A stretch of DNA of 64,000 nucleotides from a virus, in IMG/VR virus record IMGVR_UViG_3300009605_004544, positions 42,982-106,981 of that record. One strand, given 5' to 3'. The stretch's first letter is position 1, and the number at the start of each line of letters is the position of its first letter. Made by a program: the position numbers and the translations under genes. This document shows, in pieces, positions 1-64,000 of the stretch. The notes under the pieces were generated by a model. It worked only from the letters and a program-made list of their open reading frames with translations. It ran no database searches and was not told the origin of the DNA.

Positions 1-4
1 TGGA

Positions 5-982
5 ATGACGAAGGATATCATTAAGGAATATGGGGACGTTATCCATGACCCGTCTTCGATAACCAATCAAGAACTAGAGATCATATCGGTTAGTCCCAAG
101 ATTGACATTGCCTTGGGTGGGGGCGTCCCCGAAGGCTCCCTTTTTATACTGACGGGTCCAGAAAAGGTCGGCAAGACAGTTACCGCCCTCACCTTTTGTG
201 CCAACGCTCAAAGCCTTAAACGCAAAGTTTATTATGGCAACATTGAGGGACGGTTAAGAAAGAGAGATATAGAGGGGATTTCTGGCATTAATATGGACCC
301 GGAGTATCTCGAAATCATAGGATCGACACAGGGTAATATACTTTCTGCTGAAAAATATCTTAGCATCTTTGACCAATTGATTCATACGCAGCCCGACTGC
401 ATATGTATTGTTGATTCCTTTTCGGCTCTCGCCAGCGATGCAGAACTGACGGGGGATTTAAGCGACCAACAAGTAATGAGCGTTCAAAAGGTGTTGGCTA
501 AATTCTGTAGGAGAATTTCTAACGTGCTCCCTATCAATAAAGTTACGGTTGTTGGGATCACGCATCTAATGGCTAATGTCAACAAGTTCGGAAGAGGCAA
601 AACTAAGGTAGAAAAATCGGGAACCGCCTTAAAATATCAGGTTGATGTTAAGCTGCACGCTACGCACATCACTCCCATATTACAGGGAGAGACTCAAATT
701 GGTCAGACCGTGCATTGGCAAGTTGTTACCTCTGCTATTGGCCCTCCGGGGCAGAAAGTGACCAGTCATATTAAATATGGCCGAGGTATCTGGAAGGAGA
801 TGGAGCTTGCGGATCTGCTTGTAGATTTCGGCTTAGTGCAAAAAAGCGGATCTTGGCTCACCCTCCCAAACGAGGAAAAGCTACAGGGAAAGAATAATTT
901 AGCTGCGTACCTAGAGGAAAACCCAAACGAGTATATCAAATTTGAAAATGACATTTTTTCTATGATTGGAATTGAAAGGTAA
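5..982 (+). CDS. recA: RecA/UvsX-like recombinase
   Basis: IDIALGGGVPEG, Walker A GPEKVGKT, Walker B CIVDS, SGTALKY and GLVQKSGSW motifs typical of the RecA family. Confidence 0.92.
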   Translation: MTKDIIKEYGDVIHDPSSITNQELEIISVSPKIDIALGGGVPEGSLFILTGPEKVGKTVTALTFCANAQSLKRKVYYGNIEGRLRKRDIEGISGINMDPEYLEIIGSTQGNILSAEKYLSIFDQLIHTQPDCICIVDSFSALASDAELTGDLSDQQVMSVQKVLAKFCRRISNVLPINKVTVVGITHLMANVNKFGRGKTKVEKSGTALKYQVDVKLHATHITPILQGETQIGQTVHWQVVTSAIGPPGQKVTSHIKYGRGIWKEMELADLLVDFGLVQKSGSWLTLPNEEKLQGKNNLAAYLEENPNEYIKFENDIFSMIGIER

Positions 983-986
983 GACA

Positions 987-1982
987 ATGATAAAGACAAT
1001 TTTTACGGCTGCGTTAATTTTCTTGGCAAGTACCGTTAATGTGGTTGCTGAAGATCCGGTTGTTACTTTGGGGCCACCCGCAACTAATGGAAAAGAAGCA
1101 CCAGAGTCAATTGCCGCAAGACTATATCAACACCTACAGGACGTTTCTGTTACTGTCAAGACACAGAGCGGGGAAGGCTCTGGCGTTATCGTAACACGAG
1201 AAGTCGAAGTTTCCCCGAACGTCAAACAGAAGGTTAATTTTGTGTGGACAGCAGCCCACGTTGTAGATGGGCTTCGCTCTGTTAGAACGATTATCAAGGA
1301 TGGGCAATCTAGAAAAGTGGTTGAGTTCAAAGATGCTCAAATCGTTCAGGAGTTAGTCGAAGACGGTCGTCGCGTTGGCGAAATGAAGATGGAAGCCAAG
1401 GTGATCAAATACAGTGATTCTGAGAACGGCGAAGACTTGGCCCTTTTGATGATTCGGAAGAAGGGCTTTATCGATAAGTCCGTCACCTTCTATAAGGGCA
1501 AAGGTAGGCCAGTTGCTATTGGCACTGAACTATACCACGTCGGCTCATTACTAGGTCAAACTGGCTCGAATTCGATGACGAGAGGAATTTGCTCTCAAGT
1601 TGGAAGAGTTCTTGACTTGGGGAATGGAGATGGAGTAGTCTTTGATCAAACTACAGTGACTGCGTTTCCGGGGTCCAGCGGCGGCGGGGTTTTCCTGAGC
1701 GAAAGGTCTGGTGAAAAGGCTGGCCAGTACATGGGGATGCTCGTTCGTGGTGCTGGAGAAACTTTTAATCTTATTGTTCCAATTCGCAGAATGAGGAGCT
1801 ATGCTACAAAAGAAGGCATCTTGTGGGCTATTGATACAGACGTTAAGATTCCTTCTATCAAAGAAATTACTTCCATGCCTGCTGAAGGCCCAAAATCTAC
1901 ACCCAGCCCCGGAACCAAGGCTACTAAAGATACTGTTAAATTCCCCGTCCTTCCCCTGAGAAAAGAAGAGAATGAAGACTAG
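987..1982 (+). CDS. Trypsin-like (S1) serine protease with N-terminal signal peptide
   Basis: GSGVIV, TAAHVV (His), DLALL (Asp), PGSSGGG (Ser); hydrophobic N-terminus MIKTIFTAALIFLASTVNVVA; ATG at 987 preferred over TTG at 966. Confidence 0.88.
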   Translation: MIKTIFTAALIFLASTVNVVAEDPVVTLGPPATNGKEAPESIAARLYQHLQDVSVTVKTQSGEGSGVIVTREVEVSPNVKQKVNFVWTAAHVVDGLRSVRTIIKDGQSRKVVEFKDAQIVQELVEDGRRVGEMKMEAKVIKYSDSENGEDLALLMIRKKGFIDKSVTFYKGKGRPVAIGTELYHVGSLLGQTGSNSMTRGICSQVGRVLDLGNGDGVVFDQTTVTAFPGSSGGGVFLSERSGEKAGQYMGMLVRGAGETFNLIVPIRRMRSYATKEGILWAIDTDVKIPSIKEITSMPAEGPKSTPSPGTKATKDTVKFPVLPLRKEENED

Positions 1983-2388
1983 GAGTTTAGACGGAGGTAT
2001 CCATAAATGGAAGATTGAGAGCAGCTTGATCCGGGGAAACGAGGAAAGACCCCGATCTAAGCTACATCTAGCTGCTCGCTCTCTTCTAAAAGAGATATAT
2101 CCAACGTTACAAATCTGCGAAGAGATACCGGTTCGTATCAGGCGTGACAAAAAGGCAATCATTGATTTTTATATCAATACGATCAAGACTGTAATCGAAG
2201 TTCATGGAGAGCAACATTATAAATTTAACTCTCTATATCATACTTGCGCTCAAGACTTTTTAAACCAAAAGAAAAGAGATTCTGAACTTATAGATTGGTG
2301 CATTCTTAATAATTTGAATTATGTAGAGTTGCCATTCAACGAAAATAGGAAGCAATGGAAAATAAGAATTCAGCCAAAGAGCAGCTAG
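1972..2388 (+). CDS. Vsr/DUF559-like PD-(D/E)xK endonuclease
   Basis: IDFY...VIEVHGEQHY and QKKRD motifs. Confidence 0.75.
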   Translation: MKTRSLDGGIHKWKIESSLIRGNEERPRSKLHLAARSLLKEIYPTLQICEEIPVRIRRDKKAIIDFYINTIKTVIEVHGEQHYKFNSLYHTCAQDFLNQKKRDSELIDWCILNNLNYVELPFNENRKQWKIRIQPKSS

Positions 2389-2843
2389 AAAAACTGGACT
2401 CTGTTTTAGACGAATATGAATCTTCCCTAGGGATTCCTGTATTTAATAGCGATTTTTATGATGACACCGCAAAAAACTATTTACAGCTATCTCGTAACCA
2501 AATAGAAAAGCTTACTCCTGAGCAATGCGCAGAGGCAGCCCTCCTTTTAGCTTCTCTATCCTTCCATTTACAAAGAAGCTATAATCGGGAAATAGCAAGA
2601 GTTAATTGGGCAGACCAAGTTCTGAAGAGCGCAGTTGCTGGTAGAGAGCAGCAATACAGGGGGTCATGGGAAAGTCAGTTCAATCAGGCAGTCGGAGAAG
2701 ACAGTTATACTAGAAAGGTCTTGACCATAAAAAGGTACGCCCAGCAAAGAGCCGACCGCGTGAATTATCTATCCTCTTCAGTTAAGAACATCGGTGATAT
2801 CTTTCTTAGTGTTCAAAGATCAAAGGCGTTTAAAAATGGATAA
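2355..2843 (+). CDS. Helical hypothetical protein, possibly a UvsY-like recombination mediator
   Basis: 162-aa helical ORF coupled to neighbours near recA; the UvsY resemblance is weak and contextual. Confidence 0.45.
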   Translation: MENKNSAKEQLEKLDSVLDEYESSLGIPVFNSDFYDDTAKNYLQLSRNQIEKLTPEQCAEAALLLASLSFHLQRSYNREIARVNWADQVLKSAVAGREQQYRGSWESQFNQAVGEDSYTRKVLTIKRYAQQRADRVNYLSSSVKNIGDIFLSVQRSKAFKNG

Positions 2844-3261
2844 TCAAGACCCCAAAGACCTTCAACAGATAATTGATTTGTTATCTGCCGAACAATTAGA
2901 GGGCTTAAAAAAGATTCTTTCTTCAGGGTCAAAGAAGCCTAAGAAAAAAAGGAGAGGGAGGGGTAAGCGAAAAAAAACTCAGGCACCTCCATCGGCAAAG
3001 GCTGGAAATAAGCCCCCCTTTCTTGACGGCATTTCGCTCACTCCTGACGAACAGAAAGAAATGATCGAGGCTTCTCAATTTGACAAAGAGAAAGGGCTTG
3101 ACAGGCCGAAAGATGGTGGTATAATCCCACAGGCTCCTTCTTTCCAGAAGGTTCCTATTCAGTGCAGAATCTGCGGCAAATCATTTGAAGTTTCCGCAGC
3201 GCTGATACCTCCCGAAAAAGACAGGTTTAAATGTAACAAATGTTCATGTAGTGCAGGTTAA
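2836..3261 (+). CDS. Basic protein with C-terminal Zn ribbon
   Basis: Lys/Arg-rich patch; CRIC...CNKC. Confidence 0.65.
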   Translation: MDNQDPKDLQQIIDLLSAEQLEGLKKILSSGSKKPKKKRRGRGKRKKTQAPPSAKAGNKPPFLDGISLTPDEQKEMIEASQFDKEKGLDRPKDGGIIPQAPSFQKVPIQCRICGKSFEVSAALIPPEKDRFKCNKCSCSAG

Positions 3262-3279
3262 AAAATAAGGAGAAAAAAA

Positions 3280-3714
3280 ATGAGTGTCAAAGCTAAGACG
3301 TTAACTACCCTCTGCTTTATCTTTACCGCAGCAATATCAGTAACGGCGGGTTATTTTTATGGTTCTCTGGAACGAACACGGATTGACTCCGAGCGAGTCG
3401 CCCAAGAACAACAAGCAGCGTTTGAAGAGGCCTCTACTGAGGAACTGAATTCAATTTACCGATTACTAACCGCTGCCGCTTTCACCAATCGAACCAATAT
3501 GAATCTGTCAGCGAAGACTAATCATTATATTACTCATCCGCAAGGCAAAGAGGGTCATCGCCCCAGTGTTGCTTGCGACCAATGCTGGGAGCACCTTGAA
3601 AACGTAGTCAAAAACATGCCCCAAATGGACGATGCTAACGAAGCCTATTTTAACGCTTTCTATCGAAAGCCTTACGAACAACTTAAGAAGATGCGAAAGG
3701 AAAACAAGAAATGA
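3280..3714 (+). CDS. Hypothetical protein with N-terminal membrane anchor or signal
   Basis: AGGAG RBS; N-terminal hydrophobic helix; CDQC motif. Confidence 0.65.
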   Translation: MSVKAKTLTTLCFIFTAAISVTAGYFYGSLERTRIDSERVAQEQQAAFEEASTEELNSIYRLLTAAAFTNRTNMNLSAKTNHYITHPQGKEGHRPSVACDQCWEHLENVVKNMPQMDDANEAYFNAFYRKPYEQLKKMRKENKK

Positions 3715-5165
3715 TACTGTCGGATGCGCCTGCTGAACGAGCGATACTCGCTGGAATTTGCCGATACGGCTCAGAGGCTTACTATGATGTTGTGGATCTA
3801 ATTGATCCGAATAGTTTTACTATTGATTCAAACTCTATGATATATACTTGCCTTAAGCATATCATGGATAAAGACAGTGGCATTTCTATAGATCTGCCAA
3901 CCATTCTGTCTTCAGCAAAAGAGATAGGGCTGCATGACCTCGTTTCTGACAAACAGGAAGTGCAACATCTATCTGCTATTATGAAATTCCCGGTACTCTT
4001 GGACAATGTTCGCAAGATGGCAGCCAAGGTTCGGAAGCTCCAGATAGCTCGGATGATGCATGATCAACTGGAAGCCACGAAGGAAAAATATTCTGGAGTA
4101 ACGGGCAATGAACCCATATCGCAGATACTGGGCATTGCTGAAGAATCTATTTTTGATTTTACATCACTGATCAATGACAATGATGACGCTCCTCAAAAAG
4201 TTTTTATTGACGTTGAAGACAGACTTGATGATCTCGCTGAAAGCCCTCTCGACCAAGTGGGGATTCCTACAGGATTCGACAGGTATGATTTTGCTATCGG
4301 GGGCGGTTTACGGCGTGGAACCGTGAATGTAGTAGGGGCTAGGCCTAAAGTTGGTAAGACCCTCTTTGCCGAGAATGCTGGTGTTTACATAGCCCGCACT
4401 CTTGGTATCCCAGTGCTAAACTTAGACACTGAAATGATGAGAAAAGACCATCAGGATCGCGGAATGGCAATGCTTACTGAGATCTCAATCAACGATATCG
4501 AAACTGGCAAGTTTGCTTCTAACAGTTATAAAAACCAAAAGATACGCGAGTCTGCTAAGGCTGTCAAGGACATCCCCTATTACCATAAATCTATTGGAGG
4601 AAAACCATTTGAGGACCAGCTATCCATTATGCGAAGGTGGATTGCTAAAGAAGTAGGCATTAATAACGAGGGTAGGGCAAACGACTGCGTAGTTATTTAT
4701 GACTATTTAAAAATCATGGAGTCATCAGATATCAAAGGAGACATGAAGGAATATCAGCTACTGGGCTTCCTGATGACATCCTTGCATAACTTCGCCATCA
4801 GATACGAAGTTCCGATTCTAGCCTTTGTGCAGCTTAACAGGGATGGTATTAACAAAGAGTCTACCGATACCGCTAGCGGCTCGGATAGGATTATCTGGCT
4901 GTGCTCTAATTTTAGTATTTATAAAGCCAAGTCTGACGAAGAGGTCGCGAAAGATGGCCCTGAAAATGGTAATCGCAAGTTAGTCCCGGTCATTGCAAGA
5001 CATGGGGAAGGTCTAGCTGATAAAGACTATATTAACATTAACATGATCGGTAAATACGGAAAGATAGTAGAGGGCAAAACTGCCTTTGAGCTAGAAGATG
5101 GCACCGATTTTGTAGAAGACGAGGGTCAATTGGAAAATGACAATGACGACATACCCTTCGCGTGA
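3711..5165 (+). CDS. dnaB: DnaB-type replicative helicase
   Basis: AERAILAG N-terminus, GIPTGF, GARPKVGKT, IYDYL, QLNRDG, ARHG; acidic DDIPF tail. Confidence 0.95.
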   Translation: MILSDAPAERAILAGICRYGSEAYYDVVDLIDPNSFTIDSNSMIYTCLKHIMDKDSGISIDLPTILSSAKEIGLHDLVSDKQEVQHLSAIMKFPVLLDNVRKMAAKVRKLQIARMMHDQLEATKEKYSGVTGNEPISQILGIAEESIFDFTSLINDNDDAPQKVFIDVEDRLDDLAESPLDQVGIPTGFDRYDFAIGGGLRRGTVNVVGARPKVGKTLFAENAGVYIARTLGIPVLNLDTEMMRKDHQDRGMAMLTEISINDIETGKFASNSYKNQKIRESAKAVKDIPYYHKSIGGKPFEDQLSIMRRWIAKEVGINNEGRANDCVVIYDYLKIMESSDIKGDMKEYQLLGFLMTSLHNFAIRYEVPILAFVQLNRDGINKESTDTASGSDRIIWLCSNFSIYKAKSDEEVAKDGPENGNRKLVPVIARHGEGLADKDYININMIGKYGKIVEGKTAFELEDGTDFVEDEGQLENDNDDIPFA

Positions 5166-6303
5166 GTCTCACAAATACAACGATCAGGCAAAACTAAACG
5201 CCCTGACCGCGCTGGCGGTGCAAAATATAGAGAGGATATACGGCTATTTTGGAACAGAGATCTCTTACAGGAATGACATACTGATTAAGTCTTCCTGCTT
5301 TACTCACGGGGGCGACAATCCAACCGCGCTAAACCTTTACTATAACGGAGACATTCGTGTTCACTACAAATGCAGAACCCATCAGTGTGAAGACCTTTTT
5401 GGCTCTTCGTTGATTAGCCTTGTAAGAGGAGGTCTTTCTAGAACACGATATAAGTGGAAAATTAATGGAGATAGAGAAGCCACGTTTAACGAGACTGTAG
5501 ATTTCCTTTTAAAGATTACTGATCAAAATTTTGATAGCTTAAGTTCAGAACACACTAGTATTGATGGAGATAAGTTACAGTTTTCTTCTTTAATTAATGG
5601 CTTTATGATGCCTGAAAATGCCCTAACTGGTATCCGCAGGGATTTTTATAGAAGCAAAGTAGAAATACCATCATCATATTATTTGCAAAGAGGATACTCC
5701 ATTGAGGTTCTTGACAAGTACGATGTTGGAACGTGCAAAAGGCCTAGGAAGGCTCTTTACCAAAGGGCGGTTGCTCCTGTCTACGACGATTCCGGCGATA
5801 TTATTTTGGGGTTCACGGGAAGGAGCATCTTCTCAGAATGTTCTAAGTGCAAACATTATCACGATCCCGATAAGGAGTGTCATTTTTTCCCCAAATGGAA
5901 GCATACCGCTGGGTTCCAGAAGGAAAACTGCTTGTATAATTACTGGTACGCTAAGGAATCTATCCTAGAAAGCGGAGTGGTTGTTTTGGTAGAATCTCCG
6001 GGCAATGTTTGGCGATTAGAGGAGGCGGGAATACATAATTCAGTGGCAATCTTTGGGGCGCATTTAAGCCAGAGCCAAAAAAAGATTATTGACTCGTCGG
6101 GAGCGCTCTCCATAGTTTGCCTGTTGGACAATGACGAGGCCGGATTAAGCGGCACGAAAAAGATTCATGAACAATGTTCAAAAATGTATCGTTTATATTT
6201 CCCAGAACTAGACGTAAACGATATTGGGGATATGAGTGTAGATACAGTGACTAGCGATATTAAACCTTTAATATGTAAGATAGGAGATGTTTACAATGGT
6301 TGA
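5137..6303 (+). CDS. dnaG: DnaG-type primase (Zn-binding domain + TOPRIM)
   Basis: CFTH...CRTHQC Zn domain, GFTGR, LVESPGN, LDNDEAG; follows the helicase. Confidence 0.88.
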   Translation: MTMTTYPSRESHKYNDQAKLNALTALAVQNIERIYGYFGTEISYRNDILIKSSCFTHGGDNPTALNLYYNGDIRVHYKCRTHQCEDLFGSSLISLVRGGLSRTRYKWKINGDREATFNETVDFLLKITDQNFDSLSSEHTSIDGDKLQFSSLINGFMMPENALTGIRRDFYRSKVEIPSSYYLQRGYSIEVLDKYDVGTCKRPRKALYQRAVAPVYDDSGDIILGFTGRSIFSECSKCKHYHDPDKECHFFPKWKHTAGFQKENCLYNYWYAKESILESGVVVLVESPGNVWRLEEAGIHNSVAIFGAHLSQSQKKIIDSSGALSIVCLLDNDEAGLSGTKKIHEQCSKMYRLYFPELDVNDIGDMSVDTVTSDIKPLICKIGDVYNG

Positions 6304-6604
6304 AAATTTTGAAATGGGCGGTTCTGATAGTCCTGCTGGTGCAGGGGCCTATCCCTCTAGCGAAGCAGCTTCGGCTCCTGCTCCTGCTTCTCCCCCCACC
6401 AGCGCTCAATTAATTTTGCGAGCGGTGGAGGCACATTTTATGGCTCAAAGATCGCGAGCGGTCGCGAATCTTAATAATTATTTGACGAGTTCCGCTGGGG
6501 TTGGGGAGCATCCCGATGTGGTTGAGGAATGTATCAAGCTCGTAGATGACATAGAACACGCCGAAAGTTCATTGGCCACTTTGAATAGGGTTATTTCTTC
6601 ATGA
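6296..6604 (+). CDS. Small hypothetical phage protein
   Basis: GGAG RBS; GVGEHPD motif that I recall from small proteins of marine phages. Confidence 0.6.
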   Translation: MVENFEMGGSDSPAGAGAYPSSEAASAPAPASPPTSAQLILRAVEAHFMAQRSRAVANLNNYLTSSAGVGEHPDVVEECIKLVDDIEHAESSLATLNRVISS

Positions 6605-7350
6605 CGCAAATTATTGGATTCGCAGGCAAAAAACAAGCTGGCAAAGACACTGCTTGCAATTTTGTTCTAGCTGCCAAAATTGCCGAGCTTGGAGTAAGCA
6701 GGTCTACTCGCCTAACCGATGAGGGCGAAATAGAAGTTAGCGACATTCTAGATGATTCTGTTTCTGGTGAAGAATGGATTCCGTTCAAGCCCCCCTATGT
6801 TGATGTTCAAAATCTTTTCGATAACGAGCTTGGCAAGTTTATTAAGATATACTCTTTTGCTGAGAAATTGAAACGAATGTCTATAGATATTCTGGGGTTA
6901 AAAGAAGAGTGGGTGTTCGGAACTGATGAACAAAAAAATACTCTCACAAGCTTTAAATGGGAAAGGTTTTCACAAGATAAAAAAGGGTCCATGACCGCAA
7001 GGGAAGTCTTACAACATGTAGGCACCGACATGTTTCGTTCTATATATGAAAATGTATGGGTCGATTCATGCTTGAAGCAAATAGAAGAAGACGGTCCCGA
7101 ATTAGCCTTGGTTTCAGATGCAAGATTCAAGAACGAAGTACTGTCCATCCAAGATAGCGGAGGGTTTGTAGTAGGACTAACAAGGAGTCCTTACAAGAAA
7201 GTAGATAGGCACGCTAGCGAAACTGAAGTTGAAGAATGCTTTGACATCTGTGATGTCATCGTAGACAACAGCGACCTCTCCATACCAGAGCAAAATAAAG
7301 AGATATATTTAGCTATCAAGCATTTAGATAATATTCCTCACATTTTATAG
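6601..7350 (+). CDS. Deoxynucleoside monophosphate kinase (T4 gp1-like)
   Basis: GFAGKKQAGKDT P-loop, FAEKLK, REVLQHVGT, SDARFKNE, HASE. Confidence 0.9.
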   Translation: MTQIIGFAGKKQAGKDTACNFVLAAKIAELGVSRSTRLTDEGEIEVSDILDDSVSGEEWIPFKPPYVDVQNLFDNELGKFIKIYSFAEKLKRMSIDILGLKEEWVFGTDEQKNTLTSFKWERFSQDKKGSMTAREVLQHVGTDMFRSIYENVWVDSCLKQIEEDGPELALVSDARFKNEVLSIQDSGGFVVGLTRSPYKKVDRHASETEVEECFDICDVIVDNSDLSIPEQNKEIYLAIKHLDNIPHIL

Positions 7351-7359
7351 GAGGCTTCC

Positions 7360-7770
7360 ATGCCGCAACCAGATTCGTCCAACACATTAATTGTAGATTG
7401 TGATGGTGTAATTGCAGACAAAAATAATGGAGGAGACTATGCTAAAGCCGGGCCGCTTCAGCACGGCATCGATCAAGTTAACAGGCTCTACGATATGGGC
7501 TACACAATTGTTCTATACACTGCCAGATATGGAGACCGGGAAAAGGGCAATATTCACTTGCAGTACGGGAGGGGCTATAAGGAGTGGACAGAATGGCTTG
7601 AGGAACATGGTGTAAAATATCATCATGCGTATATGGGGAAGCCTGCGGGAGTTATCTATATAGACGATAAGGCCGCTCGGGTAAGAGGAGACAGCGAGGA
7701 GGGGTGGTCACAAGTGTGGGAAGAGGTAGACAACTTAAAGGGAAAAGACCGATATGGTAATCTCATATGA
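7360..7770 (+). CDS. HAD-family phosphatase (capsule-biosynthesis EcbF/BcbF-like)
   Basis: DCDGVI, YTAR, MGKP, YIDDKA. Confidence 0.8.
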   Translation: MPQPDSSNTLIVDCDGVIADKNNGGDYAKAGPLQHGIDQVNRLYDMGYTIVLYTARYGDREKGNIHLQYGRGYKEWTEWLEEHGVKYHHAYMGKPAGVIYIDDKAARVRGDSEEGWSQVWEEVDNLKGKDRYGNLI

Positions 7771-8837
7771 TTCCCATAGTCTATTTCAGGTCGTCGTCTT
7801 TTAATTGCCATCGGTTTTGTCCGATGCAATACTACATGGAGTACACGCTGGGATGGAGGGGAGACTCTGGCAAAAAGGCTGACAAGGGAACCATTGTCCA
7901 CAAAGCTCTGGAGATTGCCGCTGTTTGCAAAAAAGGCCTGCAAGATGGCAAAAAGATTATTGTAGATCCTCAAATTGGGAGAGTCAGTACCTGTAATTAC
8001 GAAAGAAAATACCTGAACAGGGTGATCTCAAGGGTTTACGAATACTACACTAGCAGAATCCCCCACCATCCGTGGACAGATAAAGACGCCAAAGATTGCG
8101 AAAAATGGGTCTGGAAGGCTCTTGAATATAATGATGGGATGTTTGATCCCCGTAATAGAGACGTGGTGGCTGCGGAGCCACGTTTCGATTTTTATATTGA
8201 AGAAGATTGGGCTAAATATTCTTATGACATGCAAGAGGAAAAGCTGGAAGGCCAATTGGCCATGAAGGGAACCATCGACCTTGTAACCGATCTAGGTGAT
8301 GGCGTATATGAAGTAATAGATTGGAAAACTGGAAGGCGGTTGGACTGGGCTACAGGAAAGAAGAAAACACAGCACAACCTCTTTGATGATGCTCAGTTGA
8401 GAATATATCATTATGCTGTCAAGCACATGTTCCCCGAGGTTTCTTCTTTTTTGATTACGATATATTTCATCAATGATGGAGGAGCGTTCACTTTACATTT
8501 CCAAGATAAAGACCTTAAAGATACGGAAGAGATGCTTAAGGCTAAATTTGAATTCATCAAGAATACAGACGATCCCAAAATCATTAGACAATTGGACCCT
8601 CCTCAGTCATGGAAATGTTCAAAGCTGTGTCATCAAGGAAAGACAACATTTGAAGATACCTCTATTGAGCCGCTTATAGAACGTCGCACGGGACAAAGAA
8701 CGCGACATGGAGAAGTCATGACCAAGTGCGAGCAGGCGAGATATATGGTCAAAAAATATGGTATCGATTGGGTTACTGATAATCTCGCTCATCCCGATCA
8801 TCAAATAGGCTTGTATCAACCTCCCGGTGAGGTCTAA
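7767..8837 (+). CDS. PD-(D/E)xK exonuclease (RecB/Cas4-like)
   Basis: KGTIVHKALE, GTIDLV, VIDWKTG, QLRIY; N- and C-terminal Cys compatible with an Fe-S cluster. Confidence 0.88.
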   Translation: MIPIVYFRSSSFNCHRFCPMQYYMEYTLGWRGDSGKKADKGTIVHKALEIAAVCKKGLQDGKKIIVDPQIGRVSTCNYERKYLNRVISRVYEYYTSRIPHHPWTDKDAKDCEKWVWKALEYNDGMFDPRNRDVVAAEPRFDFYIEEDWAKYSYDMQEEKLEGQLAMKGTIDLVTDLGDGVYEVIDWKTGRRLDWATGKKKTQHNLFDDAQLRIYHYAVKHMFPEVSSFLITIYFINDGGAFTLHFQDKDLKDTEEMLKAKFEFIKNTDDPKIIRQLDPPQSWKCSKLCHQGKTTFEDTSIEPLIERRTGQRTRHGEVMTKCEQARYMVKKYGIDWVTDNLAHPDHQIGLYQPPGEV

Positions 8838-8847
8838 GGAGTATATA

Positions 8848-9414
8848 ATGTCAACAGAGAAACGCATGGACGACCTCAATAAGCTGTCGGACATCTTGAA
8901 TGAATTTCTAGACGAAGACCAAGCGAGGGAATTCACATCTAAAATAGAGCAGGAAGTTGCCCAAAAGACGGATGACAAGACGCTACGGGCACTATTAGAA
9001 ACTTTAAGTTCGCTTTACACTGTCAAACCGAGCAGAAAGGAACACCTCAAGAAAGTCGTCCTTACTTTACTAGTTGCCTTTCACATGTCTGTGATAGTTA
9101 TTAACCTCGTGGCATTCTTCATCCTACCATTTCTGTACCCTCTGCTGGTATGGATGCCTCTTAATAGCTTCATCCTGACTGTCACGTTTACTAGAGAAAT
9201 CTGCCCTTTAACCCGGCTTGAAAATTACATGAGAACGTCAATGGGAATGCCAAGAATAGGGGGGTTCATAGGGCACTATTTTGTCAGGCCCACTAAAAGA
9301 GCATATAGGACTTACAAGATAGGACTTGGACTCTCAGGCAAAAAAGGAAAATCAAATGATAGAAGTCAAGATAACCCAGAAGATGAAAAAAAGAGCTTGG
9401 ACCAAAGCCCGTGA
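8848..9414 (+). CDS. Membrane protein with a DUF2784-like domain and an N-terminal helical domain
   Basis: Two hydrophobic segments followed by CPLTRLENYMR...GGFIGHY; GGAG RBS before ATG 8848. Confidence 0.7.
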   Translation: MSTEKRMDDLNKLSDILNEFLDEDQAREFTSKIEQEVAQKTDDKTLRALLETLSSLYTVKPSRKEHLKKVVLTLLVAFHMSVIVINLVAFFILPFLYPLLVWMPLNSFILTVTFTREICPLTRLENYMRTSMGMPRIGGFIGHYFVRPTKRAYRTYKIGLGLSGKKGKSNDRSQDNPEDEKKSLDQSP

Positions 9415-9859
9415 GATGGGGGTCATTAAAAACTCCATTCTCAGCGGTGCTGGGAATATAGCAGGATTTCTTGGGGAAGAAGTTGCCAATTCTTTGATCA
9501 AGGGAGAGATCAGCAATACATATGATTATGATATCGTGCATAATGCAAAGACTCAAGAGCTTAAATACGATGTAAAAACTAAAAGATGCACGTCTATCCC
9601 GAAACCCTACTACGAATGCTCAATTGCGGCGTATAATACCAAGCAGGCATGTGACAGGTATGCTTTTGTTCGCATAGAATGGGTCCACGGCAAATGGGGG
9701 AGGGCTTGGGTTTTGGGATGGCTAGACAATAAAGAATATTTCGAGAAGGCTCAGCGGCTTAACAAGGGGGACATTGACCCCTCTAACGGTTATGTAGTCA
9801 AGGCAGACTGCTACAATGTGAGCATCTCGGAATTGAGAGACTTTAGGAGAAGGAAATGA
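9356..9859 (+). CDS. Putative restriction-like PD-(D/E)xK nuclease
   Basis: GFLGEE, YDYDI, YDVKTK. Confidence 0.6.
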   Translation: MIEVKITQKMKKRAWTKAREMGVIKNSILSGAGNIAGFLGEEVANSLIKGEISNTYDYDIVHNAKTQELKYDVKTKRCTSIPKPYYECSIAAYNTKQACDRYAFVRIEWVHGKWGRAWVLGWLDNKEYFEKAQRLNKGDIDPSNGYVVKADCYNVSISELRDFRRRK

Positions 9860-11718
9860 CATACGTTCCGCTGCACGTCCATTCTGAATATAGCTTGCTG
9901 GACGGGCTTTCACAAACGTCACAGATATCTAGAAGATTAGAAGATATAGAAACAGATACCTGCGTCCTTACTGATCACGGAACTGTTTCTGGGGCCGTTG
10001 ACTTTTCCAAAACGCTTAGGAATGCATCTCAGAAACCAATTTTGGGATGTGAATTCTACTTATGCATGGGCGATGCCTCCGAACAGTCTCCAGAAAATAG
10101 AGACCTTGTTCACCAAGTGGTTATAGCGAAAAATTTACAGGGATGGAAAGATCTACTTCGGCTAGTATCCCAATCAAATAGAACTGATCAATTTTACTAT
10201 AAGCCTCGTATTGATTTCGATCAATTAAAAGCAGTTGCCGCAAATGGCAATCTGATTTCATTTAGCGGTCACTTGGGTTCTTACTTAGGCAATGCCGCAC
10301 TAGAAAATTCTGATGACCGTTTTCTTTCCAACGCGGCTTTAAAATTACAGGATATGTTTGGAAGGGGGAATTTCTTTATTGAAATACAACTGATAGACTC
10401 TCAAAATAATGAAGGTGCCAGAATTGCCGCTGAAAGATTGCGAGAGATTGCCGTGCAGACAGGCATCCCCCCCGTAGCAACCCCAGACGCTCATTACCCT
10501 ACCAGAGAGGCCGCAGAAGACCAGAGGGTGCTCCTCTGCACGTCTTTAAAAAAGACCATAGGCCAAGTCCACAGGGAATTAAAAGAGGGAAAGTCTCGTT
10601 CGCTTAAGTCATTTTTTTCCTCTGACAATTATCATATTCCCTCTTACGAAGAGATGAGTCAGTTTCATACTGAAGAAGAATTGCAAAACACAATAGTGAT
10701 TGCCAATATGTGTGAGTCTTATGATATTCTAGGAGCACCAAACCCCCCTACGTTTTCGTGTCCAGCAAATTACGAAGCTCAAAGCTATTTGAGACATCTG
10801 TGTAAAATTGGATGGTCTCAAAAAATGCAGCACATCGAAAAGAACGGCGCTGATTTTAACAGGTACGGAGATCGGGTCCAGAAGGAGCTTCAAGTTTTTG
10901 AGGAGGCTGGCCTGTCAGGATACTTTTTAATCGTGCAGGACATTTTACAATTTTGCAGGAAGGAAGGCTACTTAACAGGCCCCGGCAGAGGGAGTGCCGC
11001 AGGCTGCATGGTGTCGTACCTTATTGGCATTACACAGATAGACCCTTTGCGACACAATTTGGTTTTCGAAAGATTTTACAACGCAGGAAGAAATACTTCG
11101 GGAAGAATATCAATGCCTGACATTGATATAGATGTTCCCAAGGTTGCTAGGGAAAAAGTGATTAGCTACATGAAGCAAAAATATGGAAAAGACAACGTAG
11201 CACAAATCGTTACCTACCAAACCTTGCAAGGGCGATCTGGACTCAAAAGAGTGATGCAAGCTAGGGGGAATATATCCTTTGCTGAACAAAACGACATTAC
11301 TAAGCACATCATGGATGAGTCCAAAATTGCCGACGAACTTCAAGACATGAAAGAGGAGCTTGGCGAATCATCGCTTACCTTGTGGGCATTAAAAAATAGA
11401 AAGCAGCAGCTTAAAGACTGGTGTGAAATAGGCGAGGATGGTAAGCTAGAAGGTAAAATGTCTCGTATCTTTGAGCAAGCTATCAGACTAGAGGGGACTA
11501 AAATTATTCAATCCAAGCATGCTGCGGGGGTGGTAGTTTCACCATCTTCGATTTCAGAAACGTGCCCTATGATCAAGCCTGCGAACAAAGGAGAAACGGA
11601 CTTGCTGGCTGGGTTCGAGGGGCCTAGCTGTGAAGATGTCGGACTCTTAAAGCTAGATGTATTGGGGATTAGAATGTTGGACAAAATAATGGAAGTGCCG
11701 GACATACTGAGGGGATAA
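9856..11718 (+). CDS. dnaE: DNA polymerase III alpha, N-terminal half (PHP, palm, thumb)
   Basis: HVHSEYSLLDG, TDHG, DAHY, GPGRGSAAG, PDIDID, HAAGVV, LLKLDVLG, then a stop codon. Confidence 0.95.
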   Translation: MTYVPLHVHSEYSLLDGLSQTSQISRRLEDIETDTCVLTDHGTVSGAVDFSKTLRNASQKPILGCEFYLCMGDASEQSPENRDLVHQVVIAKNLQGWKDLLRLVSQSNRTDQFYYKPRIDFDQLKAVAANGNLISFSGHLGSYLGNAALENSDDRFLSNAALKLQDMFGRGNFFIEIQLIDSQNNEGARIAAERLREIAVQTGIPPVATPDAHYPTREAAEDQRVLLCTSLKKTIGQVHRELKEGKSRSLKSFFSSDNYHIPSYEEMSQFHTEEELQNTIVIANMCESYDILGAPNPPTFSCPANYEAQSYLRHLCKIGWSQKMQHIEKNGADFNRYGDRVQKELQVFEEAGLSGYFLIVQDILQFCRKEGYLTGPGRGSAAGCMVSYLIGITQIDPLRHNLVFERFYNAGRNTSGRISMPDIDIDVPKVAREKVISYMKQKYGKDNVAQIVTYQTLQGRSGLKRVMQARGNISFAEQNDITKHIMDESKIADELQDMKEELGESSLTLWALKNRKQQLKDWCEIGEDGKLEGKMSRIFEQAIRLEGTKIIQSKHAAGVVVSPSSISETCPMIKPANKGETDLLAGFEGPSCEDVGLLKLDVLGIRMLDKIMEVPDILRG

Positions 11719-11720
11719 AA

Positions 11721-11903
11721 ATGACATTATGGATATACTGTCCGAGGTGTGGCAAGGCTGTTGATGAGTTTGAAGAAAGATGCGCCCACTGCGATCTTGG
11801 AGGCATATGGGAACATAATTGGCGAATAATAAGCGAAGAGTTGGAAGATTTTATGACAACCGGAACCCCTCCCAACATGGTTCCAAGGGCAGACAACGGA
11901 TAG
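11721..11903 (+). CDS. Small Zn-ribbon protein
   Basis: CPRC...CAHC; GAGGGG RBS. Confidence 0.6.
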   Translation: MTLWIYCPRCGKAVDEFEERCAHCDLGGIWEHNWRIISEELEDFMTTGTPPNMVPRADNG

Positions 11904-11911
11904 GAGACGAG

Positions 11912-12586
11912 ATGAATAACCGGTGGATTATGGTGTTCGACTTTGAGACAGACGGGGTAGACCCAAATACTTGCAATCCCGTAGAGCTTGCGGCTATTCC
12001 TATCGATCCTCGAACTTTGGAAATTAAAGAGAAGAAAGCTTTTAGCGCTGTCATTAAGCCACCCGGATTTAATAAAGAAGAGTACTTCACAGACGACCGT
12101 CAAAAGACTATAGAATGGCATGCGAAACAGAGGGGCGTAACTAGCGCCGACATTATCAAGTCTTGGAAGAAGGGGAAGAGCGAAAAGATAGTCTGGAAAA
12201 ACTTTTGCGAATACTGCAAGAAGTTCAATATAGAAAAATCTTATGGAAACTGGTACACAGAGCCGATAGCTGCTGGGTATAACATCATCGGATTTGACTT
12301 GCCGATTTGTCAGCGGTTAGCCGACAAGCATAAGACTGGAATGCCATTTGCTAAAGTGAACAAGATGGATCTCATGGACCTCCTGTTTTATTGGTTTGAA
12401 AACCTAGGCGAGCCTAAGAATATGAGACTTGATACAATGCGAGATTTTTTCGGAGTCCAAACAGTCCAAGCGCATGAGGCGTATTCTGACACTTTCGATA
12501 CTGCAAAGCTATTGGTGCAGTTCCTTAAGTTCCATAGGCGACAGTCTAGCGTAGGCAAGTTCAAGGGAGCAATGGTTCAAAAATGA
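11912..12586 (+). CDS. DEDDh 3'-5' exonuclease (DnaQ/epsilon-like)
   Basis: FDFETDG, GYNIIGFD, AHEAYSDT; GGAG RBS before ATG 11912. Confidence 0.9.
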   Translation: MNNRWIMVFDFETDGVDPNTCNPVELAAIPIDPRTLEIKEKKAFSAVIKPPGFNKEEYFTDDRQKTIEWHAKQRGVTSADIIKSWKKGKSEKIVWKNFCEYCKKFNIEKSYGNWYTEPIAAGYNIIGFDLPICQRLADKHKTGMPFAKVNKMDLMDLLFYWFENLGEPKNMRLDTMRDFFGVQTVQAHEAYSDTFDTAKLLVQFLKFHRRQSSVGKFKGAMVQK

Positions 12587-14226
12587 AGAATGCATTTGCA
12601 TGTGGATGCACGTTCGACGTAGTTGACAAGCACGTTGTTTACGATCCCAATATTGAACGCCTGCCTCTCAAATGCTCTGCTACTTGGGATTTAATTTGTG
12701 ATGGAAATACCAAAGGAGTTTTCCAATTGGAATCCCAACTGGGGCGAAGTATGGCTGAACGAGTAAAGCCAAAGAATATAGAAGAGCTATCAGACCTCGT
12801 AGCTATTATTCGACCGGGATGCATGGAGGCAATTGTAGATGGCAAAAGTCTGACACAACACTATATAGATAGAAAGCACGGAATAGACCCCGTCGAATAT
12901 TTTCATGATGCGCTTGAACCGATCTTATCCAGCACCTATGGGATACTCGTCTATCAAGAACAAGCCATCCTTATTGCTAGAGACATCGGGGGTTTCGACC
13001 TACAAGAAGCAGACATTTTGCGCAAAGCCATTGGAAAGAAAAACGTAGGTTTGATGACCGAGCTAAAGAAGCAATTTATTCAAAAGGCAGAGCAAAAAAA
13101 GGTTGTCACAAAAGAGCAAGCTGAAGAAATATTTAGTTGGATTGAAAAATCTCAAAGATACTCATTCAATAAGTCACATTCGGTAAGCTATGCATATAAT
13201 GCGTATCTGACAGCTTACACGAAGACTCACTTCCCAAGGGAGTTCTTCACGTCTTACCTTAAAAATTCAATTGGCAAGCCTGATGCCTACACAGAAATAG
13301 AAGAGCTAGTAAATAACGCTCGCATAATGGACATTGATGTGATGCCCCCGAATATTAAAAAGATGAACAAAAGGTTCACCTTAATAGGCCCCAACCCCAC
13401 ATTCGGCATTACGGAAATTAAGGGCGTAGGTGGTTCCGTGTTTGATAAGATGGGCGACTGCCTGAGTCGCAATCAGATCAATTTAGAAACATGCGACTGG
13501 AATACATTTTTAATAGGATTCGGCTCATGTATTAAAGTAGACTCCTTTGAAGCCTTGATACTTAGCGGCGCACTTGATTGCTTTGATATTAGTCGTAGTC
13601 AAATGGCTCATGAATTGAAAATGTTCAGAGAATTAAGTAAGCGAGAAATCGCTTGGATCGAAACGTACAAGTCGTCGAACGTTAAAGCCGATCTAGAGGG
13701 ATGTATCGCTGAAATGATCTCTACTAACAACTGGTCAAATCCCAAGAGGCCGATATTCAGAAGGGATCGACTAGAGGTAGTAGAAAGCGTTAGGGGTTCT
13801 TTACAGAATCCGGGCTATGAGCTTGTAGACTTTCCCGGCTGGAAAGCCAGAAAGGAAGAACACTACCTTGGAGTCTCTTTAACTTGCGCCCGAGTAGACG
13901 AGTACGATACAAGTGGTGCTAATTGCACATGCAAAGAATACACGGACGGCTTTAACTCAAGGAACGGTATAAGGATAGCCGCCCAGATTGACGGCGTAAG
14001 AGAATGGAAAATTAAAAGAGGAAATGCCAAAGGAAAAAAGATGGCTTTTGTTACCATCAGCGACGGAACTTGCAGCTTAGATAGCGTAACAGTATTTTCT
14101 GATGAGTGGGAAAAATACAGTAACGAATTGTCGGAAGGGAATGTTTTGTTGCTAGCTGGCATGAGAGACTCTAAAAGAGGAAGTTTTCTAATAAAGTCAG
14201 TTTCTAAGGTCAAAAACCTAGCTTAG
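12583..14226 (+). CDS. dnaE: DNA polymerase III alpha, C-terminal half (fingers, HhH, OB)
   Basis: TKGVFQLES, IRPG, GILVYQEQ, ADILRKAIGKK, YSFNKSH, IKGVG, MAFVTISD. Confidence 0.95.
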   Translation: MKNAFACGCTFDVVDKHVVYDPNIERLPLKCSATWDLICDGNTKGVFQLESQLGRSMAERVKPKNIEELSDLVAIIRPGCMEAIVDGKSLTQHYIDRKHGIDPVEYFHDALEPILSSTYGILVYQEQAILIARDIGGFDLQEADILRKAIGKKNVGLMTELKKQFIQKAEQKKVVTKEQAEEIFSWIEKSQRYSFNKSHSVSYAYNAYLTAYTKTHFPREFFTSYLKNSIGKPDAYTEIEELVNNARIMDIDVMPPNIKKMNKRFTLIGPNPTFGITEIKGVGGSVFDKMGDCLSRNQINLETCDWNTFLIGFGSCIKVDSFEALILSGALDCFDISRSQMAHELKMFRELSKREIAWIETYKSSNVKADLEGCIAEMISTNNWSNPKRPIFRRDRLEVVESVRGSLQNPGYELVDFPGWKARKEEHYLGVSLTCARVDEYDTSGANCTCKEYTDGFNSRNGIRIAAQIDGVREWKIKRGNAKGKKMAFVTISDGTCSLDSVTVFSDEWEKYSNELSEGNVLLLAGMRDSKRGSFLIKSVSKVKNLA

Positions 14227-14253
14227 ATAATATAATATATTAAGAGGGAATTT
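14227..14253 (+). promoter_or_regulatory. Possible promoter (-10 TATAAT) and RBS upstream of the sigma factor gene
   Basis: AT-rich spacer with TATAAT at 14231-14236 and GAGGG; no clear -35 element. Confidence 0.3.
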
Positions 14254-14712
14254 ATGGACGAACTGATAGAAAAGCATATGGGTTTGGTGATATCTATAGT
14301 CAATAGGTTTAGTCCTAAAAATCAAACAGAAAAAGACGACTACATACAAGCGGGGCGTATAGGTCTTTGGAAAGCCCTTACTAAATTTTCAAAAACGGGA
14401 GGAAGCAAATTTTCCCCATACGCTTGGAACCCCATCAAATGGGAAATCATAAAAGAAATCCGATCTGCAAAATCTAAATGTGACTCAATCAATCCAGAGG
14501 ATTGCGAACACTATTGTGGCATTAGAAGCTCGGCGCATTTTTGGGAGCTTATTCCATCTAGCCTAACCCCTGCGGAACGCCAAGTAATTCAACTGAGACG
14601 TGAGGGCTATAACTTCAAAGAAATTTCATGTGAATTGGATTGCCATAGGTCTCGCATCAAAAAGATTTTTCAGAGCGCTATATGCAAAATAAGAGAAACT
14701 AATAATGAATAA
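14254..14712 (+). CDS. Small sigma-70-family factor (regions 2 and 4)
   Basis: LIEKHMGLVISIV, DDYIQAGRIGLWKA, KFSPYA, LTPAERQVI...YNFKEIS HTH. Confidence 0.88.
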   Translation: MDELIEKHMGLVISIVNRFSPKNQTEKDDYIQAGRIGLWKALTKFSKTGGSKFSPYAWNPIKWEIIKEIRSAKSKCDSINPEDCEHYCGIRSSAHFWELIPSSLTPAERQVIQLRREGYNFKEISCELDCHRSRIKKIFQSAICKIRETNNE

Positions 14713-16357
14713 AAGGCGCGTCTTATTAGTTAGCGAAGCAAACTTTTTAAACTCAGGGTTTGGCACGTATGCCAAAGAGCTTTTAAATAGGCTACATACT
14801 ACCAACAAATATGAGTTAGCTGAATTCGCATCTTATGGCAAGCCCAGCATGGGCCAAAGTGTTCCGTGGACTTTCTATGGAAATATGCCGGAAGATGGAG
14901 ATCAAGCGTCCTTGGACTTCTATAATAGTAACGGGTCTCACCAATTCGGAACATGGAGATTTGACAAGGTTTGTATAGATTTCAAGCCAGACATTGTGCT
15001 GTCCTATAGAGACCCTTGGATGGACAATTGGATTCAAAACGCTCCCACCAGACCGTACTTCCATTGGGTATGGATGCCCACCGTTGATTCTTCTCCCCAG
15101 AGACAAGAGTGGGTAAATACTTTTTCAACATGCGATGCTGTCTTGGCTTACTCAGAATTTGGGGGTAAAGTCCTAAAGGAACAAGGCAAGGAAAGAATCA
15201 ACTATATCGGGTGTGCTTCTCCCGGCATTGATCCTCACGTTTATAAGCCGCTGCCTAAAGAAGCCCTCAGAAAAGAAATGGGAATTGATCCAGAATGTTT
15301 TATCGTTGGAACGGTAATGCGAAATCAAAAAAGAAAACTGTTCTTTGAACTTATGAAGTCCTTTCGTTCGTTCTTAGATGAAGCCCCTTCGGACATTGCC
15401 TCTAAGTCCTTGTTATATTTGCATACCAGTTATCCCGAAAAAAACGGGTGGGACATAGCGGATGGAATAATGCAAAACAACCTTGGGGGAAAGGTTCTAA
15501 TGACCTATATTTGTAGAGTATGCAATAAATTTTTTCCATCCACCTTTCAAGATGCTCTCGCTCAGTGTCAATTTTGTAAGCAAAGAACTGCTGTCTGCCC
15601 CACTGTGAGCCTTGGGGTTTCTGTCGAAGACCTTGCTAAAATTTATAACCTGTTTGATCTCTATGTCCAATACGCAATATGTGAAGGCTTTGGAATGCCC
15701 CAAGTAGAAGCTGCCGCATGCGGCGTTCCTGTTGCGGGTACGGACTATAGCGCCATGCATGACGTGATTAAATTTACAAAAGGCTACCCCATTCCGGTGA
15801 AGACATTTTTTAGAGAGATCGAAACTAACGCTGAAAGAGCATATCCCGATAATGACAAGTTGAAAGAAACCTTCATAGAATTTTTTAGTCAATCCAATGA
15901 GGAACGAACTAAGAAGTCAATGGAGGTTCGAAAGCATACAATTAAACGTTATAATTGGGATGATACCGCCAGTGTATGGGAACGTTACATAGACTCATAT
16001 GAGCCACAAGGATTGCAGGGGAAATGGGATTCGCCAGCTTCTCTGTCTATGGTGCCAGATGGCATCCCAGAAAATTTATCGAACGGGGATTTCATTAAGT
16101 GGATATTCACAGATGTGTTGCATGATCCCGACCTGTTACATCAAAACGAAGGTGTTAAGCTATATAGAGACCTCACTTTTGGCGCTGAAATGGGTCAGGG
16201 CGTTCTGGAGCCTCTTAGTAGAGAAAAGATCTTCGATGCGTACAGGGCGCGGGCAAATAACAGGAATCAGGCAGAGCAACTACGGGCAGGGAATATTCAG
16301 GTGCATCCTGAGAAGTTCGTCATAGAAGCTCGTGCAGGGCAAGAGGAAAGGGTATGA
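14705..16357 (+). CDS. GT4 (GT-B) glycosyltransferase with Zn-ribbon insertion
   Basis: SGFG, RNQKRK, EGFGMPQVEAAACG, YNWD; inserted CRVC...CQFC. Confidence 0.9.
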   Translation: MNKRRVLLVSEANFLNSGFGTYAKELLNRLHTTNKYELAEFASYGKPSMGQSVPWTFYGNMPEDGDQASLDFYNSNGSHQFGTWRFDKVCIDFKPDIVLSYRDPWMDNWIQNAPTRPYFHWVWMPTVDSSPQRQEWVNTFSTCDAVLAYSEFGGKVLKEQGKERINYIGCASPGIDPHVYKPLPKEALRKEMGIDPECFIVGTVMRNQKRKLFFELMKSFRSFLDEAPSDIASKSLLYLHTSYPEKNGWDIADGIMQNNLGGKVLMTYICRVCNKFFPSTFQDALAQCQFCKQRTAVCPTVSLGVSVEDLAKIYNLFDLYVQYAICEGFGMPQVEAAACGVPVAGTDYSAMHDVIKFTKGYPIPVKTFFREIETNAERAYPDNDKLKETFIEFFSQSNEERTKKSMEVRKHTIKRYNWDDTASVWERYIDSYEPQGLQGKWDSPASLSMVPDGIPENLSNGDFIKWIFTDVLHDPDLLHQNEGVKLYRDLTFGAEMGQGVLEPLSREKIFDAYRARANNRNQAEQLRAGNIQVHPEKFVIEARAGQEERV

Positions 16358-17463
16358 ATATATTATTTATCGGACCCTACAGGCAAAAAGATGAATGGGG
16401 ACGTAAAAGCAAATCTATTCTGAGGGCTGTCCAGAAAACGGGCCACAATGTTACATCAAGACCAATATTTTTGACATCCCATCCAGACACTAACAGTTAT
16501 ATGGAAGCGTGTGAATTTAATATCTCAGAACAGTATGATGTTTTAATACAGTTTTTATTGCAGCCGTATGCTATTTATGATGGGAGAGTTTCAAAAAGAA
16601 TAGGGATATTTAACACAGAAACAATGCCAAATAAAATGGCTTTGGGCCAACTTACTAAAGAGCTTTTAATGGACGAAGTTTGGACCGATAGCTGCTTTAT
16701 ACAAAAGGGCCTTCAAAATTCTCTTGATAGTTATCAAGGGAATGTCAAGGTGCGTGCGATTCCTCCTGTACTAGATACGACCGATCTTGAAGAAACATCT
16801 TCCATTTCAATAAAGGCTTCCGATAGGGAATTAGATGGTCGTTTTCTTTTTTATTACATCGGCAATCTCGCAGAAGACAAAGGGGGTTTTAAAGAAACGT
16901 GCATCGCCTATATGAGCACGTTCTCTAGTTCTGATCAAGTTGCCTTAATTGTTGCTCCCGAAGCTCCGTTCCCAGAAGAGGAAGTTAATAAGGCGTTGGA
17001 AGATTGCCGTGCCTGCGTTGGGGAAATCAAACACTCTTTGCACTATCCTCTCATTAAAGTCATCCGTTCACAAAACGGCCTACAAAGATCCGAAAGAGTT
17101 GCTCTTCACGTAGATTCAGACTGCATGGTCTCTCCGGGCTACTCTCTGGCTACAAGCTCTCTAGTTCTTGAGGCCGCAATGTATAAAAATACACCCATCG
17201 TGAATAAAGGGAATGCATGCTATGAATGGTGGGGGGAAGAAAATCTATGGGGCGTCGAGTCATATGAAGACCTTTGTGTCTCTCGACAAAGGCCATTGCC
17301 ATATCGTTTTACATCTGGTGAATCGTGGCAGAAGCCGATTATTAAATCTTTAGGAGAGACGATGCTAGAGGTATACATTGACAAATTTAAAAGAGACAAG
17401 AAAGCCAAGGCTAATTCTAAATTGCGAAATTATTTCAACGAGCCTTCTTTAGAGATTGTATGA
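16354..17463 (+). CDS. GT-B-fold glycosyltransferase-like protein (divergent)
   Basis: MNILFIGP, DEVW, FYYIG, DCMVSP...LEAAMY; the first Glu of the EX7E motif is absent. Confidence 0.7.
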   Translation: MNILFIGPYRQKDEWGRKSKSILRAVQKTGHNVTSRPIFLTSHPDTNSYMEACEFNISEQYDVLIQFLLQPYAIYDGRVSKRIGIFNTETMPNKMALGQLTKELLMDEVWTDSCFIQKGLQNSLDSYQGNVKVRAIPPVLDTTDLEETSSISIKASDRELDGRFLFYYIGNLAEDKGGFKETCIAYMSTFSSSDQVALIVAPEAPFPEEEVNKALEDCRACVGEIKHSLHYPLIKVIRSQNGLQRSERVALHVDSDCMVSPGYSLATSSLVLEAAMYKNTPIVNKGNACYEWWGEENLWGVESYEDLCVSRQRPLPYRFTSGESWQKPIIKSLGETMLEVYIDKFKRDKKAKANSKLRNYFNEPSLEIV

Positions 17464-18446
17464 TGCTTGTTAATAATGTTTTAAGATCGGTCTACCGAGC
17501 AAATAGCTCAGAAATGGGCCGATTAAATATTTTAACTATGTGCAGAAACACCGAAAAGTATATTTCGTTGCTGAGCGATTACACCCCACATACATTTTAC
17601 ATTCTGGAACAGCACCCATGGAATGTTCTCATTGAGAAACCACGCCCAAACATATACCAGCATGGTTCTCATTCTCCACCTTTAGATTGTATCATATGCT
17701 ATGACAGGGCAGAGCAATATGAAGAAGCTCAAGGCGTTGCCCACCAATTACACATACCCATAATTCTTGTTGATATGTGTTCGCGGGAACTCGTGAGACC
17801 TCAACATATATTAGAAAACTTAACGCCTGTAGACGCATCTGTACTGCACAGAAAACCAACCTTAATAGTGTGCAATGACGAGCACATACAAAGATCATGG
17901 AACCGGCCATTTACTGATCTGAACGCAGACATCAATCAATCGATTGTTATACCTGCTGGAATAAACACTGATAAGTTTAAGCCAAGACCCCAAACTGATC
18001 CATTAATTGCAATGGATAACAACACCTCCCCTCAAGCAGGCGCAGAAGTTGCATCCCGCATCGGCACGCGATATCGGATAATTCCTACAGACCATGACAA
18101 CTCAGAGGAAATAGCCGTAACACATTCGCGATATTTTATAAACACTAAACGAAACATTACAGTAAAAACTTTAGAAGCCATGTCTGCTGGCAATGTAGTA
18201 ATTTGCCAAAAAAACGCAGATACTGAAAGCCTTATTGAGCACGGGAAAACAGGAATTCTGCTTAATAACTTAGAAGAACTTCTGCCAACTATAGACCGTT
18301 TAGAAAAGTCGGAAAGTGATCGATTGCAAATAAGCAATTTTGCCAGACAAAAAATAATCCGAGAACACTCTGTTGAGGAGTTCTCTTTAAAATGGGCATC
18401 TGCTTTCTCTATGATCAAATTAAGTTTTTACCTCCCCGCTACGTAG
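17460..18446 (+). CDS. GT4-like glycosyltransferase
   Basis: GINTDKF, LEAMSAGNVVI, IEHGKTGIL, ARQKIIREHS. Confidence 0.8.
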   Translation: MMLVNNVLRSVYRANSSEMGRLNILTMCRNTEKYISLLSDYTPHTFYILEQHPWNVLIEKPRPNIYQHGSHSPPLDCIICYDRAEQYEEAQGVAHQLHIPIILVDMCSRELVRPQHILENLTPVDASVLHRKPTLIVCNDEHIQRSWNRPFTDLNADINQSIVIPAGINTDKFKPRPQTDPLIAMDNNTSPQAGAEVASRIGTRYRIIPTDHDNSEEIAVTHSRYFINTKRNITVKTLEAMSAGNVVICQKNADTESLIEHGKTGILLNNLEELLPTIDRLEKSESDRLQISNFARQKIIREHSVEEFSLKWASAFSMIKLSFYLPAT

Positions 18447-18454
18447 GTACTCAT

Positions 18455-18850
18455 ATGAACATAAATCTAGTTACGGATCAAAACGCGAGATCCGTTGAAA
18501 ACCATGAAAATCTCTTGATCGCTGAAGTGGACAAGCTCCCTGACAGTTTGTGCAAAAGTGTGACCCTCAACAACACATTGAATTATTTAACAGACGAGCA
18601 ATTTAGACAGCTACTAAATAAAGTTCGTCACGGTGGAATTGTTTCCGTTAGTGCCCCAGATGTGATGGAAATTTCTACTGCATTATGTTGGGGTCAAATT
18701 GACGTACCCACATTTTCATCACTCACTACCAATAGGGTGAGCCAATATAGTTTACTGCAAATAAAGAATGTCTTTGAACAGAGTGGCTACATTATTGAGA
18801 GCGCCTCTATTCATAATCTTTCTTTTTACATTAAGGCCCGACGACCATGA
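18455..18850 (+). CDS. Short SAM-methyltransferase-like protein (partial fold)
   Basis: LNYL...LLNKVRHGGIVSVSAPD...FEQSGY resembles the C-terminal half of class I MTases; no GxG motif seen. Confidence 0.45.
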   Translation: MNINLVTDQNARSVENHENLLIAEVDKLPDSLCKSVTLNNTLNYLTDEQFRQLLNKVRHGGIVSVSAPDVMEISTALCWGQIDVPTFSSLTTNRVSQYSLLQIKNVFEQSGYIIESASIHNLSFYIKARRP

Positions 18851-19695
18851 ATGAAAAACCAGAACAAAAAAAACAAGATGAGGTTAGGGTCAGTATTACA
18901 TCTACAGCATGCGCAAACTGTATATTCGCTGAGCACGAGAAGAAGGTCCAAACAGGCTGCGCAGCAGGCCGTCTGGAGAAGTTTAGAAAAGCCAACGTTA
19001 ATCTAGTACCGATAGCTAACGAGGAAGACATTACCTCGTTTCTGATTGACGGTAAAAGCTGCGTTTATTACAGAAACGACGAATGGGCCAAGTCTTATTA
19101 TAAAAGCTCATCAGCGGATGCGATATTGAAATCTGTTAAAGCAGAGTTGAAAATCCCTTATCACGCTTTATTGTTTTTTAGGTCAGGCGACAGCTTAGAC
19201 GATGTAAAGGCCAGACTGTCCGAATTGGAAAGTCAGGATGTCAAACCAAAGATCGTTACGTTAATAGATCGTTCGCATTCAACAGAAATCATGACGGGCG
19301 ACCTTATGAAAATTTGCCAGACATACAGCTTTGCACACTGGCGAATTCAATCGATTCAGGCAGTTGACCAATTAGACAACGACGTTATAGACCTATCATA
19401 TGACAATACAAAAAAAATACAATACATGTTCTACATTGTGTTGGAATGTGGATATGAGATTCCTCAAAAAATGTCAAAAGATATTCACAAGTCTCTGCAC
19501 GATGATATGAAATCTTTTGTTGTGCTATTGCCTAATTCTCAGAATGTCGGAAAGACGGCTCTAAAAGTGGCGCATGAGAAATACAGTGGCAACTCCTTTA
19601 CAGTGCCTCTGGAGGACAAAATTGAACATTACGATGATGCCACCCATTTGATTAGAGGGGTTGAAGAGATATGCCCGAGTCTCCAAGCGTCTTAG
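18847..19695 (+). CDS. Hypothetical protein with N-terminal Cys cluster and degenerate GT-A-like C-terminus
   Basis: CANC...GC...C; SQDVKPKIVTLID resembles a GT2 N-terminus. Confidence 0.5.
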   Translation: MNEKPEQKKQDEVRVSITSTACANCIFAEHEKKVQTGCAAGRLEKFRKANVNLVPIANEEDITSFLIDGKSCVYYRNDEWAKSYYKSSSADAILKSVKAELKIPYHALLFFRSGDSLDDVKARLSELESQDVKPKIVTLIDRSHSTEIMTGDLMKICQTYSFAHWRIQSIQAVDQLDNDVIDLSYDNTKKIQYMFYIVLECGYEIPQKMSKDIHKSLHDDMKSFVVLLPNSQNVGKTALKVAHEKYSGNSFTVPLEDKIEHYDDATHLIRGVEEICPSLQAS

Positions 19696-20177
19696 TTGCT
19701 GTAGGAAATGGCAATTCCCATAAGCTCCCTAAGCAAGATTATCCAAACATATTTACTGAATACAACATAAGCTCATTAGGGGCGACCGCGAATGGCGATT
19801 TCTATAACCGTGTAGCTAGACATCCGGCTATTGAGAATAAAACTGAATTTGATATATATGGATTTATGGAGGGGAACTGTCGATATACCGACAAAGACAG
19901 CGTACAGAAAATAGTCGATTTTTTTCATAAGCATGAACGTATTGAGGTCGTTGTCTGCGACCTTATACGATCTACCAACAGCTTCAAGTCTCGTATATAC
20001 GTGCAGCCTCAAGCAACAAACAACATCCCGTTTTTTGTTAGAAAGTCCGTTATACACAAGATTGATTTTACAGAGGAAGATCTCATGTTGCAAAACCAAC
20101 TAGAAAAGCTGCGAAAAGAGCATACAATCTTCCATATTGCATCTCCTCTAATATCGATACTAGAAAAAGAAACTTAA
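19671..20177 (+). CDS. Glycosyltransferase family 2-like protein (short, degenerate)
   Basis: QDYPNI, DIYGFMEG, VVVCD, FFVRKSV. Confidence 0.5.
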   Translation: MPESPSVLVAVGNGNSHKLPKQDYPNIFTEYNISSLGATANGDFYNRVARHPAIENKTEFDIYGFMEGNCRYTDKDSVQKIVDFFHKHERIEVVVCDLIRSTNSFKSRIYVQPQATNNIPFFVRKSVIHKIDFTEEDLMLQNQLEKLRKEHTIFHIASPLISILEKET

Positions 20178-20866
20178 TGTCGAATAATAAAGAACGGCTT
20201 AGCATCATCATTCCAGCAGCGGGAATTGGCCGCAGGATGAAATCTTACGGGCCGAAGCCCTTGATAAAAATAGGCAACTCTACAATAATTAAAAATCAAA
20301 TCAATTTACTACAAACATATCTGCCCAATCCAAATATTATTTTAGTATGCGGTTTCAAAGCTGATAAGTTAATGGACGAGTCCCCTTCTTATATTCTAAA
20401 GGTAGAAAATGAATTTTATGAACACACTAATGTGGTTCGTAGTATCGGGATGGGGTTGAGGGTCGCAGGAGACGCCTCAAAGGTTTTAATTGTATACGGA
20501 GACTTGGTCTTTAATTCTGCGACCGTTAAGCATTTGCCAATGGAGAAATCCTGCATTGTCGTCACGGATCAAAATATGGGGGAAGAGGAGGTTGGATGCA
20601 TCATCGATGATGAAAATATTCTTGCCAACATGATGTATGACCTGCCCAATAAATGGGGACAAATATCATTATTCGTAGGCAAGGAACTTGAGCTACTGAA
20701 ACGGCTATGCTGGAACGAAAAAAATAGCACCAAATTCGGTTTTGAAATCATCAATCAGATAATAAACAGGGGAGGCGTTTTCAAGTGCGTATACAATAGC
20801 GCAATCAAAATAGTAGATATAGATAGCTCTAAAGACATCCAAAAGGCGAAAGAGATTTTATTATGA
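20177..20866 (+). CDS. NTP transferase (LicC/phosphocholine cytidylyltransferase-like)
   Basis: IIPAAGIGRRMKSYGPKPL, YGDLVF, DIDSSKD. Confidence 0.85.
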   Translation: MSNNKERLSIIIPAAGIGRRMKSYGPKPLIKIGNSTIIKNQINLLQTYLPNPNIILVCGFKADKLMDESPSYILKVENEFYEHTNVVRSIGMGLRVAGDASKVLIVYGDLVFNSATVKHLPMEKSCIVVTDQNMGEEEVGCIIDDENILANMMYDLPNKWGQISLFVGKELELLKRLCWNEKNSTKFGFEIINQIINRGGVFKCVYNSAIKIVDIDSSKDIQKAKEILL

Positions 20867-21735
20867 AGGTCGTCATACCGCAATTACAGTTGCAGGTTTT
20901 TCAGGACATTGCTCAGTGTCTAGAAAGTGTCAGAGAAACTGCTGGTGTAGACTCGATATTTTGGGACACATCTCGGAAGCCTATTATTGACATGTTTGAC
21001 GAATTGAGGCCAGAGATCGTTCTGTTGCACGAGGCTCAATTAGACGATGCCTTCTCGGTAGTAATTCAAGAATTCGATTTTAAGTATGTTTTGGTAGCAG
21101 AAAAGCATCCTCCCCAATTAAGTAAGCCCCCAGAAGCCCTCATCACAAGCGCACCCTTCCTCCAGAACTTCCCTCAGTCTTATAGAAATCTTATGGAGGC
21201 CAAGCATCTAGCTCGATTGGCACAAATTCATGGAGGGGGTTATAATGACAATATGAAGTCTGAAGTTTTAGTGGACACAACTGGCGTAGGGATAAGCGAG
21301 AATATATATGACGTATTATCGTTTTTAACTTCTAACTATAAAACCAAGATAATCGGAAATAGTCCAGTCAAACTGCATCACTACCTCGGGGCAGTTAACA
21401 TTTTCGAGAGGGCCGATTTTATTAAATCAACACAGATCATGGTTGACTTTAACGGCTCTGGAGTTTGGGACGCTTCCTATTTGAAAATCCCTTCCGTAAC
21501 AGCTAATAACACCACCCCTCACATACTACCATTTGATAGTATAGAAATGTTAAAAAATAACATAGACTCGATTCTGAATAATAAACTGGTACGCAATAAA
21601 TACATTGACCTCTGTTATCAAGAATTGCTTAAGGGGAACACGTACCACCACTTTACCTCGCAGCTTTTCAAAAATATCAAAGAGCCAGACATAGCAAATT
21701 GTCTAACGGCGTATGTGGGAGAACTGTTGCAATGA
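20863..21735 (+). CDS. Hypothetical protein, possibly GT-B/CgeB-like
   Basis: DELRPEIVLL start and GNTYHH end resemble CgeB-like GT-B proteins; lies in the glycosylation cluster. Confidence 0.5.
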   Translation: MKVVIPQLQLQVFQDIAQCLESVRETAGVDSIFWDTSRKPIIDMFDELRPEIVLLHEAQLDDAFSVVIQEFDFKYVLVAEKHPPQLSKPPEALITSAPFLQNFPQSYRNLMEAKHLARLAQIHGGGYNDNMKSEVLVDTTGVGISENIYDVLSFLTSNYKTKIIGNSPVKLHHYLGAVNIFERADFIKSTQIMVDFNGSGVWDASYLKIPSVTANNTTPHILPFDSIEMLKNNIDSILNNKLVRNKYIDLCYQELLKGNTYHHFTSQLFKNIKEPDIANCLTAYVGELLQ

Positions 21736-22190
21736 TAGGGATACTTAAAGGCCCCGTAGATAACAAAGACAAGGACTTCTTTGCTCTTTATAACTTAAAC
21801 AGGTTGTCAAAAACAAAGCATGGCGCGTGTCTTTTCTGTGACCACATTTCAGACAACTTTGCGCTACCTGCTGAAACTAATGTTTTGCAAAGAACCCACG
21901 TATTCAACTTTAACGGGATCGTCATCACTGACGACTTAATGTATGCACAAGATCTCTTGTATATAACCTATGCTAAAAAGAGATTTATATACCTGTACCA
22001 TTTGGATTGGCCCTATATCCAAGAATTAAAATTTGCACATCTTAATAGAATTCTTCTTCACGAGAATATAGAGTTAATTGCTCGTAGCGAGGAACATTTT
22101 CAATTGATAGAGCATCTTTTTAAAAAACCACGATACATAATGGCTGAATGGGATTATCATACACTAATAGAGATAGACGAAAATGAATAA
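21732..22190 (+). CDS. Hypothetical protein (single Rossmann-like domain, GT-associated)
   Basis: IVITD, KRFIYLYHLDW, LIARS; ATGA overlap with the upstream gene. Confidence 0.5.
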   Translation: MIGILKGPVDNKDKDFFALYNLNRLSKTKHGACLFCDHISDNFALPAETNVLQRTHVFNFNGIVITDDLMYAQDLLYITYAKKRFIYLYHLDWPYIQELKFAHLNRILLHENIELIARSEEHFQLIEHLFKKPRYIMAEWDYHTLIEIDENE

Positions 22191-22947
22191 GCAAGAAAAG
22201 TTAATACTGGACCTGTACAATAATCAATGTTGGAGCACATATCAAATCGCAGAAAAGCTAGATACTTATCCCAACAAGATTAGAAGGTTCCTTAAAAAGA
22301 ACGGCATCGAACTACGCACTTCTAGCGATGCGCAAAAGAATGCGCTCGGAAGCGGACGTGCAGAACACCCAACTAAAGGAACCTACAGGTCAGAAGAAAC
22401 CAAGCAGAGAATCAGCGATTCGCAAGGAGCCGTATGGGACGCCTTGACAGACGAAGAAAAAGAGCACCGCTCTCAAATCGGAAGAGAGGCGTGGGAGCAA
22501 AAAAGCGACGAAGAAAAAGCCCTTTTGATTGCCGAAGCTCAAAACGCTGTAAGAAAAAGCAGCAAAGAAGGGTCAAAGCTGGAACATTTCCTTTTGTCTG
22601 AGCTTACCAAAAGGAATCTGAGGGTAGAATTCCATAAGGATCATTGGCTTCAAAACCAAAAACTCCAAGTTGATTTGTATTTGCCTGATCACAGGGCGGT
22701 CATAGAAGTTGACGGCCCTTCACACTTCAAGCCTGTGTGGGGTCAAGAGAATTTGGAAAAGAATATTAAGGCAGACCAGCAAAAAACTGGCCTCGTACTT
22801 GGTGCCGGATTAATGATGATCAGAATTAGACAAGACAAGTCCCTAACCCAAAGGTATATGAGAAACACCTTATCGAAACTATTAGGACTGCTGGAAAAAG
22901 TTAAGGAACATTACCCCGAGGAAAATAAGAGGTACTTTGAGATATGA
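22183..22947 (+). CDS. Homing-endonuclease-like protein: HTH + NUMOD3-like repeat + Vsr/DUF559 nuclease
   Basis: STYQIAEKL HTH, RSEETKQRIS, SKLE...VDLYLP...IEVDGPSH. Confidence 0.8.
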   Translation: MNKQEKLILDLYNNQCWSTYQIAEKLDTYPNKIRRFLKKNGIELRTSSDAQKNALGSGRAEHPTKGTYRSEETKQRISDSQGAVWDALTDEEKEHRSQIGREAWEQKSDEEKALLIAEAQNAVRKSSKEGSKLEHFLLSELTKRNLRVEFHKDHWLQNQKLQVDLYLPDHRAVIEVDGPSHFKPVWGQENLEKNIKADQQKTGLVLGAGLMMIRIRQDKSLTQRYMRNTLSKLLGLLEKVKEHYPEENKRYFEI

Positions 22948-23705
22948 ACAAAATCGCAGAAACAGAATTCGAAGAAATGGTGCAGCCCATATCTGCCGAA
23001 GAAACTGCCATTGATCACATTATTGCCGATGATCTTAAGGGGGCACCAGCAGACTACGAACCGGAATGGTCAGAATATCTATTAGATCAACTATCTGACC
23101 ATGAACTTATTAATGGGGCACCGACTGTAGACGGCCTACGCCGTATTGCTGAAAAATGTTTTGGGGAAATCGTTGATTCTCGTAGCCGGATTGTGGAAAC
23201 TCCTTGTGCAGACAACGGGATGAGATGCACAGTATGCCATACCTTGCGTATTATCAAGTACCGAAACGGTCAACAAGTTCAAGTAGATGGGTGTGTTGAT
23301 GTAGTTTATCATAAGACGCCTTATCCATTCAAGGACCACCTAGTCGCTACTGCCGACACAAGAGCCGAGGGAAAGGCTCTTAGGAGAGCCTTAAAGATCA
23401 GAGTAATAACCGCAGAAGAGCTTCAGCATGAGGATGAAGAGGAAGCTCTGTCTTCTGATGAGGCGGTTAATGATCAGCAAATTCTTGCCATTAACCAGCT
23501 TTGTAAGAGACTAAACATGTCTGTTGTTGCTATTGCCAAGGACCAATACAATACGATAAAAAGCATTAACGACTTAAGGAATTTGGAGGCGAGATTACTG
23601 ATCAGCAAGCTGTCAGAGCTACAAAGAAATCCCGATGATGTGCCAGAATCGTACATCGGTTATGATGAAAATTGGAAAAGTGATTTTTATGGGAGTAAAA
23701 AATGA
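22944..23705 (+). CDS. Putative single-strand annealing protein (Rad52/Red-beta superfamily)
   Basis: VDGLRRIA, ATADTRAEGKALRRAL, C-terminal DQQILAI...ARLLISKL helical domain. Confidence 0.55.
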   Translation: MNKIAETEFEEMVQPISAEETAIDHIIADDLKGAPADYEPEWSEYLLDQLSDHELINGAPTVDGLRRIAEKCFGEIVDSRSRIVETPCADNGMRCTVCHTLRIIKYRNGQQVQVDGCVDVVYHKTPYPFKDHLVATADTRAEGKALRRALKIRVITAEELQHEDEEEALSSDEAVNDQQILAINQLCKRLNMSVVAIAKDQYNTIKSINDLRNLEARLLISKLSELQRNPDDVPESYIGYDENWKSDFYGSKK

Positions 23706-24091
23706 AAGCCAGAATCAAAGCAACCGACAGCCTCTGGTTTGATGTAGAGGCGGAACAAGAAGATGAAGTTTTTAAGCAAATCGCGAGAGTGCAGGAAATA
23801 TTTCAGCATAAGGGATGTGGTCATTGCGAATCACCAAACGTCAAGTTTGTCTGCCGGTTTGATAGCTCGGGTAATGACTGGTTAGAAATTACTTGTCAAG
23901 AATGCCGTGCTAAGCTCATCTTTGGGCGTACAAAAAAGGGAGGTCTGGTCTTTCCTAAAATTAGATGGGATCAGCTTTCTGAAAAACAACAGGAGCAGCG
24001 TATTAATGAAAAGTCGCATGCTGATAAAAATAGAGGGTATCTTCCCGATAGAGGGTGGTTTATTTACAAGCCAATCGTAAGAAATAATTAG
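23702..24091 (+). CDS. Zn-ribbon hypothetical protein
   Basis: CGHC...CQEC. Confidence 0.65.
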   Translation: MKARIKATDSLWFDVEAEQEDEVFKQIARVQEIFQHKGCGHCESPNVKFVCRFDSSGNDWLEITCQECRAKLIFGRTKKGGLVFPKIRWDQLSEKQQEQRINEKSHADKNRGYLPDRGWFIYKPIVRNN

Positions 24092-24102
24092 GAGGAATTG
24101 CC

Positions 24103-24288
24103 ATGCCTACGAGTAATGATGAAGCTAAAAGGATTTGCGACATTATTAACGACTTCTTAAGCGACGAAGAAGCCGTCGCTATAACTCGAAGACTAGATGA
24201 AGAAGTGGGGGTGCATACCGACAATGACTCCTTAAAGGTAAGTCTTAGAATGCTCAGGAATCTATACGAGCGAGGAGAGAGCGAATGA
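24103..24288 (+). CDS. Small helical protein paralogous to the N-terminus of 8848..9414
   Basis: GGAGG RBS; 17/50 gapless identities to the N-terminal domain of ORF 8848. Confidence 0.7.
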   Translation: MPTSNDEAKRICDIINDFLSDEEAVAITRRLDEEVGVHTDNDSLKVSLRMLRNLYERGESE

Positions 24289-24839
24289 GGCTGGACCACA
24301 TAGCTTACCGAGTAGGCAATCGGCATAAGACCGCAAAACTTTTTAAGCGAATGTTTGGCTATGAAATTGGAATCGAATTTTGTATCGATTTTGATGATGG
24401 CTCCAAAGCCGAATGTATCGCAATGACTCCTATCGAAAAAGATAATCCCATATCAAAATTCATTGGCATCCCTTGGGTGACCAAATCGTATGGAATATCG
24501 AAGCCCGTAGAACATCACCTTGCTCCCGAAATTTTTATTAGTGATGGCGCACCCGGATCTATTGTAGGAGATTGGGTGAAATTACATAACGGAGGAGGCA
24601 TTCATCATATGGCATATATGACGAGCCATATACACGACGAGGTCTCAAAATGGAAGAAGCTGGGGATAGAGTTTTTATCAAACGACATAATTGACTGCCC
24701 GGAAGATGACCTGCGACAAATTTTCACTAAGCCACTACCTGAATTGGGCGGTATTATTGTCGAACTAATCGAAAGAGGGGATAAGGGGTTTTGTCAAAAC
24801 TCAGTTAAGCACTTAATGAACAGCACCAAGGGGTTGTAA
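24285..24839 (+). CDS. VOC-fold Fe(II) dioxygenase (HPPD C-domain/HglS-DUF1338-like)
   Basis: DHIAYR, PEIFISD, GGIHHMAY, LRQIFTKP, VELIER, GF...LMNST; His-His-Glu triad. Confidence 0.8.
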   Translation: MRLDHIAYRVGNRHKTAKLFKRMFGYEIGIEFCIDFDDGSKAECIAMTPIEKDNPISKFIGIPWVTKSYGISKPVEHHLAPEIFISDGAPGSIVGDWVKLHNGGGIHHMAYMTSHIHDEVSKWKKLGIEFLSNDIIDCPEDDLRQIFTKPLPELGGIIVELIERGDKGFCQNSVKHLMNSTKGL

Positions 24840-24841
24840 AA

Positions 24842-26341
24842 ATGTGGAAAGCTCAAAACTATATCAATGGTAATTTTGTAAGTAGCGGGTCAGACTCATT
24901 CTTTGATAATGTAGATCCTTGCACGGGAGCTTCTCTCGGCCAGTTTTTCAATTCAAGAGTAGAGGAAGTTGAAGAAGCTTATACCGCTGCCAGAAATGCA
25001 TTCTCTGAATGGCGAGCTACAAGCCGCGTTCAACGCGCCGAATATTTATACAAGGTCGCCAAGCTTATAGAAGAAAGGCGGGAAGAATTAGCATACGTAA
25101 TATCTGTAGAAACAGGTAAGAACTACAATGAGTCCATTGCTGAAGTAAACGAGGCCTTACATATGGCTCAGTATGCTTTTGGCTCTGGAAGAACCCCACA
25201 AGGAGAAGCCGTTGCGTCCGAAATTTCTGAAAAAGACGCCTATGTTCTACGAAAGCCCAAGGGTGTTGTTGCCGTCGTTAGCCCTTGGAATTTTCCTCTT
25301 GCCATTGGTGCTTTTTGGTGCGTTGCTCCTGCAATCGTGGAAGGCAATACGGTCATTCTAAAACCAAGTGAGGACGCCCCTTATACCTCCCAAATGGCAA
25401 TGGAACTGTATCATGAGGCTGGCATTCCCCCCGGAGTGATTAACCTTGTACACGGAGATGGGCTTATAGGAGACTGCTTAGTTAGAAAAGATGTCGACCA
25501 CATTTGCTTTACTGGCAGCGCAGAGGTTGGGCAGCACATTCGAAAAATATGTGCAGATAGCTGGCATAAAACGTGCTCCTGTGAACTTGGAAGCAAGTCT
25601 GCTGTCGTAGTTTTTGAGGACGCTAATTTTGATCTAGCTGTATACTCCTCAGTAGCTAGCGCATTCAAGCTTTCTGGGCAAAGATGCGTGTCCTCTGGTA
25701 GAATAATCGTACAGCGAACAATCTACGATAAGTTCTGCGAGGCTTTCGTAGAAAGGGCCTCCACTGTCAAAGCAGGCGCGCCTTTCGTGGACAACGGGTA
25801 CGTGGTTGGTGGAAAGGTCAAGCCAAGTTCCGCATACATGGGGCCTTTGATCAATGCTCAGCAACTAGAAACCGTTACAAGATTTAATGATATGGTGGCT
25901 GATGATCAAGATGCCGAGGTGCTACTTGAGCCTTCATATCAATCTCCCGGCTACTACGTCAGCCCCCTTGTATATAAAACCGAGTGGAGAAATGTCCCGT
26001 ACTTAAAGAGCGAGGTGTTTGGACCCCATGTTGCACTCATACCCTTTGACACAATTGATGATGCTGTTAGGATCTATAATGATACTGACTATGGCTTGGC
26101 TGTTGGCGTGGTTACTGAAGATTTCAAAAAAGCTAGAATTTGTCGTGATAGGTGTGATTATGGGATGTGCTATTGGAATGGTGGCTCTATCGCTGCTGAG
26201 TCTCATGTACCCTTCGGAGGAGTTAAGAAGTCAGGAAACGGATATCCATCAGCATCCCGAACCTTCCGTGCCGTTACTCACGAAGTAACATGGACAATTA
26301 ATCATGACGACAATCTAGCCTTTCCACAAGGAATGGAATAA
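24842..26341 (+). CDS. NAD(P)-dependent aldehyde dehydrogenase
   Basis: SPWNFP, LKPSE, FTGS, ELGSK (Glu), GQRC (Cys), EVFGP, PFGGVKKSG. Confidence 0.95.
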   Translation: MWKAQNYINGNFVSSGSDSFFDNVDPCTGASLGQFFNSRVEEVEEAYTAARNAFSEWRATSRVQRAEYLYKVAKLIEERREELAYVISVETGKNYNESIAEVNEALHMAQYAFGSGRTPQGEAVASEISEKDAYVLRKPKGVVAVVSPWNFPLAIGAFWCVAPAIVEGNTVILKPSEDAPYTSQMAMELYHEAGIPPGVINLVHGDGLIGDCLVRKDVDHICFTGSAEVGQHIRKICADSWHKTCSCELGSKSAVVVFEDANFDLAVYSSVASAFKLSGQRCVSSGRIIVQRTIYDKFCEAFVERASTVKAGAPFVDNGYVVGGKVKPSSAYMGPLINAQQLETVTRFNDMVADDQDAEVLLEPSYQSPGYYVSPLVYKTEWRNVPYLKSEVFGPHVALIPFDTIDDAVRIYNDTDYGLAVGVVTEDFKKARICRDRCDYGMCYWNGGSIAAESHVPFGGVKKSGNGYPSASRTFRAVTHEVTWTINHDDNLAFPQGME

Positions 26342-26607
26342 TGTTCTCAAACGCGTTCGAGATTTTTCTAAACATGCTGGCCTATTCGTTTTGGCCCTTT
26401 GCATTTTCCTTGATAGCGATCTACGTCTTCAATACGTACCTCAACGACTCTTATAAGAGAAAAGTTAAAAAGGAAAAGAGGGTACGCTCTACGGACCCGG
26501 AAGTTCACGATCTGGCAGAAAAGGCGCTGAACTTCAAGGCTCCCAAGATAGAGACCTCTTTTGGGGATGAGAGAATAGGTGAAGTCCATGCGAGTGAAAA
26601 GGATTAG
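26341..26607 (+). CDS. Small single-pass membrane protein upstream of the actin-like gene
   Basis: Hydrophobic residues ~8-32 followed by basic KRKVKKEKR. Confidence 0.65.
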   Translation: MFSNAFEIFLNMLAYSFWPFAFSLIAIYVFNTYLNDSYKRKVKKEKRVRSTDPEVHDLAEKALNFKAPKIETSFGDERIGEVHASEKD

Positions 26608-26651
26608 AGAGTTAACAGGACTCCAACTAGAATAACAAGAGGTAATTGAAA

Positions 26652-27701
26652 ATGACAGATGCTGCCCCCCTTCCTTCAGTCAATGCTCGCGCTATAGGTG
26701 TGGACATTGGAACCGGATTTATATCTTGTGCAGAAAAAGAAGCAGGAGACGTAAAGTTCCGAAAGATTAGAGACGCTTTTTTCAAACTCAACCCCTCCAA
26801 GTTCCTTGAGGGTTCAGCGAGTCAGTTCGGTGAAAGTATGCTAAAAAATTCTGGTGCTCATTATGTTAAGGTTGATGGCATCCTACATGTTCTAGGTGAC
26901 GACGCCTTCAAGTTCGCAAATCTATTCCATCAAGAATGCCTTAGACCTATGTCAAAGGGTGTTCTGAACCCCAAGCAGCCGGTCTCAAATCTCATGGTGG
27001 GAGAGCTTGTCAAGGCTATAGCTGGAAAGCCTACGGCAGATAGCGACGTTCTATACTACTGCGTTCCCGCTGAGCCAATTGATGCGGACTTTGACGTGGA
27101 GTACCATAAACAGATATTAGGGGGCGTTTTTGACGATCTAGGCTATAAAAATGTTAACGTAATGACGGAGGGGCTGGCTGTCGTATACTCAGAGTTAGCT
27201 GACACGCAGTACAGCGGCATTGGAATGAGCTTCGGAGCCGGTATGTGCAACATTGTCTACTCCTTTATGGGTATTCCTGTCTTTGCCTTCAGCTTGAGCC
27301 GGGGTGGAGACTGGATCGACAGTCATGCGGCTCAGCACACGGACGAGACCCATAACGTGGTGACTGCTGTCAAAGAAAAGGCCGACTTTAGCCTTTACGA
27401 TTCTACAAATGGGATTCAACGGGCAGTTTCTATCTACTATGAATCTTTACTAAATTATGTTGTTGAACAATTCAAGGAATTGTATGAAAGAACCCCTAAG
27501 AAGAAATTGCCAAATGTTACTGCGGAAATGCCGATTGTAGTAGCGGGAGGGACTTCTCTAGTTGCAGGATTCGTGGAAAGACTTAAGGAGTTAATAGTAG
27601 ACGATTTCCCAGTCCCTATCTCTGAAGTAAGGCACGCAGAGCAACCTCTTTTCGCTGTTTCCAATGGCCTTTATCGGGCAGCCAAGCTCTCCCTCTCTTG
27701 A
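26652..27701 (+). CDS. Actin-fold ATPase, volactin-like family
   Basis: Phosphate-1 GVDIGTG, connect EGLAVVYSEL, phosphate-2 SFGAGMCN, RGGDWID, adenosine VAGGTS, PLFAVSNG. Confidence 0.88.
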   Translation: MTDAAPLPSVNARAIGVDIGTGFISCAEKEAGDVKFRKIRDAFFKLNPSKFLEGSASQFGESMLKNSGAHYVKVDGILHVLGDDAFKFANLFHQECLRPMSKGVLNPKQPVSNLMVGELVKAIAGKPTADSDVLYYCVPAEPIDADFDVEYHKQILGGVFDDLGYKNVNVMTEGLAVVYSELADTQYSGIGMSFGAGMCNIVYSFMGIPVFAFSLSRGGDWIDSHAAQHTDETHNVVTAVKEKADFSLYDSTNGIQRAVSIYYESLLNYVVEQFKELYERTPKKKLPNVTAEMPIVVAGGTSLVAGFVERLKELIVDDFPVPISEVRHAEQPLFAVSNGLYRAAKLSLS

Positions 27702-27712
27702 AGGATATTAAT

Positions 27713-28681
27713 ATGGAAATGACAGAAACTATTAACCGTATATTTGATAAGCGCAAAGGTCTCTTAGCTGCTGACGAGAGCACCCCCACCATACAAAAAA
27801 GATTTGACTCTGTGGGAATGTCTTCTACGCCAGAAACGAGACATGACTATCGACACAATCTTTTTTCCACAGAGGGGCTGGAACGCTATATCGGGGGCGT
27901 CATCTTATATGATGAAACGATCAGGAACAAAGAGACCATAGCGCCATTGCTGGACAAGGGAATTACTTTAGGTATCAAGGTAGACGGGGGAGCCAAGCCC
28001 TACAATAAAACAGGGGGCAAGCTAACGGAGGGACTTGATGGACTTACAGAAAGGCTTCGAGAATATAAAGACTTGGGGGCCGAATTCGCTAAGTGGCGTG
28101 CCGTTATTGACGTTAATGATGCCGATACTTGCTTACTGGCTAATGCTTGGACTCTGGCTAGATATGCTAGAAAGTGTCAAGAAGAAAAGATAGTCCCTAT
28201 AGTGGAGCCAGAAGTATTGATGGATGGAGTACAAACAATCTGGAAGTCTTTTGATGTAACGGAAAAGATACTCCACATTCTATTTGACGCCCTATATTGG
28301 GAAAGAGTTGATTTGGAACAGATCATTCTCAAGCCCAATATGATCGTCTCTGGATACAAGAGCACCATTCGGGAGAGATCAGAAGGTGTGAGCGCCGCCA
28401 CTTTAAATTGCTTTCAAAGAACCGTGCCCTCTGCGGTTCCAGCAATTGCTTTCTTAAGTGGTGGGCAAAAGGATGAAGAAGCAATTAATAATCTAGCCGA
28501 AATGAACAAGCAGTCCTATTTGCCTTGGGTGGCCTCATTTTCCTTTGGTCGAACAATGCAGAGCGGTGCTTTAGAATTGTGGGCAGCTAATAAAAAGTCA
28601 GATGCTAGACATTGGACATTTGAAAGGGCTAAGGATTGTTCTCAAGCAGTGTCTGGGAAATCAGTGAGTTGGGAGAAATGA
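27713..28681 (+). CDS. fda: Fructose-bisphosphate aldolase class I
   Basis: KGLLAADES, GIKVD, TEGLDGL, FAKWR, VPIVEPEV, LKPNM (Schiff-base Lys), FLSGGQ, FSFGR. Confidence 0.95.
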   Translation: MEMTETINRIFDKRKGLLAADESTPTIQKRFDSVGMSSTPETRHDYRHNLFSTEGLERYIGGVILYDETIRNKETIAPLLDKGITLGIKVDGGAKPYNKTGGKLTEGLDGLTERLREYKDLGAEFAKWRAVIDVNDADTCLLANAWTLARYARKCQEEKIVPIVEPEVLMDGVQTIWKSFDVTEKILHILFDALYWERVDLEQIILKPNMIVSGYKSTIRERSEGVSAATLNCFQRTVPSAVPAIAFLSGGQKDEEAINNLAEMNKQSYLPWVASFSFGRTMQSGALELWAANKKSDARHWTFERAKDCSQAVSGKSVSWEK

Positions 28682-28845
28682 GAATGGGTCTTTGGGCACT
28701 ACTGATGTCGAGCGTTCTTTATGCTGTTGTATCTGTCGATCTAGCTATTAAAAATAAGTACGCCCTATCTATTATTTTTTTGTGCTATACCATAGCAAAC
28801 TTAGGGTACGTCTGGCTAGCTTATTACGATAAGGAGGGGTCATGA
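28678..28845 (+). CDS. Small two-helix membrane protein
   Basis: 55 aa, two hydrophobic segments, YTIANLG; GGGAG RBS. Confidence 0.6.
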   Translation: MRMGLWALLMSSVLYAVVSVDLAIKNKYALSIIFLCYTIANLGYVWLAYYDKEGS

Positions 28846-29891
28846 TAAATAATCGAACTGCTATTGTTGGCGCAGGGAATATGGGGAAAGCGATAGCTTG
28901 GGCCATGGAAAGCTTGGATCATGATGTTGTGGTGCTAGATCAAGATGAAAAGGCAATATTTGATTGTCAAAAAATATTAAAACCTTCTCGACATAAGTTC
29001 ATTCGAGGCACATCGTATCAGATGTTAAAAGAGTGCTCGATGGTAATCTCGTCACTACCCTACCATCAGAACCTGAAATTAGCAACTTTCTGCATTGACA
29101 ATGGAATAAAATATCTTGACCTAGGTGGCTGCGTTAAAGTCAGCGAAAAAATTAACGAATACGCCAATCACAAAGCAGAGTGCCCTGTAATGACAGATCT
29201 GGGCCTTGCACCGGGCTGGGTTAATATCGTGGCTGAAAATCTGTACCGAGAATACGTAGAAAGCAAGGGTGAAATTCCCAACTCAATCACGATGATGGCA
29301 GGAGGACTTCCTCAGAGACCTACTAATACTTTAAAATATGGCTGCACATGGTCATATGCTGGCTTAATAAACGAATACAGAGATAATTGTATCGTTTTGA
29401 TAAACGGCCTTCAAGACGTGCAAAGAGGGATGGGCGGATTTGAAGAACCTGTACAAACCGAAATCGGTGAGTTAGAAGCGTTCTATACTAGCGGGGGAGC
29501 AGCCCATACAATTGCCACGATGCAAAGACGAAAAGTTCCCAATTGCTGCTATAAAACATTAAGATATCCGGGCCATCATAGAATTGTTAACTTTCTAATC
29601 CACGAATCTGGGTTGGACGACGAAGCTCTGACGAAAGTCTTTCAAAGAACGTGCCCTCCTCGGGACGACTTAGTAATTATGCGTGTCGCAGTAGACGATC
29701 TATTGTTTGAAAGGGTCATCAGGTCTGACCAAAAATTCTCTGCCATGCAAAAGGCTACGGCGTTTCCTATTGCCGCAGCGGCCCATACGGCAGCCTCTTA
29801 TGACTTCTCGCAGCCTGTTTTAAAATATGACGACCTTGGAGTCACACCATTTAATACATGGCTAGATGTTCTGTTCTTACATACGTATTAG
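28842..29891 (+). CDS. Saccharopine dehydrogenase family, lysine 6-dehydrogenase-like
   Basis: GAGNMG, YLDLGG, DLGLAPG, GGLPQRP, TWSYAGLINEY, LEAFYTSGG, YKTLRYPGH, SAMQ. Confidence 0.88.
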   Translation: MINNRTAIVGAGNMGKAIAWAMESLDHDVVVLDQDEKAIFDCQKILKPSRHKFIRGTSYQMLKECSMVISSLPYHQNLKLATFCIDNGIKYLDLGGCVKVSEKINEYANHKAECPVMTDLGLAPGWVNIVAENLYREYVESKGEIPNSITMMAGGLPQRPTNTLKYGCTWSYAGLINEYRDNCIVLINGLQDVQRGMGGFEEPVQTEIGELEAFYTSGGAAHTIATMQRRKVPNCCYKTLRYPGHHRIVNFLIHESGLDDEALTKVFQRTCPPRDDLVIMRVAVDDLLFERVIRSDQKFSAMQKATAFPIAAAAHTAASYDFSQPVLKYDDLGVTPFNTWLDVLFLHTY

Positions 29892-30115
29892 ACGGGCCAT
29901 TTGGGGTCGTTTGGAGAGCACCTGCCGGTCAAATTAAGCAAAAACTTTTTAAGCTCTATAATTTGCGCCGCCCTCTTTAGGATATGCCTCCTTTTCATCT
30001 CGTCCCCTCCCATCGCTGTACACTCATGATCCTTTCTTTTAATTACTTCAATAGCATGTTGATGTTTTCGAATCAAATATTCGGCTTTCTTGTCTTCTCT
30101 AATTGGGCCATTCAT
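29888..30115 (-). CDS. Hypothetical protein
   Basis: 75-aa ORF with ATGA overlap to the upstream OCD-family gene. Confidence 0.55.
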   Translation of the reverse strand: MNGPIREDKKAEYLIRKHQHAIEVIKRKDHECTAMGGDEMKRRHILKRAAQIIELKKFLLNLTGRCSPNDPKWPV

Positions 30116-31032
30116 GTCGTCCTCTCATAAACGTATCTGGCTGTAGCTATATCTTCAATTGCTAATCCGGTAGCGTCAAACAGCGTGCCCATGGTGCGAT
30201 CAATATTATTGTACTCTAAAGGTCCACTGACTATTTCCCCCAAAGAAAATAAAGCTGGCCTGCGAATACACTCTGATAAGTATTGAATTTCTCCTGAATG
30301 AGAGCATTGCTCCCACTCGTCATAAACGATGAGTCCCATATGGTTAATTACAGAAGCATCTAGCTCTCTTTTCCCCTTGGCGTCTGCGCCAACGGCATTG
30401 ATAAGAACTGATTCTTTTAACCACTCCTGCTTAATAAAGCCCTTCCGAGAAGGGGTAAGGGTGGTTACGATATCGGCATCCCTTAAGCATTCTGCTAGGC
30501 TGTCGAAGACTCTTGCGTTGTCAAACTCTTCGGCCATCCTGTGCGCTCGGTCTGAATCTAAGTCATATAAAAATATCTCATGTATATCTCTAACGGCGGT
30601 AACGGCCTCGATTTGTCTTTTTGTTTGATTCCCGCACCCAATAAAAGCCGCTGTTTGCGAATCAAGTCTAGACAAGTATTTGGTGGCGACTCCCGTTACA
30701 GCCGCTGTTCTAATGGCAGTTAACGTTTCTCCATCCATGATGCATAAAAGCTTGCCCGTCTTAATGTCGTTAATTAAAACTTTGGCAAAAATATTGACTT
30801 TTCGCTTCGTGCCTGTATCATCGAGATGGACACCGCACCATTTTATTCCCGCCGTATCGTATGCTATAGCGGGCATCGCTCGAAAGTCTCCGTTAGGAAT
30901 GTTTAGATAAGTTTTTGGAGGCATCTGAGTATGGTCTAGGTTTTTGAACAGCCTTTCTATAATATTAATACATTCAGGGACAGTAATTAACTTTCCAACT
31001 TCGTCATTACTCAAAATAGGAACATTTTGCAT
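30112..31032 (-). CDS. Ornithine cyclodeaminase/mu-crystallin family (archaeal-type alanine dehydrogenase/ketimine reductase-like)
   Basis: MPPKTYL...GDFRAMPA, GIKW, LTAIRTAA, IGCGNQ, NAVGAD, FDATGLAIED; GAGGT RBS before ATG 31032. Confidence 0.92.
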   Translation of the reverse strand: MQNVPILSNDEVGKLITVPECINIIERLFKNLDHTQMPPKTYLNIPNGDFRAMPAIAYDTAGIKWCGVHLDDTGTKRKVNIFAKVLINDIKTGKLLCIMDGETLTAIRTAAVTGVATKYLSRLDSQTAAFIGCGNQTKRQIEAVTAVRDIHEIFLYDLDSDRAHRMAEEFDNARVFDSLAECLRDADIVTTLTPSRKGFIKQEWLKESVLINAVGADAKGKRELDASVINHMGLIVYDEWEQCSHSGEIQYLSECIRRPALFSLGEIVSGPLEYNNIDRTMGTLFDATGLAIEDIATARYVYERTT

Positions 31033-31043
31033 TTGACAGCACC

Positions 31044-31733
31044 TCAACCTAATCTGTCTAGAATTTTAGCAATAATATCATTCCTAATAATATCTCGTCC
31101 TTCTAATTTACAGATAGATATGCCCTCTATCTCTCCTAACTTTTCCATGCAGGTTTCGAGTCCTCCTTTCATGTAGTCATTAAGGTCTGTTTGATCAGGG
31201 TCTCCATTTAATACCGCTTTAGAGTTTTTCCCAATCCTCGTAACAAACATTTTTATTTGTTCAAGCGTGGCATTTTGGGCTTCGTCTAAAATCATAAACG
31301 TGTTGTGGAAATTCCTTCCACGCATATATTCCAGCGGACACAGTTCTATTATGTTGTTAAAACGAAGGCTATCTAGCATGTCTCGTGAGATATATTTACC
31401 CATTTCTTCCAACACAGGAACAAGATAGGGTTGAATCTTATCTGTGTAAGTTCCCGGTAAATGTCCAAGTCCTCCCCCCGTTTCTACTGTAGGGCGAGCT
31501 ATGACGATCTTGCCCACCGTGTTTTCCTGAAGAAGCTGGCATCCAAGGCCAACCGCAACAGCAGTTTTACCAGAACCGGCAGGGCCAGTGCAGAATACGA
31601 CATCGGATTTTATCATGGCCTTAAGATAATTCGATTGATTTTCAGTTTTCGGGATTACTTTTCTTTGTGGATACCCTCCGTCAGAATGAGTTTTCGGGAG
31701 GTCACTGTTATTTTTCTTTTTCTTTCTGGGCAA
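31044..31733 (-). CDS. phoH: PhoH-family ATPase
   Basis: GPAGSGKT, ARP, LGHLPG, YMRGRNF, LDEAQN, GDPDQTD. Confidence 0.95.
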   Translation of the reverse strand: MPRKKKKNNSDLPKTHSDGGYPQRKVIPKTENQSNYLKAMIKSDVVFCTGPAGSGKTAVAVGLGCQLLQENTVGKIVIARPTVETGGGLGHLPGTYTDKIQPYLVPVLEEMGKYISRDMLDSLRFNNIIELCPLEYMRGRNFHNTFMILDEAQNATLEQIKMFVTRIGKNSKAVLNGDPDQTDLNDYMKGGLETCMEKLGEIEGISICKLEGRDIIRNDIIAKILDRLG

Positions 31734-31737
31734 CAGA

Positions 31738-32187
31738 CTACTCTTTTTTTCTAAACGGAAGGATTTTATTCAAAAACTGCTTTCTTTTATCGCACCCACA
31801 CCCCTGTATCCCTGACCATTCTTCTACAGACTTTTCTGTAATTCCGAGCTTTCCAAATATTCCAGCCAGCAAATTCCCAAGCCCCTCTTGTTTTTCTTCA
31901 TAGTTATCTAAATTAACCCCAGACTCTTCTACCTCATTAATAACTTCGTCTAGTCGTTTTTTATTTGCGCTCATTTTTCTAGACTCCTTTGTACGGTCCT
32001 CTCGCTCTTGCCTTTCGGCTTCATTAGCGGGAGGAGCAAAAAAGTTCTGAAAATTCTTTCGCCACACTTCGTCTGTTTGGCACAAGCGATGCAAACGTTT
32101 CGTCATAGTAATTCCATACACCGGGCAGAACCCTGCTTCGGAGCACTGGCATTCATTATTACAAATATTGGGTTTTTCTTCAGACAT
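31738..32187 (-). CDS. Cys-motif hypothetical protein
   Basis: CNNECQC...FCP at the N-terminus; GCGCDKRKQFLN at the C-terminus. Confidence 0.7.
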   Translation of the reverse strand: MSEEKPNICNNECQCSEAGFCPVYGITMTKRLHRLCQTDEVWRKNFQNFFAPPANEAERQEREDRTKESRKMSANKKRLDEVINEVEESGVNLDNYEEKQEGLGNLLAGIFGKLGITEKSVEEWSGIQGCGCDKRKQFLNKILPFRKKE

Positions 32188-32218
32188 CAGTGCTTCCTCT
32201 TAACATTTATGTTTCCAG

Positions 32219-33133
32219 CTAGGGAGAACAGGCACCTTCTGTAATCAGGCCAGACCACTGCATCACTACTGGGTGAATGGGGGGTGTCATCGAAGGATCA
32301 GGGTCGAGCATTCCTGTCTGACAGTCACAGTTGATAAGGAACTCCCCCTCCACCAAGAGCATAAACTTTTGTCCTTCGGTGCCCTTGCATTGGCCGCTTA
32401 CCAGATCAGCACAGTTGTTGATACTTAATGTGCCTTCCGTGGTCTGCGGCCACTCTTCGGTGCCAGTGTAATAAGCACAAGGAGAGCAGGGAACCGAGCA
32501 GGGTTCTATTTCAAACCAGAAGCAGTGTGAGGAGCATGGAAGAGGTCCAGCCCCCGTTACAATGCCGTCTCCCTCTGTGGCGCATGGGCCGTTCGGGTGG
32601 AGTTGCGGGCATGGATGATCGAAGCCGAGAGGAAGACCAGTAACTTGAATTCCCGTCTTGCAACAACATAGGCTGGCGGTAATGCACATGCCATCACAGT
32701 CAGACCCTGACATAGGAGGTGAGCTAGTAGTGCAGTCGCCACAGACAGTCCCTGAGAAACCCCACGCTTCTATATAAGCTCCCGTTGGCTGGTCTTGGTA
32801 TTCGGCAAGGCACACGGTGCAGAGCGCCCCGCCGGGATTCAAGTCGCCGTCACTGTGGTAGTAACACATGGATGGCGATTTGGCGAACGTAAATGAGAAG
32901 TCGTCGCACATGCATGGCGATCCACCGCCGCCACCGCCGCCACCACCTTGGATGCGACAATTAATCATCTCAAAGCAAAGAGGTCCAGTTGGAACGCAAG
33001 CGCAGCAATTACAATAACACGAGTCAATATTGGCCCCGATGGGAACCCCCGGAGTTCCTGCGGGCGGTGCTGTGCAACATGAACAGCAAGTGTTTCCGTA
33101 TCTTGGCCCTATGCCTATATGCGTAACGCTCAT
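32219..33133 (-). CDS. Cysteine-rich protein, probably tail-tip associated
   Basis: About 35 Cys in 304 aa, poly-Gly linker; start overlaps the stop of the 2433-aa gene. Confidence 0.7.
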   Translation of the reverse strand: MSVTHIGIGPRYGNTCCSCCTAPPAGTPGVPIGANIDSCYCNCCACVPTGPLCFEMINCRIQGGGGGGGGGSPCMCDDFSFTFAKSPSMCYYHSDGDLNPGGALCTVCLAEYQDQPTGAYIEAWGFSGTVCGDCTTSSPPMSGSDCDGMCITASLCCCKTGIQVTGLPLGFDHPCPQLHPNGPCATEGDGIVTGAGPLPCSSHCFWFEIEPCSVPCSPCAYYTGTEEWPQTTEGTLSINNCADLVSGQCKGTEGQKFMLLVEGEFLINCDCQTGMLDPDPSMTPPIHPVVMQWSGLITEGACSP

Positions 33134-36100
33134 TAACTTACCCCTTGTAATAGTCCATTACAAAAAGTGAGAGTTGCGGCGAATACAGCCATAGAGTCTC
33201 CGCTACAAGCAATACCTGTAATTACCGGCAAATCCCCCTTGTACCCGATTGTGCCCATCTTCATTTTTGTATACTTGCCATCGTCACATGACTCTTGAAA
33301 TGTTCCTTGAAGAGTTGTGCAGCCACCAATCGCGTCGAATGTAATCTCTTTAATATAGTCCCCTATGCCCCCGACTGTCAAATTCTTGGCTATGAGGGTC
33401 TTACATTCGCTAGCTGTTGAGTAAGAAGCAATTTTTTCCAAGCCCACACCAAGCTCAAGCATTTGGGTGTGCAAAGCACCCCCATTCGCCCCGTCAGGTA
33501 TTTTGCAATTATCTGAATCTTCCGTAAATTGATGCACGTTAGGAGCAAGGAAAATAGTAGAAACATTGTCACCTTCCGCAACCCTAACATCAAGACCTTT
33601 ATAACCCGACACTTCACACGCGACTTGATGATCCGCTTGAGCATAATCGGCGCATAGATAAGCATCATGATCAGTCCACTGCGGTCCTGCTGTTAGAGCA
33701 AAGTCCAATCGATCTGCCGCTGGCGTATGTGACTGACCCATATAGCCGAAGCCTGTGCCAAACACTACGCTACGGGCGCGGGAAACAATTGAGGCAGTTA
33801 CTGCGTCTACGCATCCCGTTACTCTGTAGTCAAAACCGTTCCAAGAGATGAGTGCTTCACAGTCGCCTTCATCTTCCATTGTAAGGCCCGTTCCGATACC
33901 GATGCATTCGAAAGGCCCGTCATGGCACACATCGTTCCTGATCCCCTGACTAGGAGAAGCTACACTACCGCTTCTTGTTCTAAACTTTTGAACCAGATTA
34001 ACTGTAGCTGCGCATTGACCTTCTGTTCCGGGGGCGTCTAACTCTACCTGAAGACCGCTTCCAAATATCAAAGTCTGGAATGGCGTAGAAGGCATTCCGT
34101 CTCTGTCACATACAGACATTCCACTAACATCCGGCCCTGTAATTTCAAAAGCACAGGGGAAGTCTGGAACTACTTTTGCATTCAGTCCTGTAGAGATAAT
34201 TATATTGCGGAAGAAAGTTTCGTTGAATTTTGTGGTTGGCTTGTTCTCGCAACCCTTATTAGAAATATATTGAACAGCATGCAGAATCGGAGCACACTCA
34301 GGGCCAGCTTTCTCGATACCGCTCCCGAACACAAGAGTGTCGAATGGAGTTGGCCCGTAGTCTCTGGCTCTATTTGCCTCTTCATCTGCCTCGCAGGTTC
34401 CAAGGCCAGAATATCTTGGGCCGGTAATCTTAAATGCACAGCCCGATTGACTCACAAACAGCCCAGTAGACATATCAAGAGTATTAAAGAACCTATGTTC
34501 GTCATCCGAAAGAGGGGAAAACCCTGCCGCATCGGAGGCTGGGGTTCCACAAGGGGTTGTTCTAATCCACTGTGGTGCATCGACTTGGAAATCACATGTG
34601 CTGAAATTGAACACGCCAGTGAGGCCGCTGCCAAAAGTAATCTGGTCTGGTACGACCGGTCCAAAATCATTTCCGCTACAGGGGGCAACCAATTTAACGC
34701 TGGGGCCAGACACGGTGTTTGTTATAGGATCGACCGTCAGGCCGCTTCCAAATACCAGACAGTCTACTGGCTTACATTCGAATTCAGACTTGCACCCCGT
34801 CGCTCCTATTTTAATTCCGCTTGAGTGAAGCGTATATGCGCCGCAGTTATGCCCTGAAATCCCTTCTTCTACGTAGAAGCCGCTTCCAAACTTCAAGCAC
34901 TCAAATAAGCCGCCTATCTCCTGACCCCCAGCGGTGGTCCCCGTGACACAATGGGTTGTATTAAGCCATACAGAACATCCCCCTGTGGGGAATCCGTTGG
35001 GGTCTGGTGGTTGCTCCACAGGGCTTATATCTCTGTTGAGAGTAAGCCCGGTGCCCACAAGTAACGTGCCGAAAGGCTGATTGAGCCACTCGTCGTCAAC
35101 ATATGAGTTGTCACAAAGAATGTCGCTGATCAGCGGTCCAGCAACTACGTTCGTGCCAGTATCCCATGTCAATCCGGTCCCAATAATCAGGCAACTGGTA
35201 CTAGCGCAGGGCAACCACCCGGTGCCACAACCAGTAGTCCCGACTTTCATCGTTCCTTCTACTGATATTGCAACACCCGACCAGCCATCCTCCTGTACTC
35301 CCGAAACGGCAATACCGTCTCCGAATTCTATAAATTCTACGCCATACTTTGTCATCTCGTCGGGGAGTTCCGGATCACAACCTTTTTTAAGCTCGCGATC
35401 ACTACAACCAATTGCTATCTTGCTGGAAACTAAAACACCTGTTTTGTCTTGTGTATTAACTCCAGAAACAATAAGGTTTCTTCCAAACTCAATGAATTCC
35501 GCGCGGTCTTTAGTAAAATCGAGGTCAGCGACTTCAGGAAATATGTCACAGCAGTACGTCGGAGCATCATACAGCGAATCGCACGCCGTCCTCTGACTGC
35601 AAGCTACGGCTACTCCCCCACTGTTGCCGCTAGTGTTAACGGAAATTAAAAGACCTGACCCTCCTTCACCTGCAAGGCCCTTGACGTTAAGTCCCTTCCC
35701 AAAATTAAGATACTTCGCTTTTGGAATCGAAAAATCAGGCGTATCGTTAAATTGGCCACATCCGGTAGCCTCCCTCTCGCTACAGGCTACGGCTATGCCT
35801 TGGCCGCTCTGCGACCCCACGGAAACTAAAACGCCTGACTTTTTACCATGCTCAATCCCAGAAACATCTATGCCATTCCCAAATTCAAGAAATTCCCAAG
35901 CAGGATCAAACTTGGGTGATTGGCTAAACTGGTCACATCCGCTAGCCTCCCTCTCACTACAGGCAATTCCAATGCCGGGACTGCCACTATCCATTGAAAT
36001 TAACAGCCCGGAACTCCCCCCCCTCCCCCCTGTGAAATCTTGAATGCCAGAAATTTGCAGACCTTTCCCGAATTCAAAAAATTCAATGACAGGATCCCAC

Positions 36101-39100
36101 GTCGGCTTCTCTTCCCATTTTTTACCACCCTCAACTTCATCCGACCCACAGCCACTAGCTTCCCTGTTGCTACAGGCAATACCAAAACCGGGAATCACGC
36201 TAACACCAATACCAGACTCCCTCCCCGTCTCTCCCGAAAACGGGCCGCCGTCGCACATTGAATCAAGCCCCGTTACAGCAAATCCCTTGCCAAAGTCAAT
36301 AAAGTACGCCGGGAAGAAAGGCACGACCGATGCCCCGGCTGCCCCCGCGCCCTCGTCGAGAGCGGGGTCGCATCCAGTTCCGTAGTCAACGCCGTGACAC
36401 GATATTGGGATGATGTCACGCTGCTCCACCGAAACCAATAATCCTTTACGGCCCTTGCCGGATTCCTCTGGAGTGCCTGCAAGGCATGTTGGAGCGAGCG
36501 GGTCGTTTTCCCAGACACCAGATACCTGAACGCCCCTACCCCACTCGATAAATTCCCAATCGTTTAAGTCGGGACAGTCGCTTTCTCCAGATTTACCAAC
36601 ATAACCCCCGTACTCTATCGCGTCACGGATGCAATCGTGCTGCTCGCCAACGTTGCTAATGGATTCGCATGCACACCAGTCAATACTACCACACGGATCG
36701 TGAATCGCCGTTCCCGGCACGCCAGTTGATGTGTACTGTCGCGGCACGGCCCTATCACTGCAAGCCGCTGAGAGACCACCCCCTTCTCCACCACCAAGCA
36801 ACCAATACTCACAAGCTGCTGTGTCATAATAGGCAACGCCCTTAACGATGCTCTTATCTGTAGGATTGAAAACTTGAATTGTAGGTGACGAAATAACGTT
36901 GCCTTCTTTATCATATATATCCTCGGCGCCCTTAAGAACATTGGCCGTTCCGTATCCCCCCGCACCAATGCCAGTAGCGGATTCTACCTGATACATCCTA
37001 AACGCCGGGGGAATAGTCCAAACCCCTCTGGCCCTGTCAAATCTTAAGTCTACGGGAGCGGCGGGCCAGTCACGAGCGTCTGACAACCAGTCCTCTTTGA
37101 ATTTATCAGTTAAATTCTCGTAGTTATCTTGCCAAGTTCCTGCGCTATCCCCTACAGAGTTAGGAACTGGCTTGCCATAGATATCGTATCCCCATCCATG
37201 TATAACTAGCGGCCCTCTAAGGGCAAAATGACGATAGTCCGCTGCGTAGTTTGCATTTCCTGAAATATGAATAAGTAGAGAGTCAGTTCCACCGATCTGA
37301 TTATCCAACAGCCAAGACATTGATTCTCTAGCGACCGCTTCAACATCATGGCCGCTGGTGCTCTCATTCCCCCGGAAACCGTCAAGGAGAGTAGTGTTGG
37401 AAACCGGGTCTGCCAGATAGTCTAAATATTTTTGAACGACAGGCAATCCAGTGTACCCATCCACGGGAGGGGGAGGCGCAGATGTCTGAAAAGTAGGGCA
37501 GTTTCCGCTATTTGATGCAATCTTAGGGAGGCCCGCATCTCCGTAATTAGATACTGGTCTAATAATGGCATCCATACTTACATAGGATGTGCTGTCATAC
37601 TCTGAATAGTATGGCATCGTATGCTTGTCTGGAATTATGACAATTTTTCTTTTAGGATCAGAGGTAAGCTTGCCTGCAAACCATATGCCGGGGCTTCTAG
37701 GGGCTAGTGCCCCCTTACCTATGTCATCAGTAGCAATACGAGAAAGTTTTGTATCTCCCCCTCTTGATTCCGCTACTTTTAACAGCTTGCTGAGTGCTGA
37801 ACTTGCACGAAGGTCTCGCTCACCTTTAAGCTTATTTAAACCGATCTGCTTGACACGTTCCGCATTTCCCTTAGAGAATCTGCCAAAAACAGGAGTAAAA
37901 GTGCTAATGGTATAGGAGGTTGTCACCCCTCCGGGGCCTACCGTGACGTTGATACTTGACACGCTTGCACCACCAGTCTGCTGCCCAACAGACCATGACA
38001 CAAAGTTATACATGGCTGGACCGTTAGGATAAGAGTGTGAGCCAACCCCAAGAGATCTGCCATCATATCTAGTATTAGGTGAATTAGCCAATAGTGCAGA
38101 TCCCAATGACAGCGTGGGATAGCCCGGTATGGTAACTTCTCCCCTCTCACCAAATTGCATAGCCGTGATCGCATTAGCGACCTTGGCAGTCCCTGCGGCA
38201 TTCATAAACTCGCTGCCACCATATTCCCAAGGAGCTAAGCCGTCGTCTACTTCACAGTGCACAGAGCCGGGATTTGCTCCTACAGCATACCATGGACCAT
38301 AAGTTCTAGTATTACTTTTGACAGGCACTCCCGCTTGGTATGGATAGGCAACGGCAGCCCCAACGGCCCCCACCGTTTCACCCTGAGCACCAAGTTTATT
38401 TTTAGTAACTACTGGCGTAACTCCAGCAGCGCCCTGTGGCTTAGCATCCATTAGCTTAGAGTTGGACTCTATCGCTGGAATACTCTCCCCGTCTAGCACG
38501 GGAGTTCCTATTTTTAATAGCGCCGCGAGCTTGTCATCATCGGGCACTCCTATGACCGGGGTTCCTTCAACCCATTTTTGCTCAACACTGGCTTTTACCC
38601 AAACCTCAGTACCCAGAACAAGATAATCATCTTGATTCAGTGCTTTAAGATTTAAATCTGCTCCAGTATATTTTAGTATTGGCTGGATTTTGCCCGATTC
38701 GTCTTTAAAGAAATCTGCTGCAATACTGGGATTATCTATCCCTAAAATGTCTGTGTCATCGTTAGGTGTTGCCCACCCCCCGTCTGTCGATGGTTCGTCA
38801 CTATAAACGGTCTTTTTAGTATCTGTGTCTGTGTTAGAACATACATGAGGGCACAGTACTAAAAATTGCTTACCCCAAAAGTCTTGCACATATGATTGGA
38901 ACCAACTAAAAAATGTTTTCCCATCTATAACCTTTGGGTTGGTTGGGGTGCCGTCATTTCCCCCTCCCTCTCTTCCAACCAAGCCGTCTATGGCAACGCG
39001 ATCATCCATAGCGCCGGGGTCTCTGTTTCTAACATCATTTAGCTTGATTTCCAGAGTATCCCTATAATATCTCTGTATAACCGTATCAACCCCTCCGACC

Positions 39101-40434
39101 TTCTCCATCGTTAAAATTTTGGCCAAGAAAGTCTCATAGTCTCCGAGCACGTACCTCATCTCATTTTCAAAAACTGAACCAAATTTGCCACCAACTATAC
39201 CTTCAGTGACTGGGTTGTTAAGAACTAAGTTGATTTTACGAAAATCTAGATGAACCTCCCATCCTTGCTTGCTCGATCCGGTGTTGCCCGGTCCACTGAA
39301 CTCAGACTCTATCAGTTCCCCCTCTGCGTCATAACCCCAGAAGGGGGTCATATTGTTCGGGTCTATTTCTTGAAAATAAGATCTCCCATTTGCTCCAATG
39401 AGGAAGCTGCTATTTATTTCAGATCGCAACTCTCGACCAAAGGAGTCAGAGACAATACCGTCACCACCAAGGTTAATGTTGTTGGCAGTAATAAAGCTAG
39501 TTATCTCAGAAGTTCCAAGCGACGGCTGATTAGCTCTTGATATAGTTCTTACTTTAATTACCAAGGAAGTTCCGGTAGGCAGCAACTCTACATAGTAATC
39601 GCATCCAGCATCTGCACAGACCTGATTAATAAGCTCGCTTAAAGAAACAATAGGCCCTGTGATTCTATAGTCCCACGTATATGAATTTGGCACCTCTTCT
39701 ATATCAAGAATATATTTAGCGCCTGCCGTATGTATCCCATAATTTAATTCGCCCCACCCTCCCCCGCTCGTTCCTCGATAGAATAAGCCGCCTTGAGAAT
39801 AAGTAGAGGGAACTCCCCCAACAGAGCCAGCCAAGTCCTGCATCGCGGCTTTGATTAAGTCCCAAGGAATGCCCCTGTCTGTTCTGCGAGACCCTCCAAA
39901 TCCTCCAGCCGGGGCGCCAAAGCCCACGTCATTCACCGTGACATCTGGGCAGTTACTGGCGGTCCCTTCCAAATAACCGTATACATTAAACAGGTTGTAA
40001 AGACCTTGATGTCCCCCTTCATATTTATCCAAGATAACTTGCGCGTGATCTAAAATAGCTCGTGGATCAATGAGCTTTACGGTATATACGGGGTAGCCGT
40101 CAGCGCCTTCTTTTACAGTCCATCCTTGTATTAGTCCAGAATATTCAAAATCAGCGACCCTAAAATAAACAGGAGCGCCTACGTTTGGAAATGTAAATCC
40201 GGGGTCTGCTGCCGTCCAATACTGTGGCGTAACATAAACGCCATGCCCAGCCCAATACTCTTTAGAGTAGCCCGGAGGGGAGGCGCACCGGTCTGCCGCG
40301 AGTTCGACAGTGACCTCTGACGATGACCCATTCCAACCTGCGGTTGCAGAAAAGCTTAAAACACTGCATCCTAAGAAGAGTGTTTGCCTATATCCACCAT
40401 AAACCGATTGGGGGGTGCAAGTCGAGTAGCTCAT
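33133..40434 (-). CDS. Large tail-tip/baseplate-hub protein with Cys-rich repeated fibre C-terminus (2433 aa)
   Basis: Position after the tape measure and distal-tail-like genes; hub-like N-terminus; about 20 hydrophobic-x-hydrophobic-GxG-hydrophobic repeats in the C-terminal half. Confidence 0.7.
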   Translation of the reverse strand: MSYSTCTPQSVYGGYRQTLFLGCSVLSFSATAGWNGSSSEVTVELAADRCASPPGYSKEYWAGHGVYVTPQYWTAADPGFTFPNVGAPVYFRVADFEYSGLIQGWTVKEGADGYPVYTVKLIDPRAILDHAQVILDKYEGGHQGLYNLFNVYGYLEGTASNCPDVTVNDVGFGAPAGGFGGSRRTDRGIPWDLIKAAMQDLAGSVGGVPSTYSQGGLFYRGTSGGGWGELNYGIHTAGAKYILDIEEVPNSYTWDYRITGPIVSLSELINQVCADAGCDYYVELLPTGTSLVIKVRTISRANQPSLGTSEITSFITANNINLGGDGIVSDSFGRELRSEINSSFLIGANGRSYFQEIDPNNMTPFWGYDAEGELIESEFSGPGNTGSSKQGWEVHLDFRKINLVLNNPVTEGIVGGKFGSVFENEMRYVLGDYETFLAKILTMEKVGGVDTVIQRYYRDTLEIKLNDVRNRDPGAMDDRVAIDGLVGREGGGNDGTPTNPKVIDGKTFFSWFQSYVQDFWGKQFLVLCPHVCSNTDTDTKKTVYSDEPSTDGGWATPNDDTDILGIDNPSIAADFFKDESGKIQPILKYTGADLNLKALNQDDYLVLGTEVWVKASVEQKWVEGTPVIGVPDDDKLAALLKIGTPVLDGESIPAIESNSKLMDAKPQGAAGVTPVVTKNKLGAQGETVGAVGAAVAYPYQAGVPVKSNTRTYGPWYAVGANPGSVHCEVDDGLAPWEYGGSEFMNAAGTAKVANAITAMQFGERGEVTIPGYPTLSLGSALLANSPNTRYDGRSLGVGSHSYPNGPAMYNFVSWSVGQQTGGASVSSINVTVGPGGVTTSYTISTFTPVFGRFSKGNAERVKQIGLNKLKGERDLRASSALSKLLKVAESRGGDTKLSRIATDDIGKGALAPRSPGIWFAGKLTSDPKRKIVIIPDKHTMPYYSEYDSTSYVSMDAIIRPVSNYGDAGLPKIASNSGNCPTFQTSAPPPPVDGYTGLPVVQKYLDYLADPVSNTTLLDGFRGNESTSGHDVEAVARESMSWLLDNQIGGTDSLLIHISGNANYAADYRHFALRGPLVIHGWGYDIYGKPVPNSVGDSAGTWQDNYENLTDKFKEDWLSDARDWPAAPVDLRFDRARGVWTIPPAFRMYQVESATGIGAGGYGTANVLKGAEDIYDKEGNVISSPTIQVFNPTDKSIVKGVAYYDTAACEYWLLGGGEGGGLSAACSDRAVPRQYTSTGVPGTAIHDPCGSIDWCACESISNVGEQHDCIRDAIEYGGYVGKSGESDCPDLNDWEFIEWGRGVQVSGVWENDPLAPTCLAGTPEESGKGRKGLLVSVEQRDIIPISCHGVDYGTGCDPALDEGAGAAGASVVPFFPAYFIDFGKGFAVTGLDSMCDGGPFSGETGRESGIGVSVIPGFGIACSNREASGCGSDEVEGGKKWEEKPTWDPVIEFFEFGKGLQISGIQDFTGGRGGSSGLLISMDSGSPGIGIACSEREASGCDQFSQSPKFDPAWEFLEFGNGIDVSGIEHGKKSGVLVSVGSQSGQGIAVACSEREATGCGQFNDTPDFSIPKAKYLNFGKGLNVKGLAGEGGSGLLISVNTSGNSGGVAVACSQRTACDSLYDAPTYCCDIFPEVADLDFTKDRAEFIEFGRNLIVSGVNTQDKTGVLVSSKIAIGCSDRELKKGCDPELPDEMTKYGVEFIEFGDGIAVSGVQEDGWSGVAISVEGTMKVGTTGCGTGWLPCASTSCLIIGTGLTWDTGTNVVAGPLISDILCDNSYVDDEWLNQPFGTLLVGTGLTLNRDISPVEQPPDPNGFPTGGCSVWLNTTHCVTGTTAGGQEIGGLFECLKFGSGFYVEEGISGHNCGAYTLHSSGIKIGATGCKSEFECKPVDCLVFGSGLTVDPITNTVSGPSVKLVAPCSGNDFGPVVPDQITFGSGLTGVFNFSTCDFQVDAPQWIRTTPCGTPASDAAGFSPLSDDEHRFFNTLDMSTGLFVSQSGCAFKITGPRYSGLGTCEADEEANRARDYGPTPFDTLVFGSGIEKAGPECAPILHAVQYISNKGCENKPTTKFNETFFRNIIISTGLNAKVVPDFPCAFEITGPDVSGMSVCDRDGMPSTPFQTLIFGSGLQVELDAPGTEGQCAATVNLVQKFRTRSGSVASPSQGIRNDVCHDGPFECIGIGTGLTMEDEGDCEALISWNGFDYRVTGCVDAVTASIVSRARSVVFGTGFGYMGQSHTPAADRLDFALTAGPQWTDHDAYLCADYAQADHQVACEVSGYKGLDVRVAEGDNVSTIFLAPNVHQFTEDSDNCKIPDGANGGALHTQMLELGVGLEKIASYSTASECKTLIAKNLTVGGIGDYIKEITFDAIGGCTTLQGTFQESCDDGKYTKMKMGTIGYKGDLPVITGIACSGDSMAVFAATLTFCNGLLQGVS
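33430..36780 (-). repeat. Degenerate protein-level repeats (FxEFGxGhxV, hxFGxGL, ACSxRxAxGC)
   Basis: e.g. FIEWGRGVQV, FIDFGKGFAV, FFEFGKGLQI, FLEFGNGIDV, YLNFGKGLNV, CLVFGSGLTV, TLIFGSGLQV. Confidence 0.75.
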
Positions 40435-40446
40435 TCAAAATTATCC

Positions 40447-41946
40447 TTAATAACAGTATCCCACAGTCCAAGACTTACTAAGGGTAAAATGTCCTACTTT
40501 GGGTTCCCACCCTATACTATGGCTGCTCACAAATACCTGATTAAACTCATTTCTTAATGTGGTTTCATAGTTATTAACCAGTTGGTCGTATACGTCTGGT
40601 GGATGGACAAAGTCCGTATGGGCGCAGTCTCCCACAAGGGGTATTATTGCATCGATACTAATGTCTCGTGTCGTCGCTGATGTCGTTGAAATTGCTTGGA
40701 ATAGCGGCCCTCTAGGCTTGCCGAGTATTGTTAGAGAGGCGAATATGTCGCTAGGTTGGTTGAAATTGAAGGTAATACTTTCCTGTAACGCCCCGGTATA
40801 ACAATTGGGTGGTCTGTCATCATAACTTTTATTGTATGTAACAGTGCCTCCAATAACATTATAGCCAATACTCTCACTTAAAGGTACAGCATTTAGATCA
40901 CCAGACCAATTACCCCCAACCGAATTATAAACAGCGGAGGCGCGACCGGCTAACAATCCTTCTACACCGCTCCAAGAAGCAAGCGCTGCATTGAATTTAG
41001 GAGCGCCCGAAGGAGGACAATCGTCATAATTAATCGTGCTAAAGCCTTGTATAGTTCCATTAATAGTAATCGTTGTGAGGATATTGTCCGCAGCCTTATC
41101 AATAGTGACCTCGAAATCTTCTGTAGCAGGATTACCCCCAGTAAAAGTAATCCAAGTTTCAGTGGCATTAACGCTTCCCTCGCCTTGGTTAACGCTGATG
41201 CTTCTAAAGTTGTTGGAGAATGTTTGACCATCTGCTCCTACGCACATTAATCCCACCAAGCCTGTCATGTCTGAAGTAATGCCCAAGTTTGCAGAAACGT
41301 ATGACTTTGCTCTTTCATAGGGCTGCACATAGTCCGACCCTGCACATGCCAACGAATCCCCCACCGCAGAAAGGGTTCTCTGAATAGAGAACACGGTTGG
41401 AATAGCCCCAAATGCCTCAATAGATATGTCCCCCCCGACCTTTTCGTCTAGAAATTCTACCGTGAATTCGTCACTGATAGAAATTAGACCACTTCCTCCC
41501 AAGTCCCCAATTGTTGTTCCGTCACAATCTATTCCAGCCGTTTCTGACCCTGCGCCAGTCAAGGATGGAAGTTCTAAACTAATGGTATAGTCTGCGCGAC
41601 GAATGTAATTATCGTCCGCATTGTTAATATCTATGCTAACAACCTTGGGATACCCACTAATTATAGGATCATTAGTATTGCATTGCAAGAACAGTAACTT
41701 AAAATCCTTATCAAAAGCTGTTCTGAGATCAGCAACTCCATTAAATACCTTGGTCAGTCCACCTACATGGCCACCGATTGGGTCAATGCCTGTTGGGAGA
41801 ATATGGCCATTCAGCGTGAGGCTATACTTGGTTCCGAGACCGGTATTGGCAGGGGTCTTTAGGATTTCTTTATTAACGGTAAATAACGGCCTTGGGTCAA
41901 AGACGTACTCGCCGTATTTAAATGTAATTCCGTCGCCAAGTGGCAT
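40447..41946 (-). CDS. Putative distal tail/tail-tip structural protein
   Basis: Directly downstream of the tape measure gene; beta-strand-rich composition. Confidence 0.55.
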   Translation of the reverse strand: MPLGDGITFKYGEYVFDPRPLFTVNKEILKTPANTGLGTKYSLTLNGHILPTGIDPIGGHVGGLTKVFNGVADLRTAFDKDFKLLFLQCNTNDPIISGYPKVVSIDINNADDNYIRRADYTISLELPSLTGAGSETAGIDCDGTTIGDLGGSGLISISDEFTVEFLDEKVGGDISIEAFGAIPTVFSIQRTLSAVGDSLACAGSDYVQPYERAKSYVSANLGITSDMTGLVGLMCVGADGQTFSNNFRSISVNQGEGSVNATETWITFTGGNPATEDFEVTIDKAADNILTTITINGTIQGFSTINYDDCPPSGAPKFNAALASWSGVEGLLAGRASAVYNSVGGNWSGDLNAVPLSESIGYNVIGGTVTYNKSYDDRPPNCYTGALQESITFNFNQPSDIFASLTILGKPRGPLFQAISTTSATTRDISIDAIIPLVGDCAHTDFVHPPDVYDQLVNNYETTLRNEFNQVFVSSHSIGWEPKVGHFTLSKSWTVGYCY

Positions 41947-41984
41947 TGTATTATCTCTCTATTTGTACTAAACTAAATATGTTA

Positions 41985-44900
41985 TCACGCTAAGCCCCCG
42001 GCGGGGCCAAACGGTGTTTGAAGCGATGGATCTATTGTCGTACCGTCTGGGTTAAATCTTGAATTGAGGGCTTCCTGTACCGTATCGCGGATCTCTGACG
42101 AGAGACCGGTTCTCAATTTCTCAAGAAGTCCGTTGTCAGTCAAGGTTACTGATATTGGCCCAATTTGTGCCCTAATACTAATTTCTGTAGCCTGTAGTCT
42201 TTCTAAAGCCGCTTGCCCAAATTTTTCTCCTGCTATAGCCCACTGTTCTCCTGATGCAAACAATGTAGCGGCTCTCTCTAGATGGCCTGCAATGATTACT
42301 CCAGCAGATTCTGCGCCCTGTTGCATTTGTGTTATAATGTTTCCACCAGCAGCCGCACCTCCACCACCGCCACCAGCACCGCCGCCAGCACCGCCACCAG
42401 CTGCGGGCGCCGAAAGCACCGCTTGTCTTTTTCTGTCTCCCTCTGTCTGAAGTCGTTCTTGCTCTTTAGCTGCCCTCTCTTTTTCATGCATCTCCTGCGC
42501 CCTGATCAATTCCATTTCTTCTTCTTGGGCCTTTCTGACACGTTCCTCTTTATATCTTCTAAAAGCGGGCAGCCCACGTCCTCCCATTGCTCTTTGTCGT
42601 TCGTCCTCTTCAATTCCGGCTTCTATTAGAGAAGTATCTCCAGTTGGACGACCCCCTTCATCAAACCCAAACTCAGGCCTGCGGGAGTTCACGCCCCCAA
42701 GGCGGTTCTCGTCTATTCTCTTTGTACTCTCTTGACGTTGTATGGCATTCTTAAGTGCTTTTTCATCATTAAATCTACCTTTCATCTGACCCTTATTTAT
42801 GAAACGCTTCCTTCTCTTAACCAAAGAGGAGTCGCCCGATGCATCAATGCCTAGGCCCGTATTAAATTTTCTCTCAGCCTTTGCTGCCGACTTGGCCTTT
42901 TCATCTTCCAGTCCCTCAAGCGTCTTAGCACTTTTCTCTTGATCCGCAGCGATCTTTCTATCCGTTTGTTCTTTAATAAGATCTGCTTGTTGAGCCGCAT
43001 TAGCAAGACCACCACCAGCACCCCCACCTCCTCCTCCTCCTCCTGCTTTACAACACTCTACTAGCTTTACTATATTTTTATCAATGTTAATCAAGACGCC
43101 CAGCATTCCCCCTGCCGGAAATCCTCCGGGGCCTGCTGGAGCAACGCCCGCAGCACCTGCACCAGCACCTCCCGGTCCACCTGCACCAGCACCTCCCGGT
43201 CCACCAGCAACCCCAACACCGCTGGCTGCAACTCTAGCCGCAGCGTCGGCCTCTCTCTTATCCTGTGCCTTTTTCTTGTCCGCATCGTTCTTCTTTCTTT
43301 TCGCGTCTCTTTCATCTTGTAGTCTTTGTTGTTCATTCCTCGACGCTTGCATTTGTGCATCAAGCTGACCCCGCGTTACTCTGGTCTGGCCCCCCGATTC
43401 TGAGAATTCTCTAATTCCCTTAACAGAACTAACCCTTCCGGCATTCATAAATTCCTTGAGCTTGGCAACTGGGTCATCGGGGCCAATTGCAAACTCTCCA
43501 GCGCCCACGTCTTTAGGCTCCAAGGCCTTCGCTCGTCCCGGTGCCTTGGCACGTTCGAATGGGTCTCCCTCCCTTGCGGTTGTTATGCGATCCTTGTTAA
43601 TCTCTCTCAGCTGGTCCCTTTTCTTTTTATCCGCACCTTTCTGAAGGGCCGCCGTACTCACGTCTGGACGGAATGCGGCGCCGCCAACTCTGCCTCTGGC
43701 TTGCGCTCTCGCGCCTGTTGCAGCAGCGCCACTGAGAACTCTTTCTTCTCCTACGGTTTGCTCTCTACGGCTACTTAGTGTTAACGCAGCACTCACCATC
43801 CTCGCCGTTGCCGGTGATTGTATCGACCCTTGTAGCTCTGGATCAGCCCCAGCCCCAGTCCCGCGCGTTGTACCTCCCTCGAATTTCTCATCGAGTAGTT
43901 CCCGAAGCCTCAAGCTTCGCGCTCTAGTCTTTTCTGAATCCGAAGCGTCGTCGGCGGCCCCACGTTCTCTCACTCCCTGTCTGTCCAGTCTAGCCGCTTT
44001 CTCGGCTTCCGTTTCGGGCCTCATCCCACCGGCGTTATTCTTCCGCAATCTGTCTTGAAACTCCCTAGATGTAGGAAGATCTTCGTCGAATTCCGCCTGC
44101 GTAATCGACTTTGTTACTCCCTCCCGTGTCTCCGATAAGACACCTTCTGGCCCGTGAAACGGCGGATACGCAAAGCCCCGATCTTCCTCCAGCGTTCTCT
44201 CTTGCGATGGTCTCGGGTGAGCCGGTTCGGTCACTCTCAGTGATGGTCTCTCCTCTGGGACAGGGTCTGGGACAGGATCTTTTGCTGGTGGAACTTGCCC
44301 TTCCTTCCTTGAGTCTTGGATCGCCTTTATGAGTTCAAGGGTTTTTGGAATCCCTTCCTCAACGATAATCCTAGTCACCTCGTCTTGATCACCTGTCTCC
44401 TCTGCCGCCTCAACCCGGTCGCTGATCGCTCTCGATTCCTTTTTAAGTCGGTCTATCTTTTCTCTCGCGCCCTCTTCTTTTTTCAATGCCTTTTTCTCGG
44501 ACGGTACAGGCGTCTTCATTTCATCCGTTGTTTTTGGAATGTTCTCAGTAGCCTTCTTATTTTCTTCTGTTTTCTTAACAACCTCTGCCGTCGTGGTATT
44601 AAGTGCTTGTGTCTCAGGAAGCAAGCCACCACACAGACAGGTAAGTATCTGCTTTAAAATATCATTGCTTGTTTGTATCGCTCCAAGAATCCCACCAGCA
44701 CGGGCCTGTGTCTTGGCAGCTTGCTTAGCTTTCGGATCTTGCGGAGCCTCTTGTTGAGCCTTGATGCGTTTTCTGACCTCTTCTAATGCCTTTTTCTTTT
44801 CAACGAATGGATCTTTTGAGCGAACGTCTCTCTTTCCGGACTCCCCTGTCTCGCTTGCTGTAATATCAGAAATGTCTTTAGTCAAATCGGCTATCAGTTT

Positions 44901-47900
44901 ATCTAGGAGTCCTAAAGCTTCCACGTCTGTCTTGCCAGTTAGCTGTCCTTCAAGATCGCTCAGCGTCTTATCCAAAAACTCCCCCAACAACCCCGCCTCT
45001 GGGAATGCGCTACTGGTAAGATTCTTCCGAAGACCCGTCTCTCCAAACTTGCCCGATTCAGCCCCGTCTTTGGCAACTCTATCAATTTGAGCTTGAATGT
45101 CATCAAATATTGTTAAGAAGCTTCCCTTGGCGCGATTGGGGTCAGGCTGGGACAGAGTACTCGGATCAACCCCGGTCGCCAACGCCAACGCCCTCAGATC
45201 AAGAGGAGATGTTGTCAACTCACCACCCAACACGGTAATGATCGCATCAAGCCTTCTGGTGATTTCAGTACAGCAAAGGCCAAGTCCAATCTCAGCGGCA
45301 GCAGACTTGTCTGACCTTTTGGCTTCGGCTTCCTCTCTTTGTTCTCTCGGTGCTGGTCTCCCCTCTTGAGATGTTCGAGACTTCTCTTTCTTTTTGCCGT
45401 CGTCTGCTGCCTTACCGTCTTTCTTCTCTTCGCCCTCTATTAAATCTTTGTCCTTTTTAGCTTTATCTTTCGCTTCCTTCTCGTCCTTTTTACGAACTTT
45501 ATTCTGCTTCTTCTGACTTTCGTTGAGTTTTTGTGCTCTCTTAAGTCGGTTCGCAGCGCGCCTCTCGATTTCTTCTTCAATCTTCAATCTCTCTTTGGCA
45601 GCCTCAAGCTCTGTCTTATTGGTTCGCGTCGGCATCCTTTGAACTTCTGCTTCTGCTCCAGCAACCCTAGTTCGTGCCTGCTCTGTTACCTTTTGCTGCT
45701 TCTCAAGACGCACTCTTGCTAAGTCTTCTGCCGCTTGAGCAGATGTACCCCCTCGCATTGCAGCAAACTCCGCTACTGCATCTTGGAAGTCATGGGCTGC
45801 CCGTAAAAATCCTTCTTCAGCGGTTTGCAATACAACCTGAAGTTGAGCATTTTGGCGTGCGGTTTGTTTCTCAAGTATACCAATCTGAGCATTTCCGATT
45901 CTCTCCATAACAGTGCCCAGAGTCTCCTGTTCGGTTTGTGCATCTAGTATGTTGTTCAGTTCTTGCCTAAGAATATCACCGACACCCGGCAGTCCACCGG
46001 CCTCTGCCATTCCCACTCCTCTTATACCCGCAGATGTAATTAGGTTATTAAGCAACTCATCTTTTATCTTCTGAACCTCTCCCGCATCGCCCGGATCTAG
46101 CCCTCTAGCTTCAGCAATGCCGCGAGCTTTAGTTTCTATTCGACCCGCAAGTAACTTGTCCCCACCCTGAAGTCTGGTGATGAGGTCTACAGCTTCGTCA
46201 AAACTAACCGACCCACCATCTGCGGTTGCGCGCTCTAGAGCATCCAGCGGTCCCGTAATTGTCTTGTTAAAGTCTTGAACAGTTATTTCGCCCTTCTGGA
46301 GCTTATTGAGTCCATCCAATATGGAGACCACGGTTGACTTTGATGCCAACTCTCTGGCCTTCTGCTCATGTATTTTCCCTTCGATGGCGGCTAATAATCT
46401 AGTATCGTTTGCCAATTCCTTTAGAGCGGCTTCCGTCCCGTTAATCTCTGAATTTAATTTCGCCAACTCATCAGAATTCGCCCTCATCTCTTGTGTTAGC
46501 GCTACTGCACCTTCACCACCTCCACCCAATGCGGCCTGTCCCGGTTTCAAGCCAAGCTTCTGTCTCGCAGCGTCTCGTTTTTGCTCTAGAGTTTCCAATC
46601 TATTGAACAGAGTGTTCGGGTCTAACACGTCTCCAGCGAGTGCAGTTCCGCCCTGTACGCCACCCTTCGCAAGAATCTCCAGTCTCTTCTGGAGGTCGGC
46701 GGTTGCTCTCTTGAACGCATTAGGCGTCCTACCCAACGCCTTATCTATCCTGTCCCTAATGGATTCCTGCTTATCCAGCACTCCAAGCTCGCTTTCTAAT
46801 CGGAACTTATTTATTTTTTGTTGTACGCGAGCCACATCTAACAGTGAATTTTTGAATGAATTGAGGGCACTAAAAGCAGCAGAAAGCTGTTGAGCAGCTA
46901 TTTCAGAAACTTGCCCAAGAAGCTCCGTAACCTTACCGGTCTTTTCAAGAATATTTGTAAGCTGGTCAAAGCTAAACACGAGACCTTCGCCTTGGCGTCC
47001 TTGGGCTGCTTCACCCTCTAATGCCTTTACCAGTGCTTCCATGGCTTGGGGAGGTAGCTCTATGCCCGCGCCCAACAGCCCCGAGCCTGCTTCTTTATCA
47101 GTGGCTTTTTTGCCTATGATGGCATCTCTTACATCCTGATTGCTGATAGTCTCACCGGGTTCGCGACCAAGCTTGAGGTCATTTAAAACATCTCTCATAA
47201 TTCTGGGCAAGTCACTTTGAGCCTTTGCTAAGTCTCCCAAGTTCTTAAAGGCAACGTCTCCTTCGTCCTTACCTCCCAAGCTTTGTAGTTGGCTTACCCC
47301 TGCGTCAATTTGCTCATCGGTAGCAGCAGCTACATTTTCAAACGGGTTGAATTCCTCAAGCTTCCCAATAAGCTTTTCTCCTGTTATCATATCAAACTCA
47401 GATTGAATTTGACCAGCAAGAGTTTGAACTTGATCGGAAATGCCCGTAAGAGTACCTCCAAACAGTTCTAGCCCGGCAGCTAAGGCGTCTAGCGCCTGAG
47501 TAGACTGTCTCAATAGCTCAGTTGATCTAGCCCGTGCCGCTGACTCTGCAACCATTTCTACGGTCTGTTGCTCAACGGCCCTAATGGACCTCAAGGCCCC
47601 TTTTGCTGCGTCGGATTGTGCCTTAGTGCCACTTTCAACTATCTTTTCTAGCTCCGCTATCTTGTCCCTCAAAATACCTATCTTGGCTGCCCCGTCAGCC
47701 GCTTCCGCAAGCTCCGCATTTAAGTCAACAAATACTTCTGCTAATTTTCCGGCCTCGGCCTCTCTTCCGGATTTCTCTAGCAGCGTTATTTGATTCGCTA
47801 CGTCTTTCAAAAACTTAATCTGGGTCAAGTTTCCAATAAACCTATCCAGTTCTTTACCAAATTTGCCTAGAGGGTCTGCTACATTAGTAAGAGTGGAGCT

Positions 47901-50900
47901 TAAGTCCGCAAAGGCATTATCAATAAGTACGGCTTGAGCTTCTACGCTACTGACATCGGGATCAATAGTTTGCATATCAGCTAATGTATTAAGAGTGTCC
48001 ATGTCTCCAAGCTGAGCCAAATCAGTGGTGAATTGGTCAATGATTCTCCCAAACTGTTCCTCGATTTTCTTTATGTCGTCGTCGCTAATTTGATCAGCGG
48101 CATTCTTGATTGCCTCGCCAAAGATCAGAAACTTACCTATATTAATATTCTTCTCTATGCGATCAAACGACCCCGCAAGATTCCCAAGCAATCCTCCAAT
48201 TATAGGTAGCTTTGTTATGAAAAGATCAACACCATTGAGCAAGCTTGAGAATATCCCTTCGCTACCTATTTGGGAAAGCTGTTCGCTAAAGGCGTCTACT
48301 GACTGAGCGCCCGCTCCTGTAAAATCGCCACGAGCACCACCCCTAAGATCACCACTTAGTGCTCCTCTCAAGGTTGTTTCACCCTGCGCAACCGCCCCGA
48401 CATCGGCCCCCATGAATAACCCGTCAATCACGCTCAGGACGGTGTTGCCAATACCCAACCACGGGGCGATCAGGTTCGGCAGCGCCTTATTAACTGCGGT
48501 CTCAAACAAATTGCCTGCCGAGAATATCTGCTCCGTAAAGTTAGCTTTTATAGACTGCTCTATAAATTTAGCCGAGTCCGTAACGACTTCTTCTAGTTGG
48601 GTATTCACACCGCGTAGGTTTGCAGTACTCACTATACTTAGTTTAGAAAGGTTGTCGAAGGTTTTACTAAGTTTTTCAGCTGACTTCTGCAACGTAACAA
48701 GGGCATTGAATTCTAATTGATTTTGGAATGCAACGAAGGCCTGCCCAAGCCCATAAAGTATGCCAATTACGGCCACAATAGCCCCTACCAATATAGCAAT
48801 AGGTGCAGCAACTGCGAACAGTGGCGAGAATGCTAATACCAAACCAATGCCTAAGCCTGCAATAATGGCTATCAATGAGTTAGCAGCGGCATCAACTCCA
48901 GCAAGCTGGGCCGCACCCTTTTCTCCTGTGCCACCTCTCCTGCCCTTGACTCCCGGTGCCAGTTCTTCTTCCTTGCCAAATACTGCATTTTTGAATGCGT
49001 CTGCCAAAGGTTTTATGATAACTTTGCCAATGGCTGCTGCGATGAGTAGCGGCGTTAGAAGTGCAAACCCGGCTGTGATGACCGGCAACATTGCCGTTAT
49101 CCCTGCCGATATCGATGTCAAGGCACCGGTTGCCCCGGCAACCGCCCCCGCACCACCTACCCCAGAGATGCCGATTTTGGCGCCGATTCCGGCGATGCCC
49201 CCACCGATTGCCGAAAGTCCTCCTCCTATCCCCTTAGCTGCCGCTCCACCTATGCCTGAAACCGCAGCTTTAAGGCTGGCAGCGGCTTCTAATAAGTCGG
49301 CAGAAGCCGCTGTTTTAGAAGCAAGAGCCTCTCCAGCATCGGAAGCTGCTGCGATTGTACTTTGACGGGCTGCCAAGGCGTTCGCAGCGGCGAGGGATGC
49401 AGAGGAAGACGCAGCTTGAATCTCAGCAACAGTTCCGAATTCATCAGCGAGCGTGGCCGCAACTGTCGCATTAGTGGATGCTAGGTTCGCTATAATTTCA
49501 GCTTCTTCAGCCGCTGCGGATGCTGCCGATGCCACAGCGTCAGCCTCAAGAAATGCAGTGTGGGCCGACAGCGCGGTCGCATCCGCTGCTGTAACACCCG
49601 TTAACCGACCGAACACTCCTGTCATTCCTCCAAGAGCAGGCCCCAAAGTGGTAATTGCAGCCGTTGCCGATTGAACTGCAAAACCTAAAGCTATAACAGA
49701 AGAAATCGTACCCTCTGCGCTGCTGAAGTCAAGGGTAGCAAAAGCCGCCGTTATTCCACCAATAGCTCCCACTGCATTGCCAAGCCCCGAAGCTATGTCT
49801 GCCCCGCTGGTAGCGGCCTCATCATTTGAGTCAGCAAGCTCTTCAGCGCTTTCAGCAGCTTCCGTACTAGACGTTGATACATCGTCCATGGCCTCGGCAG
49901 TGTCCTCGGTAGATTCTGCTAATTCCGCACCTGCTTCAGTAGCAAGAACCGCTGCCTCTGCAAGTGCTTGAAGAGCAGCGGCTGCATCGCTAGCACTTTG
50001 AGTTAACTCTCCAGTATCTGGTGGTGCCCCTCCGGGCGATTCAGCAACTTCAGAAAGGTCAGATCCGGTTGCATCAGCGCTCTTGCCTAAGTCCTTAAGA
50101 TTTTTTGTAAGAGCGACGAGGTCTTTGTTTAAGTTCTTAGGGAATTTAAGCTCTGAAACAATTTTCGAAAACCTGTCCATCTCGTCAACGACCTTGACCA
50201 AACCGGCCGAGAGCGCCTCAACCTCTGCCGTGTCAGCAGCGGTGGGGCCTTCTACGGCCTCTACTTTCTTCTTCTCCTTGGGCTTCTCCTTGGGCTGTTC
50301 TTTAGGTGCTGCTGCCTCGGCGGATGCTTCAAAGCCCGCTAATATCTGGCTGAGCACATCGTTGCCTTCCTGAACTGCGCTCTCGACATTATCAATAGCA
50401 ACGCCAAGGGGGCCACTCTTGGCAATCGCTACATCAAGCGTCACCGCATCTACAGATACTGCCGTCTCATTGACATCGCTGGTAGTAGCCTGTTGCGCAG
50501 GAGCAGCCGCTACCTCTTTCTCGGCAACCGACCCGGTGCCGCCCTGCAAACCGCCGATCTCAGTTTCAACATTATTTATGGCAGTAACAACTGCATCTAG
50601 ACCGCCACCAATCTCTACAACTCCTATTACTTCAACCATCCCTCCTGCGATAGTAACGGTCATGTTTCCCGCAGTACCACCGTCTTGTAAATATTGCGGT
50701 CCACCACCAACAATACCACCACGAGCCATACGGTTCATTTTCTTTAGTTTGCCGTAGCCAATTGACTGAGCAGAGGATTTATTAATAACAAATTCACCGG
50801 GAGTAAGCATCGCGGGAACGGTATCGGTTCCTCTGCGGGAGAAGATATTGCCACCAGCGGCCTTGTTTTGTGGCCTTATCCTTTCCAAGTTCCCCGCTCG

Positions 50901-53660
50901 CAAATCCTTCATCTTCTTTAGTGCTTGTTTGGCACTCGTTGGGGCCACGAGAATCCCCAACTGCCGCATCTTAGTCGGATTTCTTTCGATCTCTTTTCTT
51001 GACAGCGTGCCAACGACTGCCTGCACCGCACTGCCTACCTGCTTCTTGTTATTTAGGCTGATATCCCCGAGATTCAATTCCTTGCCAAGTTCCCTTCCCG
51101 CCGTCTCCGTCACCTCTTTGAATAAGTCCTGCGATATCTGACCGGCTATCTTACTCTCGAAGATGCCTGACTTCGTCGCCGCAGTGTTCGTGAGCTTTGC
51201 GTCAAGATATTTTAGTTTCTGGGCTTCTTGGTAGACATTCTTAAATTGTGGAATGCCGCTGGTGTAGTCAAACGGCGATCCACCGGCTATGTCTTCAACC
51301 GTGAAGACCTTATCAACTTGGCTGCCCTCTCCAGTAAAGCCTTTAATAACATCTTCAAATAATTGGCCCTTAAAGCCCTTATCAAACTTCTCGTAAAATG
51401 ACTCGTCAACATCGTCTAGCCCCGTAAATCTACCACCAACGGTCGCCGCAATCGCGTCACCGGCTTTCGTTAGTGCTGCCTCTACGCCCAAGTTCAAAGC
51501 GCCCGCAAAAACTGCTTCTTGCTCGACAGTTCCAAGCCCTTCTATTATTGTGCCAAAGCTTCGCGACTTCCCCATCTTCTTCTCGACTACCTGCGATGCA
51601 ATCTCACCAACTTGGTCACCTAAGCTTTGTACCCCTCCTGATGTGTAATCAACCACATCTTTAACCGTTACGTTGACTTTACCTTTTTTAGCTTTTCGGC
51701 TCTTCTCGTCTTCCCCCTCCATTAATTTCGCAGTAATAATTCCTGCCGCTTGAGGATCTGTTTCTAGAATCCCCCCTCCTTTCGCATATCCCTTTGGAAT
51801 TACATATTCTCCACCCTCTAATATAGCCGGAACGCCACCTCTGGCATGGGAAGGCCCCTTAACAGGACCACCCTTGGCAAACGGAATCGGACGACTTCCC
51901 CCTCCAGCCGAAAGACCCGCAATGACCTGAATCAATTGTTTTGAAATTAACTGTTGGCGGGTCAGAAGATCCCTCGTGGCCTTCGTGTTGGCATTCAGGG
52001 CGGTAACATTACCATTAATAGCCGTTGCTAATGCCTGCCTACTAGCGCCCCCTCCTCCAGCACCACCAGCGCCTCCTCCTCCTCCTCCCGCCCCCGCTAT
52101 CCTTTCTCCAAGACCTCCAGCCCCACCACCCTTTTTAAGACCACCAACGAAACCCTTTCCGAATTCAAATATCCCCTTCGAAATTTTAACCGCTGCTAAG
52201 GTGGCGATGAGGGGCAATATAGGAGTAAGTGTTTCTGCCACGCTCAAGAAGGCATTCGCCAGAGAGAGTGCTACCTTGGCCAGCCCCTGAAACGTCTTGG
52301 AATCAGTGATTGTACGGATAAGGGCACTGAATCGTTCCTGCAATAACTCAAGCTGTTTACCAAGAGGCTTCAAGCCTATTGTTACATCTTTTCCAAGACC
52401 TGCCTTTGCCGCTTCTCCAGCAATCTTGGTAGCCGCTAAGGCCTTATTGAAATTAGTAATGGCAGGAATCAGCTTGCCGACCTGACGAACACCGCCCAAT
52501 TCTTCAGTAATCGCTGAAAGCGTAAGAGCGTCCCCACTCTTAACAATGTCATTTAAACCTCTTGCTAATTCTTGGAAAGCAGGGAAGAGTCCAATAAAGT
52601 TTCCCTTGGCGTCTACTAGCTCGATGTTAAACTGCTTTAGAAATTCAATCGTTCCGCGTCTTTGGATGCGGGTAAAAATTGTCCGCAAGCCTACTGCGAT
52701 TGTCTCTGCGCTTTCACGAGTAGTAGATCTGACAGCGGTAAAGATACCGATTAATTCATTTAAGGACTGTTTTGGGTCGTCTAGGTTCTTAGCTGACGCT
52801 GAAAATACACCACCGGCACGTCTAATAACAGAAATTAGATCTTCTGCCTCAACTGCAAAGCTCTTAGAAACAGCGTTAATACTGGCAAGGACTGCTTCTG
52901 AATCTTTAGCCGCAATATTAAATTGGGCTAAGGCCGCAATGAGGCCTTCTGCCGTATTAGTCATTTCTCCAAAAGAAGGAGCTAGGCTAGATCTGGCAAC
53001 TGCACGTAAAGAGGACTTGACTTCTGCCAGACTTTGGCCAGTTTGAGCGAAAATACGAGCCAACTCTGCTAGCTTATTAGCATCAACACCAAGAGATGTG
53101 GAGAGCTTTGTGATAGAAGAATTTAAACCATCTATCTCTCTTGCGCTAGCCCCCGTTACTTGTATAACCTTGGCAATTTGTCTTTCGTAGTTTATTGCTT
53201 CTGACGTTGCAGCCTGAACCGCCCTAACAAAACCAAAGACAATACCCGTGGCAAGTGTAAAGCCAGTGAATCTTCTAATAGCTAAGGCCGCATCTTTACC
53301 GAATAGCTCTATTTCACTTCCGGCTTGGCGAGCAGCATCTCCCGTCTTAGAAAAGGATTTCTGAACAGCAGCCTGATTCTTGGAGACTTCGGCCCCCGTC
53401 CTCTTAAGAGAATCAAACTCTTTGCCCACGCTTTTAAGATCAGACACGCTTCGCGTTGTAGTACGACTCAGTTCGCCCAAGCCTCTGGTAAGGCCTTCTA
53501 GCCCCCTAGTAAAGTCCCCTAACTGCCTAGACACGTCCTTCGGAATATCCAGTTTGATGGTAGCACTAATGCCCCCTAGCTGCTTTTGTATCTGCTTAGT
53601 GACGGCCTTAATATTCTTGGGGCCTTGCAGAATAATCTGGGCATTAATGTTGAAAGCCAT
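41985..53660 (-). CDS. Tail tape measure protein (3891 aa)
   Basis: TP901-type core (AKVIQVTG...LSTSLGVDANKLAE...INAVSKSFAVEAEDL), GTDTVPAMLTPGEFVIN motif, Ala/Gly-rich hydrophobic segments, position after tail tube and chaperones. Confidence 0.9.
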   Translation of the reverse strand: MAFNINAQIILQGPKNIKAVTKQIQKQLGGISATIKLDIPKDVSRQLGDFTRGLEGLTRGLGELSRTTTRSVSDLKSVGKEFDSLKRTGAEVSKNQAAVQKSFSKTGDAARQAGSEIELFGKDAALAIRRFTGFTLATGIVFGFVRAVQAATSEAINYERQIAKVIQVTGASAREIDGLNSSITKLSTSLGVDANKLAELARIFAQTGQSLAEVKSSLRAVARSSLAPSFGEMTNTAEGLIAALAQFNIAAKDSEAVLASINAVSKSFAVEAEDLISVIRRAGGVFSASAKNLDDPKQSLNELIGIFTAVRSTTRESAETIAVGLRTIFTRIQRRGTIEFLKQFNIELVDAKGNFIGLFPAFQELARGLNDIVKSGDALTLSAITEELGGVRQVGKLIPAITNFNKALAATKIAGEAAKAGLGKDVTIGLKPLGKQLELLQERFSALIRTITDSKTFQGLAKVALSLANAFLSVAETLTPILPLIATLAAVKISKGIFEFGKGFVGGLKKGGGAGGLGERIAGAGGGGGGAGGAGGGGASRQALATAINGNVTALNANTKATRDLLTRQQLISKQLIQVIAGLSAGGGSRPIPFAKGGPVKGPSHARGGVPAILEGGEYVIPKGYAKGGGILETDPQAAGIITAKLMEGEDEKSRKAKKGKVNVTVKDVVDYTSGGVQSLGDQVGEIASQVVEKKMGKSRSFGTIIEGLGTVEQEAVFAGALNLGVEAALTKAGDAIAATVGGRFTGLDDVDESFYEKFDKGFKGQLFEDVIKGFTGEGSQVDKVFTVEDIAGGSPFDYTSGIPQFKNVYQEAQKLKYLDAKLTNTAATKSGIFESKIAGQISQDLFKEVTETAGRELGKELNLGDISLNNKKQVGSAVQAVVGTLSRKEIERNPTKMRQLGILVAPTSAKQALKKMKDLRAGNLERIRPQNKAAGGNIFSRRGTDTVPAMLTPGEFVINKSSAQSIGYGKLKKMNRMARGGIVGGGPQYLQDGGTAGNMTVTIAGGMVEVIGVVEIGGGLDAVVTAINNVETEIGGLQGGTGSVAEKEVAAAPAQQATTSDVNETAVSVDAVTLDVAIAKSGPLGVAIDNVESAVQEGNDVLSQILAGFEASAEAAAPKEQPKEKPKEKKKVEAVEGPTAADTAEVEALSAGLVKVVDEMDRFSKIVSELKFPKNLNKDLVALTKNLKDLGKSADATGSDLSEVAESPGGAPPDTGELTQSASDAAAALQALAEAAVLATEAGAELAESTEDTAEAMDDVSTSSTEAAESAEELADSNDEAATSGADIASGLGNAVGAIGGITAAFATLDFSSAEGTISSVIALGFAVQSATAAITTLGPALGGMTGVFGRLTGVTAADATALSAHTAFLEADAVASAASAAAEEAEIIANLASTNATVAATLADEFGTVAEIQAASSSASLAAANALAARQSTIAAASDAGEALASKTAASADLLEAAASLKAAVSGIGGAAAKGIGGGLSAIGGGIAGIGAKIGISGVGGAGAVAGATGALTSISAGITAMLPVITAGFALLTPLLIAAAIGKVIIKPLADAFKNAVFGKEEELAPGVKGRRGGTGEKGAAQLAGVDAAANSLIAIIAGLGIGLVLAFSPLFAVAAPIAILVGAIVAVIGILYGLGQAFVAFQNQLEFNALVTLQKSAEKLSKTFDNLSKLSIVSTANLRGVNTQLEEVVTDSAKFIEQSIKANFTEQIFSAGNLFETAVNKALPNLIAPWLGIGNTVLSVIDGLFMGADVGAVAQGETTLRGALSGDLRGGARGDFTGAGAQSVDAFSEQLSQIGSEGIFSSLLNGVDLFITKLPIIGGLLGNLAGSFDRIEKNINIGKFLIFGEAIKNAADQISDDDIKKIEEQFGRIIDQFTTDLAQLGDMDTLNTLADMQTIDPDVSSVEAQAVLIDNAFADLSSTLTNVADPLGKFGKELDRFIGNLTQIKFLKDVANQITLLEKSGREAEAGKLAEVFVDLNAELAEAADGAAKIGILRDKIAELEKIVESGTKAQSDAAKGALRSIRAVEQQTVEMVAESAARARSTELLRQSTQALDALAAGLELFGGTLTGISDQVQTLAGQIQSEFDMITGEKLIGKLEEFNPFENVAAATDEQIDAGVSQLQSLGGKDEGDVAFKNLGDLAKAQSDLPRIMRDVLNDLKLGREPGETISNQDVRDAIIGKKATDKEAGSGLLGAGIELPPQAMEALVKALEGEAAQGRQGEGLVFSFDQLTNILEKTGKVTELLGQVSEIAAQQLSAAFSALNSFKNSLLDVARVQQKINKFRLESELGVLDKQESIRDRIDKALGRTPNAFKRATADLQKRLEILAKGGVQGGTALAGDVLDPNTLFNRLETLEQKRDAARQKLGLKPGQAALGGGGEGAVALTQEMRANSDELAKLNSEINGTEAALKELANDTRLLAAIEGKIHEQKARELASKSTVVSILDGLNKLQKGEITVQDFNKTITGPLDALERATADGGSVSFDEAVDLITRLQGGDKLLAGRIETKARGIAEARGLDPGDAGEVQKIKDELLNNLITSAGIRGVGMAEAGGLPGVGDILRQELNNILDAQTEQETLGTVMERIGNAQIGILEKQTARQNAQLQVVLQTAEEGFLRAAHDFQDAVAEFAAMRGGTSAQAAEDLARVRLEKQQKVTEQARTRVAGAEAEVQRMPTRTNKTELEAAKERLKIEEEIERRAANRLKRAQKLNESQKKQNKVRKKDEKEAKDKAKKDKDLIEGEEKKDGKAADDGKKKEKSRTSQEGRPAPREQREEAEAKRSDKSAAAEIGLGLCCTEITRRLDAIITVLGGELTTSPLDLRALALATGVDPSTLSQPDPNRAKGSFLTIFDDIQAQIDRVAKDGAESGKFGETGLRKNLTSSAFPEAGLLGEFLDKTLSDLEGQLTGKTDVEALGLLDKLIADLTKDISDITASETGESGKRDVRSKDPFVEKKKALEEVRKRIKAQQEAPQDPKAKQAAKTQARAGGILGAIQTSNDILKQILTCLCGGLLPETQALNTTTAEVVKKTEENKKATENIPKTTDEMKTPVPSEKKALKKEEGAREKIDRLKKESRAISDRVEAAEETGDQDEVTRIIVEEGIPKTLELIKAIQDSRKEGQVPPAKDPVPDPVPEERPSLRVTEPAHPRPSQERTLEEDRGFAYPPFHGPEGVLSETREGVTKSITQAEFDEDLPTSREFQDRLRKNNAGGMRPETEAEKAARLDRQGVRERGAADDASDSEKTRARSLRLRELLDEKFEGGTTRGTGAGADPELQGSIQSPATARMVSAALTLSSRREQTVGEERVLSGAAATGARAQARGRVGGAAFRPDVSTAALQKGADKKKRDQLREINKDRITTAREGDPFERAKAPGRAKALEPKDVGAGEFAIGPDDPVAKLKEFMNAGRVSSVKGIREFSESGGQTRVTRGQLDAQMQASRNEQQRLQDERDAKRKKNDADKKKAQDKREADAAARVAASGVGVAGGPGGAGAGGPGGAGAGAAGVAPAGPGGFPAGGMLGVLINIDKNIVKLVECCKAGGGGGGGGAGGGLANAAQQADLIKEQTDRKIAADQEKSAKTLEGLEDEKAKSAAKAERKFNTGLGIDASGDSSLVKRRKRFINKGQMKGRFNDEKALKNAIQRQESTKRIDENRLGGVNSRRPEFGFDEGGRPTGDTSLIEAGIEEDERQRAMGGRGLPAFRRYKEERVRKAQEEEMELIRAQEMHEKERAAKEQERLQTEGDRKRQAVLSAPAAGGGAGGGAGGGGGGAAAGGNIITQMQQGAESAGVIIAGHLERAATLFASGEQWAIAGEKFGQAALERLQATEISIRAQIGPISVTLTDNGLLEKLRTGLSSEIRDTVQEALNSRFNPDGTTIDPSLQTPFGPAGGLA

Positions 53661-53684
53661 CGCTGATCTCTAACGTCTACATAC

Positions 53685-53737
53685 AAAAAGTGGCCACACC
53701 ATCAAACAGATGAAAAACTGTTTCCGGCATGACCACT
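53685..53737 (-). terminator. Long hairpin + U-tract directly upstream of the tape measure gene
   Basis: Minus strand AGUGGUCAUGCC/GGUGUGGCCACU 12-bp stem (with G-U pairs), inner AAACAG/CUGUUU, then a U-run. Confidence 0.7.
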
Positions 53738-53751
53738 GTCCGAGAGCTAAA

Positions 53752-54741
53752 TTAATCGCTAGACTGTTCTACTTCGGTTTCTGTTGCCTCAGTCTTTACG
53801 GCTTTCTTTTTTCTTCGTTTTGGCTTTGATTCGGAAGGCTTCTTCTCTACAGCCTCTTCTACTTCTACTTCTTCATCTGCTTCTTCTGAAGTCTCTTCTG
53901 AAGTCTCTTCTGCAACCTCGTCTGGAAATTCAGTTTCGTCAATAGGTTTCCCTCCATCGTCTAAAAATGGAGCATGCTTTACTGCAAAATCTCCATCTTC
54001 TGTAACCGACCTACCCACAGGATCGACCTTGGTGGAAGTGCCGTCTTTATTCCATTTGACAAAGTTTCCATTGTCATCAACGTGCTTACCTTCTTTAGTA
54101 ATCAGTCTACCGTCGCTGTCAATTAATCGTAATTCTTGATCAGCAAATTTGAACTTCTTCAGAAACTTATTCTCTGGCAATCTATTGTCAACGCTGTCAC
54201 TTCCCGAAATCAGATAATAGAATTCACTAGCTCCTGCGAGCGCAACCGGGTCATCTTGATTTAATAAATAGTCGTCAAGTTTATTGGGAAAATAGTGATC
54301 TCCGCTATCATCATACACCAAACAACAAGAGAAAAGAAAGTTAAAGCGGGACGCATCGGCCTTCCCTTCGCACGTATTAGAGTCTAGATCGGTGCGAGCA
54401 GAAAGCATCTCAACCATCTTGTTTCTCTTTTCTAACATCTCCAGTGCTATGGCTCGCGCCTTGCTCAGCCTCACACCACCCTTTTGCAGTCTGTATTCTC
54501 CATCCAGTACTTCTGCACGCAGGGTTTGATATTCCTCTTCACGCTTGTCGTTCCAAAGCTTTCTTCGTCGTAGCTCTGTTTCCAGTTGATCTCTAAGCAG
54601 ATCGCCTCTACTCAGAGCCTCATTAAAGGTTTTGGCACGCATTTCGTTTGCTTCTTTGATCTCTTCGACCGTAGGCACGCGAACTGCATACGTTTCACCA
54701 TCAACATCAAAATTTCTTTTTTGTGTGGTTTCTTCAGGCAT
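53752..54741 (-). CDS. Putative tail assembly chaperone (G-like) with acidic/basic tail
   Basis: Immediately upstream of the TMP; N-terminal 137 aa align without gaps to ORF 55119..56174; GAGGAG RBS before ATG 54741. Confidence 0.55.
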   Translation of the reverse strand: MPEETTQKRNFDVDGETYAVRVPTVEEIKEANEMRAKTFNEALSRGDLLRDQLETELRRRKLWNDKREEEYQTLRAEVLDGEYRLQKGGVRLSKARAIALEMLEKRNKMVEMLSARTDLDSNTCEGKADASRFNFLFSCCLVYDDSGDHYFPNKLDDYLLNQDDPVALAGASEFYYLISGSDSVDNRLPENKFLKKFKFADQELRLIDSDGRLITKEGKHVDDNGNFVKWNKDGTSTKVDPVGRSVTEDGDFAVKHAPFLDDGGKPIDETEFPDEVAEETSEETSEEADEEVEVEEAVEKKPSESKPKRRKKKAVKTEATETEVEQSSD

Positions 54742-54742
54742 T

Positions 54743-55117
54743 TTAAGACTCCTCATTATTCCTGTTATAAAAACGTGTTACATAGCGATTCCAAGAAAAG
54801 GTGTACTGCGCAATCTCATTCTGCGCGGCTCTCAAGTTAGAATTGCCATTATCTAATACTTTTGATCTTGTCTCCATCCACGCATCTCTCCAAAACATTT
54901 GATCTTCATCTAGCTCTTGTAAAGGAAGACCATGTCCCCACAACTCTCCAAAACTCTCTTCAAACGCAGCTAAAGAACCTATAATCGTCGTATCGAATTT
55001 CTTTTTAAGTATGTTTAAAAGTCTGCGCTTTGAACTGTCTTTGTATTTTTCATCTTGATCTGAGCGTCGGTGATCGACTTCGTATTTAAAATTCACATAT
55101 TCTTCTTCATGCTCCAT
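54743..55117 (-). CDS. Hypothetical protein in the tail module
   Basis: GGAGG RBS before ATG 55117; 124-aa helical ORF. Confidence 0.65.
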   Translation of the reverse strand: MEHEEEYVNFKYEVDHRRSDQDEKYKDSSKRRLLNILKKKFDTTIIGSLAAFEESFGELWGHGLPLQELDEDQMFWRDAWMETRSKVLDNGNSNLRAAQNEIAQYTFSWNRYVTRFYNRNNEES

Positions 55118-55118
55118 A

Positions 55119-56174
55119 CTATTTCCCTCCTTTAAGTTTACTCTTATATTCTTCAATCTGCTGCTTTCGCAATTCCAGTTTGGTATCAGGAAGGTCTTTA
55201 GCTTCAACGGACTCGTTGTTTTCAATAAATTTTTGTCTCTGCTGTATTTTTACCCTTGCATCTGGCGTATTTAAATCATATACTTTGTCTGCGTCTTCTC
55301 TAGTTGGTGCAAAGACAAATACCTCTTGCGCCGAATCTGGCACATTACCTACCTTGTCAACCTGTTTTTGTTTTTGATCCTTTTCTCTTTCTCTTCTTTG
55401 ATCAATCAGCCATCCATCAAACATGTCATCGTCTTCAAACACTATGTCTGGAGGACACTCCATGTTCTGATACGCATTATCGTACATCTTCGCAAACGTA
55501 ACTAAAGTTCTCTGGTCATCTGTATATTCAGAGGAACGGACTTTTAAACATGATTCTTTTCCTAGATTCCACATTGTACGCCATGGGTCGCTGCGGGCTA
55601 ATTCTCTAATACTCTCTACTGTTATTATATCCATTTCTAAGAAGCTTGTAGCCTGTTCTAATACCGAAGAATCGGAATTCCAAAAACTTTCTTCATTGTA
55701 AACGTTGTTGTTGTCTGGTCCTATTAGGCACATCGCGGTAAGAAATCGTTTTTTAATCGAACTCGCGTGGAAGCTAAGGGTCATGTAGTCCAAAGAATGT
55801 TTTTTCATCAAGGCGTTATTAAGAGACTTTTTAGCATACTCCAGAGTACGCCTAGTTTTTTTCTGCTTATCTGAATTGTATAAAAATTTGAATAGCTCAA
55901 CCTTTTTGTCTTCTATATGCTTTTCCAAATTCTTTAAAGCCTCTGCGTTCTCTGGACCCCAAATGCCCAAGCTGCGAAGAAATAAAGCGGCTCTTTCGTC
56001 GGTGATAAAGTTATCGAACCTTAAAGAGCTAAAGGTTTCCTGATAAACATGCTCTGATAATAGCCTGAGTTCCGCAGAAGGCGCAATTAACTTGTATCTG
56101 ACACCTTCAATAGTAATAAATTTTAACCCACTAATAATCTGATAGGTCAAAAAGTTCTTTCGTCCCTCGTCCAT
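55119..56174 (-). CDS. Putative tail assembly chaperone (GT-like)
   Basis: Directly after the tail tube; paralogous N-terminus plus distinct C-terminal PPDIVFEDDDMFDGW domain. Confidence 0.55.
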   Translation of the reverse strand: MDEGRKNFLTYQIISGLKFITIEGVRYKLIAPSAELRLLSEHVYQETFSSLRFDNFITDERAALFLRSLGIWGPENAEALKNLEKHIEDKKVELFKFLYNSDKQKKTRRTLEYAKKSLNNALMKKHSLDYMTLSFHASSIKKRFLTAMCLIGPDNNNVYNEESFWNSDSSVLEQATSFLEMDIITVESIRELARSDPWRTMWNLGKESCLKVRSSEYTDDQRTLVTFAKMYDNAYQNMECPPDIVFEDDDMFDGWLIDQRREREKDQKQKQVDKVGNVPDSAQEVFVFAPTREDADKVYDLNTPDARVKIQQRQKFIENNESVEAKDLPDTKLELRKQQIEEYKSKLKGGK

Positions 56175-56184
56175 TTAGTGCTCC

Positions 56185-56259
56185 AAAAAAGCCAGCAGTG
56201 AAAACTCGCCTAAATCCTTATTCTTTATTGCTTGCCAAGGCTATCGCCTTACTGCTGAC
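56185..56259 (-). promoter_or_regulatory. Structured leader (multi-stem + U6) before ORF 56174
   Basis: GUCAGCAGU/ACUGCUGGC 9-bp stem enclosing an AAGGC-GAUA-GCCUU hairpin, followed by UUUUUU and a GGAG RBS. Confidence 0.5.
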
Positions 56260-56292
56260 AAAATGGGGGGAGAGCAAAAACCTCTCCCCCCA
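56260..56292 (-). terminator. Rho-independent terminator after the major tail gene
   Basis: Perfect 11-bp stem UGGGGGGAGAG/CUCUCCCCCCA, 7-nt loop, then UUUU. Confidence 0.8.
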
Positions 56293-56320
56293 GATTATCT
56301 TAACTAACTACTCTTTCATA

Positions 56321-57496
56321 TTACGCTAGATAAGCCTGACGGTTATCCCACCACGCCTGACCGGAGGCATCTGGGTCTTGACGATGCAGAACGGTAAAGT
56401 CGTTGAAGGTAGTATAACTGTAACTAACAGTAACGTTACCTCCACCAGCGTCACCTCCACCATAGTTGACTGAGGCTAGCTTGTTCTTAGTGCCAAGGAA
56501 GACCCGCAATCCCTCACAGGTTGCAAGGCGAATCGTCTGGTTACTAAGATTGTCCACGATACCCGTGCAAGGATCAGTAGACGTGCTACAGCCATCAGCA
56601 AAGGCGTTAATCAAGTCACCACTAATCGAGAGAACTTCGATATCGCAAGTCACTTCAACCGGGAAAGTTACAACGCGAGCATAAGGCTGTCGCGTACCCA
56701 GTTCGAATAGTTCTTCACGACCCAAGTCTGTCGAAACGGTAATACTCTGAAGGTGAACCTCGTTCGCGGAGTTCTGCCGGGGATTCAGCCAGCCATTGGT
56801 GTCTACGCCCGGAATTTCACTCGGAAGTCTGGTATAGTCAAATCCAGTAGCTGCCGCTGCCAAGTCTGCGGAACTTGCAGCGAACGATAGGTTCTCACGA
56901 CGGTTAATGCCACCAGTACCGATGGGAGCATCATTGTTGTCGGGAAATGCACCAGTTTCATGAGCCATCGCCCAACCGGGATTCGTGCAGTCGATGGCGC
57001 CTGCCGTGATACCCTGCTGCCATCCCTTGTTGTTACCCACGAGGGTAAGATCTTCGCTGAAGTTGTCTTCAAGTGGGAAGTTGTAGGTGACAGCACTACA
57101 GAACATACCCGAGGCTTCCATCTGTTGCACTGGGTTGCCGCTGGCACTATCTTGCGTATCGGGCCAAATACCTAATGCTACAAGGCACTTGGCATTCGAG
57201 CGACCGGCAAGTGTCGGAGTACGGTGCTCCCCAACGACGGCATCTTGTTGGGTTGCAAGGTGATAGAGCAAGGGATAACCATCCAACACCTTACTCATGG
57301 TCATTTCGATATCGGGCACGCCTTCGATGTTTTCATAAATAGCCAACTGACCAAGTTCGAATGCCTGCTCAAGGTTGAAAGTAGTAGTCACGGCTACGGA
57401 CTGAACACCGTGGGCCGGATACCACTGCGCTGTTCCAGCCGCACCATCTCGTCTAAATGATAGCTGCTGGTTCGCAAAATAAATTCTATTAGCCAT
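56321..57496 (-). CDS. Major tail tube protein
   Basis: GVQSVAVTTTFNLEQAFELGQ and LQSITVSTDLGREELFELG (internally duplicated tube-like motif); strong AGGAG RBS; followed by a terminator. Confidence 0.75.
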   Translation of the reverse strand: MANRIYFANQQLSFRRDGAAGTAQWYPAHGVQSVAVTTTFNLEQAFELGQLAIYENIEGVPDIEMTMSKVLDGYPLLYHLATQQDAVVGEHRTPTLAGRSNAKCLVALGIWPDTQDSASGNPVQQMEASGMFCSAVTYNFPLEDNFSEDLTLVGNNKGWQQGITAGAIDCTNPGWAMAHETGAFPDNNDAPIGTGGINRRENLSFAASSADLAAAATGFDYTRLPSEIPGVDTNGWLNPRQNSANEVHLQSITVSTDLGREELFELGTRQPYARVVTFPVEVTCDIEVLSISGDLINAFADGCSTSTDPCTGIVDNLSNQTIRLATCEGLRVFLGTKNKLASVNYGGGDAGGGNVTVSYSYTTFNDFTVLHRQDPDASGQAWWDNRQAYLA

Positions 57497-57564
57497 GAAA
57501 TCTCTCCTGTTTTTAGGAAATTCTTAACTTTTGGGCATGGGGAAACCTACTTAAAGATACACCA

Positions 57565-58527
57565 TCATGAGAAAATAACTTCAAAACTCGCTCTGACAGT
57601 ACCTTCATAAAGTCTAGAGTTATAAGACTCCATCTCTGACACTCCCATGCTTGTAATTCTTGCTGTAGTAAATTGATAAGCTGGCGTATTAGTTAGTCCA
57701 GAATAATTATTCTCAGGAGCCACTACCATTCCTCTGTAATCTAAGGGATAGGCACCGGAGTCTGCTATTTTATTAGAATCGTAAAGCATTAATGTGCTAT
57801 CTTTTTGTACAGAGATGATATCTACTAATTGATTTCTCCACCATCTTGATTCTGCTACAATGTGAAATAAGACATCTTGCGTAATAAAGTTTGAGGAATT
57901 GCCAAGCTCATAGGGTTGATAAGTTCTTCTAGGGACTGTTTCGACTACCACTGCTGGCATTTGAACGCGATGATTTGACAAAATACCCCAATTGCCTGAT
58001 GAAATCTGATCAAAGGTTGGGTCGTCAACACGCATCGAATTATATTGAAGCTCGTCCCACCATGGCGCTTGATCGGCAACATAAACTTGCACATTTCTGT
58101 AGCTATAATTAAGTTTCACAGCAGAAGTAACAGGTATGGCACTGTCAAAAACAACTCTTCCTAAAGGATAATTGTAATGATGAGGGTATGTGGCATCGCC
58201 CGTGCCATAGAAGGCTCCATTAATAGACACTCCGGTTATAGGAATGGGACTCCCGCCAGTATACTGAGTGTCAGTTTCCCATACCCAATCCTTTCGTGCC
58301 GTTTCCCAGACTTGGCCTTTAGTATAAGAAGGGTCGTCAACGAGCCTTAGCTGATCAAACGTGCCTCCCCATGCGCCAGATGTTGGGATTGTTACATTAA
58401 ACCATCCTCCGATTCCCAAAAAACCCCAATCAAGAAAGCTCTTCAAGTTAGACTCTAACTCGGAGTTCAGCAGGGTGTTCCCCACCTGTGATACATGCTG
58501 GAATTTAGTAGAGATATCAGAACTCAT
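57565..58527 (-). CDS. Putative tail completion/terminator protein
   Basis: Upstream of the tail tube; MPAVVVE...DVLFHIVAE resembles tail terminator folds. Confidence 0.5.
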   Translation of the reverse strand: MSSDISTKFQHVSQVGNTLLNSELESNLKSFLDWGFLGIGGWFNVTIPTSGAWGGTFDQLRLVDDPSYTKGQVWETARKDWVWETDTQYTGGSPIPITGVSINGAFYGTGDATYPHHYNYPLGRVVFDSAIPVTSAVKLNYSYRNVQVYVADQAPWWDELQYNSMRVDDPTFDQISSGNWGILSNHRVQMPAVVVETVPRRTYQPYELGNSSNFITQDVLFHIVAESRWWRNQLVDIISVQKDSTLMLYDSNKIADSGAYPLDYRGMVVAPENNYSGLTNTPAYQFTTARITSMGVSEMESYNSRLYEGTVRASFEVIFS

Positions 58528-59177
58528 TGTAAACTACCCTTAACTGCTCTTTCTACTATGTCATCAATAACAGATTCAATATTGCCCAGTGCTCTTGTAG
58601 CAAAGTTGTCTACAGAAGTTCCTGAATACTCAGGAGGAACTTGCCAAGCCCCCTTTTGCTTACTGATCATAATTCCCATTCCGGTACGACTGTTTCTAGT
58701 AATTGCGCTAGTAAATTCATATTTTGTAATTATTCTTTTATCGCCTTCTAATAAAAGCCATTTCAGCCAAGGTATTATTGCCTGTCCGCGACGACCTTCA
58801 TACGTGTAAGAGGATTGGGGTAATGATAGAACGTCGAGATAATCATCTTTGATGATGCCGATATCTATTAATAAAAAGGGGTTTTTACCCGCCTTAACTT
58901 TCACCGAAATATTGTTCACCCATGTGTCAATAATTGTAATAATTCTCACGTCCGAATTCGGAATTCCTAGCTCACCTCGCAATTTACCTTGCAATATAGA
59001 TCTATACTCGGGAGTTGAAATCAATGATTCTCTAACAGATTTTCTAAGATCGTTTGTAATTGTAGTCCTAATAACGTCTGCTTTTTGTTTAATCTTTTTA
59101 GCCATCTCTTTTATAACATTTTTACTAAATTCTCCAGCAAAGCCTGATTCTAATTTGACACCAACAAATAACTCCAT
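58524..59177 (-). CDS. Putative neck/tail completion protein
   Basis: Position in the head-tail block; PWLKWLL and GTSVDNF motifs; TAATG coupling. Confidence 0.5.
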   Translation of the reverse strand: MELFVGVKLESGFAGEFSKNVIKEMAKKIKQKADVIRTTITNDLRKSVRESLISTPEYRSILQGKLRGELGIPNSDVRIITIIDTWVNNISVKVKAGKNPFLLIDIGIIKDDYLDVLSLPQSSYTYEGRRGQAIIPWLKWLLLEGDKRIITKYEFTSAITRNSRTGMGIMISKQKGAWQVPPEYSGTSVDNFATRALGNIESVIDDIVERAVKGSLQ

Positions 59178-59704
59178 TAGCCGATTCTCTTCCAAGTACA
59201 CAGAACGAATTCGTTGTTACCCAACCCGATAGGTGTTGGTTCACTAACTCTTTCATATCTGTGACTAAAGAATCCAGAAACTTCGGTGGCTACTATAATT
59301 TCTTTAGCTCGTCGGAGCTTAGGGGTGAGTTCCTTCTTGGCTAAGGTTTGTATGAGGCCATCGGCAGTATTCACAGGAGTAGATATTCCCAAAAATTCTC
59401 TGGGTTCAAAAATAACTGCTAAATTGACATTCTCAGAAGTTGTAATGGGCTTTTTGCCTGCACCGTTACAGAGAGGACAGATGCCTGCAAAGGGAAATGG
59501 AACAGGGCCTCCGTCTTGGAATCTATTAGAAGACTTTCTTCCTATAGGATCAAAAACACAATTGACACAATTTTCGTACTTTGTAATTCCGTATTCCAGC
59601 GTACATCCGATAGTCAGAGCGTCGTTCTCCAATATTGCAGAAATTGCATTATTGAAAATCGTTTTAAAATTGCTATCTATAATACCGCTGAATGGATTAA
59701 CCAT
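59177..59704 (-). CDS. Putative head closure protein with Zn finger
   Basis: CVNC...CPLCNGAG; position in the head-tail block. Confidence 0.5.
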   Translation of the reverse strand: MVNPFSGIIDSNFKTIFNNAISAILENDALTIGCTLEYGITKYENCVNCVFDPIGRKSSNRFQDGGPVPFPFAGICPLCNGAGKKPITTSENVNLAVIFEPREFLGISTPVNTADGLIQTLAKKELTPKLRRAKEIIVATEVSGFFSHRYERVSEPTPIGLGNNEFVLCTWKRIG

Positions 59705-59717
59705 TTAAACACCACTA

Positions 59718-59951
59718 TTAAGAGCAGGGAGGACAGCCTGTAAAGGCATTATTGTATGTGTCATATACAGTGCCTGTAGCAGGTAGTGTAGAGGCAAGTG
59801 TATCTGCCCCAGCATATCCGGCCCCAAAAGCATAATTGGTATCTAAAAAGCCACTCCCTCGTGGAGATGATACTACCACTCCACCATTATTGATAGTCGT
59901 AGACTGATATGGACCAGCCCCCGACATCGCATATGTAATAACGTCAGACAT
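59718..59951 (-). CDS. Small hypothetical virion-module protein
   Basis: 77-aa Gly/Thr-rich ORF with GGGGTG RBS. Confidence 0.5.
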   Translation of the reverse strand: MSDVITYAMSGAGPYQSTTINNGGVVVSSPRGSGFLDTNYAFGAGYAGADTLASTLPATGTVYDTYNNAFTGCPPCS

Positions 59952-59961
59952 AATTCACCCC

Positions 59962-60513
59962 TTAATATCTAGGATACGTACCCCCCAAGCCTTCATTGCT
60001 AGCCAAGCCAATGCCGCCAAGCATATTGCGTGGATCATAGTCATTGGCAACGAAGGGAGACATGACCGCTCGAATAATTTTAGAGCCGTCATAGCTCATG
60101 TTATACAACTCTACTAATCTGGCATAAGCCTTACACGGTCCTTCATTTAGAAGAGTTCCTAAATATTGCCCGTAACTGCTAGTCTGCAATGCTGCTGGGC
60201 CTATACGAGCCGTAACCCCTTGGGCTAAGGCAGCCGTTCTAAAGTTGCCTTCGTCAGCAATGCACGCAGATTTGAGGACCATCAAATTTATAAACTCATC
60301 TCCGTCTGTCTGAGCGACAGGATCAGGCGTTATAGTTCTACTCTCAACATTTACTACATAGTCAGTCTTGAAATTGACCTCTAAGGGAAGTAAATAGGCT
60401 GAAGTGATTAGTAAGTCCTCTAGCCTTTGCGGCGGATACCTTACAGAATCACATCCTGCATCGTTTAGCAGGGTGCGTAGCATTATTAAGCTAGTATTTT
60501 GCCATGTTGCCAT
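59962..60513 (-). CDS. Putative head-tail adaptor
   Basis: LIMLRTLLND...YPPQRLEDLL resembles gp15/gp6-type adaptor N-termini. Confidence 0.55.
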   Translation of the reverse strand: MATWQNTSLIMLRTLLNDAGCDSVRYPPQRLEDLLITSAYLLPLEVNFKTDYVVNVESRTITPDPVAQTDGDEFINLMVLKSACIADEGNFRTAALAQGVTARIGPAALQTSSYGQYLGTLLNEGPCKAYARLVELYNMSYDGSKIIRAVMSPFVANDYDPRNMLGGIGLASNEGLGGTYPRY

Positions 60514-60514
60514 A

Positions 60515-60826
60515 TTATTGATCCGTTACGTACAAGGTGCCATCCCCTTCAATAATTTGAGAGGAGTCTGTATTTACCAATACCTCTACACGGTATGTGC
60601 TTCCTAGGGTGCCGCTAGCAATATACATAGTGACACTTTTTGCGTCGGAAGAGATTCCAGAAGAGGTGATACTTAAGTCTGTAGCATAGCCGCCAACCTT
60701 TTCAGAAGATAGGGAGCTTATCGAAGTAATAGATTCTCCAGCCGCCAGAACACTGGTGAAGTCCATGGAGAACTGGCGTGTTTCGGCGGGCTGCTTGCAC
60801 AGTCGTTGATTTGCTGTTAATGCCAT
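60515..60826 (-). CDS. Putative fibre/tail adaptor (small beta-sandwich)
   Basis: KQPAETRQFSMDF...GESITS...GTLGSTYRV pattern. Confidence 0.55.
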   Translation of the reverse strand: MALTANQRLCKQPAETRQFSMDFTSVLAAGESITSISSLSSEKVGGYATDLSITSSGISSDAKSVTMYIASGTLGSTYRVEVLVNTDSSQIIEGDGTLYVTDQ

Positions 60827-60828
60827 AA

Positions 60829-61569
60829 TTATGCCGTTATACCAGAAATTTGAACTTGATAAAAACTATTAACTGAAGCGTCTCCAGCCCCCATACTTAA
60901 TTTCAACCAAACCCCTTGATAGTCTGCGGCTGCCAATGCACCGCCTACCATTCCGCTGGGTCCAGTGCCGAACCCTCCGGTAACACCAGTGGGCGAGGTT
61001 GTTCTATTTGTAATAGTTTGAGCCGATTTCTTTGAGTCTTCAATTGCAAAATTAATCTTATCATATTGACCACTACTTACTTCGATGATTGTAGCGCTAG
61101 TTAGGGCGCTGCTGGAATTGTTGTTCTTTACAAAAACTTTGTCATAAAGGGTTTTGGTAGTACTGATATTAGATGTCGCATCGTAAAATGGTCTACAAAA
61201 GCCGCTTTCGCCAACAGGGATGTCTGTGATTTTGTTGATTCCATTTCCACTCGCTGTAATAACCCCTGCCGCCCCTGATGACAAAACGCAGGTTAATATT
61301 CTTTCATATACATTCGAGGTTGTTACAAGGGTTGTTCCAACAAGCGTTAAGTTTTCGCTTATAATGGAACCTCCCGCATTTCTACCAGTTATCGCTATAT
61401 CTTGTGTATCTAATGCACTTGAGCTTACAAATTTAACAGTTGCTGCTGATGAGGGATCATCAAAAGTAGCTCTTATATAACTATTAATGTCACCCCCGGC
61501 GGTACTTGAGTCGTCAGTTGGCTTGTTTGAAGCCATATATATTACTAAGTCAGCACTTGCTACGCTCAT
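60829..61569 (-). CDS. Virion structural protein (hypothetical)
   Basis: Ser/Thr/Gly-rich, YDKVFVKN, GVWLK. Confidence 0.55.
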   Translation of the reverse strand: MSVASADLVIYMASNKPTDDSSTAGGDINSYIRATFDDPSSAATVKFVSSSALDTQDIAITGRNAGGSIISENLTLVGTTLVTTSNVYERILTCVLSSGAAGVITASGNGINKITDIPVGESGFCRPFYDATSNISTTKTLYDKVFVKNNNSSSALTSATIIEVSSGQYDKINFAIEDSKKSAQTITNRTTSPTGVTGGFGTGPSGMVGGALAAADYQGVWLKLSMGAGDASVNSFYQVQISGITA

Positions 61570-61570
61570 G

Positions 61571-61834
61571 TTATTTAATGTCCCATTTTAGGTTCTGGGC
61601 ATCAATTTTCCAGCTTAATGTTTGTAAGTTCAGAGTCCATTGGGTTCCCCTGCCACTTAATACCCATTTTAGGGGTAGCGGAACACTTTTCTCTCCTATA
61701 ATTTCAACAGGAAGATTGTTAAGAACAATGACTTCTCCAGCACGTATTTCTATTGGAACGCTACGAAGTACAACGACGGTGCCGCCGGGAAGGGTGCTGA
61801 GAGGGGTCTGGCTAAATGAGCTAAATCCAAACAT
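61571..61834 (-). CDS. Hypothetical virion-module protein
   Basis: MFGFSSFSQTPLS N-terminus; tight coupling to neighbours. Confidence 0.55.
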   Translation of the reverse strand: MFGFSSFSQTPLSTLPGGTVVVLRSVPIEIRAGEVIVLNNLPVEIIGEKSVPLPLKWVLSGRGTQWTLNLQTLSWKIDAQNLKWDIK

Positions 61835-61846
61835 AGCATATTCTCT

Positions 61847-62389
61847 CTAATCTAAAAACATTAAGAACGCTGATGGATGCACTGGTGCGGGGGCAGCAGC
61901 AGCGGGTGCCGAAGCGTCCGGGCACTCAAAATATGCTTCAGTCAACTTCATGGTATCTCCCATCACCCCCGCATCTCTTGTAATCCATAGCTGTAGAGCG
62001 TCATAGTCACCTATAGACGCAGCTTCGGCAGTGGTTAGGGTAAAGCTGTAGTCAGTGAGGGTGCTTGTGTTTACGCTATTGTTGGTGACTGATCTGACTC
62101 CGCTACTACCCTGATAGAGGGCAACAATTAGGGGTGGTGGGCCGCCGAACATAACACCGGCAATGGCACGATATCTTACTATATGGTCGGCGTCACTAGA
62201 TGGGTCATCTGGGTTCTGTAATCCAAACTTGCATAGGTCGGGGTCATCTGACATCGTGTGCTCAGAAATGATGAAGTTGCTGTCCCCGGTGCCTTTCCTG
62301 ATATTTGAATTGAGCGCACCCTGACCACCTCCAGCGTTTGTCCACGCGCCATCTAAAACATCAGTATTTGGGCTTGCGTATTGTGTCAT
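61847..62389 (-). CDS. Hypothetical virion/fibre-associated protein
   Basis: Beta-rich 180-aa ORF overlapping the stop of the fibre gene. Confidence 0.55.
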   Translation of the reverse strand: MTQYASPNTDVLDGAWTNAGGGQGALNSNIRKGTGDSNFIISEHTMSDDPDLCKFGLQNPDDPSSDADHIVRYRAIAGVMFGGPPPLIVALYQGSSGVRSVTNNSVNTSTLTDYSFTLTTAEAASIGDYDALQLWITRDAGVMGDTMKLTEAYFECPDASAPAAAAPAPVHPSAFLMFLD

Positions 62390-64000
62390 TATATAATTCC
62401 TGTTCCTATTACAAATCCATCATAGGTATTGGTTCCGACGCATAAGAAACCGTAGAGTGACGCTTCGTTTGCATGGCCAGCGGCAGGCTGCACAGGAGGG
62501 GCGCCACCAGCCCACTTGATCGTGTTGAACCAAGTGCCCGAATGGCCTCCTGTCCCGTCTTGGAGTACCCGAATCATAAACCTTTGCCCCGAAGACGGAC
62601 TGCTTACTGCAAAGGTTCTGTCTGCCCCGAGCGTAACTTGGTGAACATTCGCCACATCTAAGTCGAAGGTGACAGTAGTTGCGTCAGCGTTGTTTTTAAT
62701 GTCTGCATAACTAGCTGCTTTATCTCGCCGCTTTCCAGTATCTTCCCATTGTACTCGCGTAGTGGTGGTGCCGCCATCTTTAGTCCTGATCTGGAAAAAG
62801 TTACCACTCTCGGCAATATCTACATTGATATCTTTATCTGCGTTAAGATTTCGAATATTAAGATTGTTGCCTCCATCGGCAACCCTAATTGTAGGACTAA
62901 CTGAAGACCTGCCAATGGTAAGGTTGACGCCGGTAGCAGTTACGCTTTGGCAAGTAATGTCGCCACCGGCGTCAACTTTAAACGCAACTGTCCCATTACT
63001 CACAAGGCCCTCGATCAGGTTTTCAGATTGGCTTGCGGCCCCCTCAACGATTAGGCCCTTGGTGCTGGCGCTGCTACACGTAATATCTAGCATTGCATCT
63101 GGGGTTGAATCATTTACTCCTATTCTGTCAAAAACCCCGGTTCCATTTACAGTTAATATGTTGGTGGTTTTATTCCAAGTTAAGTCGGAATCTCCACCGT
63201 AGCTGCTGCTATCATTAAACTGAATCTGAGTATTCGAGCCACCCGGCTGAAGCGATGTAATCGCATTAGCATTCGTCTGGCCCGTAGACGCAAGGTTCGT
63301 GGTCAACGTCGATATGCTAGCAGCGTTCGCTGTAGTGACGTTAGCGTTCGTCTGTCCTGTAGACGCAAGGTTTGTGGTCAGCGTTGTGATGCCATTGGCG
63401 TTCGTCTGGCCCGTGGCAGCGAGATTCGTAGTGAGGGTCGAGATGCTAGCAGCGTTCGCTGTAGTGACGTTAGCATTCGTCTGGCCAGTAGACGCAAGAT
63501 TCGTAGTGAGCGTCACTATACCAGCAGCGTTCGTTGTAGTGACGTTAGCGTTCGTCTGGCCCGTGGCAGCGAGATTCGTAGTGAGGGTCGAGATGCTAGC
63601 AGCGTTCGCTGTAGTGACGTTAGCATTCGTCTGGCCAGTAGACGCAAGGTTTGTGGTCAACGTAGTGATGCCATTAGCGTTCGTCTGACCCGTAGCAGCG
63701 AGATTCGTAGTGAGCGTCGATATACCAGCAGCGTTCGTTGTAGTGACGTTAGCGTTCGTCTGGCCCGTGGCAGCGAGATTCGTAGTGAGGGTCGAAATGC
63801 TAGCAGCGTTCGCTGTAGTGACGTTAGCATTCGTCTGGCCAGTAGACGCAAGGTTTGTGGTCAACGTAGTGATGCTATTAGCGTTCGTCTGACCCGTAGA
63901 AGCAAGGTTCGAAGTCAGTGTCGTGATGCCGTTAGCATTCGTCTGACCCGTAGCAGCGAGGTTCGTAGTGAGGGTCGAAATGCTAGAAGTGTTCGATGTA
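62389..64000 (-). CDS. Tail fibre/appendage protein with repetitive coiled-coil stalk (5' end lies beyond the window)
   Basis: The frame stays open to the window edge (...TSNTSSISTLTTNLAATGQ...); PGGSNTQIQFND motif; C-terminal QDGTGGH...IKWAGGAPP head domain. Confidence 0.75.
   Translation of the reverse strand, partial: TSNTSSISTLTTNLAATGQTNANGITTLTSNLASTGQTNANSITTLTTNLASTGQTNANVTTANAASISTLTTNLAATGQTNANVTTTNAAGISTLTTNLAATGQTNANGITTLTTNLASTGQTNANVTTANAASISTLTTNLAATGQTNANVTTTNAAGIVTLTTNLASTGQTNANVTTANAASISTLTTNLAATGQTNANGITTLTTNLASTGQTNANVTTANAASISTLTTNLASTGQTNANAITSLQPGGSNTQIQFNDSSSYGGDSDLTWNKTTNILTVNGTGVFDRIGVNDSTPDAMLDITCSSASTKGLIVEGAASQSENLIEGLVSNGTVAFKVDAGGDITCQSVTATGVNLTIGRSSVSPTIRVADGGNNLNIRNLNADKDINVDIAESGNFFQIRTKDGGTTTTRVQWEDTGKRRDKAASYADIKNNADATTVTFDLDVANVHQVTLGADRTFAVSSPSSGQRFMIRVLQDGTGGHSGTWFNTIKWAGGAPPVQPAAGHANEASLYGFLCVGTNTYDGFVIGTGII
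63256..64000 (-). repeat. Coding tandem repeat of mixed 75-bp (25-aa) and 54-bp (18-aa) units
   Basis: LTTNLA[S/A]TGQTNAN[VTTxNAA][S/G]I[S/T/V]T repeated about 11 times, with synonymous variation. Confidence 0.9.

Follow-up and report, generated by a model that had tools for sequence, protein, structure and literature searches.

A candidate three-enzyme lysine-degrading module, with a single-domain VOC protein, in an uncultured large marine phage

One route with which this locus can be compared is that of P. putida, in which 2-aminoadipate (2AA) becomes 2-oxoadipate (2OA), then D-2-hydroxyglutarate (D-2HG), then 2KG, through the aminotransferase PP_4108, HglS (PP_5260) and the D-2HG dehydrogenase PP_4493 (bioRxiv 10.1101/450254; PMC7286885). 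The 2AA there comes from D-lysine via pipecolate, not via lysine 6-dehydrogenase. HglS carries the pair His70/Arg74; Arg74 binds the distal carboxylate, and the R74A enzyme is inactive (PMC7286885). A second point of reference is lysine 6-dehydrogenase (LysDH, EC 1.4.1.18): in LysEDH of G. stearothermophilus, H181, Y238, T240 and R242 hold the alpha-amino and alpha-carboxylate groups of lysine, according to a homology model (PMC6697735). Some bacteria bring the two chemistries together. In Roseateles (L083/L099) and Chitinophaga (L093) an HGLS gene directly adjoins LysDH-P6CDH, so that bacterial operons joining these steps do exist; in Roseateles a FAD-linked oxidase follows the HGLS gene, an arrangement that matches the 2AA-to-2KG route of P. 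putida. The P6C dehydrogenases beside cellular LysDH homologues score 758-831 bits against a family cut-off of 730. Viruses, for their part, are known to carry a Sacchrp_dh-superfamily enzyme as an auxiliary metabolic gene, namely the homospermidine synthase of PBCV-1 and phage phiRSL1 (PMC9992855).

The locus described here belongs to an uncultured large marine phage. The window (the whole stretch analysed, 64,000 nucleotides of IMG/VR record IMGVR_UViG_3300009605_004544) contains the phage hallmarks RecA, DnaB, primase, a split Pol III alpha and PhoH, as well as two giant ORFs (2433 and 3891 aa). The features of the cluster are as follows:

24103..24288, + strand: ORF of 61 aa, its stop overlapping the VOC start by 4 nt
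24285..24839, + strand: VOC protein, 184 aa, single domain; Glyoxalase_4
24842..26341, + strand: aldehyde dehydrogenase (ALDH), 499 aa; Aldedh PF00171, 437 bits
26341-26607: ORF of 88 aa, inside the cluster
26646-27701: Volactin-type actin, inside the cluster; PF25216, 5e-74
27698-28681: class I fructose-bisphosphate aldolase, inside the cluster; NF033379, 379 bits, above cut-off
28842..29891, + strand: Sacchrp_dh-family enzyme, 349 aa; Pfam Sacchrp_dh_NADP and Sacchrp_dh_C
30112..31047, - strand: OCD/mu-crystallin enzyme; OCD_Mu_crystall PF02423, 240 bits

The ORF list has the four enzyme genes where the initial annotation put them, and Pfam agrees on the family of each. The motifs it named are also in place: GGLPQRP, WSxxGLINEY, EAFYTSGG and YKTLRYPGH in the dehydrogenase; DHIAYR, PEIFISD and the terminal GF...ST in the VOC protein. 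It was silent on the 88-aa ORF, the actin and the aldolase that separate ALDH from dehydrogenase. Only 2 nt lie between the VOC stop and the ALDH start; ALDH is translationally coupled to VOC. The 61-aa ORF upstream has no Pfam match, and tblastn finds its relatives only in the two most closely related loci (L001 and L007).

Metabolic genes of cellular type in a phage contig, with a GC content at 24-30 kb (0.43-0.45) slightly higher than that directly upstream (0.40), might signal a chimeric assembly or a host fragment within the contig. This is exceedingly improbable. Both junctions are spanned, with 0 differences, by contigs from independent marine metagenome runs (X9, 22285-25222; X7, 29556-32863; X11, 21029-25225 and 28812-32303), which refutes the chimera caveat entered with the initial annotation; moreover, gene order is unchanged in an IMG/VR relative at 96% identity, and the dehydrogenase and VOC families form virus-specific clades.

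The dehydrogenase recurs, at 36-96% identity, on at least 94 IMG/VR contigs. Among 80 viral loci, ALDH lies within 10 kb of it in 66 and VOC in 46; wherever both are seen, the order is VOC then ALDH, on one strand, with ALDH directly after VOC. All four near-complete (91-100%) related genomes that carry the dehydrogenase also carry VOC. The conserved unit is a trio (VOC, ALDH and the LysDH-like enzyme), not a quartet, and co-occurrence in related phages, which the initial annotation had proposed as a check, holds for these three; the aldolase and actin genes inside the cluster are occasional among relatives. Auxiliary metabolic genes cluster in islands; therefore, co-location alone is weak evidence. 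The linkage of the trio is not merely positional, since on another contig VOC and ALDH lie ~70 kb from the dehydrogenase. Against a trio module count some relatives with the dehydrogenase and neither VOC nor ALDH on the available fragment. Outside viruses, the three genes form an operon, ALDH-VOC-Sacchrp_dh, in a Nitrospirales MAG. No publication on such a phage trio was found in the literature.

We read the trio as a three-enzyme auxiliary metabolic module that would carry host lysine into central metabolism, a function inferred from sequence, predicted structure and bacterial analogy, and one to which we assign a probability of roughly 0.55. In this scheme the Sacchrp_dh-family enzyme would use NAD+ to turn L-lysine into 2-aminoadipate semialdehyde/delta1-piperideine-6-carboxylate and ammonia, as homology and conserved pocket residues suggest; ALDH would convert the semialdehyde to 2-aminoadipate; a host aminotransferase, not encoded in the window, would remove the alpha-amino group to give 2-oxoadipate, although here the OCD protein, which resembles alanine dehydrogenase, might act instead, and one related viral lineage has a class-III aminotransferase of its own in the cluster; VOC, as a minimal Fe(II) intramolecular 2-oxoacid oxygenase, would convert 2-oxoadipate to 2-hydroxyglutarate and CO2, a step suggested by its fold, its metal ligands and a His-x3-Arg motif; and finally a host 2-hydroxyglutarate dehydrogenase would yield 2-oxoglutarate. 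If true, NADH, ammonia and C5 carbon would be gained during infection.

Among the observations that count against the scheme, alpha-deamination lies between the ALDH and VOC steps, yet these two genes are the most tightly linked pair; and most of these phages have no alpha-deamination gene of their own. A variant would place alpha-deamination first, so that ALDH makes 2-oxoadipate directly; this order would fit both the tight VOC-ALDH coupling and the 2-oxoglutarate-semialdehyde-dehydrogenase-like affinities of ALDH. As the initial annotation supposed, the aminotransferase is usually left to the host: among the four near-complete related genomes, PF00202 is found in none and PF00155 in effectively none.

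The trio looks like a non-orthologous analogue of the bacterial LysDH - P6C dehydrogenase - HGLS (- FAD-linked oxidase) operons. Those of Roseateles and Chitinophaga likewise combine a LysDH-type enzyme whose pocket residues are identical, an ALDH, and a VOC oxygenase bearing both the His/His/Glu set and His-x3-Arg; the Chitinophaga HGLS protein and the viral VOC have in common the motifs DHIAxR / IFIS / E-x-x-x-R...GF..N...ST. The proteins themselves are not orthologues: the ALDHs are 27-29% identical, and the phage VOC, with 184 aa against 300-370 aa for bacterial HGLS, fails the Pfam HGLS model. Gene order differs too (VOC-ALDH...LysDH in the phage, LysDH-ALDH-HGLS in the bacteria), and the phage has no 2-hydroxyglutarate dehydrogenase. 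The proposed pathway would have in common with the P. putida route the passage from 2AA through 2OA to 2-hydroxyglutarate, the last step being catalyzed by a VOC enzyme with Fe(II); that route's aminotransferase and 2HG dehydrogenase have no counterpart in the phage.

The dehydrogenase is probably L-lysine 6-dehydrogenase-like, NAD+-dependent and epsilon-deaminating. It has the domain pair and Rossmann motif of known LysDH (G10, G12, G15 and D33, that is, GxGxxG plus the acidic residue after beta-2, are invariant in the alignment), together with the substrate motifs YKT-x-RY-x-GH and GL-x-x-E/H-Y. Its best solved relative in the PDB is PH1688 (3ABI), which we take to be the L-lysine 6-dehydrogenase of P. 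horikoshii, at 3e-18 with the single sequence and 2.8e-34 with the profile; saccharopine enzymes are weaker (1e-12 to 1e-17). The lysine-holding residues H181/Y238/T240/R242 of LysEDH correspond to E178/Y237/T239/R241; all 80 viral sequences have these four without exception, and 80 cellular homologues have the same residues. The Glu is found in PH1688 too. At position 215 Tyr predominates in the viral sequences and Asn in the cellular ones. What sets the phage enzyme apart from known LysDH is that it falls, with viral sequences only, in a clade of its own on a long branch, and that its identity to any cellular relative is 35% at most.

That distance (30-35% to cellular LysDH-like enzymes) favors, if anything, another substrate: an ornithine- or arginine-derived intermediate, some other omega-amino acid or a polyamine, from which the Sacchrp_dh enzyme would free an aldehyde for ALDH to oxidize. 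The superfamily, with homospermidine synthase and carboxyspermidine dehydrogenase as examples, has polyamine enzymes known in viruses (PMC9992855); one viral lineage has a class-III aminotransferase and a DDAH/arginine-deiminase-like gene inside the cluster, and an ArgZ-like gene lies near a Binatia locus. We nevertheless hold such a substrate to be distinctly unlikely: PH1688 comes first in the PDB search, in which neither carboxyspermidine dehydrogenase (CASDH) nor homospermidine synthase (HSS) matched at E<=0.001, and the residues for lysine's alpha-amino-acid end, which never vary, are those of cellular enzymes from P6CDH/HGLS operons. The PBCV-1 and phiRSL1 enzymes belong to another branch of the superfamily, with other chemistry and without ALDH or VOC partners.

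The specificity of the ALDH cannot be read from sequence. All its catalytic motifs are kept (PWNFP, KPSE, FTGS, ELGSK, GQRC, EVFGP), and it would be an NAD(P)-dependent enzyme acting on 2-aminoadipate semialdehyde or the 2-oxo analogue. Its best models are those of 2-oxoglutarate-semialdehyde, aminobutyraldehyde and betaine-aldehyde dehydrogenases, the best in NCBIfam being GucD-type (337 bits); these too could be cited for the ornithine, arginine or polyamine substrates just considered. It is not an orthologue of the canonical P6C/aminoadipate-semialdehyde dehydrogenase (NF050084), for which it scores 257 bits where 730 are required.

The VOC protein is a stand-alone, half-size catalytic domain of the HmaS/HPPD/HglS type, almost confined to viruses. 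Its AF2 model is confident (pLDDT 86), and the best structural match is the catalytic domain of HmaS 2R5V (residues 157-345), at VIA Z 18.0 and rmsd 2.7 across 156 residues. The 2-oxoadipate-bound rice HglS (6W1K) gives Z 13.5 over 160 aligned residues, with epimerases alike at 13.5-13.9; other DUF1338 structures follow at 11.9 (3LHO), 10.8 (3IUZ) and 8.1 (2RJB). The metal-ligand positions are common to the phage protein and HmaS/HPPD (2R5V, 1T47, 1CJX), as is a C-terminal signature, L-x-Q-I-F-T-K-P ... E-x-I-E-R ... G-F ... K-x-L. HmaS and HPPD are proteins of ~350-400 aa with a pair of VOC domains and an aromatic 2-oxoacid substrate; in the phage only the catalytic domain is present.

Invariant residues of the VOC family are H5, R9, E82, H107/H108, Q145, E160 and R164, from which a His/His/Glu metal set of H5, H107/H108 and E160 is predicted. 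The profile matches HPPD 1T47 at E 3e-5, and the tail sets E160 on Glu349, which we take to be the Fe ligand, and Q145 and F147 on Gln334 and Phe336, presumably pocket residues around the aromatic substrate; Val174 stands against Phe364. R9, at the first His+4, is invariant in 36 of 36 members, and His5-x3-Arg9 appears to mirror His70/Arg74, the 2-oxoadipate-fixing pair of HglS; HPPDs presumably have Asn there. Model and sequence together suggest an Fe(II) 2-oxoacid decarboxylating oxygenase, for which 2-oxoadipate would be the substrate and 2-hydroxyglutarate and CO2 the products.

The protein had been called HglS-like. Its HmaS/HPPD/HglS-type fold and His-x3-Arg support this, but membership of DUF1338/HGLS fails: none of 36 members of the VOC family is matched by Pfam HGLS (PF07063) at E<=0.01, and neither is the window protein, and the domain is HmaS/HPPD-like and half-size (P. 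putida HglS we take to have ~460 aa, with helical decorations). An hhalign comparison with the HGLS proteins of bacterial loci is weak (probability 2.3%, E 0.021), with the second His and the Glu in register. Glyoxalase_4 matches all 36 members, the window protein scoring 26.3 bits, just below the 27-bit cut-off. Assignment to the methylmalonyl-CoA epimerase family (TIGR03081) was rejected at 35.4 bits against a cut-off of 114.95, the core being similar nonetheless; the HPPD/HmaS model TIGR01263 gives this one-domain, 184-aa protein 39.4 bits against 277.

A narrower pathway would comprise the dehydrogenase and ALDH only, taking lysine to 2-aminoadipate, while VOC works elsewhere as an epimerase/isomerase, a glyoxalase-like detoxifier or an oxygenase on some other 2-oxoacid, such as 4-hydroxyphenylpyruvate. 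Epimerases are indeed the second-best matches by sequence and structure, standing high in Foldseek and VIA, and methylmalonyl-CoA epimerase tops the PDB sequence matches of the profile (1e-11). Invariant Glu82, by its inferred position, lies on the strand of the fourth ligand of glyoxalase I/methylmalonyl-CoA epimerase; it could be a fourth metal ligand here, which would favor isomerase over oxygenase. The HPPD-matching Gln145 and Phe147 would point to an aromatic 2-oxoacid, and several loci have ALDH and dehydrogenase without a nearby VOC. This narrower pathway seems to us rather unlikely, as HmaS is clearly ahead as structural match (Z 18 versus about 14); the C-terminal tail is of HPPD type, its 21 PDB matches all being HPPDs, and absent from epimerases; the invariant Arg matches the specificity feature of HglS; VOC accompanies the dehydrogenase in every near-complete genome; and bacterial LysDH operons have, in the corresponding position, an HGLS gene.

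The OCD-family gene, which encodes an NAD(P) enzyme, is a doubtful accessory to the lysine module, with no fixed place in it. It lies in the PhoH operon, in the orientation of PhoH, on the strand opposite to the trio and convergent with it, and is closest to archaeal alanine dehydrogenase and ketimine reductases, not cyclodeaminases: its best NCBIfam model is archaeal AlaDH (TIGR02371, 228 bits against a cut-off of 409), and its best PDB matches are A. fulgidus AlaDH (1OMO/1VLL, 1e-58) and then the Pyr2C reductase 6T3E. A single fixed pathway of four enzymes, in which OCD would use pipecolate or piperideine carboxylate as substrate, can draw on a family that takes in P2C/Pyr2C reductases and lysine cyclodeaminase, on the gap of 220 nt that separates the gene from the dehydrogenase, in the window as in L001/L007, and on at least three arrangements near the trio (upstream of VOC in L018/L036/L038, downstream in L048/L080, and L074). 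It is improbable all the same: the gene occurs in 8 of 80 viral loci and one of the four near-complete relatives (there ~21 kb away), in none of 80 cellular LysDH loci, and matches cyclodeaminases at ~1e-22. The core of the lysine-catabolic module proposed in the initial annotation draws support from several independent lines (the conserved trio, the lysine-binding residues of LysDH, the VOC fold with His-x3-Arg and the bacterial operons); OCD as a consistent member does not. The OCD start given there, 31032, is the first ATG (residue 6); the earliest start is a TTG at 31047.

The 64-kb window looks like part of a large phage genome. One block of genes, on the plus strand, specifies RecA, DnaB, primase, a split Pol III alpha, a nuclease and glycosyltransferases; a minus-strand block encodes PhoH, two giant ORFs (2433 and 3891 aa) and many proteins without a Pfam match. 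The gene cluster under study comprises the following features.

24285-24839, plus strand: VOC protein, 184 aa
24842-26341, plus strand: aldehyde dehydrogenase (ALDH), 499 aa
26341-27701, between ALDH and aldolase: 88-aa ORF and Volactin-type actin (351 aa; PF25216, 5e-74)
27698-28681: class I fructose-bisphosphate aldolase (NF033379, 379 bits, above cut-off)
28842-29891, plus strand: Sacchrp_dh-family enzyme (the dehydrogenase), 349 aa
30112-31047, minus strand: OCD/mu-crystallin-family enzyme (OCD), first ATG at 31032

The initial annotation had placed the VOC, ALDH, dehydrogenase and OCD genes exactly, as the ORF list confirms; its family calls are borne out by Pfam and NCBIfam, and the motifs it quoted are all found in the window proteins. 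It did not mention the 88-aa ORF, the actin and the aldolase that lie between ALDH and dehydrogenase. Its caveat that the contig might be a host-phage chimera can be set aside: independent marine metagenome runs gave contigs that together cover the region and span both cluster edges, ruling out an assembly chimera. On the left, X9 (22285-25222) and X11 (21029-25225) link the phage genes upstream to VOC and ALDH; on the right, X7 (29556-32863), X9 (28072-30202) and X11 (28812-32303) extend from the dehydrogenase across OCD to PhoH and further. An IMG/VR contig with 96% identity (L001) has the same gene order minus the 88-aa ORF and actin. Contig depth in three runs rises about 2-3x in bins 25137-25603 (inside ALDH) and 27939-28405 (inside aldolase), and contigs break there, which suggests that these conserved segments are common to other phage populations in the same samples.

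We give somewhat better than even odds (about 0.55) to the reading that the phage module provides a full lysine pathway, all of its functions being predicted: lysine would pass through 2-aminoadipate semialdehyde, 2-aminoadipate and 2-oxoadipate to 2-hydroxyglutarate, and possibly on to 2-oxoglutarate.

The first step would fall to the dehydrogenase. Its closest solved structure is PH1688 (3ABI; 3e-18 with the single sequence, 2.8e-34 with the family profile), which we take to be the L-lysine 6-dehydrogenase of P. horikoshii; saccharopine enzymes come next, and no polyamine enzyme of the superfamily is among the matches of these PDB searches. In a model of the G. stearothermophilus enzyme LysEDH, H181, Y238 and T240 address the alpha-amino group of lysine and R242 its alpha-carboxylate; experiment has shown the carboxylate to be essential (PMC6697735). 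When motifs were matched using the LysEDH sequence from the supplement of that paper, E-Y-K-T-I-R-Y-R-G-H corresponded to Y237-K-T239-L-R241-Y-P-G-H245 in the window protein, and G-L-L-D-H-Y to G-L-I-N-E178-Y, with Glu also in PH1688. The matched positions are invariant in 80 viral dehydrogenases and the same in 80 cellular homologues; Y237, T239, R241 and H245 lie outside the search patterns used to retrieve the loci. The cellular homologues are real lysine-pathway enzymes; the ALDHs next to them reach 758-831 bits against the equivalog model of P6C dehydrogenase (P6CDH; cut-off 730). From the invariant pocket residues and the lysine-pathway setting of these homologues, we infer that the viral dehydrogenase has the same binding mode for lysine or for an omega-amino acid closely resembling it.

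A profile search found this dehydrogenase in at least 94 IMG/VR contigs (36-96% identity), and among 185,579 species genomes its best relatives are no more than ~35% identical; a tree groups the 81 viral dehydrogenases in a single clade that includes no cellular sequence (support 0.88). Around it, counting genes within 10 kb where the contig permits, ALDH is found at 66 of 80 viral loci, VOC at 46, PhoH at 13, OCD at eight, actin at four and aldolase at two. Wherever VOC and ALDH occur together they are immediate neighbors on the same strand, VOC first, and in every locus except three this pair sits upstream of the dehydrogenase, with an ALDH-dehydrogenase gap of 0-6 kb; on one 103-kb contig the pair is ~70 kb from the dehydrogenase. 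Genome-wide searches of four near-complete (91-100%) relatives found VOC in all four, once ~20 kb from the dehydrogenase, and OCD in one, ~21 kb away. The conserved unit is therefore VOC, ALDH and dehydrogenase, with VOC-ALDH the tightest pair; OCD, aldolase and actin are variable neighbors. The initial annotation had grouped OCD with the other three, and co-occurrence in relatives holds for the trio only. The related contigs have replication genes in common with the window, which marks a phage lineage whose AMG region is mosaic. Annotated phage genomes hold no close dehydrogenase (only LR756504, 30%); in that collection VOC occurs only in two huge uncultured phages, and LR756511 has a 52% identical ALDH, but neither VOC nor dehydrogenase lies within 10 kb of it.

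Some of the neighbors have their own histories. Actin, with the 88-aa ORF before it, is absent from the 96%-identical L001 yet 84-91% identical in the more distant loci L003-L005 and L007, the behavior of an indel cassette. A short stretch of the aldolase is 77% DNA-identical to the aldolase of Prochlorococcus phage P-TIM68. Between ALDH and dehydrogenase, 38 relatives (L002, 9559-9972, and 37 others) carry a gene of ~137 aa, sometimes in two copies, with a DxDxT...DD signature; it is small-HAD-phosphatase-like and has no Pfam or NCBIfam match. It is absent from the window and was judged unrelated to the module.

The VOC protein would close the route. The initial annotation had linked some of its motifs to DUF1338 as well as HPPD. 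Membership in the HGLS/DUF1338 family (the Pfam family of HglS) does not follow: Glyoxalase_4 matches 36 of 36 family members and HGLS none of the 36, and HGLS proteins give a weak profile-profile match (probability 2.3%, E 0.021), though with the ligands in register. An alignment of the 36 has invariant H5, R9, E82, H107/H108, Q145, E160 and R164, and a conserved tail, G-F-C-x-x-x-V-K-x-L-M-x-S-T. Against the PDB, the VOC profile matches methylmalonyl-CoA epimerases, HPPD cores and, separately, the HPPD C-terminal tail; the 55-residue tail alone matches HPPDs in 21 of 21 cases. On S. avermitilis HPPD, Q145 falls on Q334, F147 on F336, E160 on E349 and F169 on F359, and Glu349 is an Fe ligand. 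The AlphaFold model is confident (pLDDT 86); compared with 48,161 PDB representatives, it best matches hydroxymandelate synthase in its C-terminal, catalytic domain (2R5V; Z 18.0 over 156 residues, rmsd 2.7). A next tier at Z 13.5-13.9 comprises two small glyoxalase/epimerase proteins and the rice hydroxyglutarate synthase with 2-oxoadipate (6W1K, 160 residues aligned); below these come three more DUF1338 structures (Z 8-12) and HPPDs (~Z 10).

In HglS, the ligands are His70, His226 and Glu294, and Arg74 makes a salt bridge to 2-oxoadipate's distal carboxylate; the R74A variant has no activity, and Arg74 is kept in >99% of bacterial homologues (PMC7286885). Every member of the viral VOC family has the same His-x3-Arg (H5...R9). 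We conclude that VOC is probably a stand-alone HmaS/HPPD/HglS-type catalytic domain outside Pfam HGLS, and that it most likely acts on a dicarboxylic 2-oxoacid as an Fe(II) 2-oxoacid decarboxylating oxygenase. The oxygenase reading calls for caution over the invariant Glu82, which could be a fourth metal ligand, as in glyoxalase I or epimerases. The family is very large (2245 clusters at 90% identity), and the atlas labels of the clusters nearest VOC are 90-100% viral; an atlas row that names a giant-virus HGLS cluster (rank 15, score 0.92) serves as a lead only.

The ALDH has every catalytic motif, and its substrate is not readable from its sequence. Orthology to P6C dehydrogenase was rejected (257 bits against the cut-off of 730); the best models, 2-oxoglutarate-semialdehyde (GucD), HpaE and aminobutyraldehyde dehydrogenases, all score far under their cut-offs, and none of the top PDB matches is an ALDH7-type structure. 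In two cellular loci, one of a Nitrospirales MAG and one of a Binatia MAG, a LysDH-like gene has a closer ALDH (37-38%) immediately upstream.

Bacteria offer a counterpart to the module. An HGLS-family gene directly follows LysDH and P6CDH in two Roseateles genomes and lies between them in Chitinophaga; by tblastn, an HGLS-type gene is present at ~12 of 80 cellular loci and at no viral locus. An HGLS match in the genome of locus L089 was dropped, its contig not being placeable on the locus. The gene after HGLS in Roseateles encodes a FAD-linked oxidase, and D-2-hydroxyglutarate dehydrogenases are of this type. This cluster fits the P. putida route, 2-aminoadipate to 2-oxoadipate (PP_4108), to D-2-hydroxyglutarate (HglS), to 2-oxoglutarate (PP_4493); DUF1338 genes often adjoin ALDHs and aminotransferases (bioRxiv 10.1101/450254). 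Chitinophaga HGLS has the same three signatures as the viral VOC: N-D-H-I-A-F-R, P-R-I-F-I-S-E and Y-V-E-F-A-E-R...G-F-E-A-G-N-A-D-K-I-F-E-S-T. Given the bacterial operon, its match to P. putida and the common signatures, the phage trio would by analogy reproduce the roles of a known operon via different ALDH and VOC lineages, a non-orthologous replacement in which phages rebuilt LysDH-P6CDH-HglS. A cellular operon of a Nitrospirales MAG (L101, 6740-11071; OZ244884.1) reads FA-desaturase-like, ALDH, VOC, Sacchrp_dh; its ALDH (37% identity) and its VOC (31%) belong to the viral type, VOC lying between ALDH and the LysDH-like gene. It is a possible source or sink of the phage module.

The proposed route requires removal of the alpha-amino group, and an aminotransferase gene is missing from most relatives: in the four near-complete ones, class III (PF00202) is found in none and class I/II (PF00155) effectively in none, with one 19.9-bit match. 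The nearest match of the window OCD is the alanine dehydrogenase of A. fulgidus (1e-58), followed by a pyrroline-2-carboxylate reductase, with cyclodeaminases far off (~1e-22); it could be an amino-acid dehydrogenase making 2-oxoadipate, a minority reading because its presence is sporadic and it lies on the opposite strand. Alternatively, alpha-deamination may precede ALDH, which would then make 2-oxoadipate directly; the tightness of the VOC-ALDH pair and the likeness of ALDH to 2-oxoglutarate-semialdehyde dehydrogenases point that way. In one viral lineage, that of L018 (7178-10001), L036 and L038, DDAH/arginine-deiminase-like, class-III aminotransferase and short UDP-glucose-dehydrogenase-like genes are packed between ALDH and dehydrogenase, and an OCD gene lies ~2 kb upstream of VOC; this arrangement is an expanded amino-acid island.

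If the lysine pathway is real, many uncultured marine phages divert host lysine into NADH, ammonia and 2-oxoglutarate during infection. VOC would also represent a new minimal enzyme: an HmaS/HPPD-type catalytic domain standing alone, ~185 residues long, with the 2-oxoadipate-binding arginine of HglS. It would inform the evolution of substrate specificity in this oxygenase group and offer a small biocatalyst. A more far-reaching reading, which we consider less likely than not, makes VOC the founder of a family of minimal intramolecular 2-oxoacid oxygenases ('half-size hydroxyglutarate synthase') that is very large and found almost only in viruses; together with a lysine 6-dehydrogenase clade specific to viruses and an ALDH that was recruited, it would form a widespread ocean-phage route from host lysine to 2-hydroxyglutarate/2-oxoglutarate, OCD here supplying the step from 2-aminoadipate to 2-oxoadipate without a transaminase. 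The initial annotation knew of no such phage route, and the open literature searched yielded no publication on this module, or on lysine degradation, HPPD, or lysine or saccharopine dehydrogenase as a phage AMG. By analogy, the module is predicted to be an AMG counterpart of a known bacterial pathway; what would be new is the minimal enzyme family.

The 64-kb window has no tRNAs, and a promoter/terminator scan gave signal at chance level only. Pol III alpha has no close match in cultured phages (identity at most 35%); it is encoded in two ORFs, 9856-11718 and 12583-14226, ~860 bp apart, with a 255-aa ORF (11819-12586) between the halves, and related contigs are split likewise. Just upstream of the module, at 22183-22947, lies an HNH/homing-endonuclease-like gene (phrog_559, 1e-12) that is kept in the closest relatives.
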